Notes: generated by a model from the letters alone, not told the origin. DNA of 64,000 nt from Spirochaetaceae bacterium (GCA_965224705.1 OZ245056.1:96001-160000), one strand, 5' to 3'; shown: positions 1 through 64,000, counted from the first letter of the stretch. Made by a program: numbers and translations.

Positions 1-1149
1 GTTTTCCTGGAAAAATCCGGCGCCGCCATCAAAATGGCTGATACCATTCTCAAAGCTGTTGGTCCCCGGAGACCCGGCCTTGCCATGAGTATTATCGGAT
101 GGTTTGTCTCCATTCCGGTATTCTGTGACTCCGGCTATGTTATCCTTTCTGCCCTGCGGAAATCGGTGACCCATAAAGCAAAGGTATCGGCAACCATGAT
201 GAGTGTCGCCCTGGCCACCGGCCTGTATGCCTCACACACCCTGGTTCCACCCACCCCCGGCCCCATTGCGGCAGCGGGAAATCTGGGTCTCGAAGACAGC
301 CTCGGCCTGGTGATCCTCTTTGGCGGAATCATTTCGGTTTTCACCATGCTGGCGGGATTTTTCTGGGCAAAATACATCGGCGGCAAGGTGAAGATCCAGG
401 AAGACCTGGATAATGAAGCGGCCTTTGCCAAGGGTCTGGATCTGGAGGAGAAGGCCATCAAGGATCAGTATGGAAAACTGCCCACCACCTTTTTTGCCTT
501 TGCCCCCATCCTGGTTCCCATCATACTCATCGCTCTGGGGACCATCGCTTCCTTCCCGGGGGAACTGATTGGCGCCGGCTTTATGGCAAACCTCTTCAAG
601 TTCTTCGGTAAACCTGTGATGGCCCTTCTGGTGGGTTTCCTTTTTGCCCTTAAACTGGCCCCGAAACTGAATGAAGAAGTTTTGATGAAGTGGATCGGCG
701 AAGGTATCAAGGTGGCTGGTCCCATCATCCTCATCACCGGTGCTGGCGGAGCCTTCGGTGCCATCATTAAGGCAACCCCGGTGGCAGCCTACCTCGGAGA
801 CTCCATGAGCACCTGGGGACTGGGAATTCTCGTCCCCTTCTTCATCGCAGCGGCGCTGAAAACAGCTCAGGGCTCTTCCACCACGGCTCTGGTCACCACC
901 TCTGCCCTGATGGCCCCCCTGCTGGGTTCCCTGGGTCTTGATTCCACCATCGGAGCCGTTCTTACAGTGATGAGCATCGGTGCCGGAGCCATGACCGTTT
1001 CCCATGCCAACGACTCCTACTTCTGGGTGGTGGCGGAGTTCACCGGAATGGATGTGAAAACAGCCTATAAATCACAAACCCTGGCAACTCTGATTCAGGG
1101 TGTTGTGACAATCATCATCGTTTTGATCCTTTCCATCATTTTGCTCTAA
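1..1149 (+). CDS. GntP-family (gluconate:H+ symporter-like) permease, 5'-partial
   Basis: Frame is open from base 1 (VFLEKSGAA...). Motifs PVFCDSG, HTLVPPTPGP, KTAQGSST and SHANDSYFW, with many hydrophobic helices. Confidence 0.85.
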   Translation, partial: VFLEKSGAAIKMADTILKAVGPRRPGLAMSIIGWFVSIPVFCDSGYVILSALRKSVTHKAKVSATMMSVALATGLYASHTLVPPTPGPIAAAGNLGLEDSLGLVILFGGIISVFTMLAGFFWAKYIGGKVKIQEDLDNEAAFAKGLDLEEKAIKDQYGKLPTTFFAFAPILVPIILIALGTIASFPGELIGAGFMANLFKFFGKPVMALLVGFLFALKLAPKLNEEVLMKWIGEGIKVAGPIILITGAGGAFGAIIKATPVAAYLGDSMSTWGLGILVPFFIAAALKTAQGSSTTALVTTSALMAPLLGSLGLDSTIGAVLTVMSIGAGAMTVSHANDSYFWVVAEFTGMDVKTAYKSQTLATLIQGVVTIIIVLILSIILL

Positions 1150-1371
1150 ACCCATATGACACCACGGGGACTGTACCAGCAGCACTTCGACAGCCGAATA
1201 GACAATGGCTCTTGCAATTGCTGCTTGAAGTCCCCGCCATTTTTAACATAGGGCTTGCCATGGTACGGCATGGGAATAACCTGTGAACAGGAGCTGCTGA
1301 TGTTCATCGTGCGGACGGGGAATCCCCAGGCTACCCCAAAGCCCTGAACATGTATTATCATAGAGCATCCG

Positions 1372-2769
1372 ATGAAGCTCCTGTATCGAATTTCCATTGT
1401 CATATTCTGCATCGTATTCGTTACAGCCCTCATTCTGTCCAGCTATTCATTCCAGGTTCAGAGAACACTGATCAACAATCAATTGGTCAAAAAGGGACAG
1501 GTGCTTGCGGGCGTCCTGTCCGAGTCGGTACTGAATCATCTGATAAGCTATGATTTCTATGCCATACAGCTCCTGTTTGATCCGCTGAAGCAGGATGACG
1601 ACATAATGTCGGTCGCATTGATCGGATCGGATAATTACATCAAAATGCATTCCGATTTAACCAGAATAGGGACAATAAACAGTTTTCATCTCGATGATCA
1701 TGATTTTGTCGAAGGCAATGTCATCGTCAGGGAAATGCCCGGCCACATCCTCACCCGCTATCAGTTTTTCAGCCCCGTTGGAATCGATCATAACCGTGAG
1801 GGATTCATTCAGATCGGCATGTCCGATCGGGGATCCCTGCGGCTTATCGAAACCTTTGGGATGAAAATGCTGTATCTTACAGTTTCCGTGCTTGCGGCGG
1901 CCGTCATCGCTGGCTATCTCATGAGTCGGCAGATTACCAACCCCATTATAGAATTGAGCAAGAAAATTACATACTTCATGCTGAAGAGACCGGATTATCA
2001 TTCTGGTAATGACACTAAAAACGAAATAGCGATGCTAACCCGTAATTTCAAAACCCTGATGTCTGAATTGGAACAAGCCATTGAATTCAGAGTGAAGAAT
2101 GAAAAAATGGCAATCCTGGGGAGCCTGTCCTCCGTTCTGGCTCATGAGGTGAAAAATCCTCTGGAACCGATCAAGGGTTCTGCGGAAGTCCTTAAACTCA
2201 AGTATTCCGACAATGATGAGATCATGAAATATGCCGGGATAATCCAGACAGAGGTTTCTGAATTAACGTCTTTTCTGGACAGCTTTCTCGACGTTGCCAA
2301 AACCAGCCAGATCAGCATGACGGTTCTTGATCTCAATAAGACCCTTCGCGAGGTTCTCACACTTCTGGAATACTCTTTGAGTAAGGAAAACATAGCTGCG
2401 GATGTCCGGCTGGATGATTCAATCCCTCTAATTACAGGAAACAGGGGAATGCTCAAGCAAGTGTTTCTCAATCTTTTGATCAATGCCCAGCAGGCGAAAT
2501 CCGGAACTTACGGCAGGATAGAGGTTGTATCCTTTCTGGAAGGAGAATCAATCTGCTTGAAAATAAAGGACTATGGCACTGGTATTAAAAAGTCTGTCAA
2601 AGAACAGGTTTTTCAGCCCTTCTTCACGACGAAAAAGGATGGATCGGGAATTGGCCTGAGCATTTCCAGATATCTGATAGAGCTGCACAGCGGAACCATC
2701 GCTCTTGAAAGCGATTGCGGCGGCTGGACGGAAGCGGTGATTACGCTTCCAATCGAGAAAGGAGGATGA
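1372..2769 (+). CDS. Membrane sensor histidine kinase (NtrB-like)
   Basis: Two TM segments, H-box LAHEVKNPL, N-box QVFLNLLINA, G-boxes DYGTGI and FFTTKKDGSGIGL. Confidence 0.92.
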   Translation: MKLLYRISIVIFCIVFVTALILSSYSFQVQRTLINNQLVKKGQVLAGVLSESVLNHLISYDFYAIQLLFDPLKQDDDIMSVALIGSDNYIKMHSDLTRIGTINSFHLDDHDFVEGNVIVREMPGHILTRYQFFSPVGIDHNREGFIQIGMSDRGSLRLIETFGMKMLYLTVSVLAAAVIAGYLMSRQITNPIIELSKKITYFMLKRPDYHSGNDTKNEIAMLTRNFKTLMSELEQAIEFRVKNEKMAILGSLSSVLAHEVKNPLEPIKGSAEVLKLKYSDNDEIMKYAGIIQTEVSELTSFLDSFLDVAKTSQISMTVLDLNKTLREVLTLLEYSLSKENIAADVRLDDSIPLITGNRGMLKQVFLNLLINAQQAKSGTYGRIEVVSFLEGESICLKIKDYGTGIKKSVKEQVFQPFFTTKKDGSGIGLSISRYLIELHSGTIALESDCGGWTEAVITLPIEKGG

Positions 2770-2772
2770 GCA

Positions 2773-4107
2773 GTGGCCAGCCATAAGATCTTAATAGTGG
2801 ATGACAAGATCAGGATAGGTGAAGTGCTGCGCGATATTCTGAGAGCCGAAGACTACGATGCGGTAATCGCCGATTCGGGAGAACGCGGTCTTGAGATTTT
2901 CCGGGCGGAGAATCCTGATTTCATTCTGACGGACTTGATTATGAAGAAGCTTTCGGGCGTCGATTTTATAAGGGAAGTGCGTAAAACCGATACAGTCGTC
3001 CCCATTATAATTCTCACGGCCTTTGGTACCATCTCCTCCGCGGTGGATGCCATGAAGGCCGGTGCGGATGATTACTTGACCAAGCCGCTGAACTACGATC
3101 TGCTCAAACTTAAGATCAGGAAAATTCTGGATGAGAAATCCATCGAAAAGGAAAACATTGTCCTTAAGGGGAACCTGAAGGAGAAATGGGGACTCAACAA
3201 CATCATCGGGCAATCTCCCGTTATGGAAAAAATGTTCAACCTGATCCGGTCTGTCGCTCCCACCGATTCATCCGTCTTAATCCAGGGAGAGAGCGGTACG
3301 GGCAAAGAACTGATCGCCAGGAGCCTTCATTCCTGCAGTCAGAGAGTCGGCTATCCATTTGTTGTTGTCGATTGTTCGGCAATTCCCGAAAGTTTGATGG
3401 AAAGCGAACTCTTCGGTTATGAGAAAGGAGCTTTTACGGGAGCGGCGGCGAGAAAAAAAGGAAGGATTGAAGAGGCCCAAGCCGGTACCCTGTTTCTGGA
3501 TGAGATCGGGGATATTCCTCTCACCTGCCAGGCCAAACTTTTAAGAGTCATCCAGGAACACCAATTCATCCGAATCGGGGGAAACAGCCAGATTCATGTG
3601 GATTTCCGACTCATCGCCGCAACAAACAAGAACCTCAAAAAAGAAGTGGACAGGGGCCGATTCCGGTCGGATTTATTTTACAGACTCAATGTCATCAGCA
3701 TTGAATCTCCTCCGTTAAAAGCCAGGAAAGAAGACATTCCGCTTCTGGCGGATTCCTTCCTCCTCAGTATCTGTCAGGAAAATAACCTGCCCCCCAAGAC
3801 CATAAGCAAAGACATCCTTTCGGCGCTGATGAACTACAACTGGCCCGGCAATGTAAGAGAGCTGCGGAACAGTATTCACAGGTTCGCCATCCTCGATACG
3901 CTTCCTGCTGAAATAACAGATGCCGCCGACAACCGCGCCGGAAACCCTTCATCGGAGGCGGGAACTCTGTTTGAAAGGGAGAAAAGGCTGGTGGAGAGCA
4001 CACTGAATCAATCGGAAGGGAATATCAGCAAGACCGCAGAAATTCTTGGAATCGGCCGCAAAGCTCTGTACAACCGGATTAAAAAATACGGCATCACTGT
4101 TCCATAA
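2773..4107 (+). CDS. Sigma54-dependent response regulator (NtrC/AtoC family)
   Basis: REC domain (ILIVDD, LTD), Walker A GESGTGKE, GAFTGA, LFLDEIG, WPGNVREL and a C-terminal Fis-type HTH. Confidence 0.95.
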   Translation: MASHKILIVDDKIRIGEVLRDILRAEDYDAVIADSGERGLEIFRAENPDFILTDLIMKKLSGVDFIREVRKTDTVVPIIILTAFGTISSAVDAMKAGADDYLTKPLNYDLLKLKIRKILDEKSIEKENIVLKGNLKEKWGLNNIIGQSPVMEKMFNLIRSVAPTDSSVLIQGESGTGKELIARSLHSCSQRVGYPFVVVDCSAIPESLMESELFGYEKGAFTGAAARKKGRIEEAQAGTLFLDEIGDIPLTCQAKLLRVIQEHQFIRIGGNSQIHVDFRLIAATNKNLKKEVDRGRFRSDLFYRLNVISIESPPLKARKEDIPLLADSFLLSICQENNLPPKTISKDILSALMNYNWPGNVRELRNSIHRFAILDTLPAEITDAADNRAGNPSSEAGTLFEREKRLVESTLNQSEGNISKTAEILGIGRKALYNRIKKYGITVP

Positions 4108-4145
4108 GGAACAATCCGTGCAAGACGACTGTGCCAAAAGGAACA
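4098..4145. promoter_or_regulatory. Tandem enhancer (UAS) sites for a sigma54 activator
   Basis: TGTTCCATAAGGAACA (4098-4113, palindromic arms) and TGTGCCAAAAGGAACA (4130-4145), 32 bp apart and about 200 bp upstream of a -24/-12 promoter. Confidence 0.7.
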
Positions 4146-4330
4146 ATTCTTGCCCCGGTTCCTGCACCCCCTCCCTCTGAAAAAGGTCTCTGAAAAATCC
4201 ATCACTGAATCATTCAGAGGTGAAAATCCCTGAGCAAATCCGGTTTTTCTCCATTCTGGGGACATTTCACCAAAAAAATGCGGACGCATTCATGCGCCTG
4301 GGCCGCCCATCAGGGAGCAAATATTTTTCC

Positions 4331-4346
4331 TGGCATACTTTTTGCA
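4331..4346 (+). promoter_or_regulatory. Sigma54 (-24/-12) promoter of the tctCBA operon
   Basis: TGGCATACTTTTTGCA, exact GG-N10-GC spacing. Confidence 0.85.
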
Positions 4347-4387
4347 TGTATAAAAGCAACTTATATAAAAAGGAGATGTCCAAAGAC

Positions 4388-5347
4388 ATGAAAAGAACAC
4401 TTCTTGCAGTTGTATTGGGAATTGCAGCCCTTTACTCCGTTATCGCCGAGGGACAGGGTGAACAGGCCTATCCTTCCAGGACCATTGAGATCATCGTCCC
4501 CTCCAAAGCTGGAGGATCGACGGATACCCTGGCCCGTGTTTTCGTCCAGGTAGCCCGTAAGCACCTTCCAGGAGCCGAATTTGCCATTGTGAACATACCC
4601 GGCTCCGGCGGTCAGCAGGGATTCGAGAAAATTGCCGCCGCCAAGCCCGATGGGCACACGCTCGGTGCTATTTTTACGGTTCAGCTCCCCTCCCATGTTG
4701 TTTCCGGCAGAGCCCGATACAAACTTGACGATTTTCACTACTTAAGCAAAATGCTGGAAGACCCCAGCATCATCGTTGTATCGAAAGACAGTCCCATCAA
4801 TTCCCTTGAAGAGCTGGTCAGCTATGCGAAAAGCAATGAAATGACGGCATCGGTCAACGGTATCGGAAGCGATGACCATCTGGCCATGATGATGTTTCAA
4901 AATGCCGCCGGTGTGGAATTCCAGATGATTCCGGCCTCCGGTTCGTCGGAACAAAAAGCCAATGTCATGGGCGGCCATGTCGAAGTGGCTTTTATGAACC
5001 TGTCTCAGATGATCAGCCAGCACAAAGCTGGTGATGCCAAAATATTGGCACTGCTGGCGGACGAACGAGACAATGCGCTTCCCGAACTCCCCGCAATCGG
5101 CGAATTCGGTTATGACAGTGTGAAAATGAGCGGTACCCGCGGTTTTGTTGTTCAGAGCGGTGTTCCCGATGAGATTAAAGCCGTTCTGGAGAAACTGACG
5201 GACGATGTCGTGAATGACCCCGAGTATGGAGATACGCTGCAGAAGAGCAACCAGGCATTCACCTATGAGGACGGGGCTTCCTACGAAAGATTCATGAATG
5301 ATCTGGAAAAAGATCTGGAAGTTCTCTTCGCCCAGGAACCCTGGTAG
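4388..5347 (+). CDS. tctC: Tripartite tricarboxylate transporter substrate-binding protein (TctC/Bug)
   Basis: Signal peptide, then YPSRTIEIIVP..AGGSTD and NIPGSGG..G...AKPDGHTL. Start moved to the ATG downstream of the sigma54 promoter and AGGAG. Confidence 0.9.
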   Translation: MKRTLLAVVLGIAALYSVIAEGQGEQAYPSRTIEIIVPSKAGGSTDTLARVFVQVARKHLPGAEFAIVNIPGSGGQQGFEKIAAAKPDGHTLGAIFTVQLPSHVVSGRARYKLDDFHYLSKMLEDPSIIVVSKDSPINSLEELVSYAKSNEMTASVNGIGSDDHLAMMMFQNAAGVEFQMIPASGSSEQKANVMGGHVEVAFMNLSQMISQHKAGDAKILALLADERDNALPELPAIGEFGYDSVKMSGTRGFVVQSGVPDEIKAVLEKLTDDVVNDPEYGDTLQKSNQAFTYEDGASYERFMNDLEKDLEVLFAQEPW

Positions 5348-5351
5348 CACT

Positions 5352-5783
5352 ATGGTCAATAAAAAACCCGGCGAGCTTTCTCTGGCGGCAATCTTTGTCT
5401 TTTTAGGGATAATGCTGTACATAAGCACGGCGGACTTTCCGGAAAGGGCCCAAACCAGTACGGCGGTCTATGTTCGTTTCGTCGGCGCTGGAATGGCCTT
5501 ATTGTCAGCAGTTGATTTCATTATGACCCTGAAAAAAAAGTCTGGCGAAGTGAGGTTGTTCAGAAACCCAGCCTACTTTTTCGGACTCATTGGATTGATG
5601 CTTGCCTACATGATTCTCCTTATGCTGAATGTCGGGTTTTTGGTTGCCACCGTTCCCTTTCTGGTGGCAGCCGCATTGCTGTTAAAGTATCGGAACTGGA
5701 AAATTATGATAGCTTCATTTGTGGGGATTCTCCTATCGACCTACCTGGTGTTTTTCAAGATGCTCCAGGTACCCATGCCCTGA
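5352..5783 (+). CDS. tctB: TTT small membrane subunit TctB
   Basis: Four-TM protein ending YLVFFKMLQVPMP, located between tctC and tctA. Confidence 0.85.
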   Translation: MVNKKPGELSLAAIFVFLGIMLYISTADFPERAQTSTAVYVRFVGAGMALLSAVDFIMTLKKKSGEVRLFRNPAYFFGLIGLMLAYMILLMLNVGFLVATVPFLVAAALLLKYRNWKIMIASFVGILLSTYLVFFKMLQVPMP

Positions 5784-5801
5784 ACAGTCGAGGTTTTACA
5801 A

Positions 5802-7289
5802 ATGGAAATGGCATTAAATTACATAGGAATACTTTTTACGATTCCCAACCTTCTGGCCATTGCGGCGGGAACAACTCTCGGAACAATGATGGGGGCCATG
5901 CCCGGCCTGACGGGAACCCTGGCGGTGGCCATCCTGATACCCACCACATTCTCCATGGACCCGGTTATGGGGCTGGCAATGATGGGGGGATCCTACAGCG
6001 GGTCCATGTACGGCGGATCGATAGCCGCCATTTTGATGGCGACACCAGGAACGCCGGCCGCTCTCTGCACCTCCTTTGAAGGCTACCCATTGTCCCGAAA
6101 GGGCCGGGCGGGCATTGCATTGAAGGTTTCGGTCGTGGCCAGTTTCTGCGGCGGCATTATTTCTACTGTTGTTCTTCTGGTATTCGCCCCGATTCTTGCG
6201 TATTTCGCCCTGAACTTCGGTCCCCCTGAATACTTTCTTCTGGCCATCATGGGATTGGCCAGCATCGTTATGTTTGCCAAAGGAAACATGATCAAAGGTC
6301 TTCTGTCCGGCTTCATTGGCCTGGCGATTTCCTTAATCGGCACAGACCCCATATCCGGGAGTCTCCGCTATACGGGGGGATTTCTGCAGCTCTATGAGGG
6401 CCTGGATTTCATGGCGCCCCTGATCGGGATGTTCTCCATTGCCCAGATGCTGAAACTGGCCGGAGAGAAGACCATTGCAAAGAGAACCGGAGACGGTCAG
6501 GCTGTCATTAAGAAGGAAAAGCTGCCGAAAGGCCTGACGAAACCCATAACGCTGGGATCCCTGATGGGCACTGGAATCGGGATTCTTCCCGGCGCGGGTG
6601 CCACGATTTCCGCATTCCTGGCCTATCAGGCCCAGCGGCAGATATCCAGGAAGAAACATGAATTCGGAAAAGGCAGTCTTGAGGGGATTGCGGCAGCGGA
6701 AAGCAGCAACAATGCCGTTACCGGGGGATCCCTGATCCCCTTGCTGACCCTTGGAATTCCCGGCAATACCACCTCGGCGGCCCTGATGGGCGGTCTTATA
6801 ATCCAGGGACTCATTCCTGGACCGGAACTGTTCACCCGCTATGCGAATGTAACCTATCCCTTCATTCTGTCATTGTTTGTGGCCAATGTGGTATTCCTTC
6901 TTCTGGGACTGTATTTTGCCCCTCAACTGGCGAAGGTATCCCTCATTCCTACTTCACTGCTGATTCCAGTCGTCTGCATGTTCTCGGTTATCGGGACTTA
7001 TGCCATTCAGAACAGTCTTTTCGACGTGGGTGTTATGGTCATCTTTGCCGTACTGGGGTATTTCCTGAGCATATACGGGTTCTCTTTGGGGGCATTGGTT
7101 CTCGGCCTGATCCTCGGGCCAATCGCCGAAAGAGGATTCGCCCAGGGAATCCTTATGGGCAAAGGTTCCTATGCCATCTTCTTTACACGCCCAACGAGCA
7201 TTGTTTTGATTATCCTGACGGTGATTCTGATCATTTCCAGCTATTATACGGCACCTAAAGCCGAACCTGATGAAGAATCGGTCATTTAG
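5802..7289 (+). CDS. tctA: TTT large membrane subunit TctA
   Basis: GAMPGL, YGGSIAAIL..TPGTP, ESSNNA..GGSLIPLLTLGIPG signatures. Confidence 0.95.
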   Translation: MEMALNYIGILFTIPNLLAIAAGTTLGTMMGAMPGLTGTLAVAILIPTTFSMDPVMGLAMMGGSYSGSMYGGSIAAILMATPGTPAALCTSFEGYPLSRKGRAGIALKVSVVASFCGGIISTVVLLVFAPILAYFALNFGPPEYFLLAIMGLASIVMFAKGNMIKGLLSGFIGLAISLIGTDPISGSLRYTGGFLQLYEGLDFMAPLIGMFSIAQMLKLAGEKTIAKRTGDGQAVIKKEKLPKGLTKPITLGSLMGTGIGILPGAGATISAFLAYQAQRQISRKKHEFGKGSLEGIAAAESSNNAVTGGSLIPLLTLGIPGNTTSAALMGGLIIQGLIPGPELFTRYANVTYPFILSLFVANVVFLLLGLYFAPQLAKVSLIPTSLLIPVVCMFSVIGTYAIQNSLFDVGVMVIFAVLGYFLSIYGFSLGALVLGLILGPIAERGFAQGILMGKGSYAIFFTRPTSIVLIILTVILIISSYYTAPKAEPDEESVI

Positions 7290-7361
7290 GGAACAATACT
7301 TCATCAATGACAAAGGGCTGCCTCAGGGCAGTTCCTTTCAGTATTGCACTGGAGATTTATT

Positions 7362-9011
7362 ATGAATATATGGTACATCTTCTCGCTCACCGGTGGTCTG
7401 GCGATTTTTCTATACGGCATGATGGAGATGAACAAACACCTGACATCCATCTCCGGAAACAGAATGAAATCCACCATGACAACCCTGACCAAAAAAACTG
7501 CCCGCGGATATTTGACAGGCCTGGTCATAACCATTGTCAATCAATCCTCTTCCGCCACCACAGTCCTGGAAGCGGCTCTTGTGGGCGCGGGGCTTATGAC
7601 CTTCCAGCAGAGTCTTGCCGTCACTCTTGGAGCAGAACTGGGATCGACATTCTTTCCCCAGTTGATCGCCATTCCTTCCATCACCAAGTTTTCAACATTC
7701 ATTGTATTCGCAGGCTTCCTCTTTCAGCTATTCTCACGGACAAAAAAAAATCATCACATCGGCATGACAATTTTTACATTGGGACTTCTTTTCCTCGGCA
7801 TGGATATGATGTCCACCTCCCTGAAACCACTGAGGGAATTTGAACCGTTCATTCGCATGATGACAAATATCGAAACACCTCTTCTTGGAATTTTCATCGG
7901 AATGCTGTTCACCATGATTATCCAATCGTCCGGAGCCACAACCAGCATCACCATTGCCATGGCCATGGCGGGGGCCATCACGGTGGAACAGGCCATTCCC
8001 ATCAATCTGGGTGCCGCCGTCGGGACCTGCATCACCGCCGTTCTCGGCAGCCTGACCCTGAACTGGGAGGCTAAACGTTCGGCCTATATCCATATTTTAT
8101 TCCAGGTAATCGGAGCTCTATGGGTTTTTATTCTTCTATGCATTCCGTTCAGGGGGGAACGCTTCTACATCTGGTTCATCAAGTGGATAACCTTTCAACT
8201 GTTCAGAACCGACAGTCTCGCCAGACAGATTGCCATGGGATTCACTTTCATGCCCATTATCAACCACATTATTGTGCTCCCCAATCTCAAGTTGATTGTG
8301 AAACTGTTCAACAGGCTGTTCCCGGAGCGGGAAGCGCCGAAGCCATTTGGAGTTGAATTCATCAAAAGGAAATTCATCCGCGAGAATATTGATCTGGCCC
8401 TTCTGATGACGAAAAAAGAAATCATGCGGGTCTCCGGTTTCATCAAGGAAATGATAAAGGAAATGAGAGAGGCCTTCCGGAGCAAGGATACTGCGGTTAT
8501 AGGTAGAGTCAGCGATCTCGACTCAAGGATCGATCTCCTGCATAGTAAAATAATTCCATATCTTGCAGAATTATCCCAGGAGGAACTTTCGGGCAGACAG
8601 TCAGTCACGTGCATGAACTACATGTACATACAGAATGAATTTGAATCAATCGGCGATGTCATTGACAAAAACATCATGTCGCTGGCCGCGAAGAAAATCA
8701 ATCAGAATCTTCTTTTTTCAAGGGAGGGATTCCATGAACTCCAGCATCTGATTTACAGAATAAGCCGAAACTTCAATTTTCTATCGCAGGCCCTGCAGAA
8801 TGATGACTTAAAGCAGGCAGAATCTGTTCTCGATTTCCATAAAAACAAGGAAGAAGAGAAATACAAGCGCCTGCACATTGAAAGACTTTACGACGGCAAG
8901 GCGGAATCGATTGCGACATCTTCCGTTCATCTGGATCTAATTACGTATTTTTCAAGGATAAACAGTCATATCGCCTACATAGCAAAGAGATTGCAGCTTT
9001 TGTATTCCTGA
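7362..9011 (+). CDS. Na+/Pi cotransporter family protein (NptA/YjbB-like) with PhoU-like C-terminal domain
   Basis: GGLAIFLYGM, two QSSS/QSSG repeats, GAELGST and GAAVGTC, helical C-terminus. GGAG RBS before ATG 7362. Confidence 0.9.
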   Translation: MNIWYIFSLTGGLAIFLYGMMEMNKHLTSISGNRMKSTMTTLTKKTARGYLTGLVITIVNQSSSATTVLEAALVGAGLMTFQQSLAVTLGAELGSTFFPQLIAIPSITKFSTFIVFAGFLFQLFSRTKKNHHIGMTIFTLGLLFLGMDMMSTSLKPLREFEPFIRMMTNIETPLLGIFIGMLFTMIIQSSGATTSITIAMAMAGAITVEQAIPINLGAAVGTCITAVLGSLTLNWEAKRSAYIHILFQVIGALWVFILLCIPFRGERFYIWFIKWITFQLFRTDSLARQIAMGFTFMPIINHIIVLPNLKLIVKLFNRLFPEREAPKPFGVEFIKRKFIRENIDLALLMTKKEIMRVSGFIKEMIKEMREAFRSKDTAVIGRVSDLDSRIDLLHSKIIPYLAELSQEELSGRQSVTCMNYMYIQNEFESIGDVIDKNIMSLAAKKINQNLLFSREGFHELQHLIYRISRNFNFLSQALQNDDLKQAESVLDFHKNKEEEKYKRLHIERLYDGKAESIATSSVHLDLITYFSRINSHIAYIAKRLQLLYS

Positions 9012-9055
9012 AAACACAGGAATCCGGTATAATCCGTTCAGGATAAGGAATTTTC

Positions 9056-9892
9056 ATGCAAGGCCTTTTTGTGCTGCTGCTTCTGTTGTCGGTCTCTTCG
9101 TCGGCCGCAGCGGAAAACACGCCGACTTACAGATTCGGGTATTCTTCAAGTCAGAATCCGGAAATTTTGATCACTCGCATGACTCCCATGCTGAATCTTA
9201 TTTCTGAAGCCCTGGATGCGGATATTGCATTTGTTCACAAAAAAACCTATTCGGAGATGCAGAAGGCCTATATCAATCAGGAAATCGATTTTGGCATTAT
9301 CAATGCCTACTCCTTTCTGAGAATCCTTCCTTATGATTCCGTTGTACCCATCGCAGCGAGAGTGATAGAGAATTCAAGGGAGTACCGGACCTATTTTTTT
9401 ACAAGAAAAGACAGCGGCATCAGGTCTTTCAAGGATATGCCGGGAAAAATCATCGCTCTGGGAGACCCGTATTCCACCAGTTCCTACCTCATTCCCCATT
9501 TTATTTTCAAGAAGGAAGGCTTGTATCCGGATTCGGATTTTGACAAAACAATTATTATCTCCAAACAGGACTCCCTTATTCTGGCTGTTTTAAACCACAC
9601 GGCCGATGTCGGTGTCGCTGCTTCTTTCATCTTCAACGAACAGTCCGAAGCTGTCAGAACGCGTCTCCAGGTTTTCAGCATGTCAGACCCTTTTCCTCTG
9701 GGTCCGTTTATTGCCAACAGGAATCTGGATGATGAGATCATCTCAACTCTGAAGAAGGTTCTTTTGACTTTGCAGGACAGCACCGATGGACGCTTCGCGC
9801 TAAAAAGCGCCGGCATTGAAGGCTTTGAGGAAGTTGACGCGGCGGCATATAATCGCCTGCTGGAAATCCAGGCTTCTTTGAATTTGAATTGA
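9056..9892 (+). CDS. PhnD-like phosphate/phosphonate-binding periplasmic protein
   Basis: Signal peptide; GDPYSTSSYLIP motif (STS phosphate-binding loop); AVLNHTADVG. Confidence 0.8.
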   Translation: MQGLFVLLLLLSVSSSAAAENTPTYRFGYSSSQNPEILITRMTPMLNLISEALDADIAFVHKKTYSEMQKAYINQEIDFGIINAYSFLRILPYDSVVPIAARVIENSREYRTYFFTRKDSGIRSFKDMPGKIIALGDPYSTSSYLIPHFIFKKEGLYPDSDFDKTIIISKQDSLILAVLNHTADVGVAASFIFNEQSEAVRTRLQVFSMSDPFPLGPFIANRNLDDEIISTLKKVLLTLQDSTDGRFALKSAGIEGFEEVDAAAYNRLLEIQASLNLN

Positions 9893-9911
9893 ATGGGAAT
9901 TGGGGCGTAAC

Positions 9912-10038
9912 GGCCGCGCTGTGCCAAAGTAGTTGTCACACAAGTTAAGTCAATGTAGGAGGTGACAACATGCGGCGGTACAGTGTTCAATTTAGGAATA
10001 CTATCTTGCAAAAGATGATCGGTCTGGAGGAACAATGA
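9912..10038 (+). mobile_element. Probable IS3-family left-end remnant
   Basis: 29-bp segment shared with 18511-18539 (28/29 identical), then AGGAGG and a 22-codon ORF MRRYSVQFRNTILQKMIG resembling IS3 OrfA N-termini. Confidence 0.5.
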
Positions 10039-10523
10039 AACGATATATAGTCCTATTTGCGGCCTTACTGACGACAGCGGCCCTCTTCGCTGCCGATGAA
10101 TACTTTGAACCACTTTTCCTGCGTTATTGGAAATTACATCTAGAGGAAACAGATAAGAATCGACAAGCACCAGAAGATGCCACAGTCTTTTATCCCTATG
10201 GAAAGGTTTTTCGTGGGAGAACCATCGTTCAGTATGGAAACGAATTTCATCCGCTCACAACAGATGATAAGAAAATGCTTAAGTACTGGGGTCAAATCAT
10301 TGAATGGCCTGGAATAGAAGAACACTATAAATATCGGGTAAAGGTTTTCGAAGGAAATGAGGTGTATTGGGTATTCATGTCAGACAATACTTTCCAATAT
10401 GTCGATGAAGATGAGTTGCTATTAATCTCATATTACAATATCGGAGGGATAAACAGAACTCCCCTCTTTCAGGTCGTTCAAATAGAAGATCAACTCTCAG
10501 AAGCAGAGAGACTGGGCGAGTAA
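10035..10523 (+). CDS. Hypothetical secreted protein
   Basis: GGAGG RBS and signal peptide MKRYIVLFAALLTTAALFA; no recognisable domain. Confidence 0.7.
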   Translation: MKRYIVLFAALLTTAALFAADEYFEPLFLRYWKLHLEETDKNRQAPEDATVFYPYGKVFRGRTIVQYGNEFHPLTTDDKKMLKYWGQIIEWPGIEEHYKYRVKVFEGNEVYWVFMSDNTFQYVDEDELLLISYYNIGGINRTPLFQVVQIEDQLSEAERLGE

Positions 10524-10594
10524 CTCGAATGCTATTTCAATGTATATCACCTATTCATCAACAACGTAAAACAGCTGTTGATGCGCTCCGGGGA

Positions 10595-10951
10595 GCTTAA
10601 GTCAGGGCGAAGGATTTGGTTCTTAAGGGCAACTCTAAAAAACGTTTAGAGTTGCCCGTGGAGTCTGTCGGACTTACGCCTCACGGCTCGATTTTTGCCC
10701 TTTTCCCCTGCTGCTGCGTTGCCAAAATACTCACGTAGCCCAGCTACGCTCCGTTTTTGTCGCCTTGCATCAGGCAAAAATCATCAAAAATCGCCTCGAA
10801 GTCTTAAAGTCCGACAGACTCCGTGGGTGCATGGACGTACCCACATTTTTGAGGCGAAATGCCCCAAAAATGGAGAAAAACCCGGATTCAGTCCGGGTTT
10901 TTTGTCTCTAAAGACAAGGCGGAGAACCCGCTTAAAAGCGCTGACTTAAGC
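10595..10951. repeat. Composite non-coding repeat element (family B) hosting a nested MITE
   Basis: Outer IR gcttaagtcagggc / gcgctgacttaagc; 13-bp hairpin gggcaactctaaa..tttagagttgccc (10627-10657); internal part homologous to 35675-35772. Confidence 0.7.
10661..10821. mobile_element. MITE family A, copy 1
   Basis: TIRs GAGTCTGTCGGACTT / AAGTCCGACAGACTC; 4-bp CGTG target duplication; homologues at 21522 and about 60060. Confidence 0.85.
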
Positions 10952-10974
10952 CCCAACCCCCGTTTTAATTCCGA

Positions 10975-11316
10975 TTAACCGATAGCAATCTTTCCGGTTT
11001 CCCCGTTTCTGATGCGGATACACTCTTCAATCGGTGAAACGAAGATCTTGCCGTCTCCAATCTCTCCGGTTCTTGCACCCTCAATAATTGCATTGATTGT
11101 CGGTTTGACAAAGTCCTCATTGACCGCAATGTCAAGCCTGATTTTTTTCAGCAGATTAACCTCGATATCAACACCTCTGTATGATTCATGGTAACCCATC
11201 TGCTGGCCGCATCCCAATGCATTGGTTACGGACATCTTGTAAATCTCATTCTTATAAAGTTCCTGTTTAACGTCATTCAGCATATGCGGCTGGATAAAAG
11301 CAGTTATTAACTTCAT
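10975..11316 (-). CDS. glnK: P-II nitrogen regulatory protein
   Basis: G.GQQ.G..ESYRG T-loop and [12 protein letters not shown]; directly downstream of amtB. Confidence 0.92.
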
Positions 11317-11330
11317 TCTTCACTCCCTCC

Positions 11331-12668
11331 TTACATGTTACTGAAAATCTGGAAACCGCTGTACGATTCCATTCCGTGTTCACTCATATCAAGACCTTCA
11401 CGTTCGTCTTTCTTACTTACTCTCAGACCTACGATATTCTTGATAACGAAGAACAGTACTGATGCCGTTACGAATACCCAGGCAAATACGGCTGCGCATC
11501 CGAGAGCCTGAACACCAAGCTGTGCAGCACCTCCGCCGTAGAACAGACCGGTATCGGCCATTCCGTTACCCGGTATTGCGAACAGACCGACTGCGATTGT
11601 TCCCCATACACCGCAGACACCGTGTACTGATACTGCTCCGCAAGGATCATCAATCTTCAGAACCTTATCGATGAACTCAACCGAAAGAACAACCAGAACA
11701 CCTGCAATAATACCGATTATCAATGCTCCCGCCGGAGAAACAACTCCGCAGCCTGCTGTAATACCGACAAGCCCTGCTAACGCACCATTGAGCGACATGG
11801 AAGGATCGGGCTTGCCGAACTGAATCCATGATGTAATCATCGCACCTATTGCTCCTGTTGAAGCAGCCAGGGTAGTAGTAACAGCTACACTTGCAATACC
11901 GAGGTCGGTACCCGACAGGGTCGATCCGCAATTAAACCCGTACCAGCCGAACCACAGGATGAATACGCCGAGTGCTGCCAGAGGCATATTGTGACCCGGA
12001 ATAGCCTTGCTGATCTTCTTTCCGTCCACTTCGACATATTTGCCCTTTCTTGCACCGAGCATTATTGCACCTGCAAGACCTGCCCATCCGCCTACGGAGT
12101 GAACAACTGTCGAACCTGCAAAGTCGTGAAAACCGAGGCTGCCCAACCAGCCCTCTCCGCTCCAGATCCAGTGACCTGAAATTGGATAAATCACAGCTGA
12201 AATTACTACTGAATAAATCAGATAGCTTGTGAACTTTGTTCTTTCAGCCATTGCACCAGATACGATAGTTGCAGCAGTGGCTGCGAATACTACCTGGAAA
12301 ATCCAGTCTCGAAGTACAGATGAATCAGCTCCGGGAATAAAGAACTGATCGATCCCGATAAATCCCCCGGCGGTTGAACCGTACATGAGCGCCCAACCAA
12401 CTGCAAAGAAAGCTACCGCTCCGGCCGAAAAGTCCATCAGATTTTTCATGATGATGTTTCCGGCGTTCTTTGCTCTTGTGAGCCCGGTTTCAACCATTGC
12501 AAACCCGGCCTGCATAAAAAATACAAGCGCGGCTGCAAGTATCAGCCAAACCATGTCGAAGGCGGCTGAGTACAGTGCCAGCGTGTCAGCCGTTTCATCA
12601 GCAAATAACGCTGTTCCAGTCAGAAGTAAACCGGTTGCTGTAAGGAATAGAATCCTTTTAATCTTCGT
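11331..12668 (-). CDS. amtB: Ammonium transporter Amt
   Basis: FFMQAGF, DFAGSTVVH, LWFGWYGFN, IDDPCGAVSVHG. The frame extends upstream of ATG 12554 through a signal-like peptide to an ACG at 12668 behind AGGAGG, so the start is uncertain. Confidence 0.93.
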   Translation of the reverse strand, partial: TKIKRILFLTATGLLLTGTALFADETADTLALYSAAFDMVWLILAAALVFFMQAGFAMVETGLTRAKNAGNIIMKNLMDFSAGAVAFFAVGWALMYGSTAGGFIGIDQFFIPGADSSVLRDWIFQVVFAATAATIVSGAMAERTKFTSYLIYSVVISAVIYPISGHWIWSGEGWLGSLGFHDFAGSTVVHSVGGWAGLAGAIMLGARKGKYVEVDGKKISKAIPGHNMPLAALGVFILWFGWYGFNCGSTLSGTDLGIASVAVTTTLAASTGAIGAMITSWIQFGKPDPSMSLNGALAGLVGITAGCGVVSPAGALIIGIIAGVLVVLSVEFIDKVLKIDDPCGAVSVHGVCGVWGTIAVGLFAIPGNGMADTGLFYGGGAAQLGVQALGCAAVFAWVFVTASVLFFVIKNIVGLRVSKKDEREGLDMSEHGMESYSGFQIFSNM

Positions 12669-12705
12669 ATTTCCTCCTATAAGTTTTTCTATTCACTTTC
12701 TATAA

Positions 12706-12722
12706 TGCAATGGGTGTGCCAA
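12706..12722 (-). promoter_or_regulatory. Sigma54 promoter of amtB-glnK
   Basis: Minus strand TTGGCACACCCATTGCA, matching consensus TGGCAC-N5-TTGC. Confidence 0.9.
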
Positions 12723-12820
12723 CTTACAGGGAATCAAATTTAAATTCTTACAGGATAAGAATCTAGAACAGGAAAATATATTCATACTATTTTCCCGATT
12801 TTATACCTGAGGGTGAATCC

Positions 12821-12864
12821 CTACATGAATGTGCCTGAGAAAGACGAATTCTACATCAATGTAG
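12821..12864. promoter_or_regulatory. Candidate tandem activator sites upstream of the amtB promoter
   Basis: CTACATGAATGTG (12821) and palindromic CTACATCAATGTAG (12851), 30 bp apart and 100-140 bp upstream of the -24/-12 box. Confidence 0.55.
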
Positions 12865-12885
12865 GAAAAATCTGAAGTTTACGGA

Positions 12886-13180
12886 GTGCGCTATGAAAGC
12901 TCGTAAGGAGGGGACGTCTAGAATGTAGAATTTCAGTTACAGAAACTTCTTTTATAACCTGATGGGCATCAATCCCATCTGTTAAAGCACTGGCCATGCA
13001 GGCAGAAGCGAGTCTTGCGTGTGTCATCGTGAGGCGTCATGCGAAGCGTAGACAACGGACATGAAAGTCGTGTTATTGAGCCTCGAAATATCCGTTATCG
13101 TTGGAAGTCTTCATTGTTCCGTGATGTGGGAACAGTACTAATATTAAGTTAACTTAACATTAGATGAAATCTTGCCGAAA
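12886..13180 (+). mobile_element. Group II intron 5' (domain I) fragment, no RT ORF
   Basis: Starts GTGCG; contains gatggg..aatcccatc, gagtcttgcg..gaagcgtagac and attgagcctcgaaat blocks typical of bacterial group II intron domain I; cut by an IS end at 13181. Confidence 0.6.
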
Positions 13181-13500
13181 GAGCTAATTCAAAAACTCTC
13201 TATAAGGTATCAGTTAGAGATAACCTGTCGCTATCCCTGATGCTACCTCTAACAAATTCTCTTGAAAATGAAGCTTTTGCCAGGCCTTCTATATGAAAAG
13301 CCATTTTTCTATGTTTCGGACATACGTCTCCCAAAAACAGGAATCTCGTTCCAGTCCTTCTATGTCACTTCTTTGTTCAGTGCTGGCAGAATGAAGTGTT
13401 GACGTATCTTTTGTGCGGTAAGACAAAGAACTCCACACATTAACTAAAAAACACCTTCTCATACCCTCTGACGTAAAGCCGTTTGAGAAGAAACGAATCC
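13181..13500 (-). mobile_element. 3' remnant and right end of a DDE (IS4/IS5-like) element
   Basis: Minus strand encodes frameshifted LKRLYVRGYEKVFF/LMCGVLCLTAQKI, like a transposase C-terminus. The terminal ~90 bp starting GAGCTAATTCAAAAACTC recurs at 16504. Confidence 0.55.
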
Positions 13501-13936
13501 TTCAGATGGGAATTGGCCCGCTCCAGTATAGAATACGGTGACCGGCGCGGATGACCCGTCCTTCGCCCATGGAAAAAGGCCCCCGGATAATCTGCCGGTG
13601 GACCTCACTTGTCTTATCCATAGAGTAGACTTCGGCAATGAGCGGCTTCACATTATTGACGCTCACACCCCGGGCTATTAGGCTTTGAGTATTGTCACCT
13701 TTCCTCGGGTGTTGAATAGGCATTTTCACCCCGGTAACCGATGTTTCAAAAAAAGCGAGAAAATTTTCATAGAATAAAATTGAAAACAGGAATTTAGATC
13801 CGGAAAGCGATTGACAAAAGCAAAAATTTGGACTATTTTTGCATTGAAGTTGCCGGGGCAAGAGTCTGCCAGGTGGAGAATGCCCTCTGGTAGTCTTAAT
13901 GTGAACTCTGGGGGGATAAATAACGAATCAGCTTAA

Positions 13937-15621
13937 CCCCTATTTCTCACCAACATAAAACTGCATAAAAAATCTTGGAGAATTTCTGTTCTCTCCCCTA
14001 ATATATCGAACAAAAAGTTTCCAGTTGATTGATCCTTGTTATTTCCGCCCAAATTAAGTCGATTTCTTCTGATTTTCTTCCGTTTTTTCAACCCTCGGGG
14101 CACAGCTTCCCCAAGGAACCCAGATTAGAACTCTCAACTGCTTTTATTACCGCTCAGATGGCCCGGGATGTTCGTATCCAAATGTCCCACCAGGGAAAAC
14201 TCTCCGGAAGACTGATCCAGACTCGGCGAACCGTAATCTTTACAGCGGCTGACACTTTAAGCATTCTTAATCGGATCGTAGAGGACAGGCTCCGGGTTTC
14301 ATCGCCGCTGACCTGCTGAATTGTCTTTCGAAGATGGACAAAGAATATATAGGCGATTGTCGAAAAGTACAATCGGAGCTGATTCGAACTCACCCAATAG
14401 CTGGAGGTGCGGTCGGCAAACAGATAAAGCTGCTGCTCTTTGATGCGATTCTCCATATCGCCGCGTGCACAGTAGACATCTTCATACAGCGATTGGGCAT
14501 CCCCTTCTTCAACAGGTATGTCAGTCACAATAAAGCGGGGATTCTTCTTGCCCGGCAGATGTTCCGCCTTGGCAATGACATCCCGATTGCGACTCCAGCT
14601 GCTTTGGGTCCTCCAGGAAAAACGGGTAAAAACACGTTCGGCTGCTTTGCTCTTAACGAAGAGCTTTTCAGCCTCAGCCATCTGCGGTTCAATTTTCTTC
14701 AGTAGCCGCGTATTTCCTGCCATACCGGTGATATATTTGACTTTTAATATCTCACACTGCTTCAGTATACTCTCACGGCAGAAGTCCGAGTCTCCACGGA
14801 AAATGATACGGACATCAGGAAATCTGGCCCTGATCGCGCCAACCAGCTTGACCAGAATCTCTTCGGTACTCTCACAGGCATCCACGCTGGACGACCGCAG
14901 GCGGGCGATCAGGGGAAAATCATCACAGAACACATAGAGCGGAAGGTAGCAGTAGTGATCGTAATATCCGTGAAAAAACCGCCTCTGCTGCTCGCCGTGG
15001 ATGGGAATGTCAGTGGCATCAAAATCCAGAATCAGGGTTTTCGGCGGCTCCTCGAAACTCTCAAGAAACAGTTGACAGAGCAGCTCTTCAATCCCCTCGG
15101 CATCCCAGGTGATTTTGCTGTACCGGTCCTTGGTTTTTTCATCCAGTTCATGACCGAGTTCCAATCTGTTCAGGGTGCTCTTTCCTGCAGCTGGAGTTTT
15201 ATCATCCCGTCCGCATATATACTGAAGCAGCGGATCATCGCGCAATTGTTCATGATCATTGAGATCTTCATAGCCCTGACAGATTCCGAAGATTCTCTGT
15301 TTCAGAAGAGCACTCAGGCTATGTGTAATTTTTCCCTGATCTCTTTTATCGGTGAAGAAATCTGACAGCTTTTCAATAATTCTGTGCTTCTGCTCAACCT
15401 GCTGGAGCAGAAGAAATCCGGCATCGGAGCTGTTGACCTTGCCGTCATTCTTTACAATAATTTTGCGGGATTTTCCGATTTCCATCCCTTGCAATTCGAG
15501 CTGATGGGCTTTACACTCTGTATTAGCAAAGCGGGCTTCTTTTCGTTTTGTATTTTTTTTCATGTAAATATTTTAGCATGGGAAGCCTGCTTTGTCTCAA
15601 GGTCTTGGTGAGAAATAGGGG
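13937..15621 (-). mobile_element. Complete IS1380-family insertion sequence
   Basis: Perfect 17-bp TIRs CCCCTATTTCTCACCAA, TTAA on both flanks, single transposase ORF. Confidence 0.93.
14154..15563 (-). CDS. IS1380-family DDE transposase
   Basis: SSDAG, GYEDLND, LDFDATD, FFHGYY, RGDSDF, YCARGDMENRIKE. Confidence 0.93.
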   Translation of the reverse strand: MKKNTKRKEARFANTECKAHQLELQGMEIGKSRKIIVKNDGKVNSSDAGFLLLQQVEQKHRIIEKLSDFFTDKRDQGKITHSLSALLKQRIFGICQGYEDLNDHEQLRDDPLLQYICGRDDKTPAAGKSTLNRLELGHELDEKTKDRYSKITWDAEGIEELLCQLFLESFEEPPKTLILDFDATDIPIHGEQQRRFFHGYYDHYCYLPLYVFCDDFPLIARLRSSSVDACESTEEILVKLVGAIRARFPDVRIIFRGDSDFCRESILKQCEILKVKYITGMAGNTRLLKKIEPQMAEAEKLFVKSKAAERVFTRFSWRTQSSWSRNRDVIAKAEHLPGKKNPRFIVTDIPVEEGDAQSLYEDVYCARGDMENRIKEQQLYLFADRTSSYWVSSNQLRLYFSTIAYIFFVHLRKTIQQVSGDETRSLSSTIRLRMLKVSAAVKITVRRVWISLPESFPWWDIWIRTSRAI

Positions 15622-15678
15622 TTAACGATGTCATGAATGTCCCGGTTTGAATCTGGGTTGTGGAGTCACTACATTTAG

Positions 15679-16494
15679 ATGGAGAAAGGAAGTACAGGAC
15701 TAATGAATCAGGAAAAATATAGTCAAAGAAGATACGATTTTAAAAACAACATATTTCAATATACATCAATTGTTTTGGTTTGTTTTCTTTATCTCTTTTC
15801 AATAGTACTTTTGCCAAGTTTTAAGAAGTTTTTTCCAGAGGAAGGATGGAGTTATTTTAATGGAATTTTTGGAGTTGTCTTTGGAGTTATATTTTACTTC
15901 GTAACACTGAAAATTTTTAAACTTTTTAATTTAAAAAATATAAAAGAGTTCAAAGATAGGAGATTTTTTTTGAAAAGAAATCTTATAGGATTTATAATAT
16001 CTTTTTCTTTTGTTTTAATTATTAGCTTAGTTTATGTTATAGCTGGAAAGGAATATGAGAAATTTCCCATTTTCTTTTTAACAGCAATTCCGTCATTGGT
16101 CTTTGCTTTAAGACCGGCAATTATAGAGGAAGTAGTTTTCAGGCATACTTTTTTAAATTTTTTCACTATGAAAAATAAAAAATATTTGGGTTTAATTTTA
16201 TCATCTTCAATTTTTGGTTTCATTCATATAGCAAATGCTTTGTTTGGAAAACCAATTTCACCTATGCATTTAATTCTTACATTAGTTTTAGGGTTTTTTA
16301 TGGGAGTCCTCTATTTAGAATTTGGATTAATTCCGGCGATCATTTTCCATTATCTTGCAGATGCGAACTTTGTAAATGCTAAGGATTCAGAATTTATGGT
16401 AGTTTTAATAGTGATTGTTGGAATGATATATTTAGCTGGACTTTTTATTTATCACAGAAAAGAATTAGGAAAGAAATGGTTTAAACTACAGTAG
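15679..16494 (+). CDS. CPBP (Abi/CAAX-like) intramembrane glutamic endopeptidase
   Basis: EEVVFR, FGFIH and IIFH motifs; multi-TM; very AT-rich; alternative start at 15703. Confidence 0.85.
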   Translation: MEKGSTGLMNQEKYSQRRYDFKNNIFQYTSIVLVCFLYLFSIVLLPSFKKFFPEEGWSYFNGIFGVVFGVIFYFVTLKIFKLFNLKNIKEFKDRRFFLKRNLIGFIISFSFVLIISLVYVIAGKEYEKFPIFFLTAIPSLVFALRPAIIEEVVFRHTFLNFFTMKNKKYLGLILSSSIFGFIHIANALFGKPISPMHLILTLVLGFFMGVLYLEFGLIPAIIFHYLADANFVNAKDSEFMVVLIVIVGMIYLAGLFIYHRKELGKKWFKLQ

Positions 16495-16503
16495 TAATGA
16501 GTA

Positions 16504-16594
16504 GAGCTAATTCAAAAACTCTCGATAAGATATCAGTTAGAGAAAGAATATCGCTCCCCCTGATGTTGCCTCGACTAAATTCTCATTGAATATG
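16504..16594 (-). repeat. Second copy of the IS right end seen at 13181
   Basis: gagctaattcaaaaactctc.ataag.tatcagttagaga..., a diverged direct repeat of 13181-13270. Confidence 0.75.
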
Positions 16595-16726
16595 TTGAAA
16601 ACTGTGTAGCGAATGCGGCCCTTTTTTCATAGTGATTTCAAATGCGAACTACACAATAATTCAATTTGATGAGTTTTGAAGAGGCTCCACTATTTTTATA
16701 AAATAATAATTTTTTGTGAGGCTTTT

Positions 16727-18367
16727 ATGGCAACCATTCAAAACCCCATTCTCCCCGGGTTTAACCCCGATCCCTCCTTCTGCCGCGTGGGTGACGACTA
16801 CTACATCGCCACCTCCACCTTTGAGTGGTTCCCCGGCGTTCAGATCCACCACTCTAAGGATCTGGTAAACTGGAAGCTGATCACCCGCCCCCTGAACACT
16901 GTCAAGCTGCTGGACATGCGCGGCATCGATAACTCCGGCGGTATCTGGGCGCCATGCCTCAACTACGCCGATGGCAAATTCTGGCTGGTCTACACCAACG
17001 TTCAGTCCTGCCGCGGATTTAGCTGGATGAGCACCCCTAACTATGTAATTACTGCCGATGACATTATGGGCCCCTGGTCTGATCCCGTATACCTCAACTC
17101 TACCGGTTTTGACCCCTCTATTTTCCACGACGATGATGGCAGGAAGTACATCGTTAACATGGTTTGGGACGGCCGCGCCGGCACCAACAGCTTTGGCGGC
17201 ATCATCGCACAGGAGTACGATCCCAGGACCGAAAAACTGGTCGGCGAAGTGAAGATGATATGGCCCGGCTCCAGGCTCGGCTGCACTGAGGCTCCCTTTA
17301 TCCTTAAAAAAGATGCTTACTACTACCTGGTTACCGCTGAAGGCGGCACCAACTGGTCACACGCTGTAAGTGTCTGCCGCTCCAGGTCAATCTGGGGGCC
17401 CTATGAGACCCACCCCGAAAATCCCGTTATCACCTCTCGCTTTGCCGAAGATGCCGTTATCCAGCGCGCTGGCCACGGCTTCTTCCAGGAGACCCAAAAC
17501 GGTGAGTGGTACCTGACCCACCTCTGTGGACGCCCCGTTAAAAATCCCCAGGGTTACCAGTACAGTGAAAAATACGCTGGGGGATTTTCTATCCTGGGCC
17601 GCGAAACCGGTATTCAGAAAATCGAATGGCCCGAAGGTGAATGGCCCCGCCTCGCCTGCGGCGGCAACACTCCCGAGGAGTTTGTCCAGGCTCCCAATCT
17701 TCCCGAGCACAAGTGGCCCGAAGAGAACCTCCGCGATGACTTCAGCGGAGATCTCAGCATCCACTTCCAGACTCTGCGCGAGCCCATGGAAGAGTCATGG
17801 ATTAGTCTCAAAGAGAATCCCGGCAAGCTGCGCATCCGCGGCCGCCAGTTCTTCCACTCCTGTTTTGAGCAGTCCATACTGATGCGCCGCATTCAGCACC
17901 ACAGCTGTGAAGCAGAGACATGTCTGGAGTTCAACCCCACTCAGTTCCAGGAGATGGCGGGAATGCTGGTCTACTACAACCGCAGCAACTTCTACTTCCT
18001 TCACCTAACTGCTAATGATGCCGGCAAACGCGTTATCAAAATATCCCGGTTTATCTCCGGCGCTTATGGGGAGTCCAGCCCCGAGATCGAGATCCCCGAT
18101 GGCGCAGTTTACATGAAGACTGCACTGGACGTGCAGTTCTACCAGTTCAGCTACTCTATGGACGGCAAAAACTGGACCGGTATCGGGCCCGCCCTCAACA
18201 GCACCCCCCTCTCCGACGAGATGGGCAACGAGGTGTTCCGCTTCACCGGCTCATTTGTGGGAATGGCTGCCATCGATATCACCGGCGCCAAGAAGCACGC
18301 CGACTTTGACTTCTTTGACTACCGCCCCCTGGAAACAAAGGACAAGACACTTGGTTTTGGATACTGA
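16727..18367 (+). CDS. Glycoside hydrolase family 43 (beta-xylosidase/arabinofuranosidase) with C-terminal beta-sandwich
   Basis: NPILPGFNPDPS, ATSTFEWFPG, GIWAP, GFDPS, TEAP, AEGGT, FTGSFVG. Confidence 0.93.
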   Translation: MATIQNPILPGFNPDPSFCRVGDDYYIATSTFEWFPGVQIHHSKDLVNWKLITRPLNTVKLLDMRGIDNSGGIWAPCLNYADGKFWLVYTNVQSCRGFSWMSTPNYVITADDIMGPWSDPVYLNSTGFDPSIFHDDDGRKYIVNMVWDGRAGTNSFGGIIAQEYDPRTEKLVGEVKMIWPGSRLGCTEAPFILKKDAYYYLVTAEGGTNWSHAVSVCRSRSIWGPYETHPENPVITSRFAEDAVIQRAGHGFFQETQNGEWYLTHLCGRPVKNPQGYQYSEKYAGGFSILGRETGIQKIEWPEGEWPRLACGGNTPEEFVQAPNLPEHKWPEENLRDDFSGDLSIHFQTLREPMEESWISLKENPGKLRIRGRQFFHSCFEQSILMRRIQHHSCEAETCLEFNPTQFQEMAGMLVYYNRSNFYFLHLTANDAGKRVIKISRFISGAYGESSPEIEIPDGAVYMKTALDVQFYQFSYSMDGKNWTGIGPALNSTPLSDEMGNEVFRFTGSFVGMAAIDITGAKKHADFDFFDYRPLETKDKTLGFGY

Positions 18368-18730
18368 GAAGAGTGAAGGGAGAAGTTTGAAGTGTGAAAT
18401 TTATTGCACTTCAGACCTCACCTTCAATAGATCAAAAGATCAAATACAGAAGGACAGGCAGTGGCTTAACATGCTCCATATCCCGTTTTAATAATGCATC
18501 GAGTAGGAGGGGCCGCACTGTGCCAAAGTAGTTGTCACAATGAATCAACCAGTCATGAGAGAATACCGTCGGAGAAGCTAATGCTTCTACTCGAATCTTG
18601 GAATACTCGTGAAGCAGAAATGGGTGAATGACTTCGCCGAAATGGCCTACATTCTGAGCATCCTGGGCCATGGGAACAAGAGCTCCGGGCCCTTGTTGAT
18701 CAGAAAGGTGGTGATAAGTCCCGAAAGAAG

Positions 18731-19457
18731 CCGGGAAGAGCACCCTGAACAGATTGGAACTCGGTCATGAACTGGATGAAAAAACCAGGGACCGGTACAG
18801 CAAAATCCCCTGGGATCCCAGGGGATTGAAGGCTTCTCTGTCAACTGTTTCTTGAGAGTTTTGAGGAGCCGCCGAAAACCCTGATTCTGGATTTTGATGC
18901 CACCGACATTCCCATCCACGGAGAGTAGCAGAGTCGGTTTTTTCACGGATATTACGTTCACTACTGCTGCCTTCCGCTCTCTGTGTTCTGTGATGATTTT
19001 TCCCCTGATCGCCCGCCTGCGGTCGTCCGGCGTGGATGCCTATGAGGGTACCGAAGAGATTCTGGTCAAGCTGGTTGGCGCGATCAGGGCCAGATTTCCT
19101 GATGTCCGTATCATTTTCCGTGGAGACTCGGACTTCTGCCGAGAGAGTATTCTGAAACAGTGTGAGGTGATGTCTACTGTGCACGCGGCGATATGGAGAA
19201 TCGCATCAAAGAGCAGCAGCTTCATCTGTTTGCCGACCGCACTTCCACCTGTTGGAGAGTTCAAATCAGCTCCGATTGTCCTTCTCGACAATCGCCTATA
19301 TTTTCTTTGTCCATCTTCGAAAGACAATTCAGCAGGTCATCGGTGATGAAACCCGAAGCCTGTCCTCTACGATCCGATTAAGAATGCTTAAAGTGTCGAC
19401 CGCTGTAAAGATTACGGTTCGCCGAGTCTGGATCAGTCTTCCAGAGAGTTTTCCCTG
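18731..19457 (+). pseudogene. Degenerate, internally deleted copy of the IS1380 transposase
   Basis: Near-identical to the reverse complement of 14190-15185, with frameshifts and a deletion of roughly 270 bp at about 19167. Confidence 0.9.
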
Positions 19458-19667
19458 AATATCGGATACCAGGGATCATGTTCCCACGGGTACCTTTATG
19501 TCTGTAAGAAAACCGTTTTTTACAGCTTATCTCAATCTGACCAATTCTGCGCAAAGTGTTGAACGCTATCATGGCAATATGAAGAAGAAGGGAAACATCG
19601 ATATCGACAGGGATTACTCAGCCTCTGTTTTTATTAGAAATCAGTGCATGCTGCGCCATCAGAATCT

Positions 19668-21458
19668 TCACGATAACACCGAAGAATGCAGCGCCAGTTC
19701 CTTGCCGCGAAATCCCACACCCAGTACCAGTATTTTATCGGGCTGCCATTTTTCCCGCACACCAGAGAGGTATTTTTTGACCGCCTCACCATACGCGGTT
19801 TTCGCCAGTCTGTGCAGGGAGGTTTTCCTTTTGCTGTTCCCCTGCTTAAACTCGAAAAGAATGGCTTCCTTTGCCTTACCCCCCTCGGAACCTGTTCGGC
19901 GGACCAATACGATGTCCGGACGACCCATGCCGCATTCGCGGTTGCTTTCCACCGTATATTCACCGCCCAGATAGGTTAAGAGGCCCAGTACCAGGCCGTG
20001 GTAGAAATTCTCCCGCCTTGTTTCCTCCTCGTAGGGCTTTGCCGCTGTGTCGTAAAAGCTGACCATGTTGAACAGTATACGGGCGAGATTCCTCTCTATA
20101 GCGGCGCTATTCATCTCACGGACGCCCTGGATGAAATTCAGAAAGGATTCGTTCACCTCCAGATCTTCTTCCAGCCAGGCCTTGATAACTCTTTCATAGA
20201 CGATTTCCACTTCCAGATTGGGAATGGAAATCCTGTAGGTGATGGATGTGCGGACTTGCTGCCGTTCGCTTGCCTTGAGATAGCCTCCATGAAGCAGAAA
20301 ACTCCACACGGCATCCGGATTTCTTTGAATCTGAGGATAGGCAATGTTGCTCATCACCTCTCTTCGAACTTCCTCCCCCTTGAGGAGTTTTTCGATAGTT
20401 TCCCGGCTGTCCCTCCTGTCCAGCTGCAGCACTTCCTTGATGAGCCTGTTGTCGCTGGTGTTCACCCAGTAGGGCTGAAGACCGTCCTTGATGTTTCTGA
20501 AGTAGCTCACCAGACTCCATGGGTTGTAAATGACCGTATCACCGCCGAAGATGTAGCCGTTGTACCACTGGCGAATGCTGTCCATACTGGATTCCAGTTT
20601 GAAGTGTTTCGCCATGGCTTCCACCTCGGGTTCAGTGAATCCGAAGCAGTTCTTCATGGAGTCATTCAGCACGGTGGATACCGCAGGATTGTTGAAATCG
20701 CTGAATATGCTTTCCTGAGCCACTTTAAGTATGCCGATGACCACGGCCTGCTGCAGGCTGGGATTGTCCTTGAAGGTCTGCACCATGAAGCCGCGGATAA
20801 AGTCAATCATCTGGTCATAGAACCCCCTGGCGTAGGCGGATTGCAGAGGGGTGTCATATTCGTCAAGGAGGATGTAGACTTTTTTTCCGTAGGAACGGTG
20901 GAGCCAGGCGGAGAGATGTGCTATGGATTTAGCATAATCTTCATCCGAACCTTCCCGATGAAGAATGCACTCAAAAAATCTTCTTTCATCGTGTTTAAGA
21001 AGATCATTGTCCAGCAGATAATCATGTCTGCTGAATGCAATTGCAATTAAATCCCTGATCGAATTCAAGTTTTCGTCTCTCGATGTCCCCTTCACATTCT
21101 TGAAACTCAAAGCGATAACCGGATACTGGCCCATATATTTACGGCATTCGGGATGTCCGGTTATAAGAAAGCCATCGAAGAGATAGGCGTTGGGAGCAGT
21201 GGGTTCTGGGTTCTGAGTGGTGGCCTGGCTGGGGGGAGGAGTGTTGAAGTGTGCGGTTTGGGACGGCAGAGGAGATTCGAAGAAGTAGCGGATCATGCTT
21301 AAGTTCAATGTTTTACCGAAACGGCGGGGACGGGTAATCAGATGCACTTCGCTTGGATGGTCAATCAAATATCCGATAAGATGGGTTTTATCGACAAAAT
21401 AGCAGTCGTTGTCGATGTATTTCTTGAAATCACTAATGCCCTGTTCCAGTTTTTTCAT
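19668..21458 (-). CDS. AAA-ATPase-like protein with C-terminal PD-(D/E)XK nuclease domain
   Basis: GISDF..YFVDKT, TRPRRFGKTL, LLDEYDTP, WYNGY, YNPWS, SNRECGMGRPDI..FEFK. Start set at MKKLEQG. Confidence 0.9.
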   Translation of the reverse strand: MKKLEQGISDFKKYIDNDCYFVDKTHLIGYLIDHPSEVHLITRPRRFGKTLNLSMIRYFFESPLPSQTAHFNTPPPSQATTQNPEPTAPNAYLFDGFLITGHPECRKYMGQYPVIALSFKNVKGTSRDENLNSIRDLIAIAFSRHDYLLDNDLLKHDERRFFECILHREGSDEDYAKSIAHLSAWLHRSYGKKVYILLDEYDTPLQSAYARGFYDQMIDFIRGFMVQTFKDNPSLQQAVVIGILKVAQESIFSDFNNPAVSTVLNDSMKNCFGFTEPEVEAMAKHFKLESSMDSIRQWYNGYIFGGDTVIYNPWSLVSYFRNIKDGLQPYWVNTSDNRLIKEVLQLDRRDSRETIEKLLKGEEVRREVMSNIAYPQIQRNPDAVWSFLLHGGYLKASERQQVRTSITYRISIPNLEVEIVYERVIKAWLEEDLEVNESFLNFIQGVREMNSAAIERNLARILFNMVSFYDTAAKPYEEETRRENFYHGLVLGLLTYLGGEYTVESNRECGMGRPDIVLVRRTGSEGGKAKEAILFEFKQGNSKRKTSLHRLAKTAYGEAVKKYLSGVREKWQPDKILVLGVGFRGKELALHSSVLS

Positions 21459-21465
21459 GCTGCGT

Positions 21466-21495
21466 ATTATAGTGGGAAAAAGAGAAAGAGGACAA
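21466..21495 (-). promoter_or_regulatory. Sigma70-like promoter directly abutting the start codon
   Basis: Minus strand TTGTCC-N18-TATAAT-N7-ATG with no Shine-Dalgarno. Confidence 0.55.
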
Positions 21496-21521
21496 GAAGC
21501 AGTAGGCTGAACACACTCTAA

Positions 21522-21675
21522 GAGTCTGTCGGATTTTAAGACTTCAAGGCGATTTTTGATGATTTTTTCCTGATGCAAGGCGACAAAAACTCAAGCGTAG
21601 CTGGGCTCCGTGAGTATTTTGGCAACGCAGCAGCAGGGGGAGAATCGAGCCGTGAGGCGTAAGTCCGACAGATTC
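21522..21675. mobile_element. MITE family A, copy 2 (inverted relative to copy 1)
   Basis: GAGTCTGTCGGA...GTCCGACAGATTC; body aligns with the reverse complement of 10661-10821. Confidence 0.85.
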
Positions 21676-21774
21676 CTGGGTCTGGGGAATTTCTGTTGAC
21701 GGCTCGCTTTTTCCATGATAGGATAAATTGTTCTCCATAGGAGAAGCCAATCTGTAATTATATGGAGAGAGGAA

Positions 21775-23193
21775 ATGGGTTCAGCACTGATTGTTACTAT
21801 TGTGGTACTCTACCTGCTCATCATGATGGGTGTGGGGTATATGGCCAGCCGGAGGGTCAGTTCCTCATCCGACTTTGCCCTGGCCGGGCGCAATCTGGGG
21901 CCCTGGCTGATAGCGGGGACGCTGGCGGCCACCAACATCGGCGGGGGTACCTCCCTGGGGATTACGGAGAAGGCGTTTGGGCAGTGGGGATCTTCTGCCA
22001 TCTGGTATGTCATTACAGCGGCTATCGCCTTCATTGTTCTAGCCTGGATCGCTCCCAAATTGAGGAGCACCATGTCGGTTACCATATCGGACTACTTTAA
22101 AAAGCGTTACGGTCCTGCCAACAGTCTGGTGACAGCCGTAGTGATGTCCCTCCCCATGATCGGGTTGACAGCGGTTCAAATCATCGCCTCCTCAACGATC
22201 CTCTCGGTGATGACCGGGTGGTCCTACCCTCTTTCAGTCATTGTGGTTACCATTGTTGTGACAATCTATTCCGTTATGGGAGGGCTCTGGGGAATCGCCT
22301 TCACCGACTTTATACAGGCCGCTCTCATTCTGGGGGGAACCCTGCTGGCCGTCCCCTTTGCGATGCAGACCGCCGGAGGGTGGGAGCAGGTCAAGGAGTT
22401 TCTCCCTGCGGAAAAGCTCTCCCTTGTGGAGGGGATCGGAATCAAAACCATCATCTCCCTGACACTGATGTATATCGCCTCCTTTGCGGTGGGACCTGAG
22501 GTTATTCAGCGCTACTACGGGGGACGGGATGAGAAGGCGGTCCGGCAAGGTTCAATTCTGGGCGGGGTTATCTGTATCGCCTACGCCGCCTTTCCGGCCC
22601 TTCTGGGATTGATCGCCTTCAGCATGGTGGAGCAGGGGATGATTGATACAAGCCTGATCACCTCCCACGGTACCCGCTATATTCTGCCGGTTCTGGCGGT
22701 ACAGACCATGCCCCCCGTTCTTGTGGGGCTCCTTTTTGCCGCCCTGATTTCGGCCACCATGTCCAGTGCCGACTCGGATATGCTGGCAGCGGGAACCATC
22801 ATCTCAACCGATATCTACAAGGCTTTCATCAAAAAGGATGCCACCGATGCCCAGCTCCTGGGCATGAACCGAATCATCATGATCCTCTGCGGGCTCCTCT
22901 CCATGGGAATCGCCCTCTCCAATACCGGGAACATCATCACCATTCTGATGTTCAGTTTCTCCCTGAGAGCGGGAGGTGTCTTTATCCCCTATATCGTGGG
23001 ACACTACTGGAACAGGCCGGGGGCGGTCTCCAGTATGGCCAGCCTGATCGTGGGGAGCGCTACGGTGATCCTCTTCCAGCAGATAGAAGGGTTAAACTTT
23101 TTCGGTCTGGATCCTGTGGTCCCGGGAGTGGTTTTCAGTGCGATTATCTTCTTTTTACTGAATGCTCTTCTTAAGGGATATTCTGAAAAGTAG
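21775..23193 (+). CDS. Sodium:solute symporter (SSS family)
   Basis: DFALAGR, ATNIGGG, YSVMGGL...FTDFIQ, SATMSSADS. Confidence 0.92.
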   Translation: MGSALIVTIVVLYLLIMMGVGYMASRRVSSSSDFALAGRNLGPWLIAGTLAATNIGGGTSLGITEKAFGQWGSSAIWYVITAAIAFIVLAWIAPKLRSTMSVTISDYFKKRYGPANSLVTAVVMSLPMIGLTAVQIIASSTILSVMTGWSYPLSVIVVTIVVTIYSVMGGLWGIAFTDFIQAALILGGTLLAVPFAMQTAGGWEQVKEFLPAEKLSLVEGIGIKTIISLTLMYIASFAVGPEVIQRYYGGRDEKAVRQGSILGGVICIAYAAFPALLGLIAFSMVEQGMIDTSLITSHGTRYILPVLAVQTMPPVLVGLLFAALISATMSSADSDMLAAGTIISTDIYKAFIKKDATDAQLLGMNRIIMILCGLLSMGIALSNTGNIITILMFSFSLRAGGVFIPYIVGHYWNRPGAVSSMASLIVGSATVILFQQIEGLNFFGLDPVVPGVVFSAIIFFLLNALLKGYSEK

Positions 23194-23236
23194 CCCTGTG
23201 GTCTGCATCAAAAACAGCCCGATTTGTAACGGCTCG

Positions 23237-23266
23237 GGAAGGCCCCCCTGGGGGGCCCTCCTTTTT
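23237..23266 (+). terminator. Probable intrinsic terminator
   Basis: GC-rich stem ggccccc/gggggcc followed by a T run, downstream of the SSS gene. Confidence 0.6.
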
Positions 23267-23699
23267 GAGGGAGAGATAGAGATTCCTCAAACGCCTCCGA
23301 CATTCCCTTTACTCCAGCAGAGATCATTTTTCTCAAAAAACATAAAAGATGGACGTCCCTACAAGGAGACACAGGAGTTTTCAATTAATTCGACGATCGA
23401 CTAGAACGGCCCCTGCTTCAACCGATATCCGCTCAGTTAGATCAACACCGTATGCTTCAGGATCTTCTCCCAGAATATTGATTGGAGATTCTTTCAGGTC
23501 GCTTTCGAACCATCACAAAACTTCTTCCATTGCTCTCTGGAGCCTTTTGTAGTGAACATCAAAAAATCAAAGAAGATCAATACAGATGATTTGCAGTCAG
23601 TTGATAAAGCTATTCAAATCCGATGTCCTTACATGCTTGCTTCCACAGTGCCCACCCCGCCACTTGAACACATTGCTCTCAATCTACCATCGCCAATGG

Positions 23700-24473
23700 G
23701 CATAGGGACAGCAGAACTTCAGTACTTTGAGTACCAGATTAGCCGGAAGACGGGATACAGGTGATTGAACCGCTTCCTCGAAGAAGACTCACATGGTCTG
23801 GAGGATCGTTCCCGTCGTCCGCACAGCCGTCCTGATCAACTTGATGAATCAGCCGTGTACCGAATCGTTCGATTAAAGAAGAGCCGCCTGCGTTGGGGAA
23901 CAAAGAAAATCCATGCCCTGTCTATTCAGAAGTATCCCGATCATGTTTCATTAAGCAGTGTAAAAAAGTCCTGAAGAACAGCGGCTCTGTTGAGGAAAGG
24001 AAACGGCATAAACATTTGCACCGCAGAGAATCTCAGAACATCATCCTGTGCAGGCTCCAAACGATGTGTGGACGGTTGATTTCAAAACAGCTGTGACGCA
24101 GGGAATTCAGCACCGTCAGGCCTCATGAAAAACTGGTATGAAAACTCCGGACAGTGTGTACGGCAAATCCTCCAGAGTGTATCCCCGGAAGAGTGTGAGA
24201 TTGAGAACCCGCAAGCTCTCCCGGCATGGGTATATGAAGCTGGATCGGCAGGCGATTGATACCGGCAGCGTTCTGGCCGGGGTAACAGTTGGAATCACTG
24301 ATCTTGATGAATCGCATTTCTGGTTCATTTTGATTATATTGAGTTGGGATTGATCGGAAGAGATACGTACTGTTTCAATCCGTTCAATCAGAAGAATTTG
24401 CTCCCTCAAAAAGTGGGGGGGTGATGCCTCTTCTGAACCCTGAAAAGTGTTACCTATGTCCTGAACCCGTACC
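23700..24473 (+). mobile_element. Degenerate IS481-family element
   Basis: Fragments SRKTGY, GLEDRSRRPH, WGTKKI and NDVWTVDFK; end sequence aaaagtgttacctatgtcctgaacc. Confidence 0.75.
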
Positions 24474-24626
24474 ACTCTCTATCTGTTGCTATGAATACGA
24501 GTTAAAGAACTTGCAAGACTGGATTTAGTACAACTCTTACGGAGTAATTAAGTATAGATGACAACTTGACTCAAACGGGATAGATAATATACCATAGGTA
24601 TATAAATATTCCCGTGGAGGATTCAA

Positions 24627-25769
24627 TTGGAAAAACAGTACCATTTAAGACTTGATGAAACTGTTATGAAGCAGGTTAAAATAACCGCCGCTTTACGGAA
24701 CATGACCGTGAAGGAGTATATTTCCAAAGCGATACTGGAGTCACTTAATGTTTCCAAAGTCGCAAGAATTACGCCTGAATATGGGAATTACGCTTTTTGT
24801 TTTATCGATCTTTTTGCGGGAATCGGAGGGTTGAGAATCGCTTTTGAAAGAACAGGGGGGAAATGCGTATTTTCTTCTGAATACAATAAGTTTTCCCAGG
24901 AGACCTATGCCGCTAATTTTCTGGAAATGCCTGAAGGCGATATTACTCAGATTAATGAGAGGCACATACCGGATCACGACATCCTTGTCGCTGGTTTTCC
25001 CTGCCAACCCTTTTCCATTGCCGGAGTGTCAAAGAAAAAAAGTCTGGGGAAATCCCATGGATTTCTTGATAAAACGCAGGGAACACTGTTTTTTGATATA
25101 GTAAGAATTCTACGACATAAAAGACCGTCGGCTTTCCTGTTGGAAAATGTTAAAAATCTCACCTCGCACGATAAAGGAAACACCTTTCAGATTATAAGCG
25201 AAACGCTTCACAATCTTGGTTATGAGATATTTTATCAGGTGCTTGACGGTAAGTATTACACACCCCAGCACCGGGAGCGGATTTTTATCGTTGGGTTTGA
25301 TAGAATGTTATACGGAAATAACATCCCGTTTGTTTTTCCCGATATTCCCAAAATGACTCCCAGACTGAAAGATATTCTGGAAAAGAGAGTAGACCCAAAG
25401 TATACATTGACTGATCATCTATGGGACTATCTACAAAGATACGCAGAAAAACATAAAAAGAAAGGGAACGGTTTTGGATTCGGCATGGCCGATCTAAACG
25501 GAGTAACCAGAACATTGAGTGCACGGTACTATAAAGACGGATCGGAGATACTCATTCCACAAAGAGGTAAAAACCCCCGAAGACTGACACCGAGAGAATG
25601 CGCCCGATTGCAGGGATTCCCCGACGATTATAAAATTGTAGTCTCCGATACGCAAGCGTATCGGCAGTTCGGTAATTCTGTTGTCGTGCCTCTTGCGTGT
25701 GAAGTTGCAGAGAAGTTAGTCAATATTATGGATATGGAAAATGTTCATAAAGGGATGGTTTCACTATGA
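24627..25769 (+). CDS. C5-cytosine DNA methyltransferase, Dcm/M.EcoRII-like, with N-terminal ribbon-helix-helix-like extension
   Basis: FIDLFAGIGG, GFPCQPFS, LENVKNL, PQHRERI, RTLSARYYKDGSEIL, QFGNSV. Confidence 0.93.
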   Translation: MEKQYHLRLDETVMKQVKITAALRNMTVKEYISKAILESLNVSKVARITPEYGNYAFCFIDLFAGIGGLRIAFERTGGKCVFSSEYNKFSQETYAANFLEMPEGDITQINERHIPDHDILVAGFPCQPFSIAGVSKKKSLGKSHGFLDKTQGTLFFDIVRILRHKRPSAFLLENVKNLTSHDKGNTFQIISETLHNLGYEIFYQVLDGKYYTPQHRERIFIVGFDRMLYGNNIPFVFPDIPKMTPRLKDILEKRVDPKYTLTDHLWDYLQRYAEKHKKKGNGFGFGMADLNGVTRTLSARYYKDGSEILIPQRGKNPRRLTPRECARLQGFPDDYKIVVSDTQAYRQFGNSVVVPLACEVAEKLVNIMDMENVHKGMVSL

Positions 25770-26935
25770 AATCAAACGTAGAAACCACTATTGAAAAATG
25801 TATTGAGAAAAGACATTTTTTTTGCAAATTCATTACGGGGAATGAAGCTGGAACGACAGGAAGCCATCAAGCAGGATTTTATATACCGAAAGAATCAAGC
25901 GATTTTTTTATGAAAAAGAAGGGACAGAAAGGTTCAAATATAGACAGTTACATCAAAGTAAACTGGTCAGATTACAAAGAGACGGAGAGCCGGGTTATCT
26001 ATTATGGAACGGGAACAAGAAATGAATATCGTTTAACCCGTTTTGGAAAAGGCTTTCCTTTCCTGAATGATGAAAATGTCGGCGATCTCTTCATTCTCAT
26101 CCCGGAAGAGGAACATCACTACTACTCCGCATTTGTCTTGAATACGGAGTATGATATAGATTATTTTCTTGATAGTTTCAACCTATCGCCAACCGATACG
26201 AACAGAGTTATCGCCCTTTTTCCTGAGGAAGGTTCACTCCAGCTCTCCGATATCATTAGTCCCTTTTTACGGAACTTAACCAACTTTCCGAATACGATGG
26301 AGATGGCACGGATAGCACAGGATATAGCGAAGAAATATCATCCTCAAAAAGGAATATGTTCTCTGAAAGATACACCGGACAATCAGCTACTGTGCTGGAT
26401 TTTCGTAGAATATGAACTCTTTAAATCTCTAGAGAATAAGCTGTACAAAAAATATACACAAGAAACTTTTGCAAGTGTCAGCCTGTTGATAAAGACGGCC
26501 AATTCCATCTTGAATAAACGTAAAAGTCGTGCCGGTCGATCTCTTGAACACCACTTACGGAATCTATTTACAGATAACGATCTCAGATTTACATGGCAAG
26601 CCGTAACCGAAGGACGGAAAAAGCCGGATTTCATATTCCCTGAGATCACCTATTATTTTGATGATGCTTATCTGAAAAATCTAGTATTTCTCGGCGTGAA
26701 ATCCACCTGTAAAGATCGTTGGCGGCAGATATTAAATGAGGCGTATAGAATCCCAACCAAACATCTTTTCACCTTACAACAGGGAATTTCTGAAAATCAA
26801 CTGCATGAAATGGAAGAGGAAAAAGTTCAGCTTGTCGTTCCCAAAGAGTACATATCGACATATCCCAAACTGTATCGTCATAAAATCATGGATTTGAATA
26901 CATTTATCGAGTTTACAAAAGAAAAAACGGCATGA
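25766..26935 (+). CDS. EcoRII-like type II restriction endonuclease (EcoRII-N plus EcoRII-C domains)
   Basis: GSHQAGFYIP; RKSRAGRSLEHH, KPDFIFP, KSTCKDRWRQILNEA; 4-nt overlap with the MTase gene. Confidence 0.9.
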   Translation: MKSNVETTIEKCIEKRHFFCKFITGNEAGTTGSHQAGFYIPKESSDFFMKKKGQKGSNIDSYIKVNWSDYKETESRVIYYGTGTRNEYRLTRFGKGFPFLNDENVGDLFILIPEEEHHYYSAFVLNTEYDIDYFLDSFNLSPTDTNRVIALFPEEGSLQLSDIISPFLRNLTNFPNTMEMARIAQDIAKKYHPQKGICSLKDTPDNQLLCWIFVEYELFKSLENKLYKKYTQETFASVSLLIKTANSILNKRKSRAGRSLEHHLRNLFTDNDLRFTWQAVTEGRKKPDFIFPEITYYFDDAYLKNLVFLGVKSTCKDRWRQILNEAYRIPTKHLFTLQQGISENQLHEMEEEKVQLVVPKEYISTYPKLYRHKIMDLNTFIEFTKEKTA

Positions 26936-26966
26936 CCACCGTTCAGAACATGTTGACAGAAAATCA

Positions 26967-27742
26967 GGCTCTTCCGGGTATCATGTGGAACAAGGCATCA
27001 AATCCATTCCTCCCAAATGGAAGAGATGGCAGTTTTGAACCGCTCTTTATTGCGGTATCCACAAGCTGTTTTTTTGATTCTCTTAAATACGAGCATTCCT
27101 GGCTTTCACCATGCTGTTATTCGCTTTCAAACGAATCGCATTAAGAATACCCCATAAATGTTTTTTAATCATTTTATAAACTGCGATGATGGGATTCAGT
27201 CTGGAATGACTCATTCGATACAGAAGTTTTTTTCATTGTTTTTTTGCAGCTTCCATATAATCTCAGAGAAGTGAAGCGGCTTCTTTAATTTGCCAGGCTC
27301 ATGCCGTCTTAAGATTCATCTCTGTCAGTGCCATGAAATCTTTCCGCCGGGTGCTTCTATTGTCGGTTCTTGAAGAATTTCTCAGCCATTGATGTTTTGA
27401 GTGAATCAATGTGCGAATTCCTTCATTCAGTAATTGCCTATTCTCCTGCAATCGTACCCTGTCAAGTGCTTTACCCGAATGCATTGAGACATGAAACCTG
27501 TCGAAGGCAATTATTTCGGTTCTATTTTCGAAGTGCTTTTTTACCGCACTGATGAAAGGCTCCCACATATCCATGGAAATGCTTCTTAAGGTCTCCATGT
27601 CGAATATTTTTTTCAGTAAACCACTTATTCAATTTTAATGCCTTTCTGTCATCAAAAATATCCATAACACAGTCGTTCTCTTTGTCCAGAAGGACTGTGA
27701 GATATTCATGTCGCTTTTAAACGAAGTTTCATCAATTCCCAG
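26967..27742 (-). mobile_element. Degenerate ISL3-family element
   Basis: GGCTCTT end at 26967; fragments GIDETSF, SMDMWEPF, FDRFHV, KKHLWGILNA and ACGYRN in shifting frames. Confidence 0.85.
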
Positions 27743-28206
27743 GTCTCCCGTATACCCTGGATAGCCATGTATGCCCAGGGCGTAGCCGCCAACAACCCGA
27801 TACTCATCTCATGCCTGTTTAACAATTCTACAAACTCTTTGAAGTCCTGGCTCCACATCCTTATGAAACTCCAGGTATTGCTCCCGCAACAATTCGATGG
27901 CATCCAGTCTTTCCGCGCAGTAGCTGTCATCCATGGAGAAATACTCAGAAAAACATCCGCCAATAATTTTCGATTTTATCGCCGCTCCAATCCATGGCAG
28001 ATTCCATAGATTCTTTGGCTGATAAGTTGAAACACCAACATCATTGGAAATCTTTCTTTTTTGCTTTCCAGGACCTTGCAGGACTAATTGTTTGGGACTA
28101 CACTCTCTTCATAAAGAGGCTCCCCTTTTTGACAAGTTAATCTCATATATACTAATAACTTATCAGAAAAAAACCTTTTTTCCATTGTATTCGTAAGAAT
28201 TTCGGG
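27743..28206 (-). pseudogene. Mosaic of an IS1380 left end and a nucleotidyltransferase-gene fragment
   Basis: End cccgaaattcttacgaat; pieces ECSPKQLVLQG and QRIYGICHG (IS1380-like); QDFKEFVELLNRH/VVGGYALGIHGYP (NTase-like N-terminus). Confidence 0.55.
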
Positions 28207-28222
28207 ATAGGAGAGTCACATA

Positions 28223-28320
28223 ATGACTGAAGATATCAATAAAGTTATCCTGGCAGGACGACCCGGGACGCTGAATTGAAGTATACAAATAGTGGCTTTG
28301 CTATTTCTAAATTCAGTCTA
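28223..28320 (+). pseudogene. ssb: 5' fragment of a single-stranded DNA-binding protein gene
   Basis: AGGAG, then MTEDINKVILAGR / frameshift / TRDAELKYTNSGFAISKFSL. Confidence 0.7.
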
Positions 28321-28899
28321 TTCATATCAGCTTTGCTGTTCCTGGTGATTTCCAGGACAGTTTCGGCCCATCCCCATATGTGGATCCGGGGCCAGGTAAT
28401 CCCCGAACTGGGGCGGAAGGGTTTGGAGTATGTCCGGGTCATCTGGGACATCGACGAACTGACCAGCGCCGCCATCATTCTTGACTACGATACCGACCGG
28501 GACGGTGTCCTGAGTCCGGTCGAAACGGAGACCCTTCGCCGTGGAGCGTTTGAACACCTGATTGAGCAGGAATACTACATGTTCGTGGAAGTCCGGAACA
28601 TGCTTGCCACTCCCGGACGCGCCCGGGACTTCAGTGCCCATATTGAAGACGGCCGTCTTTTCTACGATTTTCGGGTTCCCCTGGAGGTTCCAATCCGATG
28701 GAAAGAAATGGCAGATGTGAGGGTGTTCCTCTTCGACCCGACTTATTTTATTGATTTCCGTCCGGATGATATGAGCGCCATGACCGCATCCTGGAAAGAC
28801 CGGGAGGTCGGTTTCTCCATATCGTCCCACCGCTCTCTGACAATAGGCTACGGCATGGTGGATGTGGTAAGCCTGAGTGCAAACGAGGCAGCCCGCTGA
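28276..28899 (+). CDS. DUF1007-like exported metal-binding protein
   Basis: Signal peptide ending SA-HPHMWI, DTDRDG.LS..E, FDPTYFID; adjacent to a Ni/Co transporter. Confidence 0.8.
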   Translation: MKYTNSGFAISKFSLFISALLFLVISRTVSAHPHMWIRGQVIPELGRKGLEYVRVIWDIDELTSAAIILDYDTDRDGVLSPVETETLRRGAFEHLIEQEYYMFVEVRNMLATPGRARDFSAHIEDGRLFYDFRVPLEVPIRWKEMADVRVFLFDPTYFIDFRPDDMSAMTASWKDREVGFSISSHRSLTIGYGMVDVVSLSANEAAR

Positions 28900-29702
28900 T
28901 GAGCACCCAGACGACCAATCCCTTTACCGGCCAAACCACGGCTTCCACGACGACCATACCTGTGCCGGAGTTCCTGCGGGAATGGGGCTTCCGGCTCCAG
29001 GAATCCATGCTGGAGGCTGCCCGAATGGTGACCGACGACGGCGAAGCCAGAGCCTTCCTGCTGGCCATCTCCATCGCCATCCTGTTCGGTATGGTGCACA
29101 TCATCGGTCCGGGGCACGGTAAACTGTTCACCATCGGTTACTTCGGTTCCCGCCGGGCCAGGCTGCGGGAAGGACTGATCCTCAGTGCGATGGTGAACAT
29201 CCTGGATTCCCTGTCGGCCCTGCTGCTGGTGGGTGTCGCTTACGGAATCCTGTCGGTTTCCCTGAGGGCCGCCGGAGCGGAGGTGGGACGCATCACCCGG
29301 CTGATCGCCTACGCGGCGGTATCAGTACTGGCCCTTTCCCATCTGATCGGTCATATCCGGGGAGGCGGCCATCAACACGAGCCGGTATCTTCCCCGAAAA
29401 CGATGAAACCCTGGATGCTGGCCGTCTCAGTGGGACTCATCCCCTGTCCAGTCTCTTTTGCCATCCTGGCATGGGGCATCGTCAATGGTGTCCTGGGATT
29501 CGCGGCCGTCCTGGTGGTCGGAGTTTCAATAGGCGGCATGATTGCCATGACGGCCTTCAGCCTGGCGCTGATCGGCGGCAAGCAGGGGATGACAGCACTG
29601 ATGGAACGCCGGGGATTCAGCCGCGCCCTGACAGTCTTCGAGTTCGCATCACTGGGATTCCTGTTCGCCGTCGGCGTCCTGATGTTCATCAGTGCGCTCT
29701 GA
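28899..29702 (+). CDS. Nickel/cobalt transporter (RcnA/HoxN-NixA-like)
   Basis: HIIGPGHGK and GLIPCP motifs, short His-containing loop, about 6 TM segments. Confidence 0.85.
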   Translation: MSTQTTNPFTGQTTASTTTIPVPEFLREWGFRLQESMLEAARMVTDDGEARAFLLAISIAILFGMVHIIGPGHGKLFTIGYFGSRRARLREGLILSAMVNILDSLSALLLVGVAYGILSVSLRAAGAEVGRITRLIAYAAVSVLALSHLIGHIRGGGHQHEPVSSPKTMKPWMLAVSVGLIPCPVSFAILAWGIVNGVLGFAAVLVVGVSIGGMIAMTAFSLALIGGKQGMTALMERRGFSRALTVFEFASLGFLFAVGVLMFISAL

Positions 29703-30054
29703 GAATGCTGCTTCGCTGATCCTGTAGGCCTGTCCCTTTCGAGGTTCTCGGAGATGCCCCGGGACAGGGCTGCCACGGACTCCATTTCCGCCCTCAGGAC
29801 TCCCAGTGCCCGGCCGATTCCCGATACAAAGCCGCCGACACTTTGAGAGGCACGGATCAGCGCGTCCATTCGCCGCAGGCTGGTCTCAGAAACCTCGCCA
29901 ATGGCGGTGCTGTTTTCCCTCGATCTGGATTCCGAGGGAAAAAATCCGGCAACTCAGATTATGTTTAATGAAGACGCTTCCGGACTCATTGTATCAGTTT
30001 GACCACGATACGGATTCAGGGGTAAATATTGACCAATCTTTTTAAGCTATGTAC

Positions 30055-30167
30055 AGTGTCTCGAATTCTGTGGAATCGTATTATTCTGCCCTAAAATCCT
30101 TTCAAAAGTGGGGGAAAAACTGCGATTTAGTATCAATTTTAGGAGATTCCACAGAATTCGAGACACT
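30055..30167. mobile_element. 113-bp MITE with perfect 23-bp TIRs (family C)
   Basis: agtgtctcgaattctgtggaatc ... gattccacagaattcgagacact; related end at 35579. Confidence 0.75.
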
Positions 30168-30292
30168 AAGTAAGCATATTTCTCTGCGCGCCTCCGCATC
30201 CTCTGCGGTTTATCTCTCTTCCTTCTTTTGGGAATAGAAAGGGGACATCATTACTATGATCGCGTCTTTGCCGTTTTACCCTAACCCATCAT

Positions 30293-31792
30293 TCACAATT
30301 CTTTTTCTTCCCAATCTTTTGCCCTTTCAACAGCTTTTTGCCAACCGCTGTAGAGCTTGCTGCGCATGGCTTCATCGACGGAAGGGTTGAATTTCCTGTC
30401 CAATTCAAAGGCATTCTCAAGATCTTTCTGATCTTTCCAGAATCCCACTGCAAGGCCGGCCAAAAACGCTGAACCCCGCGCCGTTGTTTCAACAATTTTG
30501 GGCCGCAGCACAGGCACCCCAAGAATATCCGCCTGGAATTGCATAAGGAAGTTGTTGTTTGACGCGCCGCCATCAACTTTCAATTCCGTGGTTTCGATGC
30601 CGGAATCCTTTTCCTGGCATGCGATGACATCCCGAGTTTGATAAGCGATAGACTCAAGGGCCGCCCGAATAATGTGGTTTCGGTTTGCCCCTCTGCTCAG
30701 GCCAACGATGGCGCCTCGCGCGTACTGATCCCAATAGGGAGCACCCAGGCCGACAAAAGCCGGCACCATATAGACGCCATTGCTGTCAGGCACTTTGGAT
30801 GCATAGTAGTCAGTATCAGCGGCATCGGCAATAATCTTAAGCTCATCGCGCAGCCATTGTATGGCCGCCCCTGTAACAAAGATTGCTCCCTCAAGGGCAT
30901 AATCAACCTTGCCATTCAGCCCCCAGGCGATTGTTGTGAGCAATCCGGCTCTGGATTCAATGCGCTCAGAGCCGGTATTCATCAGAATGAAACTGCCGGT
31001 CCCATAAGTGTTCTTGGCCATCCCCTTGTTAAAACATGCCTGACCAAACAGAGCACCCTGCTGGTCACCAATAGCCGCCGCTACAGGAATCATGGCAGTG
31101 CCGAAGATGTTTTTTGCTGTGTGACCATACACCTCGCTGGACGGCTTAACTGCGGGAAGCATGGAGCGTGGAATTCCCAGCTCCTTAAGAAGATTATCAT
31201 CCCAGTTCAGTGTTTTGATGTTAAACATCAATGTCCGGGAAGCGTTGGAATAATCGGTTACGAAGGATGCGCCGCCGGTAAGATTCCAGATGAGCCAGGT
31301 ATCCACGGTTCCAAACAGCAGTTCCCCCTTGTCAGCCTTCTCCCGGGCGCCGGGAACATTGTCCAGCATCCACTTGATTTTGGTCCCGGAGAAATACGCA
31401 TCGATGACCAGGCCGGTGTTTTCACGGACATAGTCAGCAAGACCGTCCGCTTTCATCTGATCGCAGATCCCGGCGCTGCGCCTGTCCTGCCAGACAATGC
31501 CGTTCATAATCGGTTTGCCAGTACTCTTTTCCCAGACGATTGCGGTCTCTCTCTGGTTGGTTATGCCGATTGCCGTGATATCTTCCGGTTTAATTCCGGC
31601 TTTATCCAGAGCTGTCCTGGCAACACTGCTCTGGCTGCTCCAAATATCCATTGGGTTGTGCTCTACCCAGCCAGGCTTTGGGTAGATCTGCGAAAACTCC
31701 TGCTGGTCAACACTGACAATCTCGCCTTTATGATCAAAGACAATCGCCCTGTTGCTCGTCGTGCCGGCATCAAACGCCATAACATATTTCAT
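30293..31792 (-). CDS. glpK: Glycerol kinase
   Basis: [47 protein letters not shown]. Confidence 0.97.
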
Positions 31793-31886
31793 TTTTACCT
31801 CCTGAATCGGTTATGAAGCAACTTGTCAAAATACAGAGAATACGGATCTCCGTAAAATTAATCCTGACTTCAATAGGTACGGTGAA

Positions 31887-32258
31887 TCATGCCTTATCAG
31901 CCGTAAAAGAAGCAATGACATTCACCCCGGTTTGCTGAAAGTCCTCAATGAGCAGATCGCCTTTATGGACGGGTGGCGTCAGGGTTAAGGCATGCAAGGC
32001 AGTGAGGATGGCCGGAATATGCTCCATCGGCAGAGGTTTGTCCGTTCGAACCGGAACTCTCGACAGAGATGCGCATTCGGTGCTTAGCGCTACGGTTGTC
32101 GTGACTATCCGCTTCGGGGAATTGATTTCTTCAACAGCATAGTCCAATCCCCTGGGACAGCGGTTTCCGCTGACCTGGAGCACCCCTCCGGAGTCTCGAT
32201 TCACGTCTAGATGACAACCTATCGGACACGCAATGCAAACCAGGCTGCGCTTCGTCAT
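31887..32258 (-). CDS. DUF1667-like Cys-motif subunit of glycerol-3-phosphate dehydrogenase cluster
   Basis: CIACPIGC and GNRCPRG. Confidence 0.85.
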   Translation of the reverse strand: MTKRSLVCIACPIGCHLDVNRDSGGVLQVSGNRCPRGLDYAVEEINSPKRIVTTTVALSTECASLSRVPVRTDKPLPMEHIPAILTALHALTLTPPVHKGDLLIEDFQQTGVNVIASFTADKA

Positions 32259-33508
32259 ATATTCACCTCTATTACTGAATCTTCCTTGAAAATAGTCGGA
32301 TCGATATCCCCGCAGTGCAAATCCATGGAAACCATCTCCGAAGGCTGAATATGGTGTTTTTTAATTGTTTTGATGATTTTTCCATCCACCTTGATTTCTA
32401 TCATAGCACTGTTTTTAACGATCATGCTCCGAAAGTAAATCCTGTTGAATCCTTCGGGATTATACTGCGTTGGATTCACATATCGGACATTGCTGCCGGC
32501 TATTATGCACACCTGACATTGAGGCCGTGAATTTTGCAGGTAAGCGGCGACATATTTCCCTGTCCTGCGCGCTTCTTCAGTAACGTAATCGACAATATCA
32601 TGGACATGGAGCACATTGCCGGCGGCAAAAAATCCCGGGATATTGGTCATCATAGTGGAATCCACAATGGGACCGGAAGTCTGGGGATTGATCGGAATTC
32701 CCGCTTCCCTGGAAAGCTCATTTTCCGGAATCAAGCCTGCCGAGATCAGCACAGTATCGCAAGGGATGAAAAAACCCTTGTCATGGACAGGGGCTCCCTG
32801 TTCAAGGGGGCAAATGTCCACGCCTTCAACCCTGTGATGACCGTGAATTTTGGTAACAACATGGCTTAAGTATAACGGTATGTCAAAATCCTTGAGGCAT
32901 TGGACAATGTTTCTGGCAATTCCCGATGGATAGGGAAGAATTTCGACCACTCCATGAACTTTGCAGCCCGACCAGATCATCCGGCGGGCCATAATGAGTC
33001 CGATATCACCCGAACCGATGATAAGCGCTTCCTTTCCCGGTAAAAAGCCATCCAGATTTATTAGGCACTGGGCAAACCCGGCCGTGTATACACCGGCGGG
33101 CCGTGTGCCGGGTATCCGTAAATTCCCCAGATTCCGTTCCCTGCTGCCCATGGCCAATACCACGGCCCGGCAAGAAAAAAGGATATGCCCATCTTTGCCG
33201 TTAAGGCAAATTACCTGTATGCCCCCCTCACCGTGTTTAATGGCCATTACGGTTGTGTTCAGCAGTATCTCGATATTGCTGGACTTAACCCGTTCAATGA
33301 AGATATCAGCGTATTCAGGCCCGGTCAATTCTTCATGAAACTCGATTAGCCCAAATCCGTTATGAATACATTGAAGCAGGATGCCGCCCAGGCGATCTTC
33401 CCGTTCAGCGATAAGGACATTGAAGCCCTGGGCGCGTATTTCCAGGGCAGCGGCCATTCCGGCAGCACCACCGCCAATAACCATGACATCAATCGCTCGT
33501 GTTTTCAT
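32255..33508 (-). CDS. FAD/NAD(P)-dependent oxidoreductase (glycerol cluster subunit)
   Basis: IGGGAAG, LGGILLQCIHNGFG, ELTGPEY, GSGDIGLIMARR. Confidence 0.9.
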   Translation of the reverse strand: MKTRAIDVMVIGGGAAGMAAALEIRAQGFNVLIAEREDRLGGILLQCIHNGFGLIEFHEELTGPEYADIFIERVKSSNIEILLNTTVMAIKHGEGGIQVICLNGKDGHILFSCRAVVLAMGSRERNLGNLRIPGTRPAGVYTAGFAQCLINLDGFLPGKEALIIGSGDIGLIMARRMIWSGCKVHGVVEILPYPSGIARNIVQCLKDFDIPLYLSHVVTKIHGHHRVEGVDICPLEQGAPVHDKGFFIPCDTVLISAGLIPENELSREAGIPINPQTSGPIVDSTMMTNIPGFFAAGNVLHVHDIVDYVTEEARRTGKYVAAYLQNSRPQCQVCIIAGSNVRYVNPTQYNPEGFNRIYFRSMIVKNSAMIEIKVDGKIIKTIKKHHIQPSEMVSMDLHCGDIDPTIFKEDSVIEVNI

Positions 33509-34967
33509 TTGCAGCACCAAACCCTAAGCGATCCGAGCTGAGAAGTTCACTCCCGGGGCCATGTTTTGTGATTTCCCGAAAACTCATGCCGGTTTCACGC
33601 ATGAGAATCTTCATTATCCGTCTTTTGCAAAAAGAGCCCTGGCACCGCCCCATTTCCGAACGGCTGTAAAATTTTATTCCGTCTATGGTGTGATGTCCCT
33701 TCTGTATCGCCGTGACAATCTCGGCCTCCGAAATTTTTTCACAGCGGCAAACAATGTTGCCAAATGCCGGATTCTTCTTTATCAGTTCGTCGGCTTTTTC
33801 CATGGATATACTTCCATAGCGGTCTGTATCCTCCAGGAAGGGATCGTAGTCAGTTTTTTCGACAAGAGTTAACCCTGCCTTTTCAAGCAGGTTTCGGACA
33901 TACTCCCCAATTGCGGGCGAGGCGGTTAAACCTGGAGACTGTATGCCGGCAACCTGGATGAAGCAGGGTGCTTCCTTTGATATGTCGATGTAAAAGTCTC
34001 CTCCTGCAAGAGCAGGTCTGAGACCCGCGAATGAACTGATGGCATCATGCCTGGAAACTTCCCGCATCATCTGCCGGGAAGCATTGATAACCAGGTCCAG
34101 CTTCTCCTGAGTTGTCGATACATCTTCCTTGCTGTCCGTAATGTCCGCGGTGGGGCCGATAAGAACGGTGCCTTCAATGGTTGGTATAATGAGGATTCCC
34201 TTGGATATGGTGTTTGGTACTGGGAATAAAACATGGCGAGGGCGGGTTTTAGTCGTTTTATCCAGGACGAAGTATTCCCCTTTGCGGGGTTTTATAGTGT
34301 ATTGTTCAGCATTGAAGATATCGGATATGACATCCGCGTACAGCCCGGCGGTGTTTACAACAAACCTTGCCGACACGCGGCGGCCATCAGCGGCATGAAC
34401 TGTATACCTGTTTTCACGGAACTCGGCCCTATCCACCTTGAAGCCCGTTAACAGGCGCACTCCGTTTTTCAGTGCGGATTCAACCAGGGAAAAGCCGTAC
34501 AGGTAAGGTTCGACAATGCCGCCGCCAGGTGCGTACAGCGCCCCTTCGGCATCAGCGTTAATGTCCGGCTCCAGAGATAACAATTTTTCCCGTGAGCATA
34601 TCTCCAGATCCTGAACCCCGTTGTCAATGCCCTGCTGGTACAAATGCCAGAGGTACTTCAATTCCTCTCTGCGCATGGCCACCACCAGTATTCCACAACG
34701 CTGAAAAGGGAATTTCAATTCTCTCTGGAGGCGGTCGAACATGGCATTTCCCTTAATCTCCAACTCGGTTTTTAGATGTTTTTTATGGTGATGAAACCCT
34801 CCGTGGATTATACCGCTGTTGGCTTTGGATGTTTGAAAAGAAACATCCGCTTCCTTTTCCAGCAGTATTGTACTGGCCTGGTACCGGGAAAGAGTTCTGG
34901 CGATAGAGGCTCCGCTTACACCTGCGCCGATTATAGCGACATCAACATTGCAATCCTGTGTAGACAC
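33489..34967 (-). CDS. FAD-dependent glycerol-3-phosphate dehydrogenase (GlpA/LhgO-like) with BFD-like [2Fe-2S] domain
   Basis: IIGAG, TSKANSGIIHGG, GIQSPGLT, VCRCE..MGRCQGSFC. GTG start at 34967 behind GAGGG. Confidence 0.9.
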   Translation of the reverse strand: MSTQDCNVDVAIIGAGVSGASIARTLSRYQASTILLEKEADVSFQTSKANSGIIHGGFHHHKKHLKTELEIKGNAMFDRLQRELKFPFQRCGILVVAMRREELKYLWHLYQQGIDNGVQDLEICSREKLLSLEPDINADAEGALYAPGGGIVEPYLYGFSLVESALKNGVRLLTGFKVDRAEFRENRYTVHAADGRRVSARFVVNTAGLYADVISDIFNAEQYTIKPRKGEYFVLDKTTKTRPRHVLFPVPNTISKGILIIPTIEGTVLIGPTADITDSKEDVSTTQEKLDLVINASRQMMREVSRHDAISSFAGLRPALAGGDFYIDISKEAPCFIQVAGIQSPGLTASPAIGEYVRNLLEKAGLTLVEKTDYDPFLEDTDRYGSISMEKADELIKKNPAFGNIVCRCEKISEAEIVTAIQKGHHTIDGIKFYSRSEMGRCQGSFCKRRIMKILMRETGMSFREITKHGPGSELLSSDRLGFGAANENTSD

Positions 34968-35067
34968 ATTTGAAACCCTCTGATCGAATCTACTTCTATT
35001 ATGGGAAAGGGTCAATCTCTGAGGTGGATCCCTTGAATCAGTTGACCATATCTCAGGAGAGAACCAT

Positions 35068-35463
35068 ATGCCTATCGCCCATGTTGTTTTCTCGGCAATG
35101 CATCGTCTTAGCAATGAAGAGAAGAAACTTCTTTTTGATTATTGCAGTGATATTTTACAGAAGACAGGAAATTATGACGAGATAAAAGTTATTGTCTTTG
35201 CGGTTCGTGGGGAGTGGGAAAATCTATCCGACACCATAATAGAAAAAATGAGAAATGGGGATGCTTTTATCGATTTCATTTTTGAATATCTCTACAACTA
35301 TATCGTTGATGATGAACGTTGTATCCGTATGGAAGTTGAAGCTGTATTTATTGCTATGCTAAACGACCTGAATTGTAAAATTTATACAGTACTCAAAGAT
35401 TACCGCTACAGCAATAAAGTCGCCCAAGCCATAAAATCCTACGAACAAAACATAGAATTTTAA
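35068..35463 (+). CDS. Hypothetical protein, possibly a 5'-truncated fragment
   Basis: AT-rich 131-codon ORF with protein-like composition; no motif recognised; start uncertain. Confidence 0.4.
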   Translation: MPIAHVVFSAMHRLSNEEKKLLFDYCSDILQKTGNYDEIKVIVFAVRGEWENLSDTIIEKMRNGDAFIDFIFEYLYNYIVDDERCIRMEVEAVFIAMLNDLNCKIYTVLKDYRYSNKVAQAIKSYEQNIEF

Positions 35464-35501
35464 CACGATTTACAGGATACAATGCCAATCATAAGCAGGG
35501 C

Positions 35502-35900
35502 CAGGGTAATTGCATCTAATTCTGTCCCAAAAAAAAAATGAAAAACACTGATTTTTGGAGTCAATGGAAATTCTTATCTAGTGTCTCAAAGAATGTGGAA
35601 TCTCCTCAAAGCGGCATTAAACCGCAGAGAACGCAGAGGTACGCAGAGAGATATAGGGGAGCTCTTAAAACCGCTTAGAGCTGCCCGTGGGCGCATGGAC
35701 GCACCCACATTTTGGGCAAAACGCCCAAAATGGAGAAAAAGTCTTACTTTAGTCCGGGTTTTTTCGTCTCTATAGCATAAACAGATTGGTCAACATGTAT
35801 CTTGAACACTCTGCGCTCTCTGCGTCCTCTGCGGTTAAAAACCCATGAATAAGGCTTTGAAGAACACTCTGGCTAGTGGATTTTAGATGCGATTGCCCTG
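35502..35900. mobile_element. 399-bp non-autonomous element with ISAs1-like ends
   Basis: TIRs cagggtaattgcatctaa / ttagatgcgattgccctg (16/18) and a perfect 10-bp target duplication TAAGCAGGGC (35492-35501, 35901-35910). Confidence 0.85.
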
Positions 35901-35977
35901 TAAGCAGGGCTTGCTGAATAAGTCATGATCATAGATTTTCTCAATAAAAGCCAACTACAATGAACGATTTGCGCTGA

Positions 35978-36041
35978 GACGCGGCGGCATATAATCGCCT
36001 GCTGGAAATCCAATCTTCTCTGATTTGAATTGAATGGGAAT
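35978..36041 (+). repeat. Dispersed copy of the 3' end of the PhnD-like gene
   Basis: Aligns with 9836-9900; the first 35 bp are identical. Confidence 0.85.
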
Positions 36042-36043
36042 AG

Positions 36044-36730
36044 TCAGCCCGTGGTAAGACAGTCCTCCAGGGCCTTCCTGTCCAGGATGTGCATGATTCT
36101 TCCCTCGGCTCGCAGTATTCCCCGGCTGTAGTATTCCGAAAAACTCCTGGAGAGGGAGGGCCGGGCCACTCCAAAGAGATCCGCCATCTGCTCTCGGGGA
36201 TAGGTGAGATGTACGCTTTCGGTTCTCTGCCTGTGTACCAGGTTGAGGAGGTGGCCGGCTATCTTCTGACTGATGGATTCAAAATTAAAAAGACGGATCT
36301 TCTCCGCCAGAAAGACGACCTTGTCGGCAGTGTCCTGGAGATAGTTCATGAGAACGGTCGCATTCGTTTGAAAAATCTGTATCACCTCCTGCCTGGGGAA
36401 GCAGGCGATCCGCAGGTCGTTGTTGGCCCTCACCGTTACCGGCAGGGTGTTGTCCGAGGCAAAGAGAACCCCTGCCGCCAGCGCCTGAGATTTTCCAAGG
36501 GTTTCAATGATGACCTTCTTCCCATTGGGGCTGAGAATTTCCGCCGAAACCTCTCCCCCCAGGAGGATGAGAAGCTGGTTGTATTCGTCCCCCTGAAAGC
36601 GGATAATACTGTCCCGGCGATAGCTTTTTATGTCGACCGAAACCCCTGCCAGAAGGGATTCTAACTCTCTTAGGGGTACTTTTCGGAAAACAGGACAGCC
36701 CGCAAGAACTTCCATATCTTTTTGATTCAT
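36044..36730 (-). CDS. hcpR: Crp/Fnr-family regulator (HcpR-like)
   Basis: cNMP-binding-like domain plus HTH REQMADLFGVARPSLSR; divergent from hcp. Confidence 0.85.
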   Translation of the reverse strand: MNQKDMEVLAGCPVFRKVPLRELESLLAGVSVDIKSYRRDSIIRFQGDEYNQLLILLGGEVSAEILSPNGKKVIIETLGKSQALAAGVLFASDNTLPVTVRANNDLRIACFPRQEVIQIFQTNATVLMNYLQDTADKVVFLAEKIRLFNFESISQKIAGHLLNLVHRQRTESVHLTYPREQMADLFGVARPSLSRSFSEYYSRGILRAEGRIMHILDRKALEDCLTTG

Positions 36731-36760
36731 AATTCCTCATTTTCTCATTTTTTTCGATGA

Positions 36761-36778
36761 ATGTAACATGGGTTACGG
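36761..36778. promoter_or_regulatory. HcpR-type operator
   Basis: aTGTAAC-atgg-GTTACgg, palindromic GTAAC-N4-GTTAC in the hcpR-hcp intergenic region. Confidence 0.7.
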
Positions 36779-36837
36779 AGGAAGGCGACCCTTTTCCATA
36801 AACTTATCCTATCATCACTTTTTTTGGAGGAAATACT

Positions 36838-38469
36838 GTGAGTATGTTTTGTTTTCAATGCCAGGAAACCGCCGGAAATACCGGCTGTAGGGTCAGGGGT
36901 GTTTGCGGAAAGTTGGATACCACCGCCAACCTTCAGGACCTGCTGGTTTATGTTGTTAAGGGTATCGCCCTTTACGGGGAAATCCCGGCGGCCCGGGAAG
37001 AGGTGGAAGGCGGGGTTGGCCGTTTTGTTATCGAAGCCCTCTTTGCGACCATCACCAACGCCAACTTTGATGAGGATCGGATCATGGCCCTCATTAAGAG
37101 GGGGTTGAAAATCAAAGCAGATCTGGCCTCCCGAACAAGAATTACCGGCGAACTCCCTCCGGCGGCCCTCTGGACTTCCGATGATGAAGGGGAGATACGC
37201 CTCAAGGCGGCCCAGGTCGGCGTACTGGCAACCGAAGAGGGGGATGTTCGATCCCTGAGGGAACTCCTCCTCTACGGTCTCAAGGGTATCGCCGCCTACG
37301 CCGACCATGCCGCCGTGCTTGGTTATGAAGATACATCGCTCTATCTTTCTTTGATGGAAGCCCTGGCCTCCACCACCAAAGAGCTGTCGGTGGAGGAGTT
37401 GACGGGACAGGTCATGAAGGCGGGGGAGTTGGCGGTGACCGCCATGGCCCTCCTGGACAGGGCCAATACCAGTACCTACGGCCATCCGGAGATCACCTCG
37501 GTTGACATAGGCGCAGGACCCAATCCGGGCATCCTTATTTCCGGCCACGACCTTAAGGATATGGAACAGCTTTTAGATCAGACCGAGAACACCGGGGTAG
37601 ATGTCTACACCCATGGGGAGATGCTTCCCGCCAACTACTACCCCGCCTTCAAGAAGTATAGCCACTTCCACGGCAACTACGGAAATGCCTGGTGGAAGCA
37701 GGATAGAGAATTTGCCTCCTTCAACGGTCCCATCCTTATGACCACCAACTGCATTGTTCCGGTGAAGGACGCCTATCGGGAGAGAATATTCACCACCGGC
37801 ATGGCAGGCTATCCCGGCGTTTTCCACATAGAGGCAAATGCCGATGGAACCAAGGATTTCTCAAGGATCATTGGGTTGGCAAAAACCTGCCCGCCCCCCC
37901 GGGAGATCGAAACCGGAGAGATCCTGGGAGGATTTGCCCACAACCAGGTTTTCGCCCTGGCCGACAGGGTGGTAGAGGCCGTCAAATCCGGCGCCATCAA
38001 GCGGTTCGTGGTGATGGCCGGCTGTGACGGCCGCCAGAGAAGCCGTGAGTATTTCACCGACCTGGCAGGTGAATTGCCAAAGGATACCATCATTCTCACC
38101 GCCGGATGCGCCAAGTATCGATACAATAAGCTCAATCTGGGAGAGATCGGCGGCATACCCCGGGTACTGGATGCCGGACAGTGCAACGATTCCTACTCCC
38201 TGGCGGTGATCGCCATGAAGCTTAAGGAGGCCTTTGGCCTGGAAAGCCTCAACGATCTGCCCCTCTCCTTCGATATCGGGTGGTACGAACAGAAGGCCCT
38301 GGCGGTGCTCCTGGCCTTGCTCCACCTGGGGGTGAGGGGGATTCGTCTCGGGCCCACCCTTCCCGCCTTCCTGAGTCCCGGGGCGGCGAAGATTCTGGTG
38401 GAGAATTTCGGCATAAAGGCCGTCGGCGGGGTGAAAGAGGATGTTCAGGCAATGATGGCCGGTGCCTAG
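36838..38469 (+). CDS. hcp: Hybrid cluster protein (hydroxylamine reductase)
   Basis: [50 protein letters not shown]. Confidence 0.97.
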
Positions 38470-38612
38470 GAGTCGTAAACCCTAAACCTGCGGGTAAAGT
38501 CTTTTCAGTTTTATCCGAGCATCCCTGGTGGTAAACTGCCAATCGACTTTATTTGCAGAGTTATTTCTATCCAGATTCCACTTTTCTGTTTCTTGAACCA
38601 GATGTTCAATTA
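38466..38612 (-). mobile_element. IS630-family 3' remnant
   Basis: Minus strand KWNLDRNNSANKVDWQFTTRDARIKLKRLYP, homologous to the IS630 C-terminus at 58834; abuts the hcp stop codon (CTAG). Confidence 0.8.
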
Positions 38613-38812
38613 AACGGCAATGAAATTAGATTGTAAAGGATCCTGTAATTAGAAAAGATGCATCGCCCTTTTTCAAACCGGAACCTGCAATTATATTCTG
38701 GAAAATTACTGCAGTTTAGCAGCAATGCTGGTACACCTTCCCTTCAATGATGAGGGAATCCCAATCTCTTCGCTTGTGCTTGATAGGGAGGAAGGCGGCT
38801 ACGGCTCTGGGC

Positions 38813-41800
38813 TTATCCATAAGTACCTGTTGCTTGCGAATAGAACGGCGAAGGAATTCTGGGATAAACACGGTACACATGCCGAAAGACCTCTTCAGCC
38901 TTATTCCTCACATCTTCTTCACTATACAAATCCACGGGCAATCCGGTGTCATCACTCCATAAAAAATCACGTATGGCGATGCGGACAGCATCCCGCGTGA
39001 TTACCTTTTCGCGCCATTGATCGATTTGAAGCTTCTCGGCCTTGAGCGTTTCCAGAAGCTGGACTGCAACTGTTTTTATGCGGCCAATGTCTTTGGCGTT
39101 CAAATCGGGCTTCTTTAGGAGATCGAATAGGGCCAGGTTCTCTTCATCCAAGCCTTCGCGCATTGCCCGGCTATCTTCATCGTCGAGTTCCTGTACCAGC
39201 TTTAGAAGTGCTTCAAAGGTTTTTTCTATCGTCAGCCTGTCCTTCTCCCGATTGTATTCGGACACCACATCCTCATAGTGTTTCTGGAAGTCTGCCCTGA
39301 GCGGATTCCTCTCCAAAAGTTTTTTCAGCCTTTGTTCGATGGCAAGCTTGAGGTTCTGAACTATCGTGCGTTTTTCCTGTATTCGCACGAATTCTTGCCG
39401 AAGCCTGTCAAAGTCGATTTTGCTAATGTCAAAGAGGGGTGTCTCCTCAAGCACTTGATTGGGCTGGGTTACAATGGCCTCATCCACAACCTGGTGGAGC
39501 TGCCGAATAATGTCTGAAACATCGGCCTGTTCCCGGTCACTCTGAAGTGATTTATAAACGATATTGATTGCATCTCTCTTGGCGATGTGCGTTGACACCC
39601 TTTACATTGATGCACGCTTTGAACTTCTTAAACACCTCCCGGCACATCACTTCAAATCGCTTTCGGGTTTCATCATTTTCGTTTGCCGCTTCTTTGCAGG
39701 CAATGATCGCCGCGTTTCGATCAAAGCCAGTTTTGTCAATGACGTCATCCAGCGATGCATCTCTGTCGATGAGAAATTTACATACAAGACCAATGGCCTC
39801 GCGGAGGTCGACCAGCAATTCTTCATCTGGCTTTGCCGGTTCAGTTTCGTCATCTTGTCCATCAGCCGTTGTTCCGGCAAAAGTGGCCAGGGCTTTTCTC
39901 AAGTGTTTGAGAACACCACAGTAGTCAACAATTAGACCGTTGTTTTTTCCTTCATTGACCCGGTTGGCACGGGCGATGGCTTGCATAAGCGTGTGGGCCT
40001 TGAGCGGCTTGTCCAGATAAAGAGCAGCAAGACTCGGTACGTCAAAGCCGGTCAGCCACATGGCACAAACGATGGCGATTCTAAAAGGATGCTCCTCGGC
40101 TTTGAAAGCCTGATCCATTTCCATCCTTTGCATGTTTCGAAATTGCGGTTTGCTCCGCATTGATTCCGGTAAATCGATTCCTTCTTTGATAAGGCGGCGA
40201 TGCGGAAGGATGTCCAAATCCCACTTTCTAAATTTATCGACTTCGCCTTGTTCCTCACTCACAATCACGACAATGCGAGTCTCTCCCATCCATTCGATTT
40301 GCCGATTCAGATATATCCTTTCCTGTTTGTCAAATACTCTTTTCCTTTGCTTTTCGAGTCTTTCAATTTCCTCTTTCCAGTGTTTGACGATCAGATCATG
40401 CATGCGCACACAGGTGACTTTGTCAATGCAAACAAACATCGCCTTACCCGTCTCCCACGCCGTGGAATAGTGAGTGACAAAATCCCTGGCAACCTGCTTC
40501 AACCGCTTATTGGCCGTGATGATGTGGTAGTCTCGCTTCAGATCCTTTTCGAGGCGCTGCTTTACATCAATGTCCTCCGGCTCCCTGTCAGAATGTGTGG
40601 GTAGGGGGAGGAATCGGAAGCTTAGCTAAATCATGAAATAAAGCGATTTGCAGAACATTGAAGGTTCTAAAACCATAAGATTTTTTGACAGTGACTTTTA
40701 TTCGGTTATTTAAGCCCTCAACAACGCCGCTTGAGAGGTGATTTCTTGCCTTGAACCAGTTGAGTATCAAGGGCTTGTGCTTGCGAATCATTTTTGCCAC
40801 CACCTTTATCGGTGTAAGCCGACTTCGCATTGCCTGCCTAAGTCCATCTGTCAATGAACTTTCCCGCCCATGCCGGATACACATAAGTCCATAATCCATT
40901 GAAGTCTTCCTTGAGCAGATAAGCACGAATAGTCTTAAGATTGCCGCGCAAAAGTTCAGCCATTTTGATTTCCTGCTTGCCGCTCAGGTTTTCCCTTCTT
41001 TTCAATAGACACCAGCGTGAATTTTTCAACACGGCATCACTGCCATGATGACGTTTCATCTCACTCATCTCGCTGCGTCTGACCTGGTCAACAGCCTCAT
41101 TGAACTTTTTCATGATATGGAACCGATCCAGTATGTTCAGGGCATGGGGGACTTTCTCTGCAGCCACCCCCATGTAGGCTTTCCACATGTCGGTACAAAC
41201 ATAACGGATGCTTTTGCTTCGCTTCTCACCCAAAAGCGTGAAGAAAGGCTCAAGGCTTTCACCACTTCGGCCTTCTGCCATATAGAGCAGCCGCTTTTGC
41301 TCATTGTCAATTTGGTAGACCAGAGTCGCATATTTGTGGCCCTTGCCAATAGATATCTCATCTATTCCAATACTGGTGATGCCATCCAGGTTACGGGAGG
41401 CCAGTCCCACCGAGACAACAAACCTTACCGCACGGTAGACCGAGTGCCAACTGGTTTTGAACCGACTGGCCACTTCCTTCCATGACAGTACTTTTGCCCA
41501 GTCAGCAAGAAAATATCTGTAACCGCTGGTCATCTGATTCTTTCCGCTTGCCCAGGGAACATCCTCCTCCACAACCCCACAATTTGAACAGTTTGCACGC
41601 CTCTTTCGATAGACAAGAAACACCTTGATTCCCCAGATTGGTATAAACTCATAACGGCGTCTTTGCAACCTGTCATAACCGGGCATTTTTTGTTGGCATA
41701 TAGGACACACTGGCTTGCTATTCTTCCTCGGGACAACTTCAACAAGCAGTGTACCAGAGGCTCCATCCACAAACCGTACTTTTTCGTACACGAACCCCTT

Positions 41801-43456
41801 GAAGTGATAGACTTTGTTCAGTAATGTTTTGATTAGCACCGAATTCCCTCTGTTAGCTTTGTTTTGCGAGATTTAGTTTAACAGATTTCGGTGCTTTTTG
41901 TTTTCTTGCATTCTGTCTCGGAGCTTTAGAGCACCCACACATTCTGACAGGGAGCCTGTCCTCCGTCTCCAACTCCTCCAGTTTCTCGGAGATGCGTTCA
42001 TTGATATCGCCGACTGCCACATTGAGTTTGTCACCTCGGGCATCGTAGTACAGTGGTACCGTGGCTTTGTCCTCAACGGCACGCTGGAAGTCATAAGTTG
42101 AAACATACTCCCCGAAGACTCGGCGAGTAATTTCGTCTTCTTTGAATAGCGGGGTTCCAGTAAATCCGATGTAACCGGCTCCCGGCAGGGCGTTTCTCAT
42201 ATTGAGAGCCAGCGTTCCGTATTGGGTACGGTGGGCTTCGTCGGTAATTACGATGATGTCATCTCGCTGGGTGTAACCCTCGTCTGGATCGACATCCTGG
42301 TTAAATTTTTGAATCAAGGAAAAGACATACGCCTTATGCTCAGAAAGCAGCTTGCCAAGATGAGTGCCGCTTGAAGCCCTGCAAGGCACACGGTCATGAT
42401 CCACTACACCGCATCCGGCGAAGGTTTTGTAGATTTGAGTGTCCAGGTCATCGCGGTCGGTCAACACGAGAAAAGTAAAATTCCCTCCCAGTTTGCGATG
42501 TATTTTTCGGGTGAACATTACCATGGAGTAGCTTTTCCCAGCTCCCTGGGTATGCCAAAAAACACCAAGTTTGCCCTGGCGTTCTTTGCGCTGTTTCACC
42601 GCTTCAATGGCACGATTAACGCCGAGAAATTGATGATTGCGGGCTACAATTTTTCAGGTTCACCGGATGATTCGTCAAAAAGAATGAAGTTCTCAACAAG
42701 ATCGATGAAGTTCTTCTTGTCGCAGATCCCTTTGAGCAGCGTCTCCATATCGACCACGCCGGGTTCATCTTCGGCCAGCCGTTTCCAATCGCAAAAGTGC
42801 TCCCATTTGCTGGTGATAGACCCAATTCTCGCTTTCTCACCGTTACCGAACATGACGATGGCGTTGTGGTGAAATATGTGCCCGATGGTATCGCGGTAAT
42901 CTGAAAAGTTGTCCTCGAAAGCGTTCTGTAAATTTCGGTGGATATTTTTGCATTCGATAAATAAAAGGGGCAGTCCGTTGACAAATCCGATGATGTCGGC
43001 TCGTCGCCTATAGAGGTCACCTTTAATCCATAGCTCTCGAACGCAAAGAAAATGGTTCTTGCCGGGTTCCGTGAAATCCAGCACCCGAAGGCGGTCTCGG
43101 ACACGCTTTCCCTTGGCGTTACGAAATGTCACTTGAACGCCATCGCGAATGATGTCGTACTTTTCCCGGTTGGCCGATGCGATGGTTTGCGACGCGGCTG
43201 CCGAGGTAATTTGTCTGACAGCATCCTCGTAGGCAGCGTTCGGCAGGTTTGGATTCAATTCGACAAGATTTTTTCGGAGAATCCGTACTAAAATCACCTC
43301 CCGGTCCGATTTCCTACCCAATAGGCTGTCTGGACCAAAATCTTCATTGTTGTAGGCGTAAACGGATTCCCACCCTAGCTGATGTTCCAGGTACTCGGCA
43401 GTGGTTTGTTGGACGAGTGTATCTTCGGTGTAATCGTTCAAAGCTCGTTCCCCCAT
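38813..43456 (-). pseudogene. hsdR: Type I restriction subunit R, disrupted
   Basis: RRADIIGFVNGLPL..ECK, WHTQGAGKS, DEAHR, FTGTP, MWLTGFD, QAIARANR. Frameshifts at about 42652 and 39575, and an ISL3 insertion at 40579-41956. Confidence 0.93.
40579..41956 (-). mobile_element. ISL3-family IS inserted in hsdR
   Basis: Perfect 24-bp TIRs GGCTCCCTGTCAGAATGTGTGGGT, 8-bp TSD TGTCCTCC; transposase 40588-41839 with a +1 frameshift at about 40840. Confidence 0.95.
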
Positions 43457-44118
43457 TAGATTTGGCCACTGGTTAGCGCCAGTAATTTGGAACGAAAATA
43501 GTTAAAGCTTGGAGAGGCATTTTGCTCCACATTCATGTGGGGGGCAATTTTTTCAGCCCATTCTGACTTTTCTTTTCCGACCGTTTGCCAACCTTTGTTG
43601 GAAAGCTTGGATGAGCCGCCAGAGTATACTGCATCGGCAAGCTTTTCCCAGGTACCGCAGATAGAATCGTTATCGTATGAATTCAAAGCGGAGTCTTTTG
43701 CCTTCGGATAAGCAGTCTTAAGGGCTGGAATATCACCGAGAAACCACGCCTCACCTTCTTCAATGGCGATACAAAAACGAGTTTCCGGTTTGGGATTGCA
43801 TTGATTCAAAATATCGAGTAGTTCTTCGCGAAAGGCTTTGAGGCATTTATCGTCAAGATCACAAACAAGAATGACCGCAGCCGGGGAGTCGGCTGGATAC
43901 TTGGCGAAAGTGTTGCCATAGCCGCTCAGAAGGCGTGGAAGCCGATCAAGCAGGATACGCCTGCTGGGATCGCCGCTTGCGACGAGGTTTCCCGGAATGC
44001 GGCCTATTCCTTTATATGGATGAACTTTGAACGTGTGGTTAGCACCGATGATTTTTGGAACAAGAATATCCAGGGCCTTTTTGCCGGATTGATCTTCAGC
44101 GAGGATTTCAAAATGCAT
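43456..44118 (-). CDS. DUF4276-like TOPRIM-fold protein
   Basis: EILAED.SG, VCDLD, IEEGEAWFLGD, N.SPSF.YF pattern; follows the ATPase gene. Confidence 0.75.
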   Translation of the reverse strand: MHFEILAEDQSGKKALDILVPKIIGANHTFKVHPYKGIGRIPGNLVASGDPSRRILLDRLPRLLSGYGNTFAKYPADSPAAVILVCDLDDKCLKAFREELLDILNQCNPKPETRFCIAIEEGEAWFLGDIPALKTAYPKAKDSALNSYDNDSICGTWEKLADAVYSGGSSKLSNKGWQTVGKEKSEWAEKIAPHMNVEQNASPSFNYFRSKLLALTSGQI

Positions 44119-44123
44119 ACAAA

Positions 44124-45416
44124 CTACCTTGCATCAAGATAATCACTGTACCAAAGACCGCCCAGGGGCAATCCTTCGGCCACCATATTTTTAACCAGTT
44201 CATCATCACTGGCTCTGCGTATTTTTGAGAATCCATCTTCGCCTTTTTCTAAAACCCATACCTCTTTGGGTTCAAGTGCGTCGACAAAGTAGGGCTGGTG
44301 GGTAGTGATGAATACTTGTGACCCTCCTTTTCGACCGGTAGCGTGTTCACGAAATTCTGTTGCCAGGGACTCAAGCAGTTTATGATACAAACCGTTTTCC
44401 GGTTCTTCGATACACAGAAACGGCGGTGGCGTCGGATCCTCCAACAATAGAAGATAGGCGAAAACTTTCAAGGTTCCGTCAGACATCTGCTGCGAATAAA
44501 AGGGGTCCTGGAAGCCTTTGTCATTGAATCGAAGCAGCAGCCGGCCATCGTTCGTTTTTTCGGTGTCTATTTTTTCCACACCGGGAATTTTCTCTGCAAT
44601 TCGTTTTAATATTGATTGAAAACGTTTGGGTTGTTCTCGTTCCATAAATTGAACAACATTTCCCAGATTGTCTCCGTGAATGTTGAGATGTTTTTGCGGA
44701 CCGGCAAGGGGGAGACTGCGCGCAGCATCCGGTGTAAAATAACTGAGATACCAACCTTCAATGAACTTTCGAAATGCTGAGATACGCGGGTGTTGTTTGA
44801 GTGAACCCAAAGTTGCGATGCCAAGTTTACGATAATCGTCTAGCTCAATCACCTCAGTTTCTCTGGATTCTTCCTGAGCTTTTCCAGATTTGATGGATTC
44901 CATTAAGCCAACCAGATCAAAGTTGTCTGCTGCTTCATCTATTTCTAAGCCTTCTTGTTCTCCCTTCCAAACAACGCCTTTCCCCTCGTTCAATATGAGA
45001 AAAGAAAAGGGTCTGCCGTGTTTTTGTCCTTTTCTTCGCTGTCGAAAGCGCTCCTTAAAGACATACGGTCGGTCCCTCTTATCAACTTTTATCGAAAGTT
45101 CATAGGTAATTGGGCGGGATTTATTGTCTTCCTTGTAATAAATTTGAAATTCAATGGGGCCGGTTTTTCCCTTGGAAATTAGCTTCGCAAAGCCGCCTCG
45201 TCCTCGGGCCTCACAAGCCTCTTCAACGCCCAGTTTTAAGCAATCAGCCAGAAAACCGAAGGCGTCGAACAGGGTGCTTTTTCCAACGCCGTTTTTTCCG
45301 ATAACCGCGGTCATGGGTGTAATGGGTTCTGTTTTCTGCAAATTCCACAGACGGCCAAGTTTAACATCTTTTAATGATTGGAAATTTTTGATTCGGAATC
45401 CTTCTATTTTAGCCAT
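44124..45416 (-). CDS. ABC-type ATPase (AAA_21/AAA_15-like)
   Basis: IKNFQSL, Walker A GKNGVGKS, signature MSDGT, Walker B CIEEPENGL, TTHQP. Confidence 0.9.
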   Translation of the reverse strand: MAKIEGFRIKNFQSLKDVKLGRLWNLQKTEPITPMTAVIGKNGVGKSTLFDAFGFLADCLKLGVEEACEARGRGGFAKLISKGKTGPIEFQIYYKEDNKSRPITYELSIKVDKRDRPYVFKERFRQRRKGQKHGRPFSFLILNEGKGVVWKGEQEGLEIDEAADNFDLVGLMESIKSGKAQEESRETEVIELDDYRKLGIATLGSLKQHPRISAFRKFIEGWYLSYFTPDAARSLPLAGPQKHLNIHGDNLGNVVQFMEREQPKRFQSILKRIAEKIPGVEKIDTEKTNDGRLLLRFNDKGFQDPFYSQQMSDGTLKVFAYLLLLEDPTPPPFLCIEEPENGLYHKLLESLATEFREHATGRKGGSQVFITTHQPYFVDALEPKEVWVLEKGEDGFSKIRRASDDELVKNMVAEGLPLGGLWYSDYLDAR

Positions 45417-45549
45417 TGCGCATCTCCCTGACCATCAAATTTCTGTTTGTCCCGTGCACCGCCACTTGTAAAGTAATCGAAAAGAACCGCTCTGGATAAT
45501 CACTGAGATGAGAGCGAATGAGAGATTTTATTTGTTCAGCAGTTACCAT
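45409..45549 (-). pseudogene. N-terminal stub of an AAA ATPase of the type paired with S8 peptidases (IetA-like)
   Basis: 46-codon ORF MVTAEQIKSLIRSHLSDYPERFFSITLQVAVH; recognised from memory of the family N-terminus. Confidence 0.55.
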
Positions 45550-45561
45550 TTTATCACCATC

Positions 45562-45840
45562 TTACTGTTTTTTTGTTGGAGTCGTCGGCTTCGCTGTTTG
45601 GTGGTCTTGTGGAAGTCTACTTGCGTAATCATTCACAATTAAACCTCCAATTATACTAACCCCCAAAGTTACAATGATACCCCAAAGTATTTTCCTAAAA
45701 CGACGCATCAATTTAAAGGGCAAAATATCAAGGGTGCAGTTGTTTGGGTGCGTAAATTTTTCGAACAAGAAGCGTAGTTGTTCTTCCAGGTACTCAGCGG
45801 TGGTTTGTTGGACGAGTGTATCTTCGGTGTAATCGTTCAT
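45562..45840 (-). pseudogene. Duplicated hsdR 5' end fused to an unrelated hydrophobic tail
   Basis: 45784-45839 matches 43385-43440 at 54/56; product starts MNDYTEDTLVQQTTAEYLE. Confidence 0.75.
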
Positions 45841-47600
45841 TTGTCCGGCCTCTCAAATCTCAATCCAAGCAAACTGCCAGAAGGCGTTGCATCAGAAAGT
45901 TTAAGCCGAACATAATCTCCGAATTTGAAGTCATCTGAAAAGTCAGATGATGGAATCATATCAGAATTAATTGTACAAATATACTGACCGCCGAGTGTTG
46001 TTGATATTTCATGTGCTCGCTCAAATGCAAGCGCACGCTGGCGAGCATCAACAGAGTCGTACATCAGAGTATCGTGAATAAGAAAATCGATACCTGAGCG
46101 ACTCTCCATTTGTAGTTGAAGTACCGCGAGGTCAAAGCAGAAAATTTTCATCTTCTCAATTCCCTCACTGCCACTTCGTTCAATATCTACTTTATATTTA
46201 TAACCAGTCTCTCCTACATCAATCACGAGTTTTCCTGGAGATTTATATAAAGCTTGCGAATGTTCGTTGAAAAGCCCGACAGCTTTCGACCATATTTCCC
46301 GCCTCTGTTCGTGATCGATTTCCGCTGTTCTTACAAGCTCAACTTTAGCAACCTTTACATCTCTTTTCGTAGTTTTAAGATTCTTCATCTCACGCAACCG
46401 CGCTTGAATTCTTTCTAACGAACCTTGTAAAACCAAATGCCGTTCTTGGAGCTTTGTCATTTCTTGAAGAGCACCGTGGGTTTTTAGGATTTGCATCACC
46501 TCGGCGCGCTCGTCAGTAAGTTCATTTATTCTCAACTTTCGGTCGCTGATCGCTTTTTGTATTCTTGAGATTTCAGTAGATAAGAAATCTCGACGGTTAG
46601 TGATTATCGCCTTATGAAACGTTCTAGCTTCTTCCATCGTTCGTTTGACAGCATCAGGGAATACCAATCCGGATTCCTGGTATAACTTATCAAGAGACAT
46701 TGTACCGGGTGGTTTTTCATCAGCGATGGATTCTTCATACCGTGACAGACGACGGCGATCAGAAACATTGAGGTTGGCTAACGAATGTATTTCTTTAGTA
46801 AGTTTATCAGCATCCTTTTGGATGGATTCGTACTGTGGATGGACCTTGAATGAATCCAAAGCGATCTTTGCGGCTGAGGTTTGCTGTTCCAGTTGAATTC
46901 GCTGCGTTTCCAACTCTCCTACTGTTCCGACAGCTCTTTCCATTGCACCGGTCTTAATCGCTTTTTCGATGGCTTTGACGCCTTCTTCCTGGTCTTTTAG
47001 TCCTTGCCATATTAAAGCGTTTTCCCAATTCATACCAAGGAGATATGCGGTGTGTAGCTGGATATCCCAGGTTATTTGATGGCGAAAATGACGGAATGGA
47101 CTCGTGTATGCATCAGGTCCTCTTCGAATGAAGTATGAAACCAAGCTTCTAAAACTTGGTTTATAAGCGTGCTGATCTGCGGACCGAGGCAGTCCAAAAA
47201 GAGTCCGACCAAGCAATTCTCGCCATCGTTCTATCTTGAAAACATGCTCACCGGTTTTCTCATCAACGTCGGGTTGTTCCGGCCAATTAGCTGTGTTTCC
47301 TTCTATGACGATACGACTGTGCTCTTCCACCGATCTGGTGACCTTTACGCGAGAACGGTTGATGGTGATGTCAACCGTGAAAGACCAATTGCTCAGCGGT
47401 TCAATAATCAGGCCGGATCCTTTTCTCGCACGACTTCCAAGGCAAAAATCTATGATTTCCAGCAATGTTGATTTACCGAGACCATTACGAGTATCTTTTT
47501 CGGAAGAGCTTTCAGTGCGATCCGCAAGAATAACATTGAGCCCACTGGAAAATTGTACAGTATGGAAAGAAGATTGGTTCGCTGTGACGCTGTGGATCAT
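45837..47600 (-). CDS. SMC-like ABC ATPase (DUF2326-like), ABC-3C/Lamassu LmuB-like
   Basis: RNGLGKST Walker A, central coiled coil, GSEG..KMKIFCFDL, FLIHD..DSVDARQ, QYICTIN. Confidence 0.88.
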   Translation of the reverse strand: MIHSVTANQSSFHTVQFSSGLNVILADRTESSSEKDTRNGLGKSTLLEIIDFCLGSRARKGSGLIIEPLSNWSFTVDITINRSRVKVTRSVEEHSRIVIEGNTANWPEQPDVDEKTGEHVFKIERWRELLGRTLFGLPRSADQHAYKPSFRSLVSYFIRRGPDAYTSPFRHFRHQITWDIQLHTAYLLGMNWENALIWQGLKDQEEGVKAIEKAIKTGAMERAVGTVGELETQRIQLEQQTSAAKIALDSFKVHPQYESIQKDADKLTKEIHSLANLNVSDRRRLSRYEESIADEKPPGTMSLDKLYQESGLVFPDAVKRTMEEARTFHKAIITNRRDFLSTEISRIQKAISDRKLRINELTDERAEVMQILKTHGALQEMTKLQERHLVLQGSLERIQARLREMKNLKTTKRDVKVAKVELVRTAEIDHEQRREIWSKAVGLFNEHSQALYKSPGKLVIDVGETGYKYKVDIERSGSEGIEKMKIFCFDLAVLQLQMESRSGIDFLIHDTLMYDSVDARQRALAFERAHEISTTLGGQYICTINSDMIPSSDFSDDFKFGDYVRLKLSDATPSGSLLGLRFERPDK

Positions 47601-47824
47601 ACCTCCCCCCTATTGATCAAACCATTCTTTAGATTTACGACACCGGTGATGTAGAGGAGGTCGAGCGCCAAAACGAATCTCTCATACGTCCCCACAGCGT
47701 GGTTTTCCCGAACTTTTTCCCATAGGCTTGTAATCGTTTGCGATTTTTCGAGGTGCGTCAATAGCACGCCACCGATGCCCAGCAATGCTTGTTCTTCCGA
47801 GATGTGTTTGGATGGTAGAATCAT
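47597..47824 (-). CDS. ABC-3C middle component (LmuC-like)
   Basis: 75 aa, MILPSKHI..ALLGIG..FVLALDLLY; 4-nt overlaps with both neighbours. Confidence 0.8.
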   Translation of the reverse strand: MILPSKHISEEQALLGIGGVLLTHLEKSQTITSLWEKVRENHAVGTYERFVLALDLLYITGVVNLKNGLINRGEV

Positions 47825-48594
47825 TTTTCAAACACCTCGCAAGCCTCGAAGAGGTGTATCAGCACAGCCAGCCCGGCAGAACGTTGCGCTTGTCGCTGAA
47901 ACCCTTGTTGCGCAAATCGACACATTAATTCGAAAAGCTCACCACCTTTGCCGCCATTTTTTTTTATACGCCAATATTCAGAAAGAAATCCTGCTTTGAG
48001 TCTCTCAGGAAAATCCTGGTCAGTTTGTGCAACGCTTTCGATGTACCTTGCTACTTCATTGGCAACCCCAAGCCCCATGGCAATAACACCTCGCGCATCG
48101 GCATTGAGGTCGTTTTTCTGAATTTTGTCTTCGACTTTCAGTAGCGAGTAATCGTTTGTAACCGCAGACGGCAGAATTGTAGAAGCCCATTGAGTAGCCT
48201 CCTGTAGTTCTGCGAAACTGACATCTGCGAAAGCGTCAATCATTGCCTGGCGGACTTTTGTCTCATGTTCGGTCTTGATCAGATGCAATCTAGAAACTGG
48301 ATAATCGTCTTCACCTTGGGGGATTGCATCGATCACCGTATGGCAGGCTGGGCATAGGTATATAAGATTGTTGTAGTGATTACGCTCATCATCTGTCATA
48401 TTGGAATCGTAACGTGCCGACCTCTGTTTTTTCCCCTTGCCGTCATGTTCCCCAGCGATGTGAGCAGCCTCACCAATGTTTGTAGGATTTCCTGATGTGC
48501 TATCTGGCGTAAGCCGTTTTCCACAACCAGGTAACGCACAGAGATCTCCACTGCGATAGGCAAGTAACAGTTTGGTGGGATATGAAACGCTCAT
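47821..48594 (-). CDS. HNH-nuclease effector with ABC-3C C-terminal domain (LmuA-like)
   Basis: CALPGC, AAHI, NLIYLCPACHTVID; ends LFEACEVFEK. Confidence 0.85.
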   Translation of the reverse strand: MSVSYPTKLLLAYRSGDLCALPGCGKRLTPDSTSGNPTNIGEAAHIAGEHDGKGKKQRSARYDSNMTDDERNHYNNLIYLCPACHTVIDAIPQGEDDYPVSRLHLIKTEHETKVRQAMIDAFADVSFAELQEATQWASTILPSAVTNDYSLLKVEDKIQKNDLNADARGVIAMGLGVANEVARYIESVAQTDQDFPERLKAGFLSEYWRIKKNGGKGGELFELMCRFAQQGFQRQAQRSAGLAVLIHLFEACEVFEK

Positions 48595-49765
48595 ACTGCC
48601 ACCTCACCGTTCATCAGGCGTGGGAGTAGTTTATCTCTGGCACTGACAAGATGTTCGTTGATTAGTTGCAGTTTTTCTATCTGCTCGGCGACAGTACCTG
48701 CAAAATCATCGAAATGCTTCAAAAGACTCGCGGGGGGATGAAGACATCTAATCCGGTGCACGTCGTTTCGATTCAATGTAGGTACGGCCGCTCCCCCGTT
48801 GTATTGCTCAAGGTGCATTTCAGAGAGGAGGTGAGTTGCAAACAATGGCCCTATTTTCTTAAATTTCTTGACCCATAGAGCTGTATTTAGGGGCCAGAAG
48901 TCGCAAGGTACATACATCACTGTACCGAGTGCCCCTGAGCGGCCCGTAACAACACCGGGACCCTTGACCTTGGCCACGTTGTGATATCCGTTGATACCTG
49001 TTGAAGCATAAATCGGAAATAGGCCTTCCTTGCGTTGTTTTACAGGTAGGTCGAAACCTCTCTGTAACGTGAGAAGCTCGCCCAGCGGCGGTTTACTCCA
49101 CCCTTCCGGCACACCATCTCTAATCTTCACATGCTCATGACCGGGAAACCGGAGATGAACAAACCACTCTTTGTAAAGCAGCCGAGCCGCCTGCTCCAGC
49201 AACTGAATTCGCCGTCGGTTGTTTTCAATTAGGTCATCATAGGCGGAGAGTACAGTCGCGATATCGCGTTGCTCCGAGAGTGATGGGCAAGGAACCTCAA
49301 AATTACGAAGAACTGTTAGATTGATATGAGGCACGCCAGATGAAGACACATAATTCTGAATCTTCTGGATCGCTTGATTACTTGAGAAGTAGTAGTAGAT
49401 GAATTGACGGTCAGCTTTTGAAGGATCAACAGTCATTTTCATCTGGCTTGAGATACGACATATCTATCAAACCGACTGTCTTCGGGAATTATGGAAACCT
49501 GTCCAAGTGTACCCCTCTGCGTGAAAACAAGGTCAAGTGGGGCAGCAAGATTTCCAAATAAGTCTTTCCTAACCTTCTCTTCTGAGACGAAAACGAAGTC
49601 ATCATCATCAAGATATCGTCCGCTGTTCAGGTTGCTACCGCGTATAACGGGAACACCATCGTCTAGATAATCTCGAGAGGTAAGTTTCGAACCAAAAGGA
49701 CCACCAACCAATGCGTACGGAACATCCGCTGCCAACGTTTCCAATTTGACCGTAGGCCAGCTCAT
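48591..49765 (-). pseudogene. hsdS: Type I specificity subunit, frameshifted
   Basis: GGPFGS TRD, P.LSEQ..I..LSAYDDLIENNRRRI, RDKLLPRLMNGE. One base is missing at about 49449 (caa-gcc-aga-tga vs caa-agc-cag-atg). Confidence 0.9.
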
Positions 49766-51870
49766 ACCCCCAACTCCTCAAAATTCTTCTTTATCGCCGC
49801 CGCAAGATTCACCGCCTCTGCGTTGAGATCTTCAAGTTCAACATGTATTTCACGCATGGCCTCTTCAAAATCGAAATCCTCGTCTTCCTCTTCGGGTGCC
49901 ACACCCACGTAGCGTCCCGGCGTCAGTGACCAATCGTTGGCTTCAATTTCGGCTCGGCCGACCAGTTTGACAAGGCCTTCCACATCGCAGAGTTTTGCTT
50001 CGGGGAAGCGTTCGGTGAGCCAGTGGACTTGTCTCCAGAAGTAGCGAACCTGCTTTAGCTGTTCAACAGCAAGGCTTCGCGCTTCATCGGCCATTTTGCG
50101 GACTTTGGTGATCTCTTTTCCAGACCAGGAAGCGCTCTCCCGTGCAGCGCATTGGTTCACACAGGTTTCGATGAGCCTGGTTGCGATCTTGAAGAGCAGA
50201 TCCGTTTGCTTCACCAGATTTCTACTGGACTCTGCAAGGGTTGACAGTCGGTCCACGGCTTTTTTGAGTTCGCCGTTGCTGGTTTTCTGCTTTTTCCAGG
50301 CGGTCTGTTGTTTCGTTAATTCGGAATTGAAGGCTTCGACATCCATCGTGAAAGCCGGGATGGCCGTGTTGAATTCGGACCAGGCTTCCGAATGGGCACC
50401 ATCTTTACCCAGAGTCTTGATGAAGGGATTCACGGCCTTTTTCAACGATTCCAGAGAGGATGAGAAATCCGGCAGGGGCGTGGTGCGGTCAACATCCCGA
50501 GCCTGGAAGCAGCCCTTAGATTCGGCAAGCATTCGTCGACAATAGCCGCTGACTATGTCGAGGTACTTCTTCGTCTGGCCGCGATGGAGGGCGACAATCG
50601 AGAGAATATTCTGCTCCTGCTCGGGACTGAAGTCGTAGATTTTGCGCGTGACCTTTCGGTATATGTTTCGCCCATCGATCATCAAGACCTTGCCCTGATG
50701 CTGTTTTGGCTTATCCCGATTCAAAAACCACAGCTCACAGGGCACGGTACGGGTGTAAAAGAAGTTGGAACGAATGGCGATCATCACATCCACATCGCCA
50801 GACTCGATCAGCTTCTGCCGCACCTTGGCTTCATCGCGTCCGGCGCTGGAGGCCTGGGAAGACATAACAAATCCGGCGCGGCCCTTTTTGTTTAGATAGC
50901 TGTAAAAATAGCTGATCCACACATAGTTGCCGTTGGAAACCTTGTCTTTCTTGTTCACGCCGGGAAGCCCAAAGGGTAGACGCGGATCGGTTTTCACTTT
51001 GTCAGCGTCAATCTCATCGACATTGAATGGTGGATTGGCCATCACATAGTCGGCCTTGCCGACCAACTTATGGGGATCCTCATAGTAGGTGATGGCTTTT
51101 TTGATATCGCCTTCAAGGCCGTGAACCGCCAAATTCATCTTGGCCAAGCGAATCGTGGTGGCGTTCTTTTCCAAGCCCCGAAACGTGAGTTGTTCGGTTG
51201 GACTCAGTCCCTGCTCTTCCACAGTTCGGGCGCTCTGGACAAACATTCCGCCGGAGCCGCAGGCCGGGTCGAGAACAGTGCCCCGTTCGGGGTCCAAAAC
51301 ATGAGCGATAAGCGATACCAGAGAGACCGGCGTGAAGAATTCACCACCATCGTGGGCCTTTTGGTCGGCAAACTGAGTAAGAAAATACTCGTAGATACGG
51401 CCAAAGACATCTCCAGAGATTTTTTTCAGTTCATCCGGGTTGAGCGTGCGCAAAAGCTGACCAAGGACCTGATTGTCCAGTTCCTGATATTCACTCTTGG
51501 GCAGCACCCCGCGAAGGTTCTCATAATCTTTCTCAATGGATTCCATGGCGTTTATGATCGCTTTGGCGCGGTCTTTGTTGTCAGGAAGAGATACCAGCGT
51601 GTCGAATTGTGCTTTTTCTTGCAGGAAAATAGCGCCTTTCTGGGAAAAATCCTCTTTTGTCAGTGCCCTTGTTTTTCCGCTGCGTTTCGGCAGATTGGCT
51701 TCGATTCCTGTCTTTACCATCAGATATCGGCTGTAGGCATGGCGTAGAAACACAAGGCCCATGACTGGCAGAAAGTATTCATTGCTGGCATAGTTGGAGT
51801 TGGCCCGCAGGGTATCCGCTGCATTCCAGAGCCGTTTTTCGATTGCTTCAATATGTTCCAGTTGCGCCAT
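49762..51870 (-). CDS. hsdM: Type I methyltransferase subunit
   Basis: LWNAADTLR, GEFFTP, DPACGSGG, NPPF, SLTPGRYVG. Confidence 0.95.
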   Translation of the reverse strand: MAQLEHIEAIEKRLWNAADTLRANSNYASNEYFLPVMGLVFLRHAYSRYLMVKTGIEANLPKRSGKTRALTKEDFSQKGAIFLQEKAQFDTLVSLPDNKDRAKAIINAMESIEKDYENLRGVLPKSEYQELDNQVLGQLLRTLNPDELKKISGDVFGRIYEYFLTQFADQKAHDGGEFFTPVSLVSLIAHVLDPERGTVLDPACGSGGMFVQSARTVEEQGLSPTEQLTFRGLEKNATTIRLAKMNLAVHGLEGDIKKAITYYEDPHKLVGKADYVMANPPFNVDEIDADKVKTDPRLPFGLPGVNKKDKVSNGNYVWISYFYSYLNKKGRAGFVMSSQASSAGRDEAKVRQKLIESGDVDVMIAIRSNFFYTRTVPCELWFLNRDKPKQHQGKVLMIDGRNIYRKVTRKIYDFSPEQEQNILSIVALHRGQTKKYLDIVSGYCRRMLAESKGCFQARDVDRTTPLPDFSSSLESLKKAVNPFIKTLGKDGAHSEAWSEFNTAIPAFTMDVEAFNSELTKQQTAWKKQKTSNGELKKAVDRLSTLAESSRNLVKQTDLLFKIATRLIETCVNQCAARESASWSGKEITKVRKMADEARSLAVEQLKQVRYFWRQVHWLTERFPEAKLCDVEGLVKLVGRAEIEANDWSLTPGRYVGVAPEEEDEDFDFEEAMREIHVELEDLNAEAVNLAAAIKKNFEELGV

Positions 51871-51874
51871 TGTT

Positions 51875-52036
51875 ATTCGTTCTCCATGCTTCCCCATCGT
51901 TCGCAGCAGTTCTTCAATCTTCTTCAACGCGAGGGGCAGCGATTTTGCTTTTCCATTTCCCCGGCGAGTGATGGTTGGAAACGTCAGCCGGGTTTAGCCG
52001 CGAGTTTTTCCTGGGTCAGGTTCGTTCTTTCTCTAA
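51875..52036 (-). pseudogene. Xre-family HTH regulator remnant upstream of hsdM
   Basis: LRERTNLTQEKLAAKPG / frameshift / TFPTITR..NGKAKSLPLALKKIEELL. Confidence 0.65.
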
Positions 52037-52037
52037 G

Positions 52038-52187
52038 CCGTATTTCTCACGAATAAAGTGAAAAAAGAGGTCTCATCTCTGATAGTTATTAGTAGATATA
52101 GAATTAACCTATCAAACAAAGAACCTTTTATGAATACAGAGTGTAGCTCAAAACAATTGATCTTGCAAGATCTTGGGAAGTGGGAAA
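52038..52187 (+). mobile_element. IS1380-family left-end remnant
   Basis: ccgtatttctcac end plus MNTECSSKQLILQDLG; homologous to the reverse complement of 28065-28200. Confidence 0.65.
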
Positions 52188-52530
52188 TGTCAACACCGGA
52201 CTAGAATTGCAGATTATCACCGAGTTATACTGCAGTCTTCGGCATGTTTTTTTAAAGTCAACGACTCCTATTTTCATTCTAACCTTCATGCAGTATGAAT
52301 CTCCCTTAAGACTAACTACATGAAAATGGTGAAGAAGTCTGTCTAAAGTAGCCGTCGCAACTGGCGCCATTTGCCATAATTTCATCCAACTTCCCGAAAA
52401 CTTTATTACTCGTTAATACTATGGAACCATGTTCATGTCAAGTGCCGATGAGCTGTGAAGAGAAGCGATCTGTCCAACATTTAGATTTTCATAACCGACC
52501 TCATCAATTAATAGTACATGTGACTTTCAA
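52188..52530 (-). mobile_element. IS21-family right end with istB fragment
   Basis: LLIDEVGY and ATLDRLLHH..KGDSY; TGTCAAC terminus at 52188. Confidence 0.8.
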
Positions 52531-52649
52531 AACATTTTTCCTAAATTGAAAGAGGTAGTATTCCTACATTGGGAGAGTAGCTTTCGTTATATTTAAAAAG
52601 TGTTTAGGTAAAAATATGCCTGATGAAAGTCATTAAAATATCGTTAGAG

Positions 52650-53234
52650 TCAAACTTCATTCTGAGTTAATTGAGGTGATAAGTTTCTCAATCTATCTAC
52701 TTCAATATTCTTTATCATCAGCCTATAGAATCTATTGTAAATAATCTTCTTTTTTTCTATATAATCCTTTGCACTAATAGAATAATTACTATTTATAATA
52801 ATTTTTTGCTTCTCTTGAGAGTAATCTTTTGCTACTTTTGGGAATTGTTGCAACAAATTTCTAAAGCATACCAACTCTTGCCAGTCTTGAGATTTGTACT
52901 GGGTTAGATGAATATGAAAAAAATGTACTTCTTTCTTACCCTTCCAAAGGATTAGCCTGTTTGGTAGCATTTCCAACAATTCTTCTATCAAAAAATAATC
53001 ATTTTCAATCAATTTTTTCTTAATACTGATTTTTTGTGGTTCGAACGTGTATCCAATAACAATATCAATAATTGGTTTTGCGTAAATATTGGGTACTGCC
53101 GTACTACCTACATGCTGGATTAAAGCATAATCAAGCTCCAATAGCTCAAATAGTTTTGATTGTTCTTTTCCAAATTCTCCTTTCCAATAATCAAGATGAT
53201 TTTTTTCAAGTGTAACAGTCCTATCTAAACTCAT
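52650..53234 (-). CDS. GrpB/UPF0157 nucleotidyltransferase-fold protein
   Basis: IQHVGSTAVP..AKPIIDI, HIH, FRNLL..P..AKDY...K, Y...K. Confidence 0.9.
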   Translation of the reverse strand: MSLDRTVTLEKNHLDYWKGEFGKEQSKLFELLELDYALIQHVGSTAVPNIYAKPIIDIVIGYTFEPQKISIKKKLIENDYFLIEELLEMLPNRLILWKGKKEVHFFHIHLTQYKSQDWQELVCFRNLLQQFPKVAKDYSQEKQKIIINSNYSISAKDYIEKKKIIYNRFYRLMIKNIEVDRLRNLSPQLTQNEV

Positions 53235-53253
53235 TTTTAACTCTCCGCAAAAA

Positions 53254-54006
53254 TTAGTGTTGCATTCTTCCTGTCAATACAACAGGTTCATCAGATTTAA
53301 GCTTGTATTTCCTGGATTCCGAGTACATAAAGTCTTTCATATGTCCAAACGGCTCAATTTTTTCTACCTGAGGATGAAAAAAATATCTGTGATATAAATT
53401 CATTTTATATTGCTCAAAAACTGGAACTGAGTAAGAAAGAAAATTTTTCCAAATAATGAATGTCGGCTCATGATGCAGTCGATATCTCAGTTTTCTATCC
53501 GCATAAAAATCATGACATACATATTTACCCAGTTTTGAAGATTGAGAAGATATTGTATTGTTAACCTGACGATAACGCTCAACCTTTATACTTTCAAAAA
53601 TATCCTGGTTATACCGGTAGTACTTTGGGAATCCTCCTCCAAACAAACAAACATCTCCCCCAAAATTCAACATCTTCAATACTATTGCTGTAAATGGATA
53701 TACAATGCTGTATTTATGTTGCAAAATAGGTAGCTCTTTTTTGCAAAATTCATCAAGAAACATGTTTCTAATTGTTAATTTCAAATTCTTGTTATGTAAA
53801 AATAATTTTAAGCTTTTTTTCTCGACAGTATCCAAATCTGGGTAATAGTCAACAAATATGCACTCAAATTCTACTCCTAGGCATAGTAAACGATAGGCTA
53901 AGAACTGACTATCGACACCTCCTGATAAGAATAGTGTTATTTTCCCATGTTTTTGAATCTCAAGGAGTTTCTGATCTACGTATTCAAGCCATGGGCAATC
54001 ATTCAT
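53254..54006 (-). CDS. PP-loop (adenine nucleotide alpha-hydrolase-like) enzyme
   Basis: LFLSGGVDS motif near the N-terminus; no QueC zinc motif and no glutaminase domain. Confidence 0.7.
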   Translation of the reverse strand: MNDCPWLEYVDQKLLEIQKHGKITLFLSGGVDSQFLAYRLLCLGVEFECIFVDYYPDLDTVEKKSLKLFLHNKNLKLTIRNMFLDEFCKKELPILQHKYSIVYPFTAIVLKMLNFGGDVCLFGGGFPKYYRYNQDIFESIKVERYRQVNNTISSQSSKLGKYVCHDFYADRKLRYRLHHEPTFIIWKNFLSYSVPVFEQYKMNLYHRYFFHPQVEKIEPFGHMKDFMYSESRKYKLKSDEPVVLTGRMQH

Positions 54007-56311
54007 TTCTTGTATCTAATTGCCATTCTTTTATGAGTAAATCCAGGTATTGTAAAGTACGTTTGTTCTCTGGATCATTACACTTTTCATAGATATTACG
54101 TAATTCTTTAATCCTTTTTTTAATATCCGGGATTATCTTTTTAGGGTTGGTGTGATATAAGTGTCCAAAGATATACTTATGCAAAGGATGAGTTTCTTTT
54201 TTCAAAACTTCCAGAATCTTTTTTTGCAACTCTTTGTCGAAAGCTCTATAGAATGGTTTTGGTCTTTTCGGGTTAATGGGGTCCTGTTCATCTTCATTTG
54301 TAGTGTGCTTAGGGTTGGAATCAAGCCATTTGAAATATAAAAATTTGGTTTTGGCTTGATAATCCGAATTGTAGAGTTGGATGGATGCATCATAATACAA
54401 GGTAAGAACTCTCTGATATGTTGCCATTATGGATTTCATATCCTTATTTTCATTTTCTTCTATGCGCTTGAGGTTTTCAAGAAATAGTTTTGACTTCTTC
54501 TTATTCTGTTCGTCCATTAACACATAGAAGAAACGCTCTAGGCAAAATAAAAAAGCTCTTCGGAGAGATTCAGGAACTTTTGTGTAAATATCAGAAATTG
54601 CTTTCTTCTTATTTTTTTTGGGTTCATCGCTTAATGAAAATTTCTCATGATACAAAAGTGAAGCGATAACCCATTCATAAACAGAGTCATTGAATCTATC
54701 AATAGAAATACCATCATCTGGTTTACCACTATCTGGTTGCTCATCAAGAATTGAAACATACAGAGCTAACGCTAACAGGATTTTTTGACTTTTCTTTTCT
54801 AATTTTATTCCATCAGAATAATACAATGGATATGATTTGCTCCCCTCTATATCATTTATGTAATCATAAACCTTTCTTTGGTCTTCTCTATTATTACTGA
54901 GTTCCTGCACGATATTTGGGTAAGTTTTCCATAGGGTCTTCGTCATATCCAATACTTCTTTACAGTGTGTTTTATAATCTATACGGAGTCTAATAACTTC
55001 TAACTTCTTCTTATGATTCTCCCATTTCTTTATGCATGTATCAATGCTTGTGTTCTCCGCTATTCCCGAGATTAAAATATTGCCTTTCATCATATTGGGC
55101 AAGTCTATATTGTCTGTATTAACTATCCAGTGAAGCGACTTAAGTGCATAGACGGCATAATAATTCTTCAAGGTATTCGTAAACTCATCATGATTTTTAT
55201 CAAGATTATTATTAGATAAGTTAAAACACTTATATATATTATTATTGCCTTGGCTACAAAGGTTTTTTTTATAAAACTCTAGCCTCTTCCTGAGTAGTCT
55301 ACTTGCGCTATCAAAGTCCACTATGATGACCGTTTTGTTAAGAGGAGACATTGGATTCAGAAGTGTATTGGCTACATCAAACATACTGTAAAATTCTGGT
55401 ACTCCATTATCATGATCACTGAACTCTGTACGCTTGAATTTTATCTCATCAGCATCATTTCTGTTATCATTATGGAGTTTGTATTGATATTTATTTTTAG
55501 ATTTGCAACAGTTGAAAACTATCTTGTAGAAATTCTCATATAGAACATAACCATCCTTACTCAGGTAATTCAAAGGAATTCTTTTAATTGGCAAATCCTT
55601 AAAATGCTTATTAGCTTTTGTAGGCTTCTTCATTTCTAGCGCAGTCTCTCCCAATTGATATAGATTAAAATTATCATGGTTTTCACTACGTGCTAGTTTT
55701 TTGAGAAACGTGACATGAGGCTCATATCTTGTGAGGGATGTACCTATAAACAAGCATGTTTGATTGTTTGTAGTTAATAATGGATCATGAAATTTAGCCA
55801 ATTTATCTGATATTTTTTCAGAGATTTTTTTCCTTGTATTAATCAGACTAGATGGACTTAGTATAGTTCCATGCAGATAAATCAAACTACGGATTTTGGG
55901 ATAAATAGGTCTAAAAAAATCCTGATTTTCTAAATGCTCATCATTTTCATAAGTCATTGGATAGAATGGTTTGAAACCATCCCCTTGTTCTCCAGATTGG
56001 GAACCTGCTCTGAACCTAATGGCTTGTATTAAAGTGAGTAAAGTCAAATCATGATTCGTTGTTACTATATATTTCCAGTTCAATGACAGAAAATCCAAGA
56101 CATTTTTTCCTCGCTCAAGCAGATCGGCTGTATTGCTTACATTAATAGCAGTTTTACTTAATTCTCCTGCTTCCTCTAAGTAGTTTTCCAATTCAGACCA
56201 AAGAGGAAACCCGAACATCTTCGAAAACCCAGCCCCAAGCCAAAGCACGGCCTGCCCTCCTTCGATAGATTGGATCAAAGTATTCATTCCCTCTTGTGAG
56301 ACATTTTCCAT
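53999..56311 (-). CDS. SIR2-like domain protein with ~500-aa unknown C-terminal region
   Basis: LWLGAGFS..FPLWSEL, IVTTNHD, IYLHG, LFIGTSL. Confidence 0.85.
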   Translation of the reverse strand: MENVSQEGMNTLIQSIEGGQAVLWLGAGFSKMFGFPLWSELENYLEEAGELSKTAINVSNTADLLERGKNVLDFLSLNWKYIVTTNHDLTLLTLIQAIRFRAGSQSGEQGDGFKPFYPMTYENDEHLENQDFFRPIYPKIRSLIYLHGTILSPSSLINTRKKISEKISDKLAKFHDPLLTTNNQTCLFIGTSLTRYEPHVTFLKKLARSENHDNFNLYQLGETALEMKKPTKANKHFKDLPIKRIPLNYLSKDGYVLYENFYKIVFNCCKSKNKYQYKLHNDNRNDADEIKFKRTEFSDHDNGVPEFYSMFDVANTLLNPMSPLNKTVIIVDFDSASRLLRKRLEFYKKNLCSQGNNNIYKCFNLSNNNLDKNHDEFTNTLKNYYAVYALKSLHWIVNTDNIDLPNMMKGNILISGIAENTSIDTCIKKWENHKKKLEVIRLRIDYKTHCKEVLDMTKTLWKTYPNIVQELSNNREDQRKVYDYINDIEGSKSYPLYYSDGIKLEKKSQKILLALALYVSILDEQPDSGKPDDGISIDRFNDSVYEWVIASLLYHEKFSLSDEPKKNKKKAISDIYTKVPESLRRAFLFCLERFFYVLMDEQNKKKSKLFLENLKRIEENENKDMKSIMATYQRVLTLYYDASIQLYNSDYQAKTKFLYFKWLDSNPKHTTNEDEQDPINPKRPKPFYRAFDKELQKKILEVLKKETHPLHKYIFGHLYHTNPKKIIPDIKKRIKELRNIYEKCNDPENKRTLQYLDLLIKEWQLDTRNE

Positions 56312-56316
56312 AGTAA

Positions 56317-57408
56317 CTACTCCTTTCTGATTGGCGCATTTCTCTCAAAAGCATTTTGATTGCCTTGATAACACCACTGATTACTTGAGGTCCGGGATTT
56401 ATCTATTGGAATAATTTTAATTGAGGAGACAGGATTCTGCTTATTGGTAATCCGAGGGTTTATTTCCATGTTTTTCTCATAATGGAACAGGCCGTTCAGC
56501 TGCTGGCAAAACTTTTTAATTGCCTGCTCTAGTTTATTTTCATCGATATCTTTAATTGACAGATTTGCACTTCTATTTCTTCGGCAAAAACTCAAGGTGC
56601 CGTCAGGCTGAATAAGCAATGTAAAAACACCCTCTGGGCAAGGAAATATTGGGCATTTTCGACAAAATTCTAAATAGGTCGCGGTGGTTTGTTTTGTTTT
56701 TATTTTTACTGAAATATTTTGATATTCAAAATATTTCATCGTCAAGCCCAAACCCAAGCCTTCCTCTTTAATCAAAGTGCATCCTTTTTTCAGTAACATC
56801 TGCTCAACCTCCTTGACTGTCTGATACTGATGATGGAAAAATCCTACTCCATCATACTCATGTTCTTCCAAATCACATAGCTTCAAATCACATTGATTCA
56901 CCGAGCAAAATTCAAGAATGTTCAAAACATCTTCCTGGTTATATTTCATCAATACCATAAGTATTTCTATCGAAGCTTTATTTTTTTTTAATTCAACAAT
57001 ATTTTTGACAACTTCTTCCAGTATAGAAGTACTCGTTATTGCGCTATATTTTTTTTCATCTAATGAATCCAGGCTTATCCTTAACCTGGACAATTGTGCT
57101 AACTTTTTAGGTTCTATCAGTTTTGAGCCGTTTGTATTCAACTGAATTTCTATTGATTCGGATATCAATTGCGTCATGAGGTTTAAGTATGAGTTGAATT
57201 CAGAGTGAAGTGTTGGTTCCCCTCCGGTAAATCGGAACATTTTGGCTCCCTGCTTAATCAGTGACCCTATTATTTTATCTGCCAGATTAAACGGCAACTC
57301 TCCAGATACGCCCATATGAGATTCGCCCATAGGAGGACAGTAGGCACAAAATTGGTTGCATTTTGTATTTATAACAACTGTTATCATTGCATTTATTAAA
57401 TTGGTCAT
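56317..57408 (-). CDS. Radical SAM enzyme, MoaA-like fold with C-terminal Cys cluster
   Basis: CNQFCAYC, RFTGGEP, NTNG, ISLDSL; CRKCPIFPC..DGTLSFC. GAGGAG RBS before ATG 57408. Confidence 0.88.
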   Translation of the reverse strand: MTNLINAMITVVINTKCNQFCAYCPPMGESHMGVSGELPFNLADKIIGSLIKQGAKMFRFTGGEPTLHSEFNSYLNLMTQLISESIEIQLNTNGSKLIEPKKLAQLSRLRISLDSLDEKKYSAITSTSILEEVVKNIVELKKNKASIEILMVLMKYNQEDVLNILEFCSVNQCDLKLCDLEEHEYDGVGFFHHQYQTVKEVEQMLLKKGCTLIKEEGLGLGLTMKYFEYQNISVKIKTKQTTATYLEFCRKCPIFPCPEGVFTLLIQPDGTLSFCRRNRSANLSIKDIDENKLEQAIKKFCQQLNGLFHYEKNMEINPRITNKQNPVSSIKIIPIDKSRTSSNQWCYQGNQNAFERNAPIRKE

Positions 57409-57410
57409 AT

Positions 57411-58421
57411 TCAAAACTCCTCTGCCAATAAATTGTCAATTTTTGGCCTTGGCAACTGGTTCATTCTGGCAGCGACAAACGAGCCATTATGTGTACCTCC
57501 ATTGTAACTTGCCACTGCTTGCTCTAATGTTGTAGTTAACGAGTCCTGAGGGATATAATTGGTACTCTCATAAACTTTTTCAGAAATGTATGAATGATTG
57601 AACAGAGTTAATTCCCAACCAATACTCATAGAAACAATTTCTTCGAATGTAATGGCTTTGCAGGTAATTCCATCGGATAATCCAAGAATTTTTGAAAATG
57701 TTTCAAAATAGTCAAAACACAAAAAACTCTGGGGACTGCAAACATTGAATACTTGTTGAATACATTTAGCATTGCCAATTACACGGCATATCACTTTAGC
57801 TAAGTCACTGATCGAAATGAAAGAACTTAAAACCTCTCCTTTCCTATATAAATATATGCTTTGACTGTTCAACAATGTTGTTGCCAACCTAACATCTCTA
57901 TTGTGCTTTGGTAAACACCCGGCCAAAGTCTTTTCTCCTAGGACATGATAGGGCCTTAAGATAGAAAAATTTGCCTTTGACTCTTCTATCCAATAGTGCT
58001 CCATTGAAATCTTTCCATCAGCATAACCTCCCAACACACCCATATTCGATGTATTTCGATTTTCATCAAAAGGAATCTTTGACTCATCTGATTTCCTATC
58101 TCGACAATATACCAATGTGGAAGACAAAAGTATATACTGTTCCGATTGGCCAAATAATAGGTGAGTAAACTTGGCATGAGCATGGTTTTTGGATATTAAG
58201 TCAATCACAGCCAATAGTTTTGGGTGGTTTTTATTGATTAAAGCGGCCTGTAAGGCATAACTCTCAGAGAATATATCTGCTTCATAGAAGATTTGGTTTT
58301 TCGCAGAGCTTGGTTTTTGCTTATCTAGTATAATGACAAAGAACCCATTGTTGACAAGTTCAACGCAAATACTCCCGCCTATAACACCACTTCCCCCAAT
58401 AACTAAAACCCTGTTATTCAT
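57411..58421 (-). CDS. NAD-dependent epimerase/dehydratase (extended SDR)
   Basis: VLVIGGSGVIG, LSS..VY, YADGK (YxxxK), ILRP..V.G, FISISDLA, VFNV. Confidence 0.88.
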   Translation of the reverse strand: MNNRVLVIGGSGVIGGSICVELVNNGFFVIILDKQKPSSAKNQIFYEADIFSESYALQAALINKNHPKLLAVIDLISKNHAHAKFTHLLFGQSEQYILLSSTLVYCRDRKSDESKIPFDENRNTSNMGVLGGYADGKISMEHYWIEESKANFSILRPYHVLGEKTLAGCLPKHNRDVRLATTLLNSQSIYLYRKGEVLSSFISISDLAKVICRVIGNAKCIQQVFNVCSPQSFLCFDYFETFSKILGLSDGITCKAITFEEIVSMSIGWELTLFNHSYISEKVYESTNYIPQDSLTTTLEQAVASYNGGTHNGSFVAARMNQLPRPKIDNLLAEEF

Positions 58422-58425
58422 TGTT

Positions 58426-58740
58426 CTGAATCCGTATAAGAATAAAAAACAAAGGCTCAATCTTTTATATATAATAAATTACGCAAAAATTCAATTAACC
58501 CGGAAGGTGAGCCTTATGAAGATAGATACTACCACAGAAGCTTTAACCCGTACAGGGGGAATCACACTGGCAGGAAAAATATTTAAAGAAATTGGACTGG
58601 AATTCACATCCGATACCATACTTTCGGGCGCAACAAACAAATCATAAAGACAATGACCAGACTTCCAAAGGGATGAATGGTTATTCTCCCATCTTCAGCT
58701 ATGTGGTAAGGAAGGTTATATGATGGACTGTGAACTAAAC
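58426..58740 (+). mobile_element. IS1380-like transposase fragments
   Basis: MKIDTTTEALTRTGGITLAG at 58516 and GYSPIFSY/GKEGYM at about 58680; most of the gene is missing. Confidence 0.55.
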
Positions 58741-58837
58741 TTTAATGGAAAATTACAATATTTGATTAAGCACATTTTGTCTGAATGATCTTCTCGTAAT
58801 CCACTGGAGAAACCATGTCGATTATAATACACCTCAA

Positions 58838-60059
58838 TATGTGTCATGCCAACCATTAAGCAACAAATAAATACGCTTGAGTTTAATTCGAGCTTGATCT
58901 ATAGAGAATTGCCAATCGACGGTGGCGTTCTTGTTATTTCTGTGTTCTTGCCATGCCCCAGATTCAAATGAAACCTCCTCTATCTTGTCTATTCTTCTGT
59001 TAAGGCACTGTCCCATCAATACATTCAACTCTATTTCAGCCGTGTTAAGCCAGCTACCGTGTTTCGGAGTATAGACAAACTCAAATCTGTTCAGAAGACT
59101 TTTTGCTTTTTCGGGTGTGTACGCCTCGTAAAAGGCGCCGGGAACATGAGTGCCGTCATCATCCATGACCAGAATTTTCTTTCAGCCTTTTCGTACAGCG
59201 AAGCTATCTCCTCCATGAAAAACGCCCGGTCGGCTTTCGTTTTCCTTTCCGTGATCTTCACGTATCGTTTACCGGCAAGAAGTTCATTCGCCATAAAGAC
59301 ATTGCACACCCCACATCGTTCGTATTCGCAGTCATAACGGTATGGTCGTCCTTTACCCTGGGCTATCGGTATTCTGGTCTCTCCAATAAGCTGCGTGGGA
59401 GATTCGTCCATACAAACTACCAGGAACGCAGAGTTATACGGCCTTTTGTACACCCCCAGGACTTTTTCCATTGCAGCCGCAAAATCAGAATCCTGTTCCG
59501 GGGGGATCACCCAACCCTGACTTTTCCAGGGTTTGATTTCGTTTTTTTAATACTTTTCTTACAGTTTCATAGGATACGCTTTGCACGTAACCCAACTCAA
59601 CAACTCTGTCGGCCAGCAGCCTTAACGACCAACGGGTAAAGCCATGCGGCGGTTCTGAACAGCTAAGAGCGACAAGATGAGCTTCAAAATCCCCATCCGC
59701 TTTCCTGTCATACACACGTTTGCCTTTATGACCGTTCAAGGCTATCTCCATTCCCTCCTCTACAAAACGCTTTTTTACGTGGTCTATACGCCTCATGCCA
59801 ATATTCAAGATATGCGCTATTTCTTCGTTCGTGCTTTTATGCGTCTGGTAATCACCTCTGTCGCAGGAGGCAGGATCAAGGCGTTTATCAGTTTTCGCGA
59901 TCTATGGACTCCTCTGGACTTTATTCCCTGTAAATACTGACGTTCGTCTTCACTTAAGGTCACCCGGTATCTAACTTGCATTACTATTCCCTCTATATAG
60001 ATAAGATGGGGATAGTTTACTTCATTTTTTGCGTTGTTTTAAGGTTGACATGACACGAG
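58838..60059 (-). mobile_element. IS630-family element, degenerate
   Basis: IRs gtgtcatgccaacc / ggttgacatgacac; RWSLRLLA, CMDE, YTPKHGSWLN.AEIE; A7C slippery site at about 59541-59548; extra frameshifts. Confidence 0.88.
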
Positions 60060-60352
60060 GACTCTAAGACTTCGAGGCAATTTCTGATGTTTTTACTGAT
60101 GCAAGGCGGCCTGTCCGCCGACAGACAGGCAAAAACGGAGTGCAACTGAGCTGCGTGAGTATTCTGGCAGCTCAGCAGCAAGATATGCGAGTCTATGGAC
60201 TCGCATCCTGAGAGAGTGCCGAGCGATAGCGAGGAAAAGCCGCCACGGATGGCGGCGAAAACGAACGAAGGCGGCTCTCCAGAAGCAAGCAGGAGGCTTG
60301 CTTCTGGAGAGAAGGGCAGAAATCGAGCCGTGAGGCGGAAGTCCGACGGGCT
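60060..60352. mobile_element. MITE family A, copy 3, expanded by hairpin modules
   Basis: Ends align with 21530-21675; interior carries four extra palindromes. Confidence 0.75.
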
Positions 60353-60530
60353 TCTGGGGAAGTCGGGGTGGGACGGACAGAGGGGAAAAGGTTCGCCGGG
60401 CTCAACAACCTCAGTTCTGTCCGCTATCTCATTGGGTGAGGAGGGTGTGTGAAAACTCTGGGGGATCGACTCGGCAAATCCGGGAAGTATCCTGTGCATT
60501 TATAGAAATTTTGGCGGATTTCAGATAAAA

Positions 60531-62561
60531 TCAGGGAACGGACAGGAGTCTGGATCGGAATGCAGGATCGGGTGCCGTTGTATTCTCAGGATACTCCGGG
60601 ATATCCAGAAAAAACACTTCATCTCCAGTTGAGATGAAATCAAATTCACCATTCCGTATGAATTTACCCTCACTCAATGCCTCCGAAATATCAGTGATAT
60701 TGACACTTCCAAGATAATCAGAAACTGGATAATCAATTCCCTCCTCTGTAACAGCGGGACGTGCGGCCCCCTTTCGAAGAACCACAAGAGATGCATCCTT
60801 CTCAATACCCTGCCACCGGCCCTTATTGAGAAGCAGAGTATCTCCCTGCACATCCAGTATGGATATTTTCATTGGGATGAAGGAGGATACATCCTGAACG
60901 AGCAGGTTCAAGCTGTCCTTAACTTTTTCCTGACCCGTCCTCAACTGTGTCACCTGGGTCACAACCTCCCCTGTTCTGCCAAGGTAGACTGTTGCAGCTG
61001 CACTGAAACTGCGATCCGTTTCGGCGAAATTGAGTAATATGAAGTAATCCACTGTCTCACGAGCCGTTCTAAATGCCTCGGTATAGCTGCTAACTTCCCG
61101 TACTCCAGGTCGAATTCCCCCATCAAGATTGACTACGGAAATTTCTGATCGGGCATCCAGCAGATTTGCAGCATGAGATGCCACGGCCATACCTGCCCCC
61201 TCATGATTATGAAACAATTGCTTCTCAAGAATAATAAATACTCCGACTTTCCAGTCTGAGGGAGGAAAGTTCCATGGGTCGTCTATACCCCAATCCCCGG
61301 CAAGACTGCTGATTTCAGAATGCTCAAGCAGATTGAGATACTTTTGAACAGAAGACTGTCTTTCAGAATCATTTTGAAGCTCAACTGTAATCGCATATAA
61401 CTCATCTCGATATTTCCCGGGGAAACCCATGAGACGAATCAGATTGGCATATTTCAACCAGTGTTCCACGTTGGTACTGTCGATTTTCCTGGCCCATTGG
61501 TAAGAAACCAATGCCTGCCTGTAGTAATAGGATTCCTCAAGCCTTTTTCCCTTATTGATATGCCAGGAGGCCGCATCTGTACGAAACTCCATCAGGCCAT
61601 CGATAGCCTGCACCAGAGGTGCTTCTCTGAAGATTCTTGTCACCTCATCATCAGGATTCTGTCTCAGCAGAAGTCTCAAAAAACCCTGAGCAGTCGATTC
61701 CTGTCCCAGATCCCTGTAGATTCTGGCTTTGAGGAACAGCAATTCCGAATCCTCATCACCTGGGATGGATTCCAGGTGGGCAAGAGCAGCAGCAGGATCT
61801 CCCCGCCTGAGAGCCATGGAAGCATTGAGAATAGAAATACGTCTGTAACGTCCATCATGGGGCCCCTGAAGCATTGCCCTGGCATGATCAAGGTGTTCGG
61901 CCACTTCATCCCACTCGTCATACAGAGCATGGTGTTCAGCAGCCTGTATCCTGAGATGTAAATCATTGGGATACAGCCTGAGAGCTTCTGTTAAAATGTT
62001 CTCTCCCTGAGTTTTTTCTCTGGCATTATCATGAAGTATGATCAGCTGCAGCAGGACTCGCAGGTTTCCCGGAGAGTATTCGAGACTGCGATTATAGGCT
62101 CTGTCCGCCAGATCCCTCCTGCCCTGTATCGCATAAACCTCTCCAAGACCCTGGTTTACCTCTGAATCATACGGTCTTCTTGTCAATAAGTCAGTATACA
62201 GAGCAATCGCTTCATCATATCGAGCAAGAGCTGTGAGGATTCTTGCCTCAATAATAATTCGTCGTTTATCCTGGAAGGTATAGCGTTTGGCTGCTGTTAT
62301 TTCCTTGTATGCTTCTGAATACTCACCCAGAAGATATAAGGCCTCCGCCATGCTCAAACGGGCATCAGCATACGATGGATTAAGTATGATGGCCATCCTG
62401 AATGACTCAATGGCTGTGTAGTAATCATCCGATTCCATCGCCTGTTTCCCAATTCGATAGAGATCACGTTCCCTGATTTTTTCATTGGCATATAATTGAT
62501 CTGTACTGGAAAAAAAAGAAATCAAACAGAGAATAAGTAAGTGCAATTCTTTTTTATTCAC
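60531..62561 (-). CDS. Exported tetratricopeptide-repeat protein
   Basis: Signal-like N-terminus after GTG 62561 and multiple TPR-like repeats. Confidence 0.85.
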   Translation of the reverse strand: MNKKELHLLILCLISFFSSTDQLYANEKIRERDLYRIGKQAMESDDYYTAIESFRMAIILNPSYADARLSMAEALYLLGEYSEAYKEITAAKRYTFQDKRRIIIEARILTALARYDEAIALYTDLLTRRPYDSEVNQGLGEVYAIQGRRDLADRAYNRSLEYSPGNLRVLLQLIILHDNAREKTQGENILTEALRLYPNDLHLRIQAAEHHALYDEWDEVAEHLDHARAMLQGPHDGRYRRISILNASMALRRGDPAAALAHLESIPGDEDSELLFLKARIYRDLGQESTAQGFLRLLLRQNPDDEVTRIFREAPLVQAIDGLMEFRTDAASWHINKGKRLEESYYYRQALVSYQWARKIDSTNVEHWLKYANLIRLMGFPGKYRDELYAITVELQNDSERQSSVQKYLNLLEHSEISSLAGDWGIDDPWNFPPSDWKVGVFIILEKQLFHNHEGAGMAVASHAANLLDARSEISVVNLDGGIRPGVREVSSYTEAFRTARETVDYFILLNFAETDRSFSAAATVYLGRTGEVVTQVTQLRTGQEKVKDSLNLLVQDVSSFIPMKISILDVQGDTLLLNKGRWQGIEKDASLVVLRKGAARPAVTEEGIDYPVSDYLGSVNITDISEALSEGKFIRNGEFDFISTGDEVFFLDIPEYPENTTAPDPAFRSRLLSVP

Positions 62562-63342
62562 TGCTCGGAATCTCTCTGGAAACCTTAACCTGCTGGATTT
62601 TATGACCATCAAGGGATTTGATGACAAAGGTGTACCCATTCCATGAAGTTTTTTCATAACGGCCTGGAATTTTACCGAACAGATCGAAAACAAATCCGCC
62701 AAGGGTATCAAAGTCGTCCGCAGGCATCTGGCTGCCCAGAGCATCATTTAACTCTTCCATGTTAACCCTGGCATCACAGAGCCATTCGTTTTCACCAGCC
62801 TTGAGTATGTCTTCAACTTCATTGTCAAATTCATCCTGGATATCCCCAACAATTTTCTCAAGAATATCCTCCATTGAAATGATACCCGATACACCTCCAT
62901 ACTCATCCACCGTAATAGCGATATGGGTACGCCGCTGCTTCATTTCCCGAAGCAAACTATCCAGTTTCATGCTTTCGGGAACAAAATAGGCTGGCCGGAC
63001 AACATCGGGAATGGAGATATTGCCCCCATCAATAAAAGATGTAAGAAGATCTTTTACATACAAAATTCCAATAACATTATCAATGGTATCCCTGTACACT
63101 GGAAAGCGGGAATGTCCAGATTTCATGAGGTTGGAGAGAGATTCCCCAACACCTGTATCCTCAGGGACGAAAACTGTATCGATTCTCGGTATCATGACTT
63201 CCTTGGCGGGAGTATCGGAAAGCCCCACAATACCGCGCACCATACCCCGTTCTTCCTCATCCAGATTCTCAAGACCTTTCGACTCAATGGGAGCATCCTG
63301 CTTCCTGTACATGCTCCGAAACCATTTCTTTAAATCAATCAT
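62554..63342 (-). CDS. CBS-pair/CorC domain protein (TlyC/YbeX-like)
   Basis: EVMIPR, SGHSRFPVY, VDEYGG, EDILE.IVGDIQDEFD, DTLGGF. Confidence 0.92.
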   Translation of the reverse strand: MIDLKKWFRSMYRKQDAPIESKGLENLDEEERGMVRGIVGLSDTPAKEVMIPRIDTVFVPEDTGVGESLSNLMKSGHSRFPVYRDTIDNVIGILYVKDLLTSFIDGGNISIPDVVRPAYFVPESMKLDSLLREMKQRRTHIAITVDEYGGVSGIISMEDILEKIVGDIQDEFDNEVEDILKAGENEWLCDARVNMEELNDALGSQMPADDFDTLGGFVFDLFGKIPGRYEKTSWNGYTFVIKSLDGHKIQQVKVSREIPSSE

Positions 63343-63804
63343 TTATAAGCTGACCACCAGATTCCCAGTACCGGAAACAAGTTTTTCCTGAAGTGTCAGC
63401 ATGGTCCCTTCAAAGTCATCTCCAGGATGATCCATTCCCGCGAGGTGAAGCATGCCGTGAATGATTACCCTTCTCAATTCTTCTTCCATAGGACGGTTGA
63501 GTAATTCCGACTGCTCAGCCACCCGTTCAAAAGACACGACAATATCCCCGGCTTCCATGAACTGGTCTTCCATGACAGGTATGGATTCTCCTTCACTCTG
63601 CACAAAAGATAACACATCGGTTGCGGCATCAATGTTTCTCCATCTGTAGTTATAGCGGCGCATATCCTCGTCATTGGTAATAAGAAGACCGATACTCCAG
63701 GCCTTGACACCAATTCTATCAAGAACTCCTTCCATGAATAACCGGATAGATTCCAGATTATAAGGTATTGTATCCAGAGTGTTAATTATCTCGATTTCAT
63801 TCAT
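63343..63804 (-). CDS. ybeY: rRNA maturation endoribonuclease YbeY
   Basis: TDVLSF, GDIVVS, HGMLHLAGMDH. Confidence 0.95.
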   Translation of the reverse strand: MNEIEIINTLDTIPYNLESIRLFMEGVLDRIGVKAWSIGLLITNDEDMRRYNYRWRNIDAATDVLSFVQSEGESIPVMEDQFMEAGDIVVSFERVAEQSELLNRPMEEELRRVIIHGMLHLAGMDHPGDDFEGTMLTLQEKLVSGTGNLVVSL

Positions 63805-64000
63805 CGCCCTTTATTCCCATGATTCTCATACGCATCAACAATTCTCTTCACCAATGGATGGCGGACCACATCCTCTGATGTAAATCTGATAACTGCGACT
63901 TCCGCAAGATGTTCCAGTATTTCTATTGCGTCAGCCAAACCGGAAGCTCTGTTCTGCGTGAGATCAATCTGTGTAAGATCACCTGTTACAATAACTCTGG
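63801..64000 (-). CDS. phoH: PhoH-like ATPase, C-terminal part
   Basis: VTGDLTQIDL..SGL..DVVRHPLVKRIVDAYE; stop overlaps the ybeY start. Confidence 0.9.
   Translation of the reverse strand, partial: RVIVTGDLTQIDLTQNRASGLADAIEILEHLAEVAVIRFTSEDVVRHPLVKRIVDAYENHGNKGR

Follow-up and report, generated by a model that had tools for sequence, protein, structure and literature searches.

A tightly spaced operon of five intact genes, in the order A-B-C-D-E, occupies positions 52650-58421 on the minus strand of the window, the whole 64,000-nucleotide stretch of Spirochaetaceae bacterium DNA analysed here. The block is foreign-looking in origin and base composition and is, in the best reading, horizontally acquired. 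Its genes encode an extended SDR (A), a MoaA-like radical SAM protein (B), a SIR2_2 protein (C), a divergent PP-loop protein (D) and a GrpB-family protein (E). None of the PADLOC, NCBIfam and Pfam models puts the five genes in a named system, and literature searches found no described system matching the combination, in agreement with the original prediction. We propose, tentatively, that the block is a mobile conflict cassette in which A, B and E may tailor a nucleotide while the SIR2 protein may consume NAD+.

ORF calling and translation reproduced the predicted layout of five intact co-oriented ORFs with gaps of 2, 5 and 19 nt and one 8-nt overlap. All on the minus strand, the genes are A (57411-58421, from an ATG; a TTG extension would reach 58460), B (56317-57408 from an ATG, or to 57414 from a TTG; 363-365 aa), C (53999-56311; 770 aa), D (53254-54006; 250 aa) and E (52650-53234; 194 aa). 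The spacing is 2 nt between A and B (B read from its ATG), 5 nt between B and C and 19 nt between D and E, with the 8-nt overlap joining C and D; Shine-Dalgarno-like strings lie upstream of B, C and E. The GC fraction of the individual operon genes ranges from 0.297 to 0.369, whereas hsdM stands at 0.514, a TPR gene at 0.462 and the window as a whole at 0.463; hence the block is, as had been noticed, more AT-rich than its flanks (30-37% against about 46-51% GC). The catalytic motifs expected of the five enzymes, also part of the original prediction, are all kept in the translations, and the five proteins are predicted to be soluble enzymes with intact active sites.

The operon is flanked by debris of mobile elements. 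Downstream lies a fragment of an IS21-type IstB gene (52128-52385, minus strand; PF01695, E 6.2e-7, covering the last 31 profile positions only). Immediately upstream of A is a dispersed repeat (58425-58660) without Pfam match, which holds whatever promoter drives the operon. This repeat has 13 matches in its own genome (its own locus and 12 partial copies, 76-91% identity), and its summed depth in metagenome contigs is very high. Beyond it, three ORFs (58834-59808, minus strand) make up a split IS630-type transposase remnant (DDE_3, E 7.2e-8 and 2e-8; HTH_32, E 1.1e-13). The proposed bracketing by insertion sequences therefore stands for IS21 and IS630 but not for IS1380, of which no signature was found. 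Judged by profile matches, the neighbours of the operon are real defence genes: PADLOC identifies a type I R-M system, HEC-01A/B (E 1.6e-198 and 5.7e-98) and PDC-M68A/B (E 1.8e-87 and 1e-217). The type I R-M assignment was thus correct, whereas the gene taken for "Lamassu-like" is best matched by PDC-M68B (1e-217; LmuB, 9.5e-16). Decay of the hsd genes, likewise claimed, applies to hsdS, which is split, and to hsdR, broken by an ISL3 insertion, but not to hsdM, which is intact.

A second copy of the block was found in a mollusc metagenome (run X7), where four contigs tile 52650-58424. All five genes are present in unchanged order, and homology extends from the stop codon of E to 3 nt upstream of the start codon of A. 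A and B together are about 92% identical, E is 90% and D 85-89% identical. Gene C is collinear and mostly below 80% identity except for islands at residues 1-41, 182-192, 543-554 and 730-770, the first two of which cover the GAGFS and FIGTS motifs. Of the five genes, C has by a wide margin diverged fastest between the two copies. Since the gene order is kept and homology stops at the outer gene borders, the five genes move as a unit. The block was not found among 60 related genomes, and the genome of the closest relative has unrelated DNA over the whole 30-kb region.

One other genome contains relatives of A, B and E together, on a low-GC contig of a MAG labelled "Kangiella sp." (locus L002). 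They match A at 30% identity over 324 aa (E 7e-38), B at 41% (E 3e-73) and E at 36% (E 1.6e-22). The trio lies within 2.7 kb, the GrpB and SDR genes being immediate neighbours with the radical SAM gene beside them. Its partners there are an HAD hydrolase, a sulfotransferase and an uncharacterised 528-aa protein; no counterparts of C and D are present at this locus. The same contig, like the neighbourhood of the operon, abounds in mobile and conflict genes: HigB, transposases, an IetA-like AAA protein and an RNA ligase accompanied by an HD-kinase. The idea of the five-gene set as a recurring system is not borne out, the only other genome found with relatives having those of the trio alone; the comparison for the trio draws on this one locus and on fragmentary metagenome contigs.

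Partnership with an HAD hydrolase and a sulfotransferase is as much in keeping with a biosynthetic cluster as with the swapping of effectors. A serious rival to the conflict cassette, though somewhat unlikely, is that the five genes form a small specialised-metabolite cluster in which the trio, the SIR2 protein and the PP-loop protein constitute a single route to a modified product, be it nucleoside, nucleotide or nucleotide-sugar, that serves as an antibiotic or as a cofactor-like or cell-associated metabolite. The SIR2 protein would then supply or transfer ADP-ribose from NAD+, the PP-loop protein would ligate an adenylated carboxylate or turn it into an amide, and the Kangiella-MAG version would make a sulfated, dephosphorylated variant. 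Retention of the core trio with partners exchanged for typical small-molecule tailoring enzymes agrees with such a pathway, as do five proteins that are all predicted to be soluble enzymes and whose active sites are intact. However, no exporter, regulator, self-resistance gene or glycosyltransferase stands beside either locus, both lie among defence, toxin-antitoxin (TA) and transposase genes, and divergence as fast as that of C would be unusual in a pathway enzyme.

Protein A, with 336 aa, is an extended SDR of nucleotide-sugar epimerase/dehydratase type (PF01370 Epimerase, E 3.5e-14, 53.3 bits against a cut-off of 20.9), with motifs GGSGVIG and YADGK; residues G9-G15, Y133 and K137 are unchanged in the Kangiella-MAG SDR. 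A profile made from these two proteins matches, among PDB chains, GalE (4zrm, 6.7e-7), UDP-apiose/xylose synthase (6e-5) and ArnA (2e-4). A resembles enzymes acting on UDP-sugars, as the conflict cassette would have it, and its kinship with UDP-sugar epimerases and decarboxylases counts in favour of a metabolite cluster. Pointing the same way is a match of the B family profile to cytosylglucuronate decarboxylase, a nucleoside-antibiotic enzyme (2.4e-10). Pairs of a radical SAM enzyme and an SDR or reductase operate in the tunicamycin (TunB/TunA) and apramycin (AprD4/AprD3) pathways, and these too would speak for biosynthesis.

Membership of B in the radical SAM superfamily is clear (PF04055, E 1e-18, 68.5 bits against a cut-off of 29.5). 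Its N-terminal CNQFCAYC conforms to the motif CNQxCxYCPPMGE of a small family (P0003-P0007), in whose alignment C19, C23 and C26 are invariant; a three-Cys patch, Cx3-4Cx4C, is conserved in the C-terminal part. The best-scoring characterised relative is MoaA (1.2e-25 for the family profile against the PDB), aligning from the CX3CX2C cluster to the first Cys of the C-terminal auxiliary cluster. Nevertheless, B is not a MoaA: its score with the NCBIfam MoaA model TIGR02666 (E 1.2e-27, 96.8 bits) lies under the equivalog cut-off of 284, Pfam detects no Mob_synth_C domain (PF06463) in it, and the closed 3.0-Mb genome contains no match to Mob_synth_C, MoaC (PF01967) or MoeA_N (PF03453), profiles that each match 11 of 14 control genomes; what else the molybdenum cofactor (Moco) pathway requires is thus missing from the genome. 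The CNQxCxYCPPMGE motif is peculiar to the B family, and in our reading of the alignments the positions of Arg17, Arg266 and Arg268, which we take to be the GTP-binding residues of MoaA, are not Arg in that family.

As a radical SAM protein of the viperin/MoaA neighbourhood encoded within a defence island, B also recalls the prokaryotic viperins (pVip), whose antiviral modified nucleotides offer a precedent. The PADLOC pVip model matches B (E 8.3e-15) and its Kangiella-MAG relative (3.8e-17). Assignment to pVip was rejected, however, as the NCBIfam viperin model gives 22.9 bits (3.6e-5) against a cut-off of 450 and MoaA scores much better both in NCBIfam and in the PDB, where viperin reaches 1.4e-8. 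The three-Cys patch of B and its conserved SDR and GrpB partners are further differences.

The third member of the trio, E, belongs to the GrpB family (PF04229, E 8.9e-28, 97.9 bits against a cut-off of 25.5; PDB 2nrk GrpB, E 9e-12). It has a nucleotidyltransferase fold in which GST is followed by DID, and both motifs are kept in the Kangiella-MAG GrpB. The literature found on GrpB reports no demonstrated activity.

Protein D, whose start overlaps the end of C, is a divergent protein of the PP-loop ATP-pyrophosphatase type, so called because of the six-residue motif SGGVDS and weak N-terminal QueC-type matches. It reaches no Pfam cut-off (Pfam QueC is not reported at E <= 0.1), matches PADLOC QueC at residues 20-78 only (E 1.4e-4) and PHROG 1550 "QueC-like" at residues 11-77 (E 1.6e-7), and aligns with the PP-loop of GMP synthase. 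A word-indexed protein search returned no relatives; the ESM-feature neighbours (score 0.96-0.98) are phage hypothetical proteins, some with QueC or Asn_synthase. The QueC-like proteins of QatABCD and type IV CBASS resemble D in the SGGxDS PP-loop, and D weakly matches the QueC model. In contrast to them, D aligns only at residues 11-78 and shows no Cys-rich zinc motif, and the operon is devoid of QatA, QatB, QatD, CD-NTase and TGT-like genes. Given the partial match and the missing partners, D was not classed as QueC, QatC or Cap9.

With an SDR of nucleotide-sugar type in A, a MoaA-like B and a QueC-like PP-loop in D, one could also imagine ordinary metabolism or envelope modification: the genes might make a nucleotide-sugar for some surface glycan, or provide a replacement route to a cofactor, Moco- or queuosine-like. 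We regard this as highly improbable: no glycosyltransferase, flippase or polymerase is nearby, the genome gives no match to MoaC, MoeA_N or Mob_synth_C, the block is missing from the 60 related genomes searched, with unrelated DNA across the 30-kb region in the closest relative, and it is foreign in base composition and flanked by IS remnants.

The N-terminal part of C is a SIR2_2 domain (PF13289, E 4.9e-6, 27.1 bits, which is 2.6 bits above the cut-off of 24.5; 30.2 bits in a whole-genome scan with SIR2_2) with motifs GAGFS at 26, TTNHD at 84, LHG at 146 and FIGTS at 188. This family assignment upholds the earlier claim of a defence-type SIR2, as do, weakly, the nearest solved chains, ThsA (8wc0, E 0.012) and KomC (E 0.035). 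To our knowledge, characterised SIR2_2 members are immune NADases, and by analogy C may consume NAD+ as an effector or sensor. Such a family, together with some 500 residues beyond the domain that match no Pfam family and nothing enzyme-like, is not what one would expect of a biosynthetic enzyme. A search of 1.84 billion representatives retrieved C itself and one 415-aa SIR2 match (E 1e-4). No PADLOC model for DSR, ThsA, SIR2-HerA or another SIR2 system matches C at E <= 0.1. The only PADLOC matches to C are to Cas7 (E 0.015) and are spurious.

Three SIR2-based systems were compared with the operon. Kongming, according to its published description (PMC13454610; bioRxiv 10.1101/2024.12.20.629578), combines nucleotide-modifying enzymes with a SIR2 NADase effector switched on by a base-modified nucleotide. 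The operon likewise would couple a set of nucleotide-modifying enzymes to a SIR2 protein, and the similarity of C to KomC spans 35 residues of the N-terminal GAG region. On the other hand, C has 770 aa against 264 aa for KomC, and the operon carries radical SAM, SDR, GrpB and PP-loop genes in place of the adenosine deaminase and HAM1-type pyrophosphatase; neither family is matched by any of the five proteins in Pfam or NCBIfam, and with KomC similarity this weak, Kongming membership was discarded. Thoeris ThsA aligns with C at the GAG, HG and FIG motifs, but the operon has neither a SLOG domain nor a TIR ThsB gene (no TIR or SLOG Pfam match in the five proteins, no PADLOC Thoeris match at E <= 0.1) and is not a Thoeris system. 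DSR1 and DSR2 resemble C in joining an N-terminal SIR2 domain to a long, quickly diverging C-terminal region in one polypeptide encoded in a defence island. If a DSR is taken to be a one-gene system of roughly 1000 aa or longer that matches a DSR profile, C does not qualify: it is shorter, lies within an enzyme operon, is translationally coupled to a PP-loop gene, and draws no DSR match.

The DSR-like layout nonetheless suggests that C, alone or with D, might be a stand-alone, SIR2-based defence gene that came to lie between B and E of a nucleotide cassette of three genes with which it has nothing to do, the genes being co-transcribed incidentally and without biochemical coupling. We consider this a serious rival, but doubtful. 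It accords with the arrangement in L002, where the trio genes sit side by side with nothing like C or D, which here lie between B and E, and, as no more than a lead, with the ESM-feature neighbours of C, which belong to SIR2_2, are 742-1170 aa long and score 0.86-0.88. The C-terminal region of C is mostly helical in a very low-confidence model only. Unrelated systems are packed tightly in defence islands, and proximity could be explained in this way. Yet the X7 copy keeps the five genes in order with homology ending at the outer borders, C is tied to B by the 5-nt gap and to D by the 8-nt overlap, and PADLOC recognises no DSR in C.

The conflict cassette that we tentatively propose would thus be horizontally acquired, co-transcribed and built in two layers. 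The first would be the rare portable trio, making a modified nucleotide from a nucleotide substrate that is probably either a purine NTP or a sugar linked to a nucleotide. Radical chemistry on the ribose or sugar would be initiated by B; A, drawing on NAD(P)H, would then epimerise or reduce the keto or ene intermediate so formed, and E would move a nucleotidyl group to or from this intermediate. The second, lineage-specific layer would comprise C and the translationally coupled D. C would act as an NAD+-consuming effector or sensor, like those of Thoeris, DSR and Kongming, with its long, fast-diverging C-terminal region as the recognition part; outside this candidate, the operon contains no recognised infection sensor. 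For D we propose adenylation of a carboxyl or carbonyl group, carried either by the nucleotide product or by a protein. Phage or competitor replication would be disturbed, on the one hand by the nucleotide analogue or signal and on the other by depletion of NAD+. As C and D have no counterpart in L002 and almost none anywhere, the link between trio and SIR2 protein is one that we infer, like the NADase activity and every chemical step; the evidence favours a tailoring or biosynthetic reading about as much as it does defence.

Carried further, the conflict-cassette reading would make the trio a portable "nucleotide-tailoring core" of an unrecognised class of immune systems, producing a new modified nucleotide (a chain terminator or an alarm signal) and joined to interchangeable output modules: here the fast-evolving SIR2 NADase and the PP-loop protein, in the Kangiella MAG the 528-aa protein, the sulfotransferase and the HAD hydrolase. 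This extension is speculative and, in our estimate, rather improbable. If true, it would assign a first function both to GrpB proteins and to a MoaA offshoot working outside molybdenum cofactor synthesis.

The ORF listing bore out the original prediction of five intact, co-oriented genes. All lie on the minus strand: gene A, encoding an SDR protein (57411-58421 from its ATG start, the five-ORF span reaching 58460), gene B, a radical SAM protein (56317-57408 with an ATG start, or to 57414 with a TTG start), gene C, a SIR2 protein (53999-56311), gene D, a PP-loop protein (53254-54006), and gene E, a GrpB protein (52650-53234). The predicted spacings were reproduced as well, with a 2-nt gap between A and B, a 5-nt gap between B and C, an 8-nt overlap of C and D and a 19-nt gap between D and E; AGGAG-like strings occur upstream of B, C and E. 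The AT-richness ascribed to the block is apparent in the GC content of its genes (0.297-0.369 per gene; hsdM has 0.514, the TPR gene 0.462 and the window as a whole 0.463). Membrane-like segments are absent from all five proteins, which are predicted to be soluble. An Rfam search of positions 51900-59900 identified no riboswitch and no other credible RNA, promoter and terminator scans of the operon region gave scores no higher than shuffled sequence, and a repeat search found that the block is not bracketed by terminal inverted repeats.

Contigs from public sequencing runs were aligned to window positions 50500-60700. One run from another study (X3) contains a 7,604-nt contig identical to the window, perhaps from the same strain. 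A mollusc metagenome (run X7) contains four low-depth contigs that tile positions 52650-58424. The first (929 nt; 52650-53452, covering E and the end of D) carries 78 differences, the second (306 nt; 53436-53741, in D) 47, and the last (2,496 nt; 56189-58424, covering the start of C, B and A) 176. The third (2,478 nt), which starts at 53735 with the beginning of D and continues through C, reaches 80% identity over no more than positions 53735-54124 and three short islands, the span of C fitting the length of the contig almost exactly. The conserved pieces of C correspond to residues 1-41, 182-192, 543-554 and 730-770, the first two of which contain the GAGFS and FIGTS motifs. The B-family protein on the 2,496-nt contig (P0003) is 91% identical to B; set against a DNA identity of about 92% for the contig, this gives a rough dN/dS of about 0.2, an estimate made from the two identities rather than from the contig sequence. 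The alignment borders coincide with the last base of the E stop codon and with a point 3 nt upstream of the A start codon, and beyond both the contigs continue unlike the window. In the same run, hsdM is about 95% and the TPR gene about 98.5% identical. Taken together, these alignments suggest that the five genes move together as a unit. From them we infer that the block is more diverged than the host background and that C, outside its catalytic motifs, evolves much more quickly than the genes around it. In this run, the preserved order of all five genes and the abrupt ends of the homology argue against a different view, in which C, with or without D, would be an independent DSR-like gene lodged within an unrelated cassette; we consider this unlikely.

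The five-gene set recurs only in part in other genomes: the trio of SDR, radical SAM and GrpB genes co-occurs on a contig of a "Kangiella sp." MAG (locus L002), from which the SIR2 and PP-loop genes are missing. At this locus, where GC is uniformly 31-41%, one strand encodes a HAD hydrolase, a 528-aa protein without family assignment, a sulfotransferase and a radical SAM enzyme; a GrpB gene, with an SDR gene immediately after it, converges on these. BLASTP aligns A with the SDR (30% identity over 324 aa, E 7e-38), B with the radical SAM protein (41%, E 3e-73) and E with the GrpB protein (36%, E 1.6e-22), and finds no counterpart of C or D in L002. The conserved unit is thus SDR plus radical SAM plus GrpB, and, judging from these sequences, SIR2 and PP-loop are lineage-specific additions to it. 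A "TTN" string close to the N-terminus of the 528-aa protein was dropped as a sign of SIR2, being neither preceded by a GAG motif nor accompanied by a SIR2 match; a SIR2_2 gene elsewhere in the MAG is on another contig and unrelated to C. That HAD and sulfotransferase here take the place of SIR2 and PP-loop fits a small nucleoside-type biosynthetic cluster as well as it fits a conflict cassette. Such a cluster is the main rival explanation, possible though doubtful: genes for export, regulation and resistance are absent at the locus, the SIR2 family of C is of the immune type, and C diverges rapidly.

Remnants of TnpB and of IS21-like type adjoin the L002 cluster, and the rest of the contig carries PcfJ-like proteins, integrase or transposase genes and the toxin HigB paired with an HTH protein. 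The segments in which this pair was noted (L098 8796-10812 and 3912-7073, in the coordinates of the Kangiella-MAG contig) also encode what resembles an RNA-repair pair, an RNA ligase and, next to it, a kinase protein with HD and AAA_33 domains, together with a 730-aa, IetA-like double-AAA protein (E 1e-32).

The genes are rare in the collections searched. C matched itself alone in a word-indexed search of 5.8 billion clusters, and an exhaustive HMMER scan of 1.84 billion representatives returned C and one 415-aa SIR2 protein at E 1e-4; among 61 genomes, C is present only in its own (0 of 60 relatives). D likewise matched itself alone in the protein search. Besides P0003, the B family comprises P0004 from the Kangiella-MAG cluster (41% identity), P0005 (37%), P0006 (43%) and P0007 (32%), below which the scores are those of ordinary MoaA proteins (identity about 24-34%). 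In a pattern scan covering one genome per species (185,579 species), 23 stretches matched, three of which passed tblastn, with L002 the only true B-family member. Viral contigs gave no match to C or D and just three weak, generic radical SAM matches for the B family; D had no match at E ≤ 1 in phage records, and plasmid records contained two matches to B, both MoaA-grade. Metagenome contigs gave more than 598 pattern matches and at least 138 radical SAM relatives, the best 80 of which are at most 36% identical, and at most 31% over longer matches; further true family members may lie beyond the matches listed. When A, C, D and E were compared by tblastn with 83 loci among the matches listed, A and E were found in L002 only. 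Among relatives of the Kangiella MAG, 68 of 101 genomes match the B-family profile at E ≤ 1e-20, all at 119 bits or less, as for ordinary MoaA, except for the MAG's own gene, at 531 bits; an ordinary MoaA is also encoded elsewhere in that MAG. The cassette is very rare, occurring in the window's genome, in one diverged metagenome copy and, as the trio alone, in one further genome. A housekeeping role for the operon is highly improbable.

A belongs to the NAD-dependent epimerase/dehydratase family (Pfam, E 3.5e-14). A profile built from A and its one relative matches UDP-glucose 4-epimerase, UDP-apiose/xylose synthase and ArnA, which makes it an extended SDR of the type acting on nucleotide-linked sugars. 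B is a radical SAM protein (Pfam, E 1e-18) and, among characterised proteins, is most similar to MoaA (E 1.2e-27 with NCBIfam models; E 1.2e-25 when the family profile is compared with PDB). It scores 96.8 bits against a MoaA cut-off of 284, lacks the Mob_synth_C domain, and shares with its family an invariant CNQxCxYCPPMGE motif and a C-terminal patch of three cysteines; the pVip models of PADLOC match it more weakly than MoaA does (8.3e-15). Since Mob_synth_C, MoaC and MoeA_N have no match in the closed 3.0-Mb genome, each of these searches matching 11 of 14 control genomes, B probably does not serve molybdenum cofactor synthesis. That pathway appears to be missing from the organism. E is a GrpB protein (Pfam, E 8.9e-28; PDB 2nrk, 9e-12) with the G-S and D-x-D residues of nucleotidyltransferases. 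In the literature available to us, mentions of GrpB are limited to an uncharacterised domain with the nucleotidyltransferase fold and a fusion to a mycobacterial CoaE (PMC7288161). The papers found report no activity for this widespread family, which has a solved structure.

C is assigned to SIR2_2 (Pfam, E 4.9e-6; 27.1 bits against a cut-off of 24.5) and contains the motifs GAGFS, TTNHD, LHG and FIGTS with the expected spacing. The nearest solved chains, ThsA (E 0.012) and KomC (E 0.035), are both weak matches, and no family matches the rest of the protein, some 500 residues. D falls below every Pfam cut-off; its assignment as a PP-loop protein rests on an SGGVDS motif and on N-terminal QueC-type matches (PADLOC, 1.4e-4; PHROG 1550, 1.6e-7). 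Its neighbours in ESM features, useful as a lead only, are phage hypothetical proteins, some with QueC or Asn_synthase domains. A QueF-like string in D (residues 46-72; 53791-53871), with weak matches to QueF models (Pfam, 0.0097; NCBIfam, 0.002; PDB 5udg, 0.42), was rejected as probably a chance resemblance, as in the alignment with GMP synthase this segment corresponds to strand and helix two of a PP-loop fold. AlphaFold2 models of C and D, made from single sequences as neither has relatives to align, had mean pLDDT values of 34.4 and 35.0, too low for the models to be of use.

The surroundings are those of a defence island, in part as originally described. A type I restriction-modification locus does adjoin the operon, and its reported decay holds for hsdR (38813-43456; four ORFs, broken by an ISL3-family transposase at 40588-41839 that is itself in two ORFs) and for hsdS (split into 48591-49442 and 49439-49765) but not for hsdM, which is intact (PADLOC/Pfam, E 6e-258). 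Inside this locus lie two PADLOC candidate systems, HEC-01A/B (43456-45416; AAA_21 and DUF4276; E 1.6e-198 and 5.7e-98) and PDC-M68A/B (45837-48594; an HNH protein and a DUF2326/ABC-3C-type protein; E 1.8e-87 and 1e-217), and a 92-aa ORF of no family (45562-45840). The gene taken for Lamassu-like is PDC-M68B, whose similarity to LmuB is weak. Of the insertion sequences thought to bracket the operon, an IstB (IS21) fragment and a split IS630-type transposase were recovered, the IS1380 label not being reproduced; these two and a dispersed repeat form the flanks. The repeat (58425-58660), directly upstream of the operon, has 12 further partial copies in the same genome (76-91% identity) and no recognisable coding family. 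Another dispersed element of about 300 bp (60060-60360) looks like a MITE-type repeat: it has a perfect 16-nt hairpin (60275-60311), at least 13 copies in its own genome (84-93% identity) and partial copies in same-genus genomes, and metagenome contigs give it a very high summed depth. The closest relative genome, at 88-93% DNA identity, follows the window collinearly at 28321-29712 and again from 60525, and carries unrelated DNA of similar length in between (window 29712-60525); the operon therefore sits in a variable region of about 30 kb. Besides the defence genes, the stretch absent from this relative holds glycerol kinase and glycerol-3-phosphate dehydrogenase-like genes, a Crp-family regulator and a hybrid-cluster protein gene.

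As originally supposed, no named system has this gene set, none being matched in PADLOC, NCBIfam or the literature found. The papers retrieved contain no description of the set, and none mentions GrpB together with radical SAM, or all three of SIR2, radical SAM and PP-loop. With one other locus and fragmentary metagenome contigs as the comparative base, the best-supported reading, which we hold tentatively, is that the operon is a mobile conflict cassette. Its chemistry and coupling are deduced from what is known of the families and from the structure and setting of the operon: the trio would tailor a nucleotide or nucleotide-linked sugar, C would act as an NAD+-consuming effector or sensor, and D could be an ATP-dependent adenylating partner.

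Because the cassette is very rare, its general importance is uncertain. It nevertheless offers a clean test case, at 5.8 kb and with obvious active-site residues to mutate in each of its predicted soluble products. Should it prove to be a nucleoside-type biosynthetic cluster, it would still point to unknown chemistry. If the operon is indeed a conflict cassette, it would provide the first context for the GrpB family and, alongside Kongming, which already links nucleotide modification to NAD+ depletion, a second kind of such link, made through radical SAM chemistry related to viperin and MoaA.
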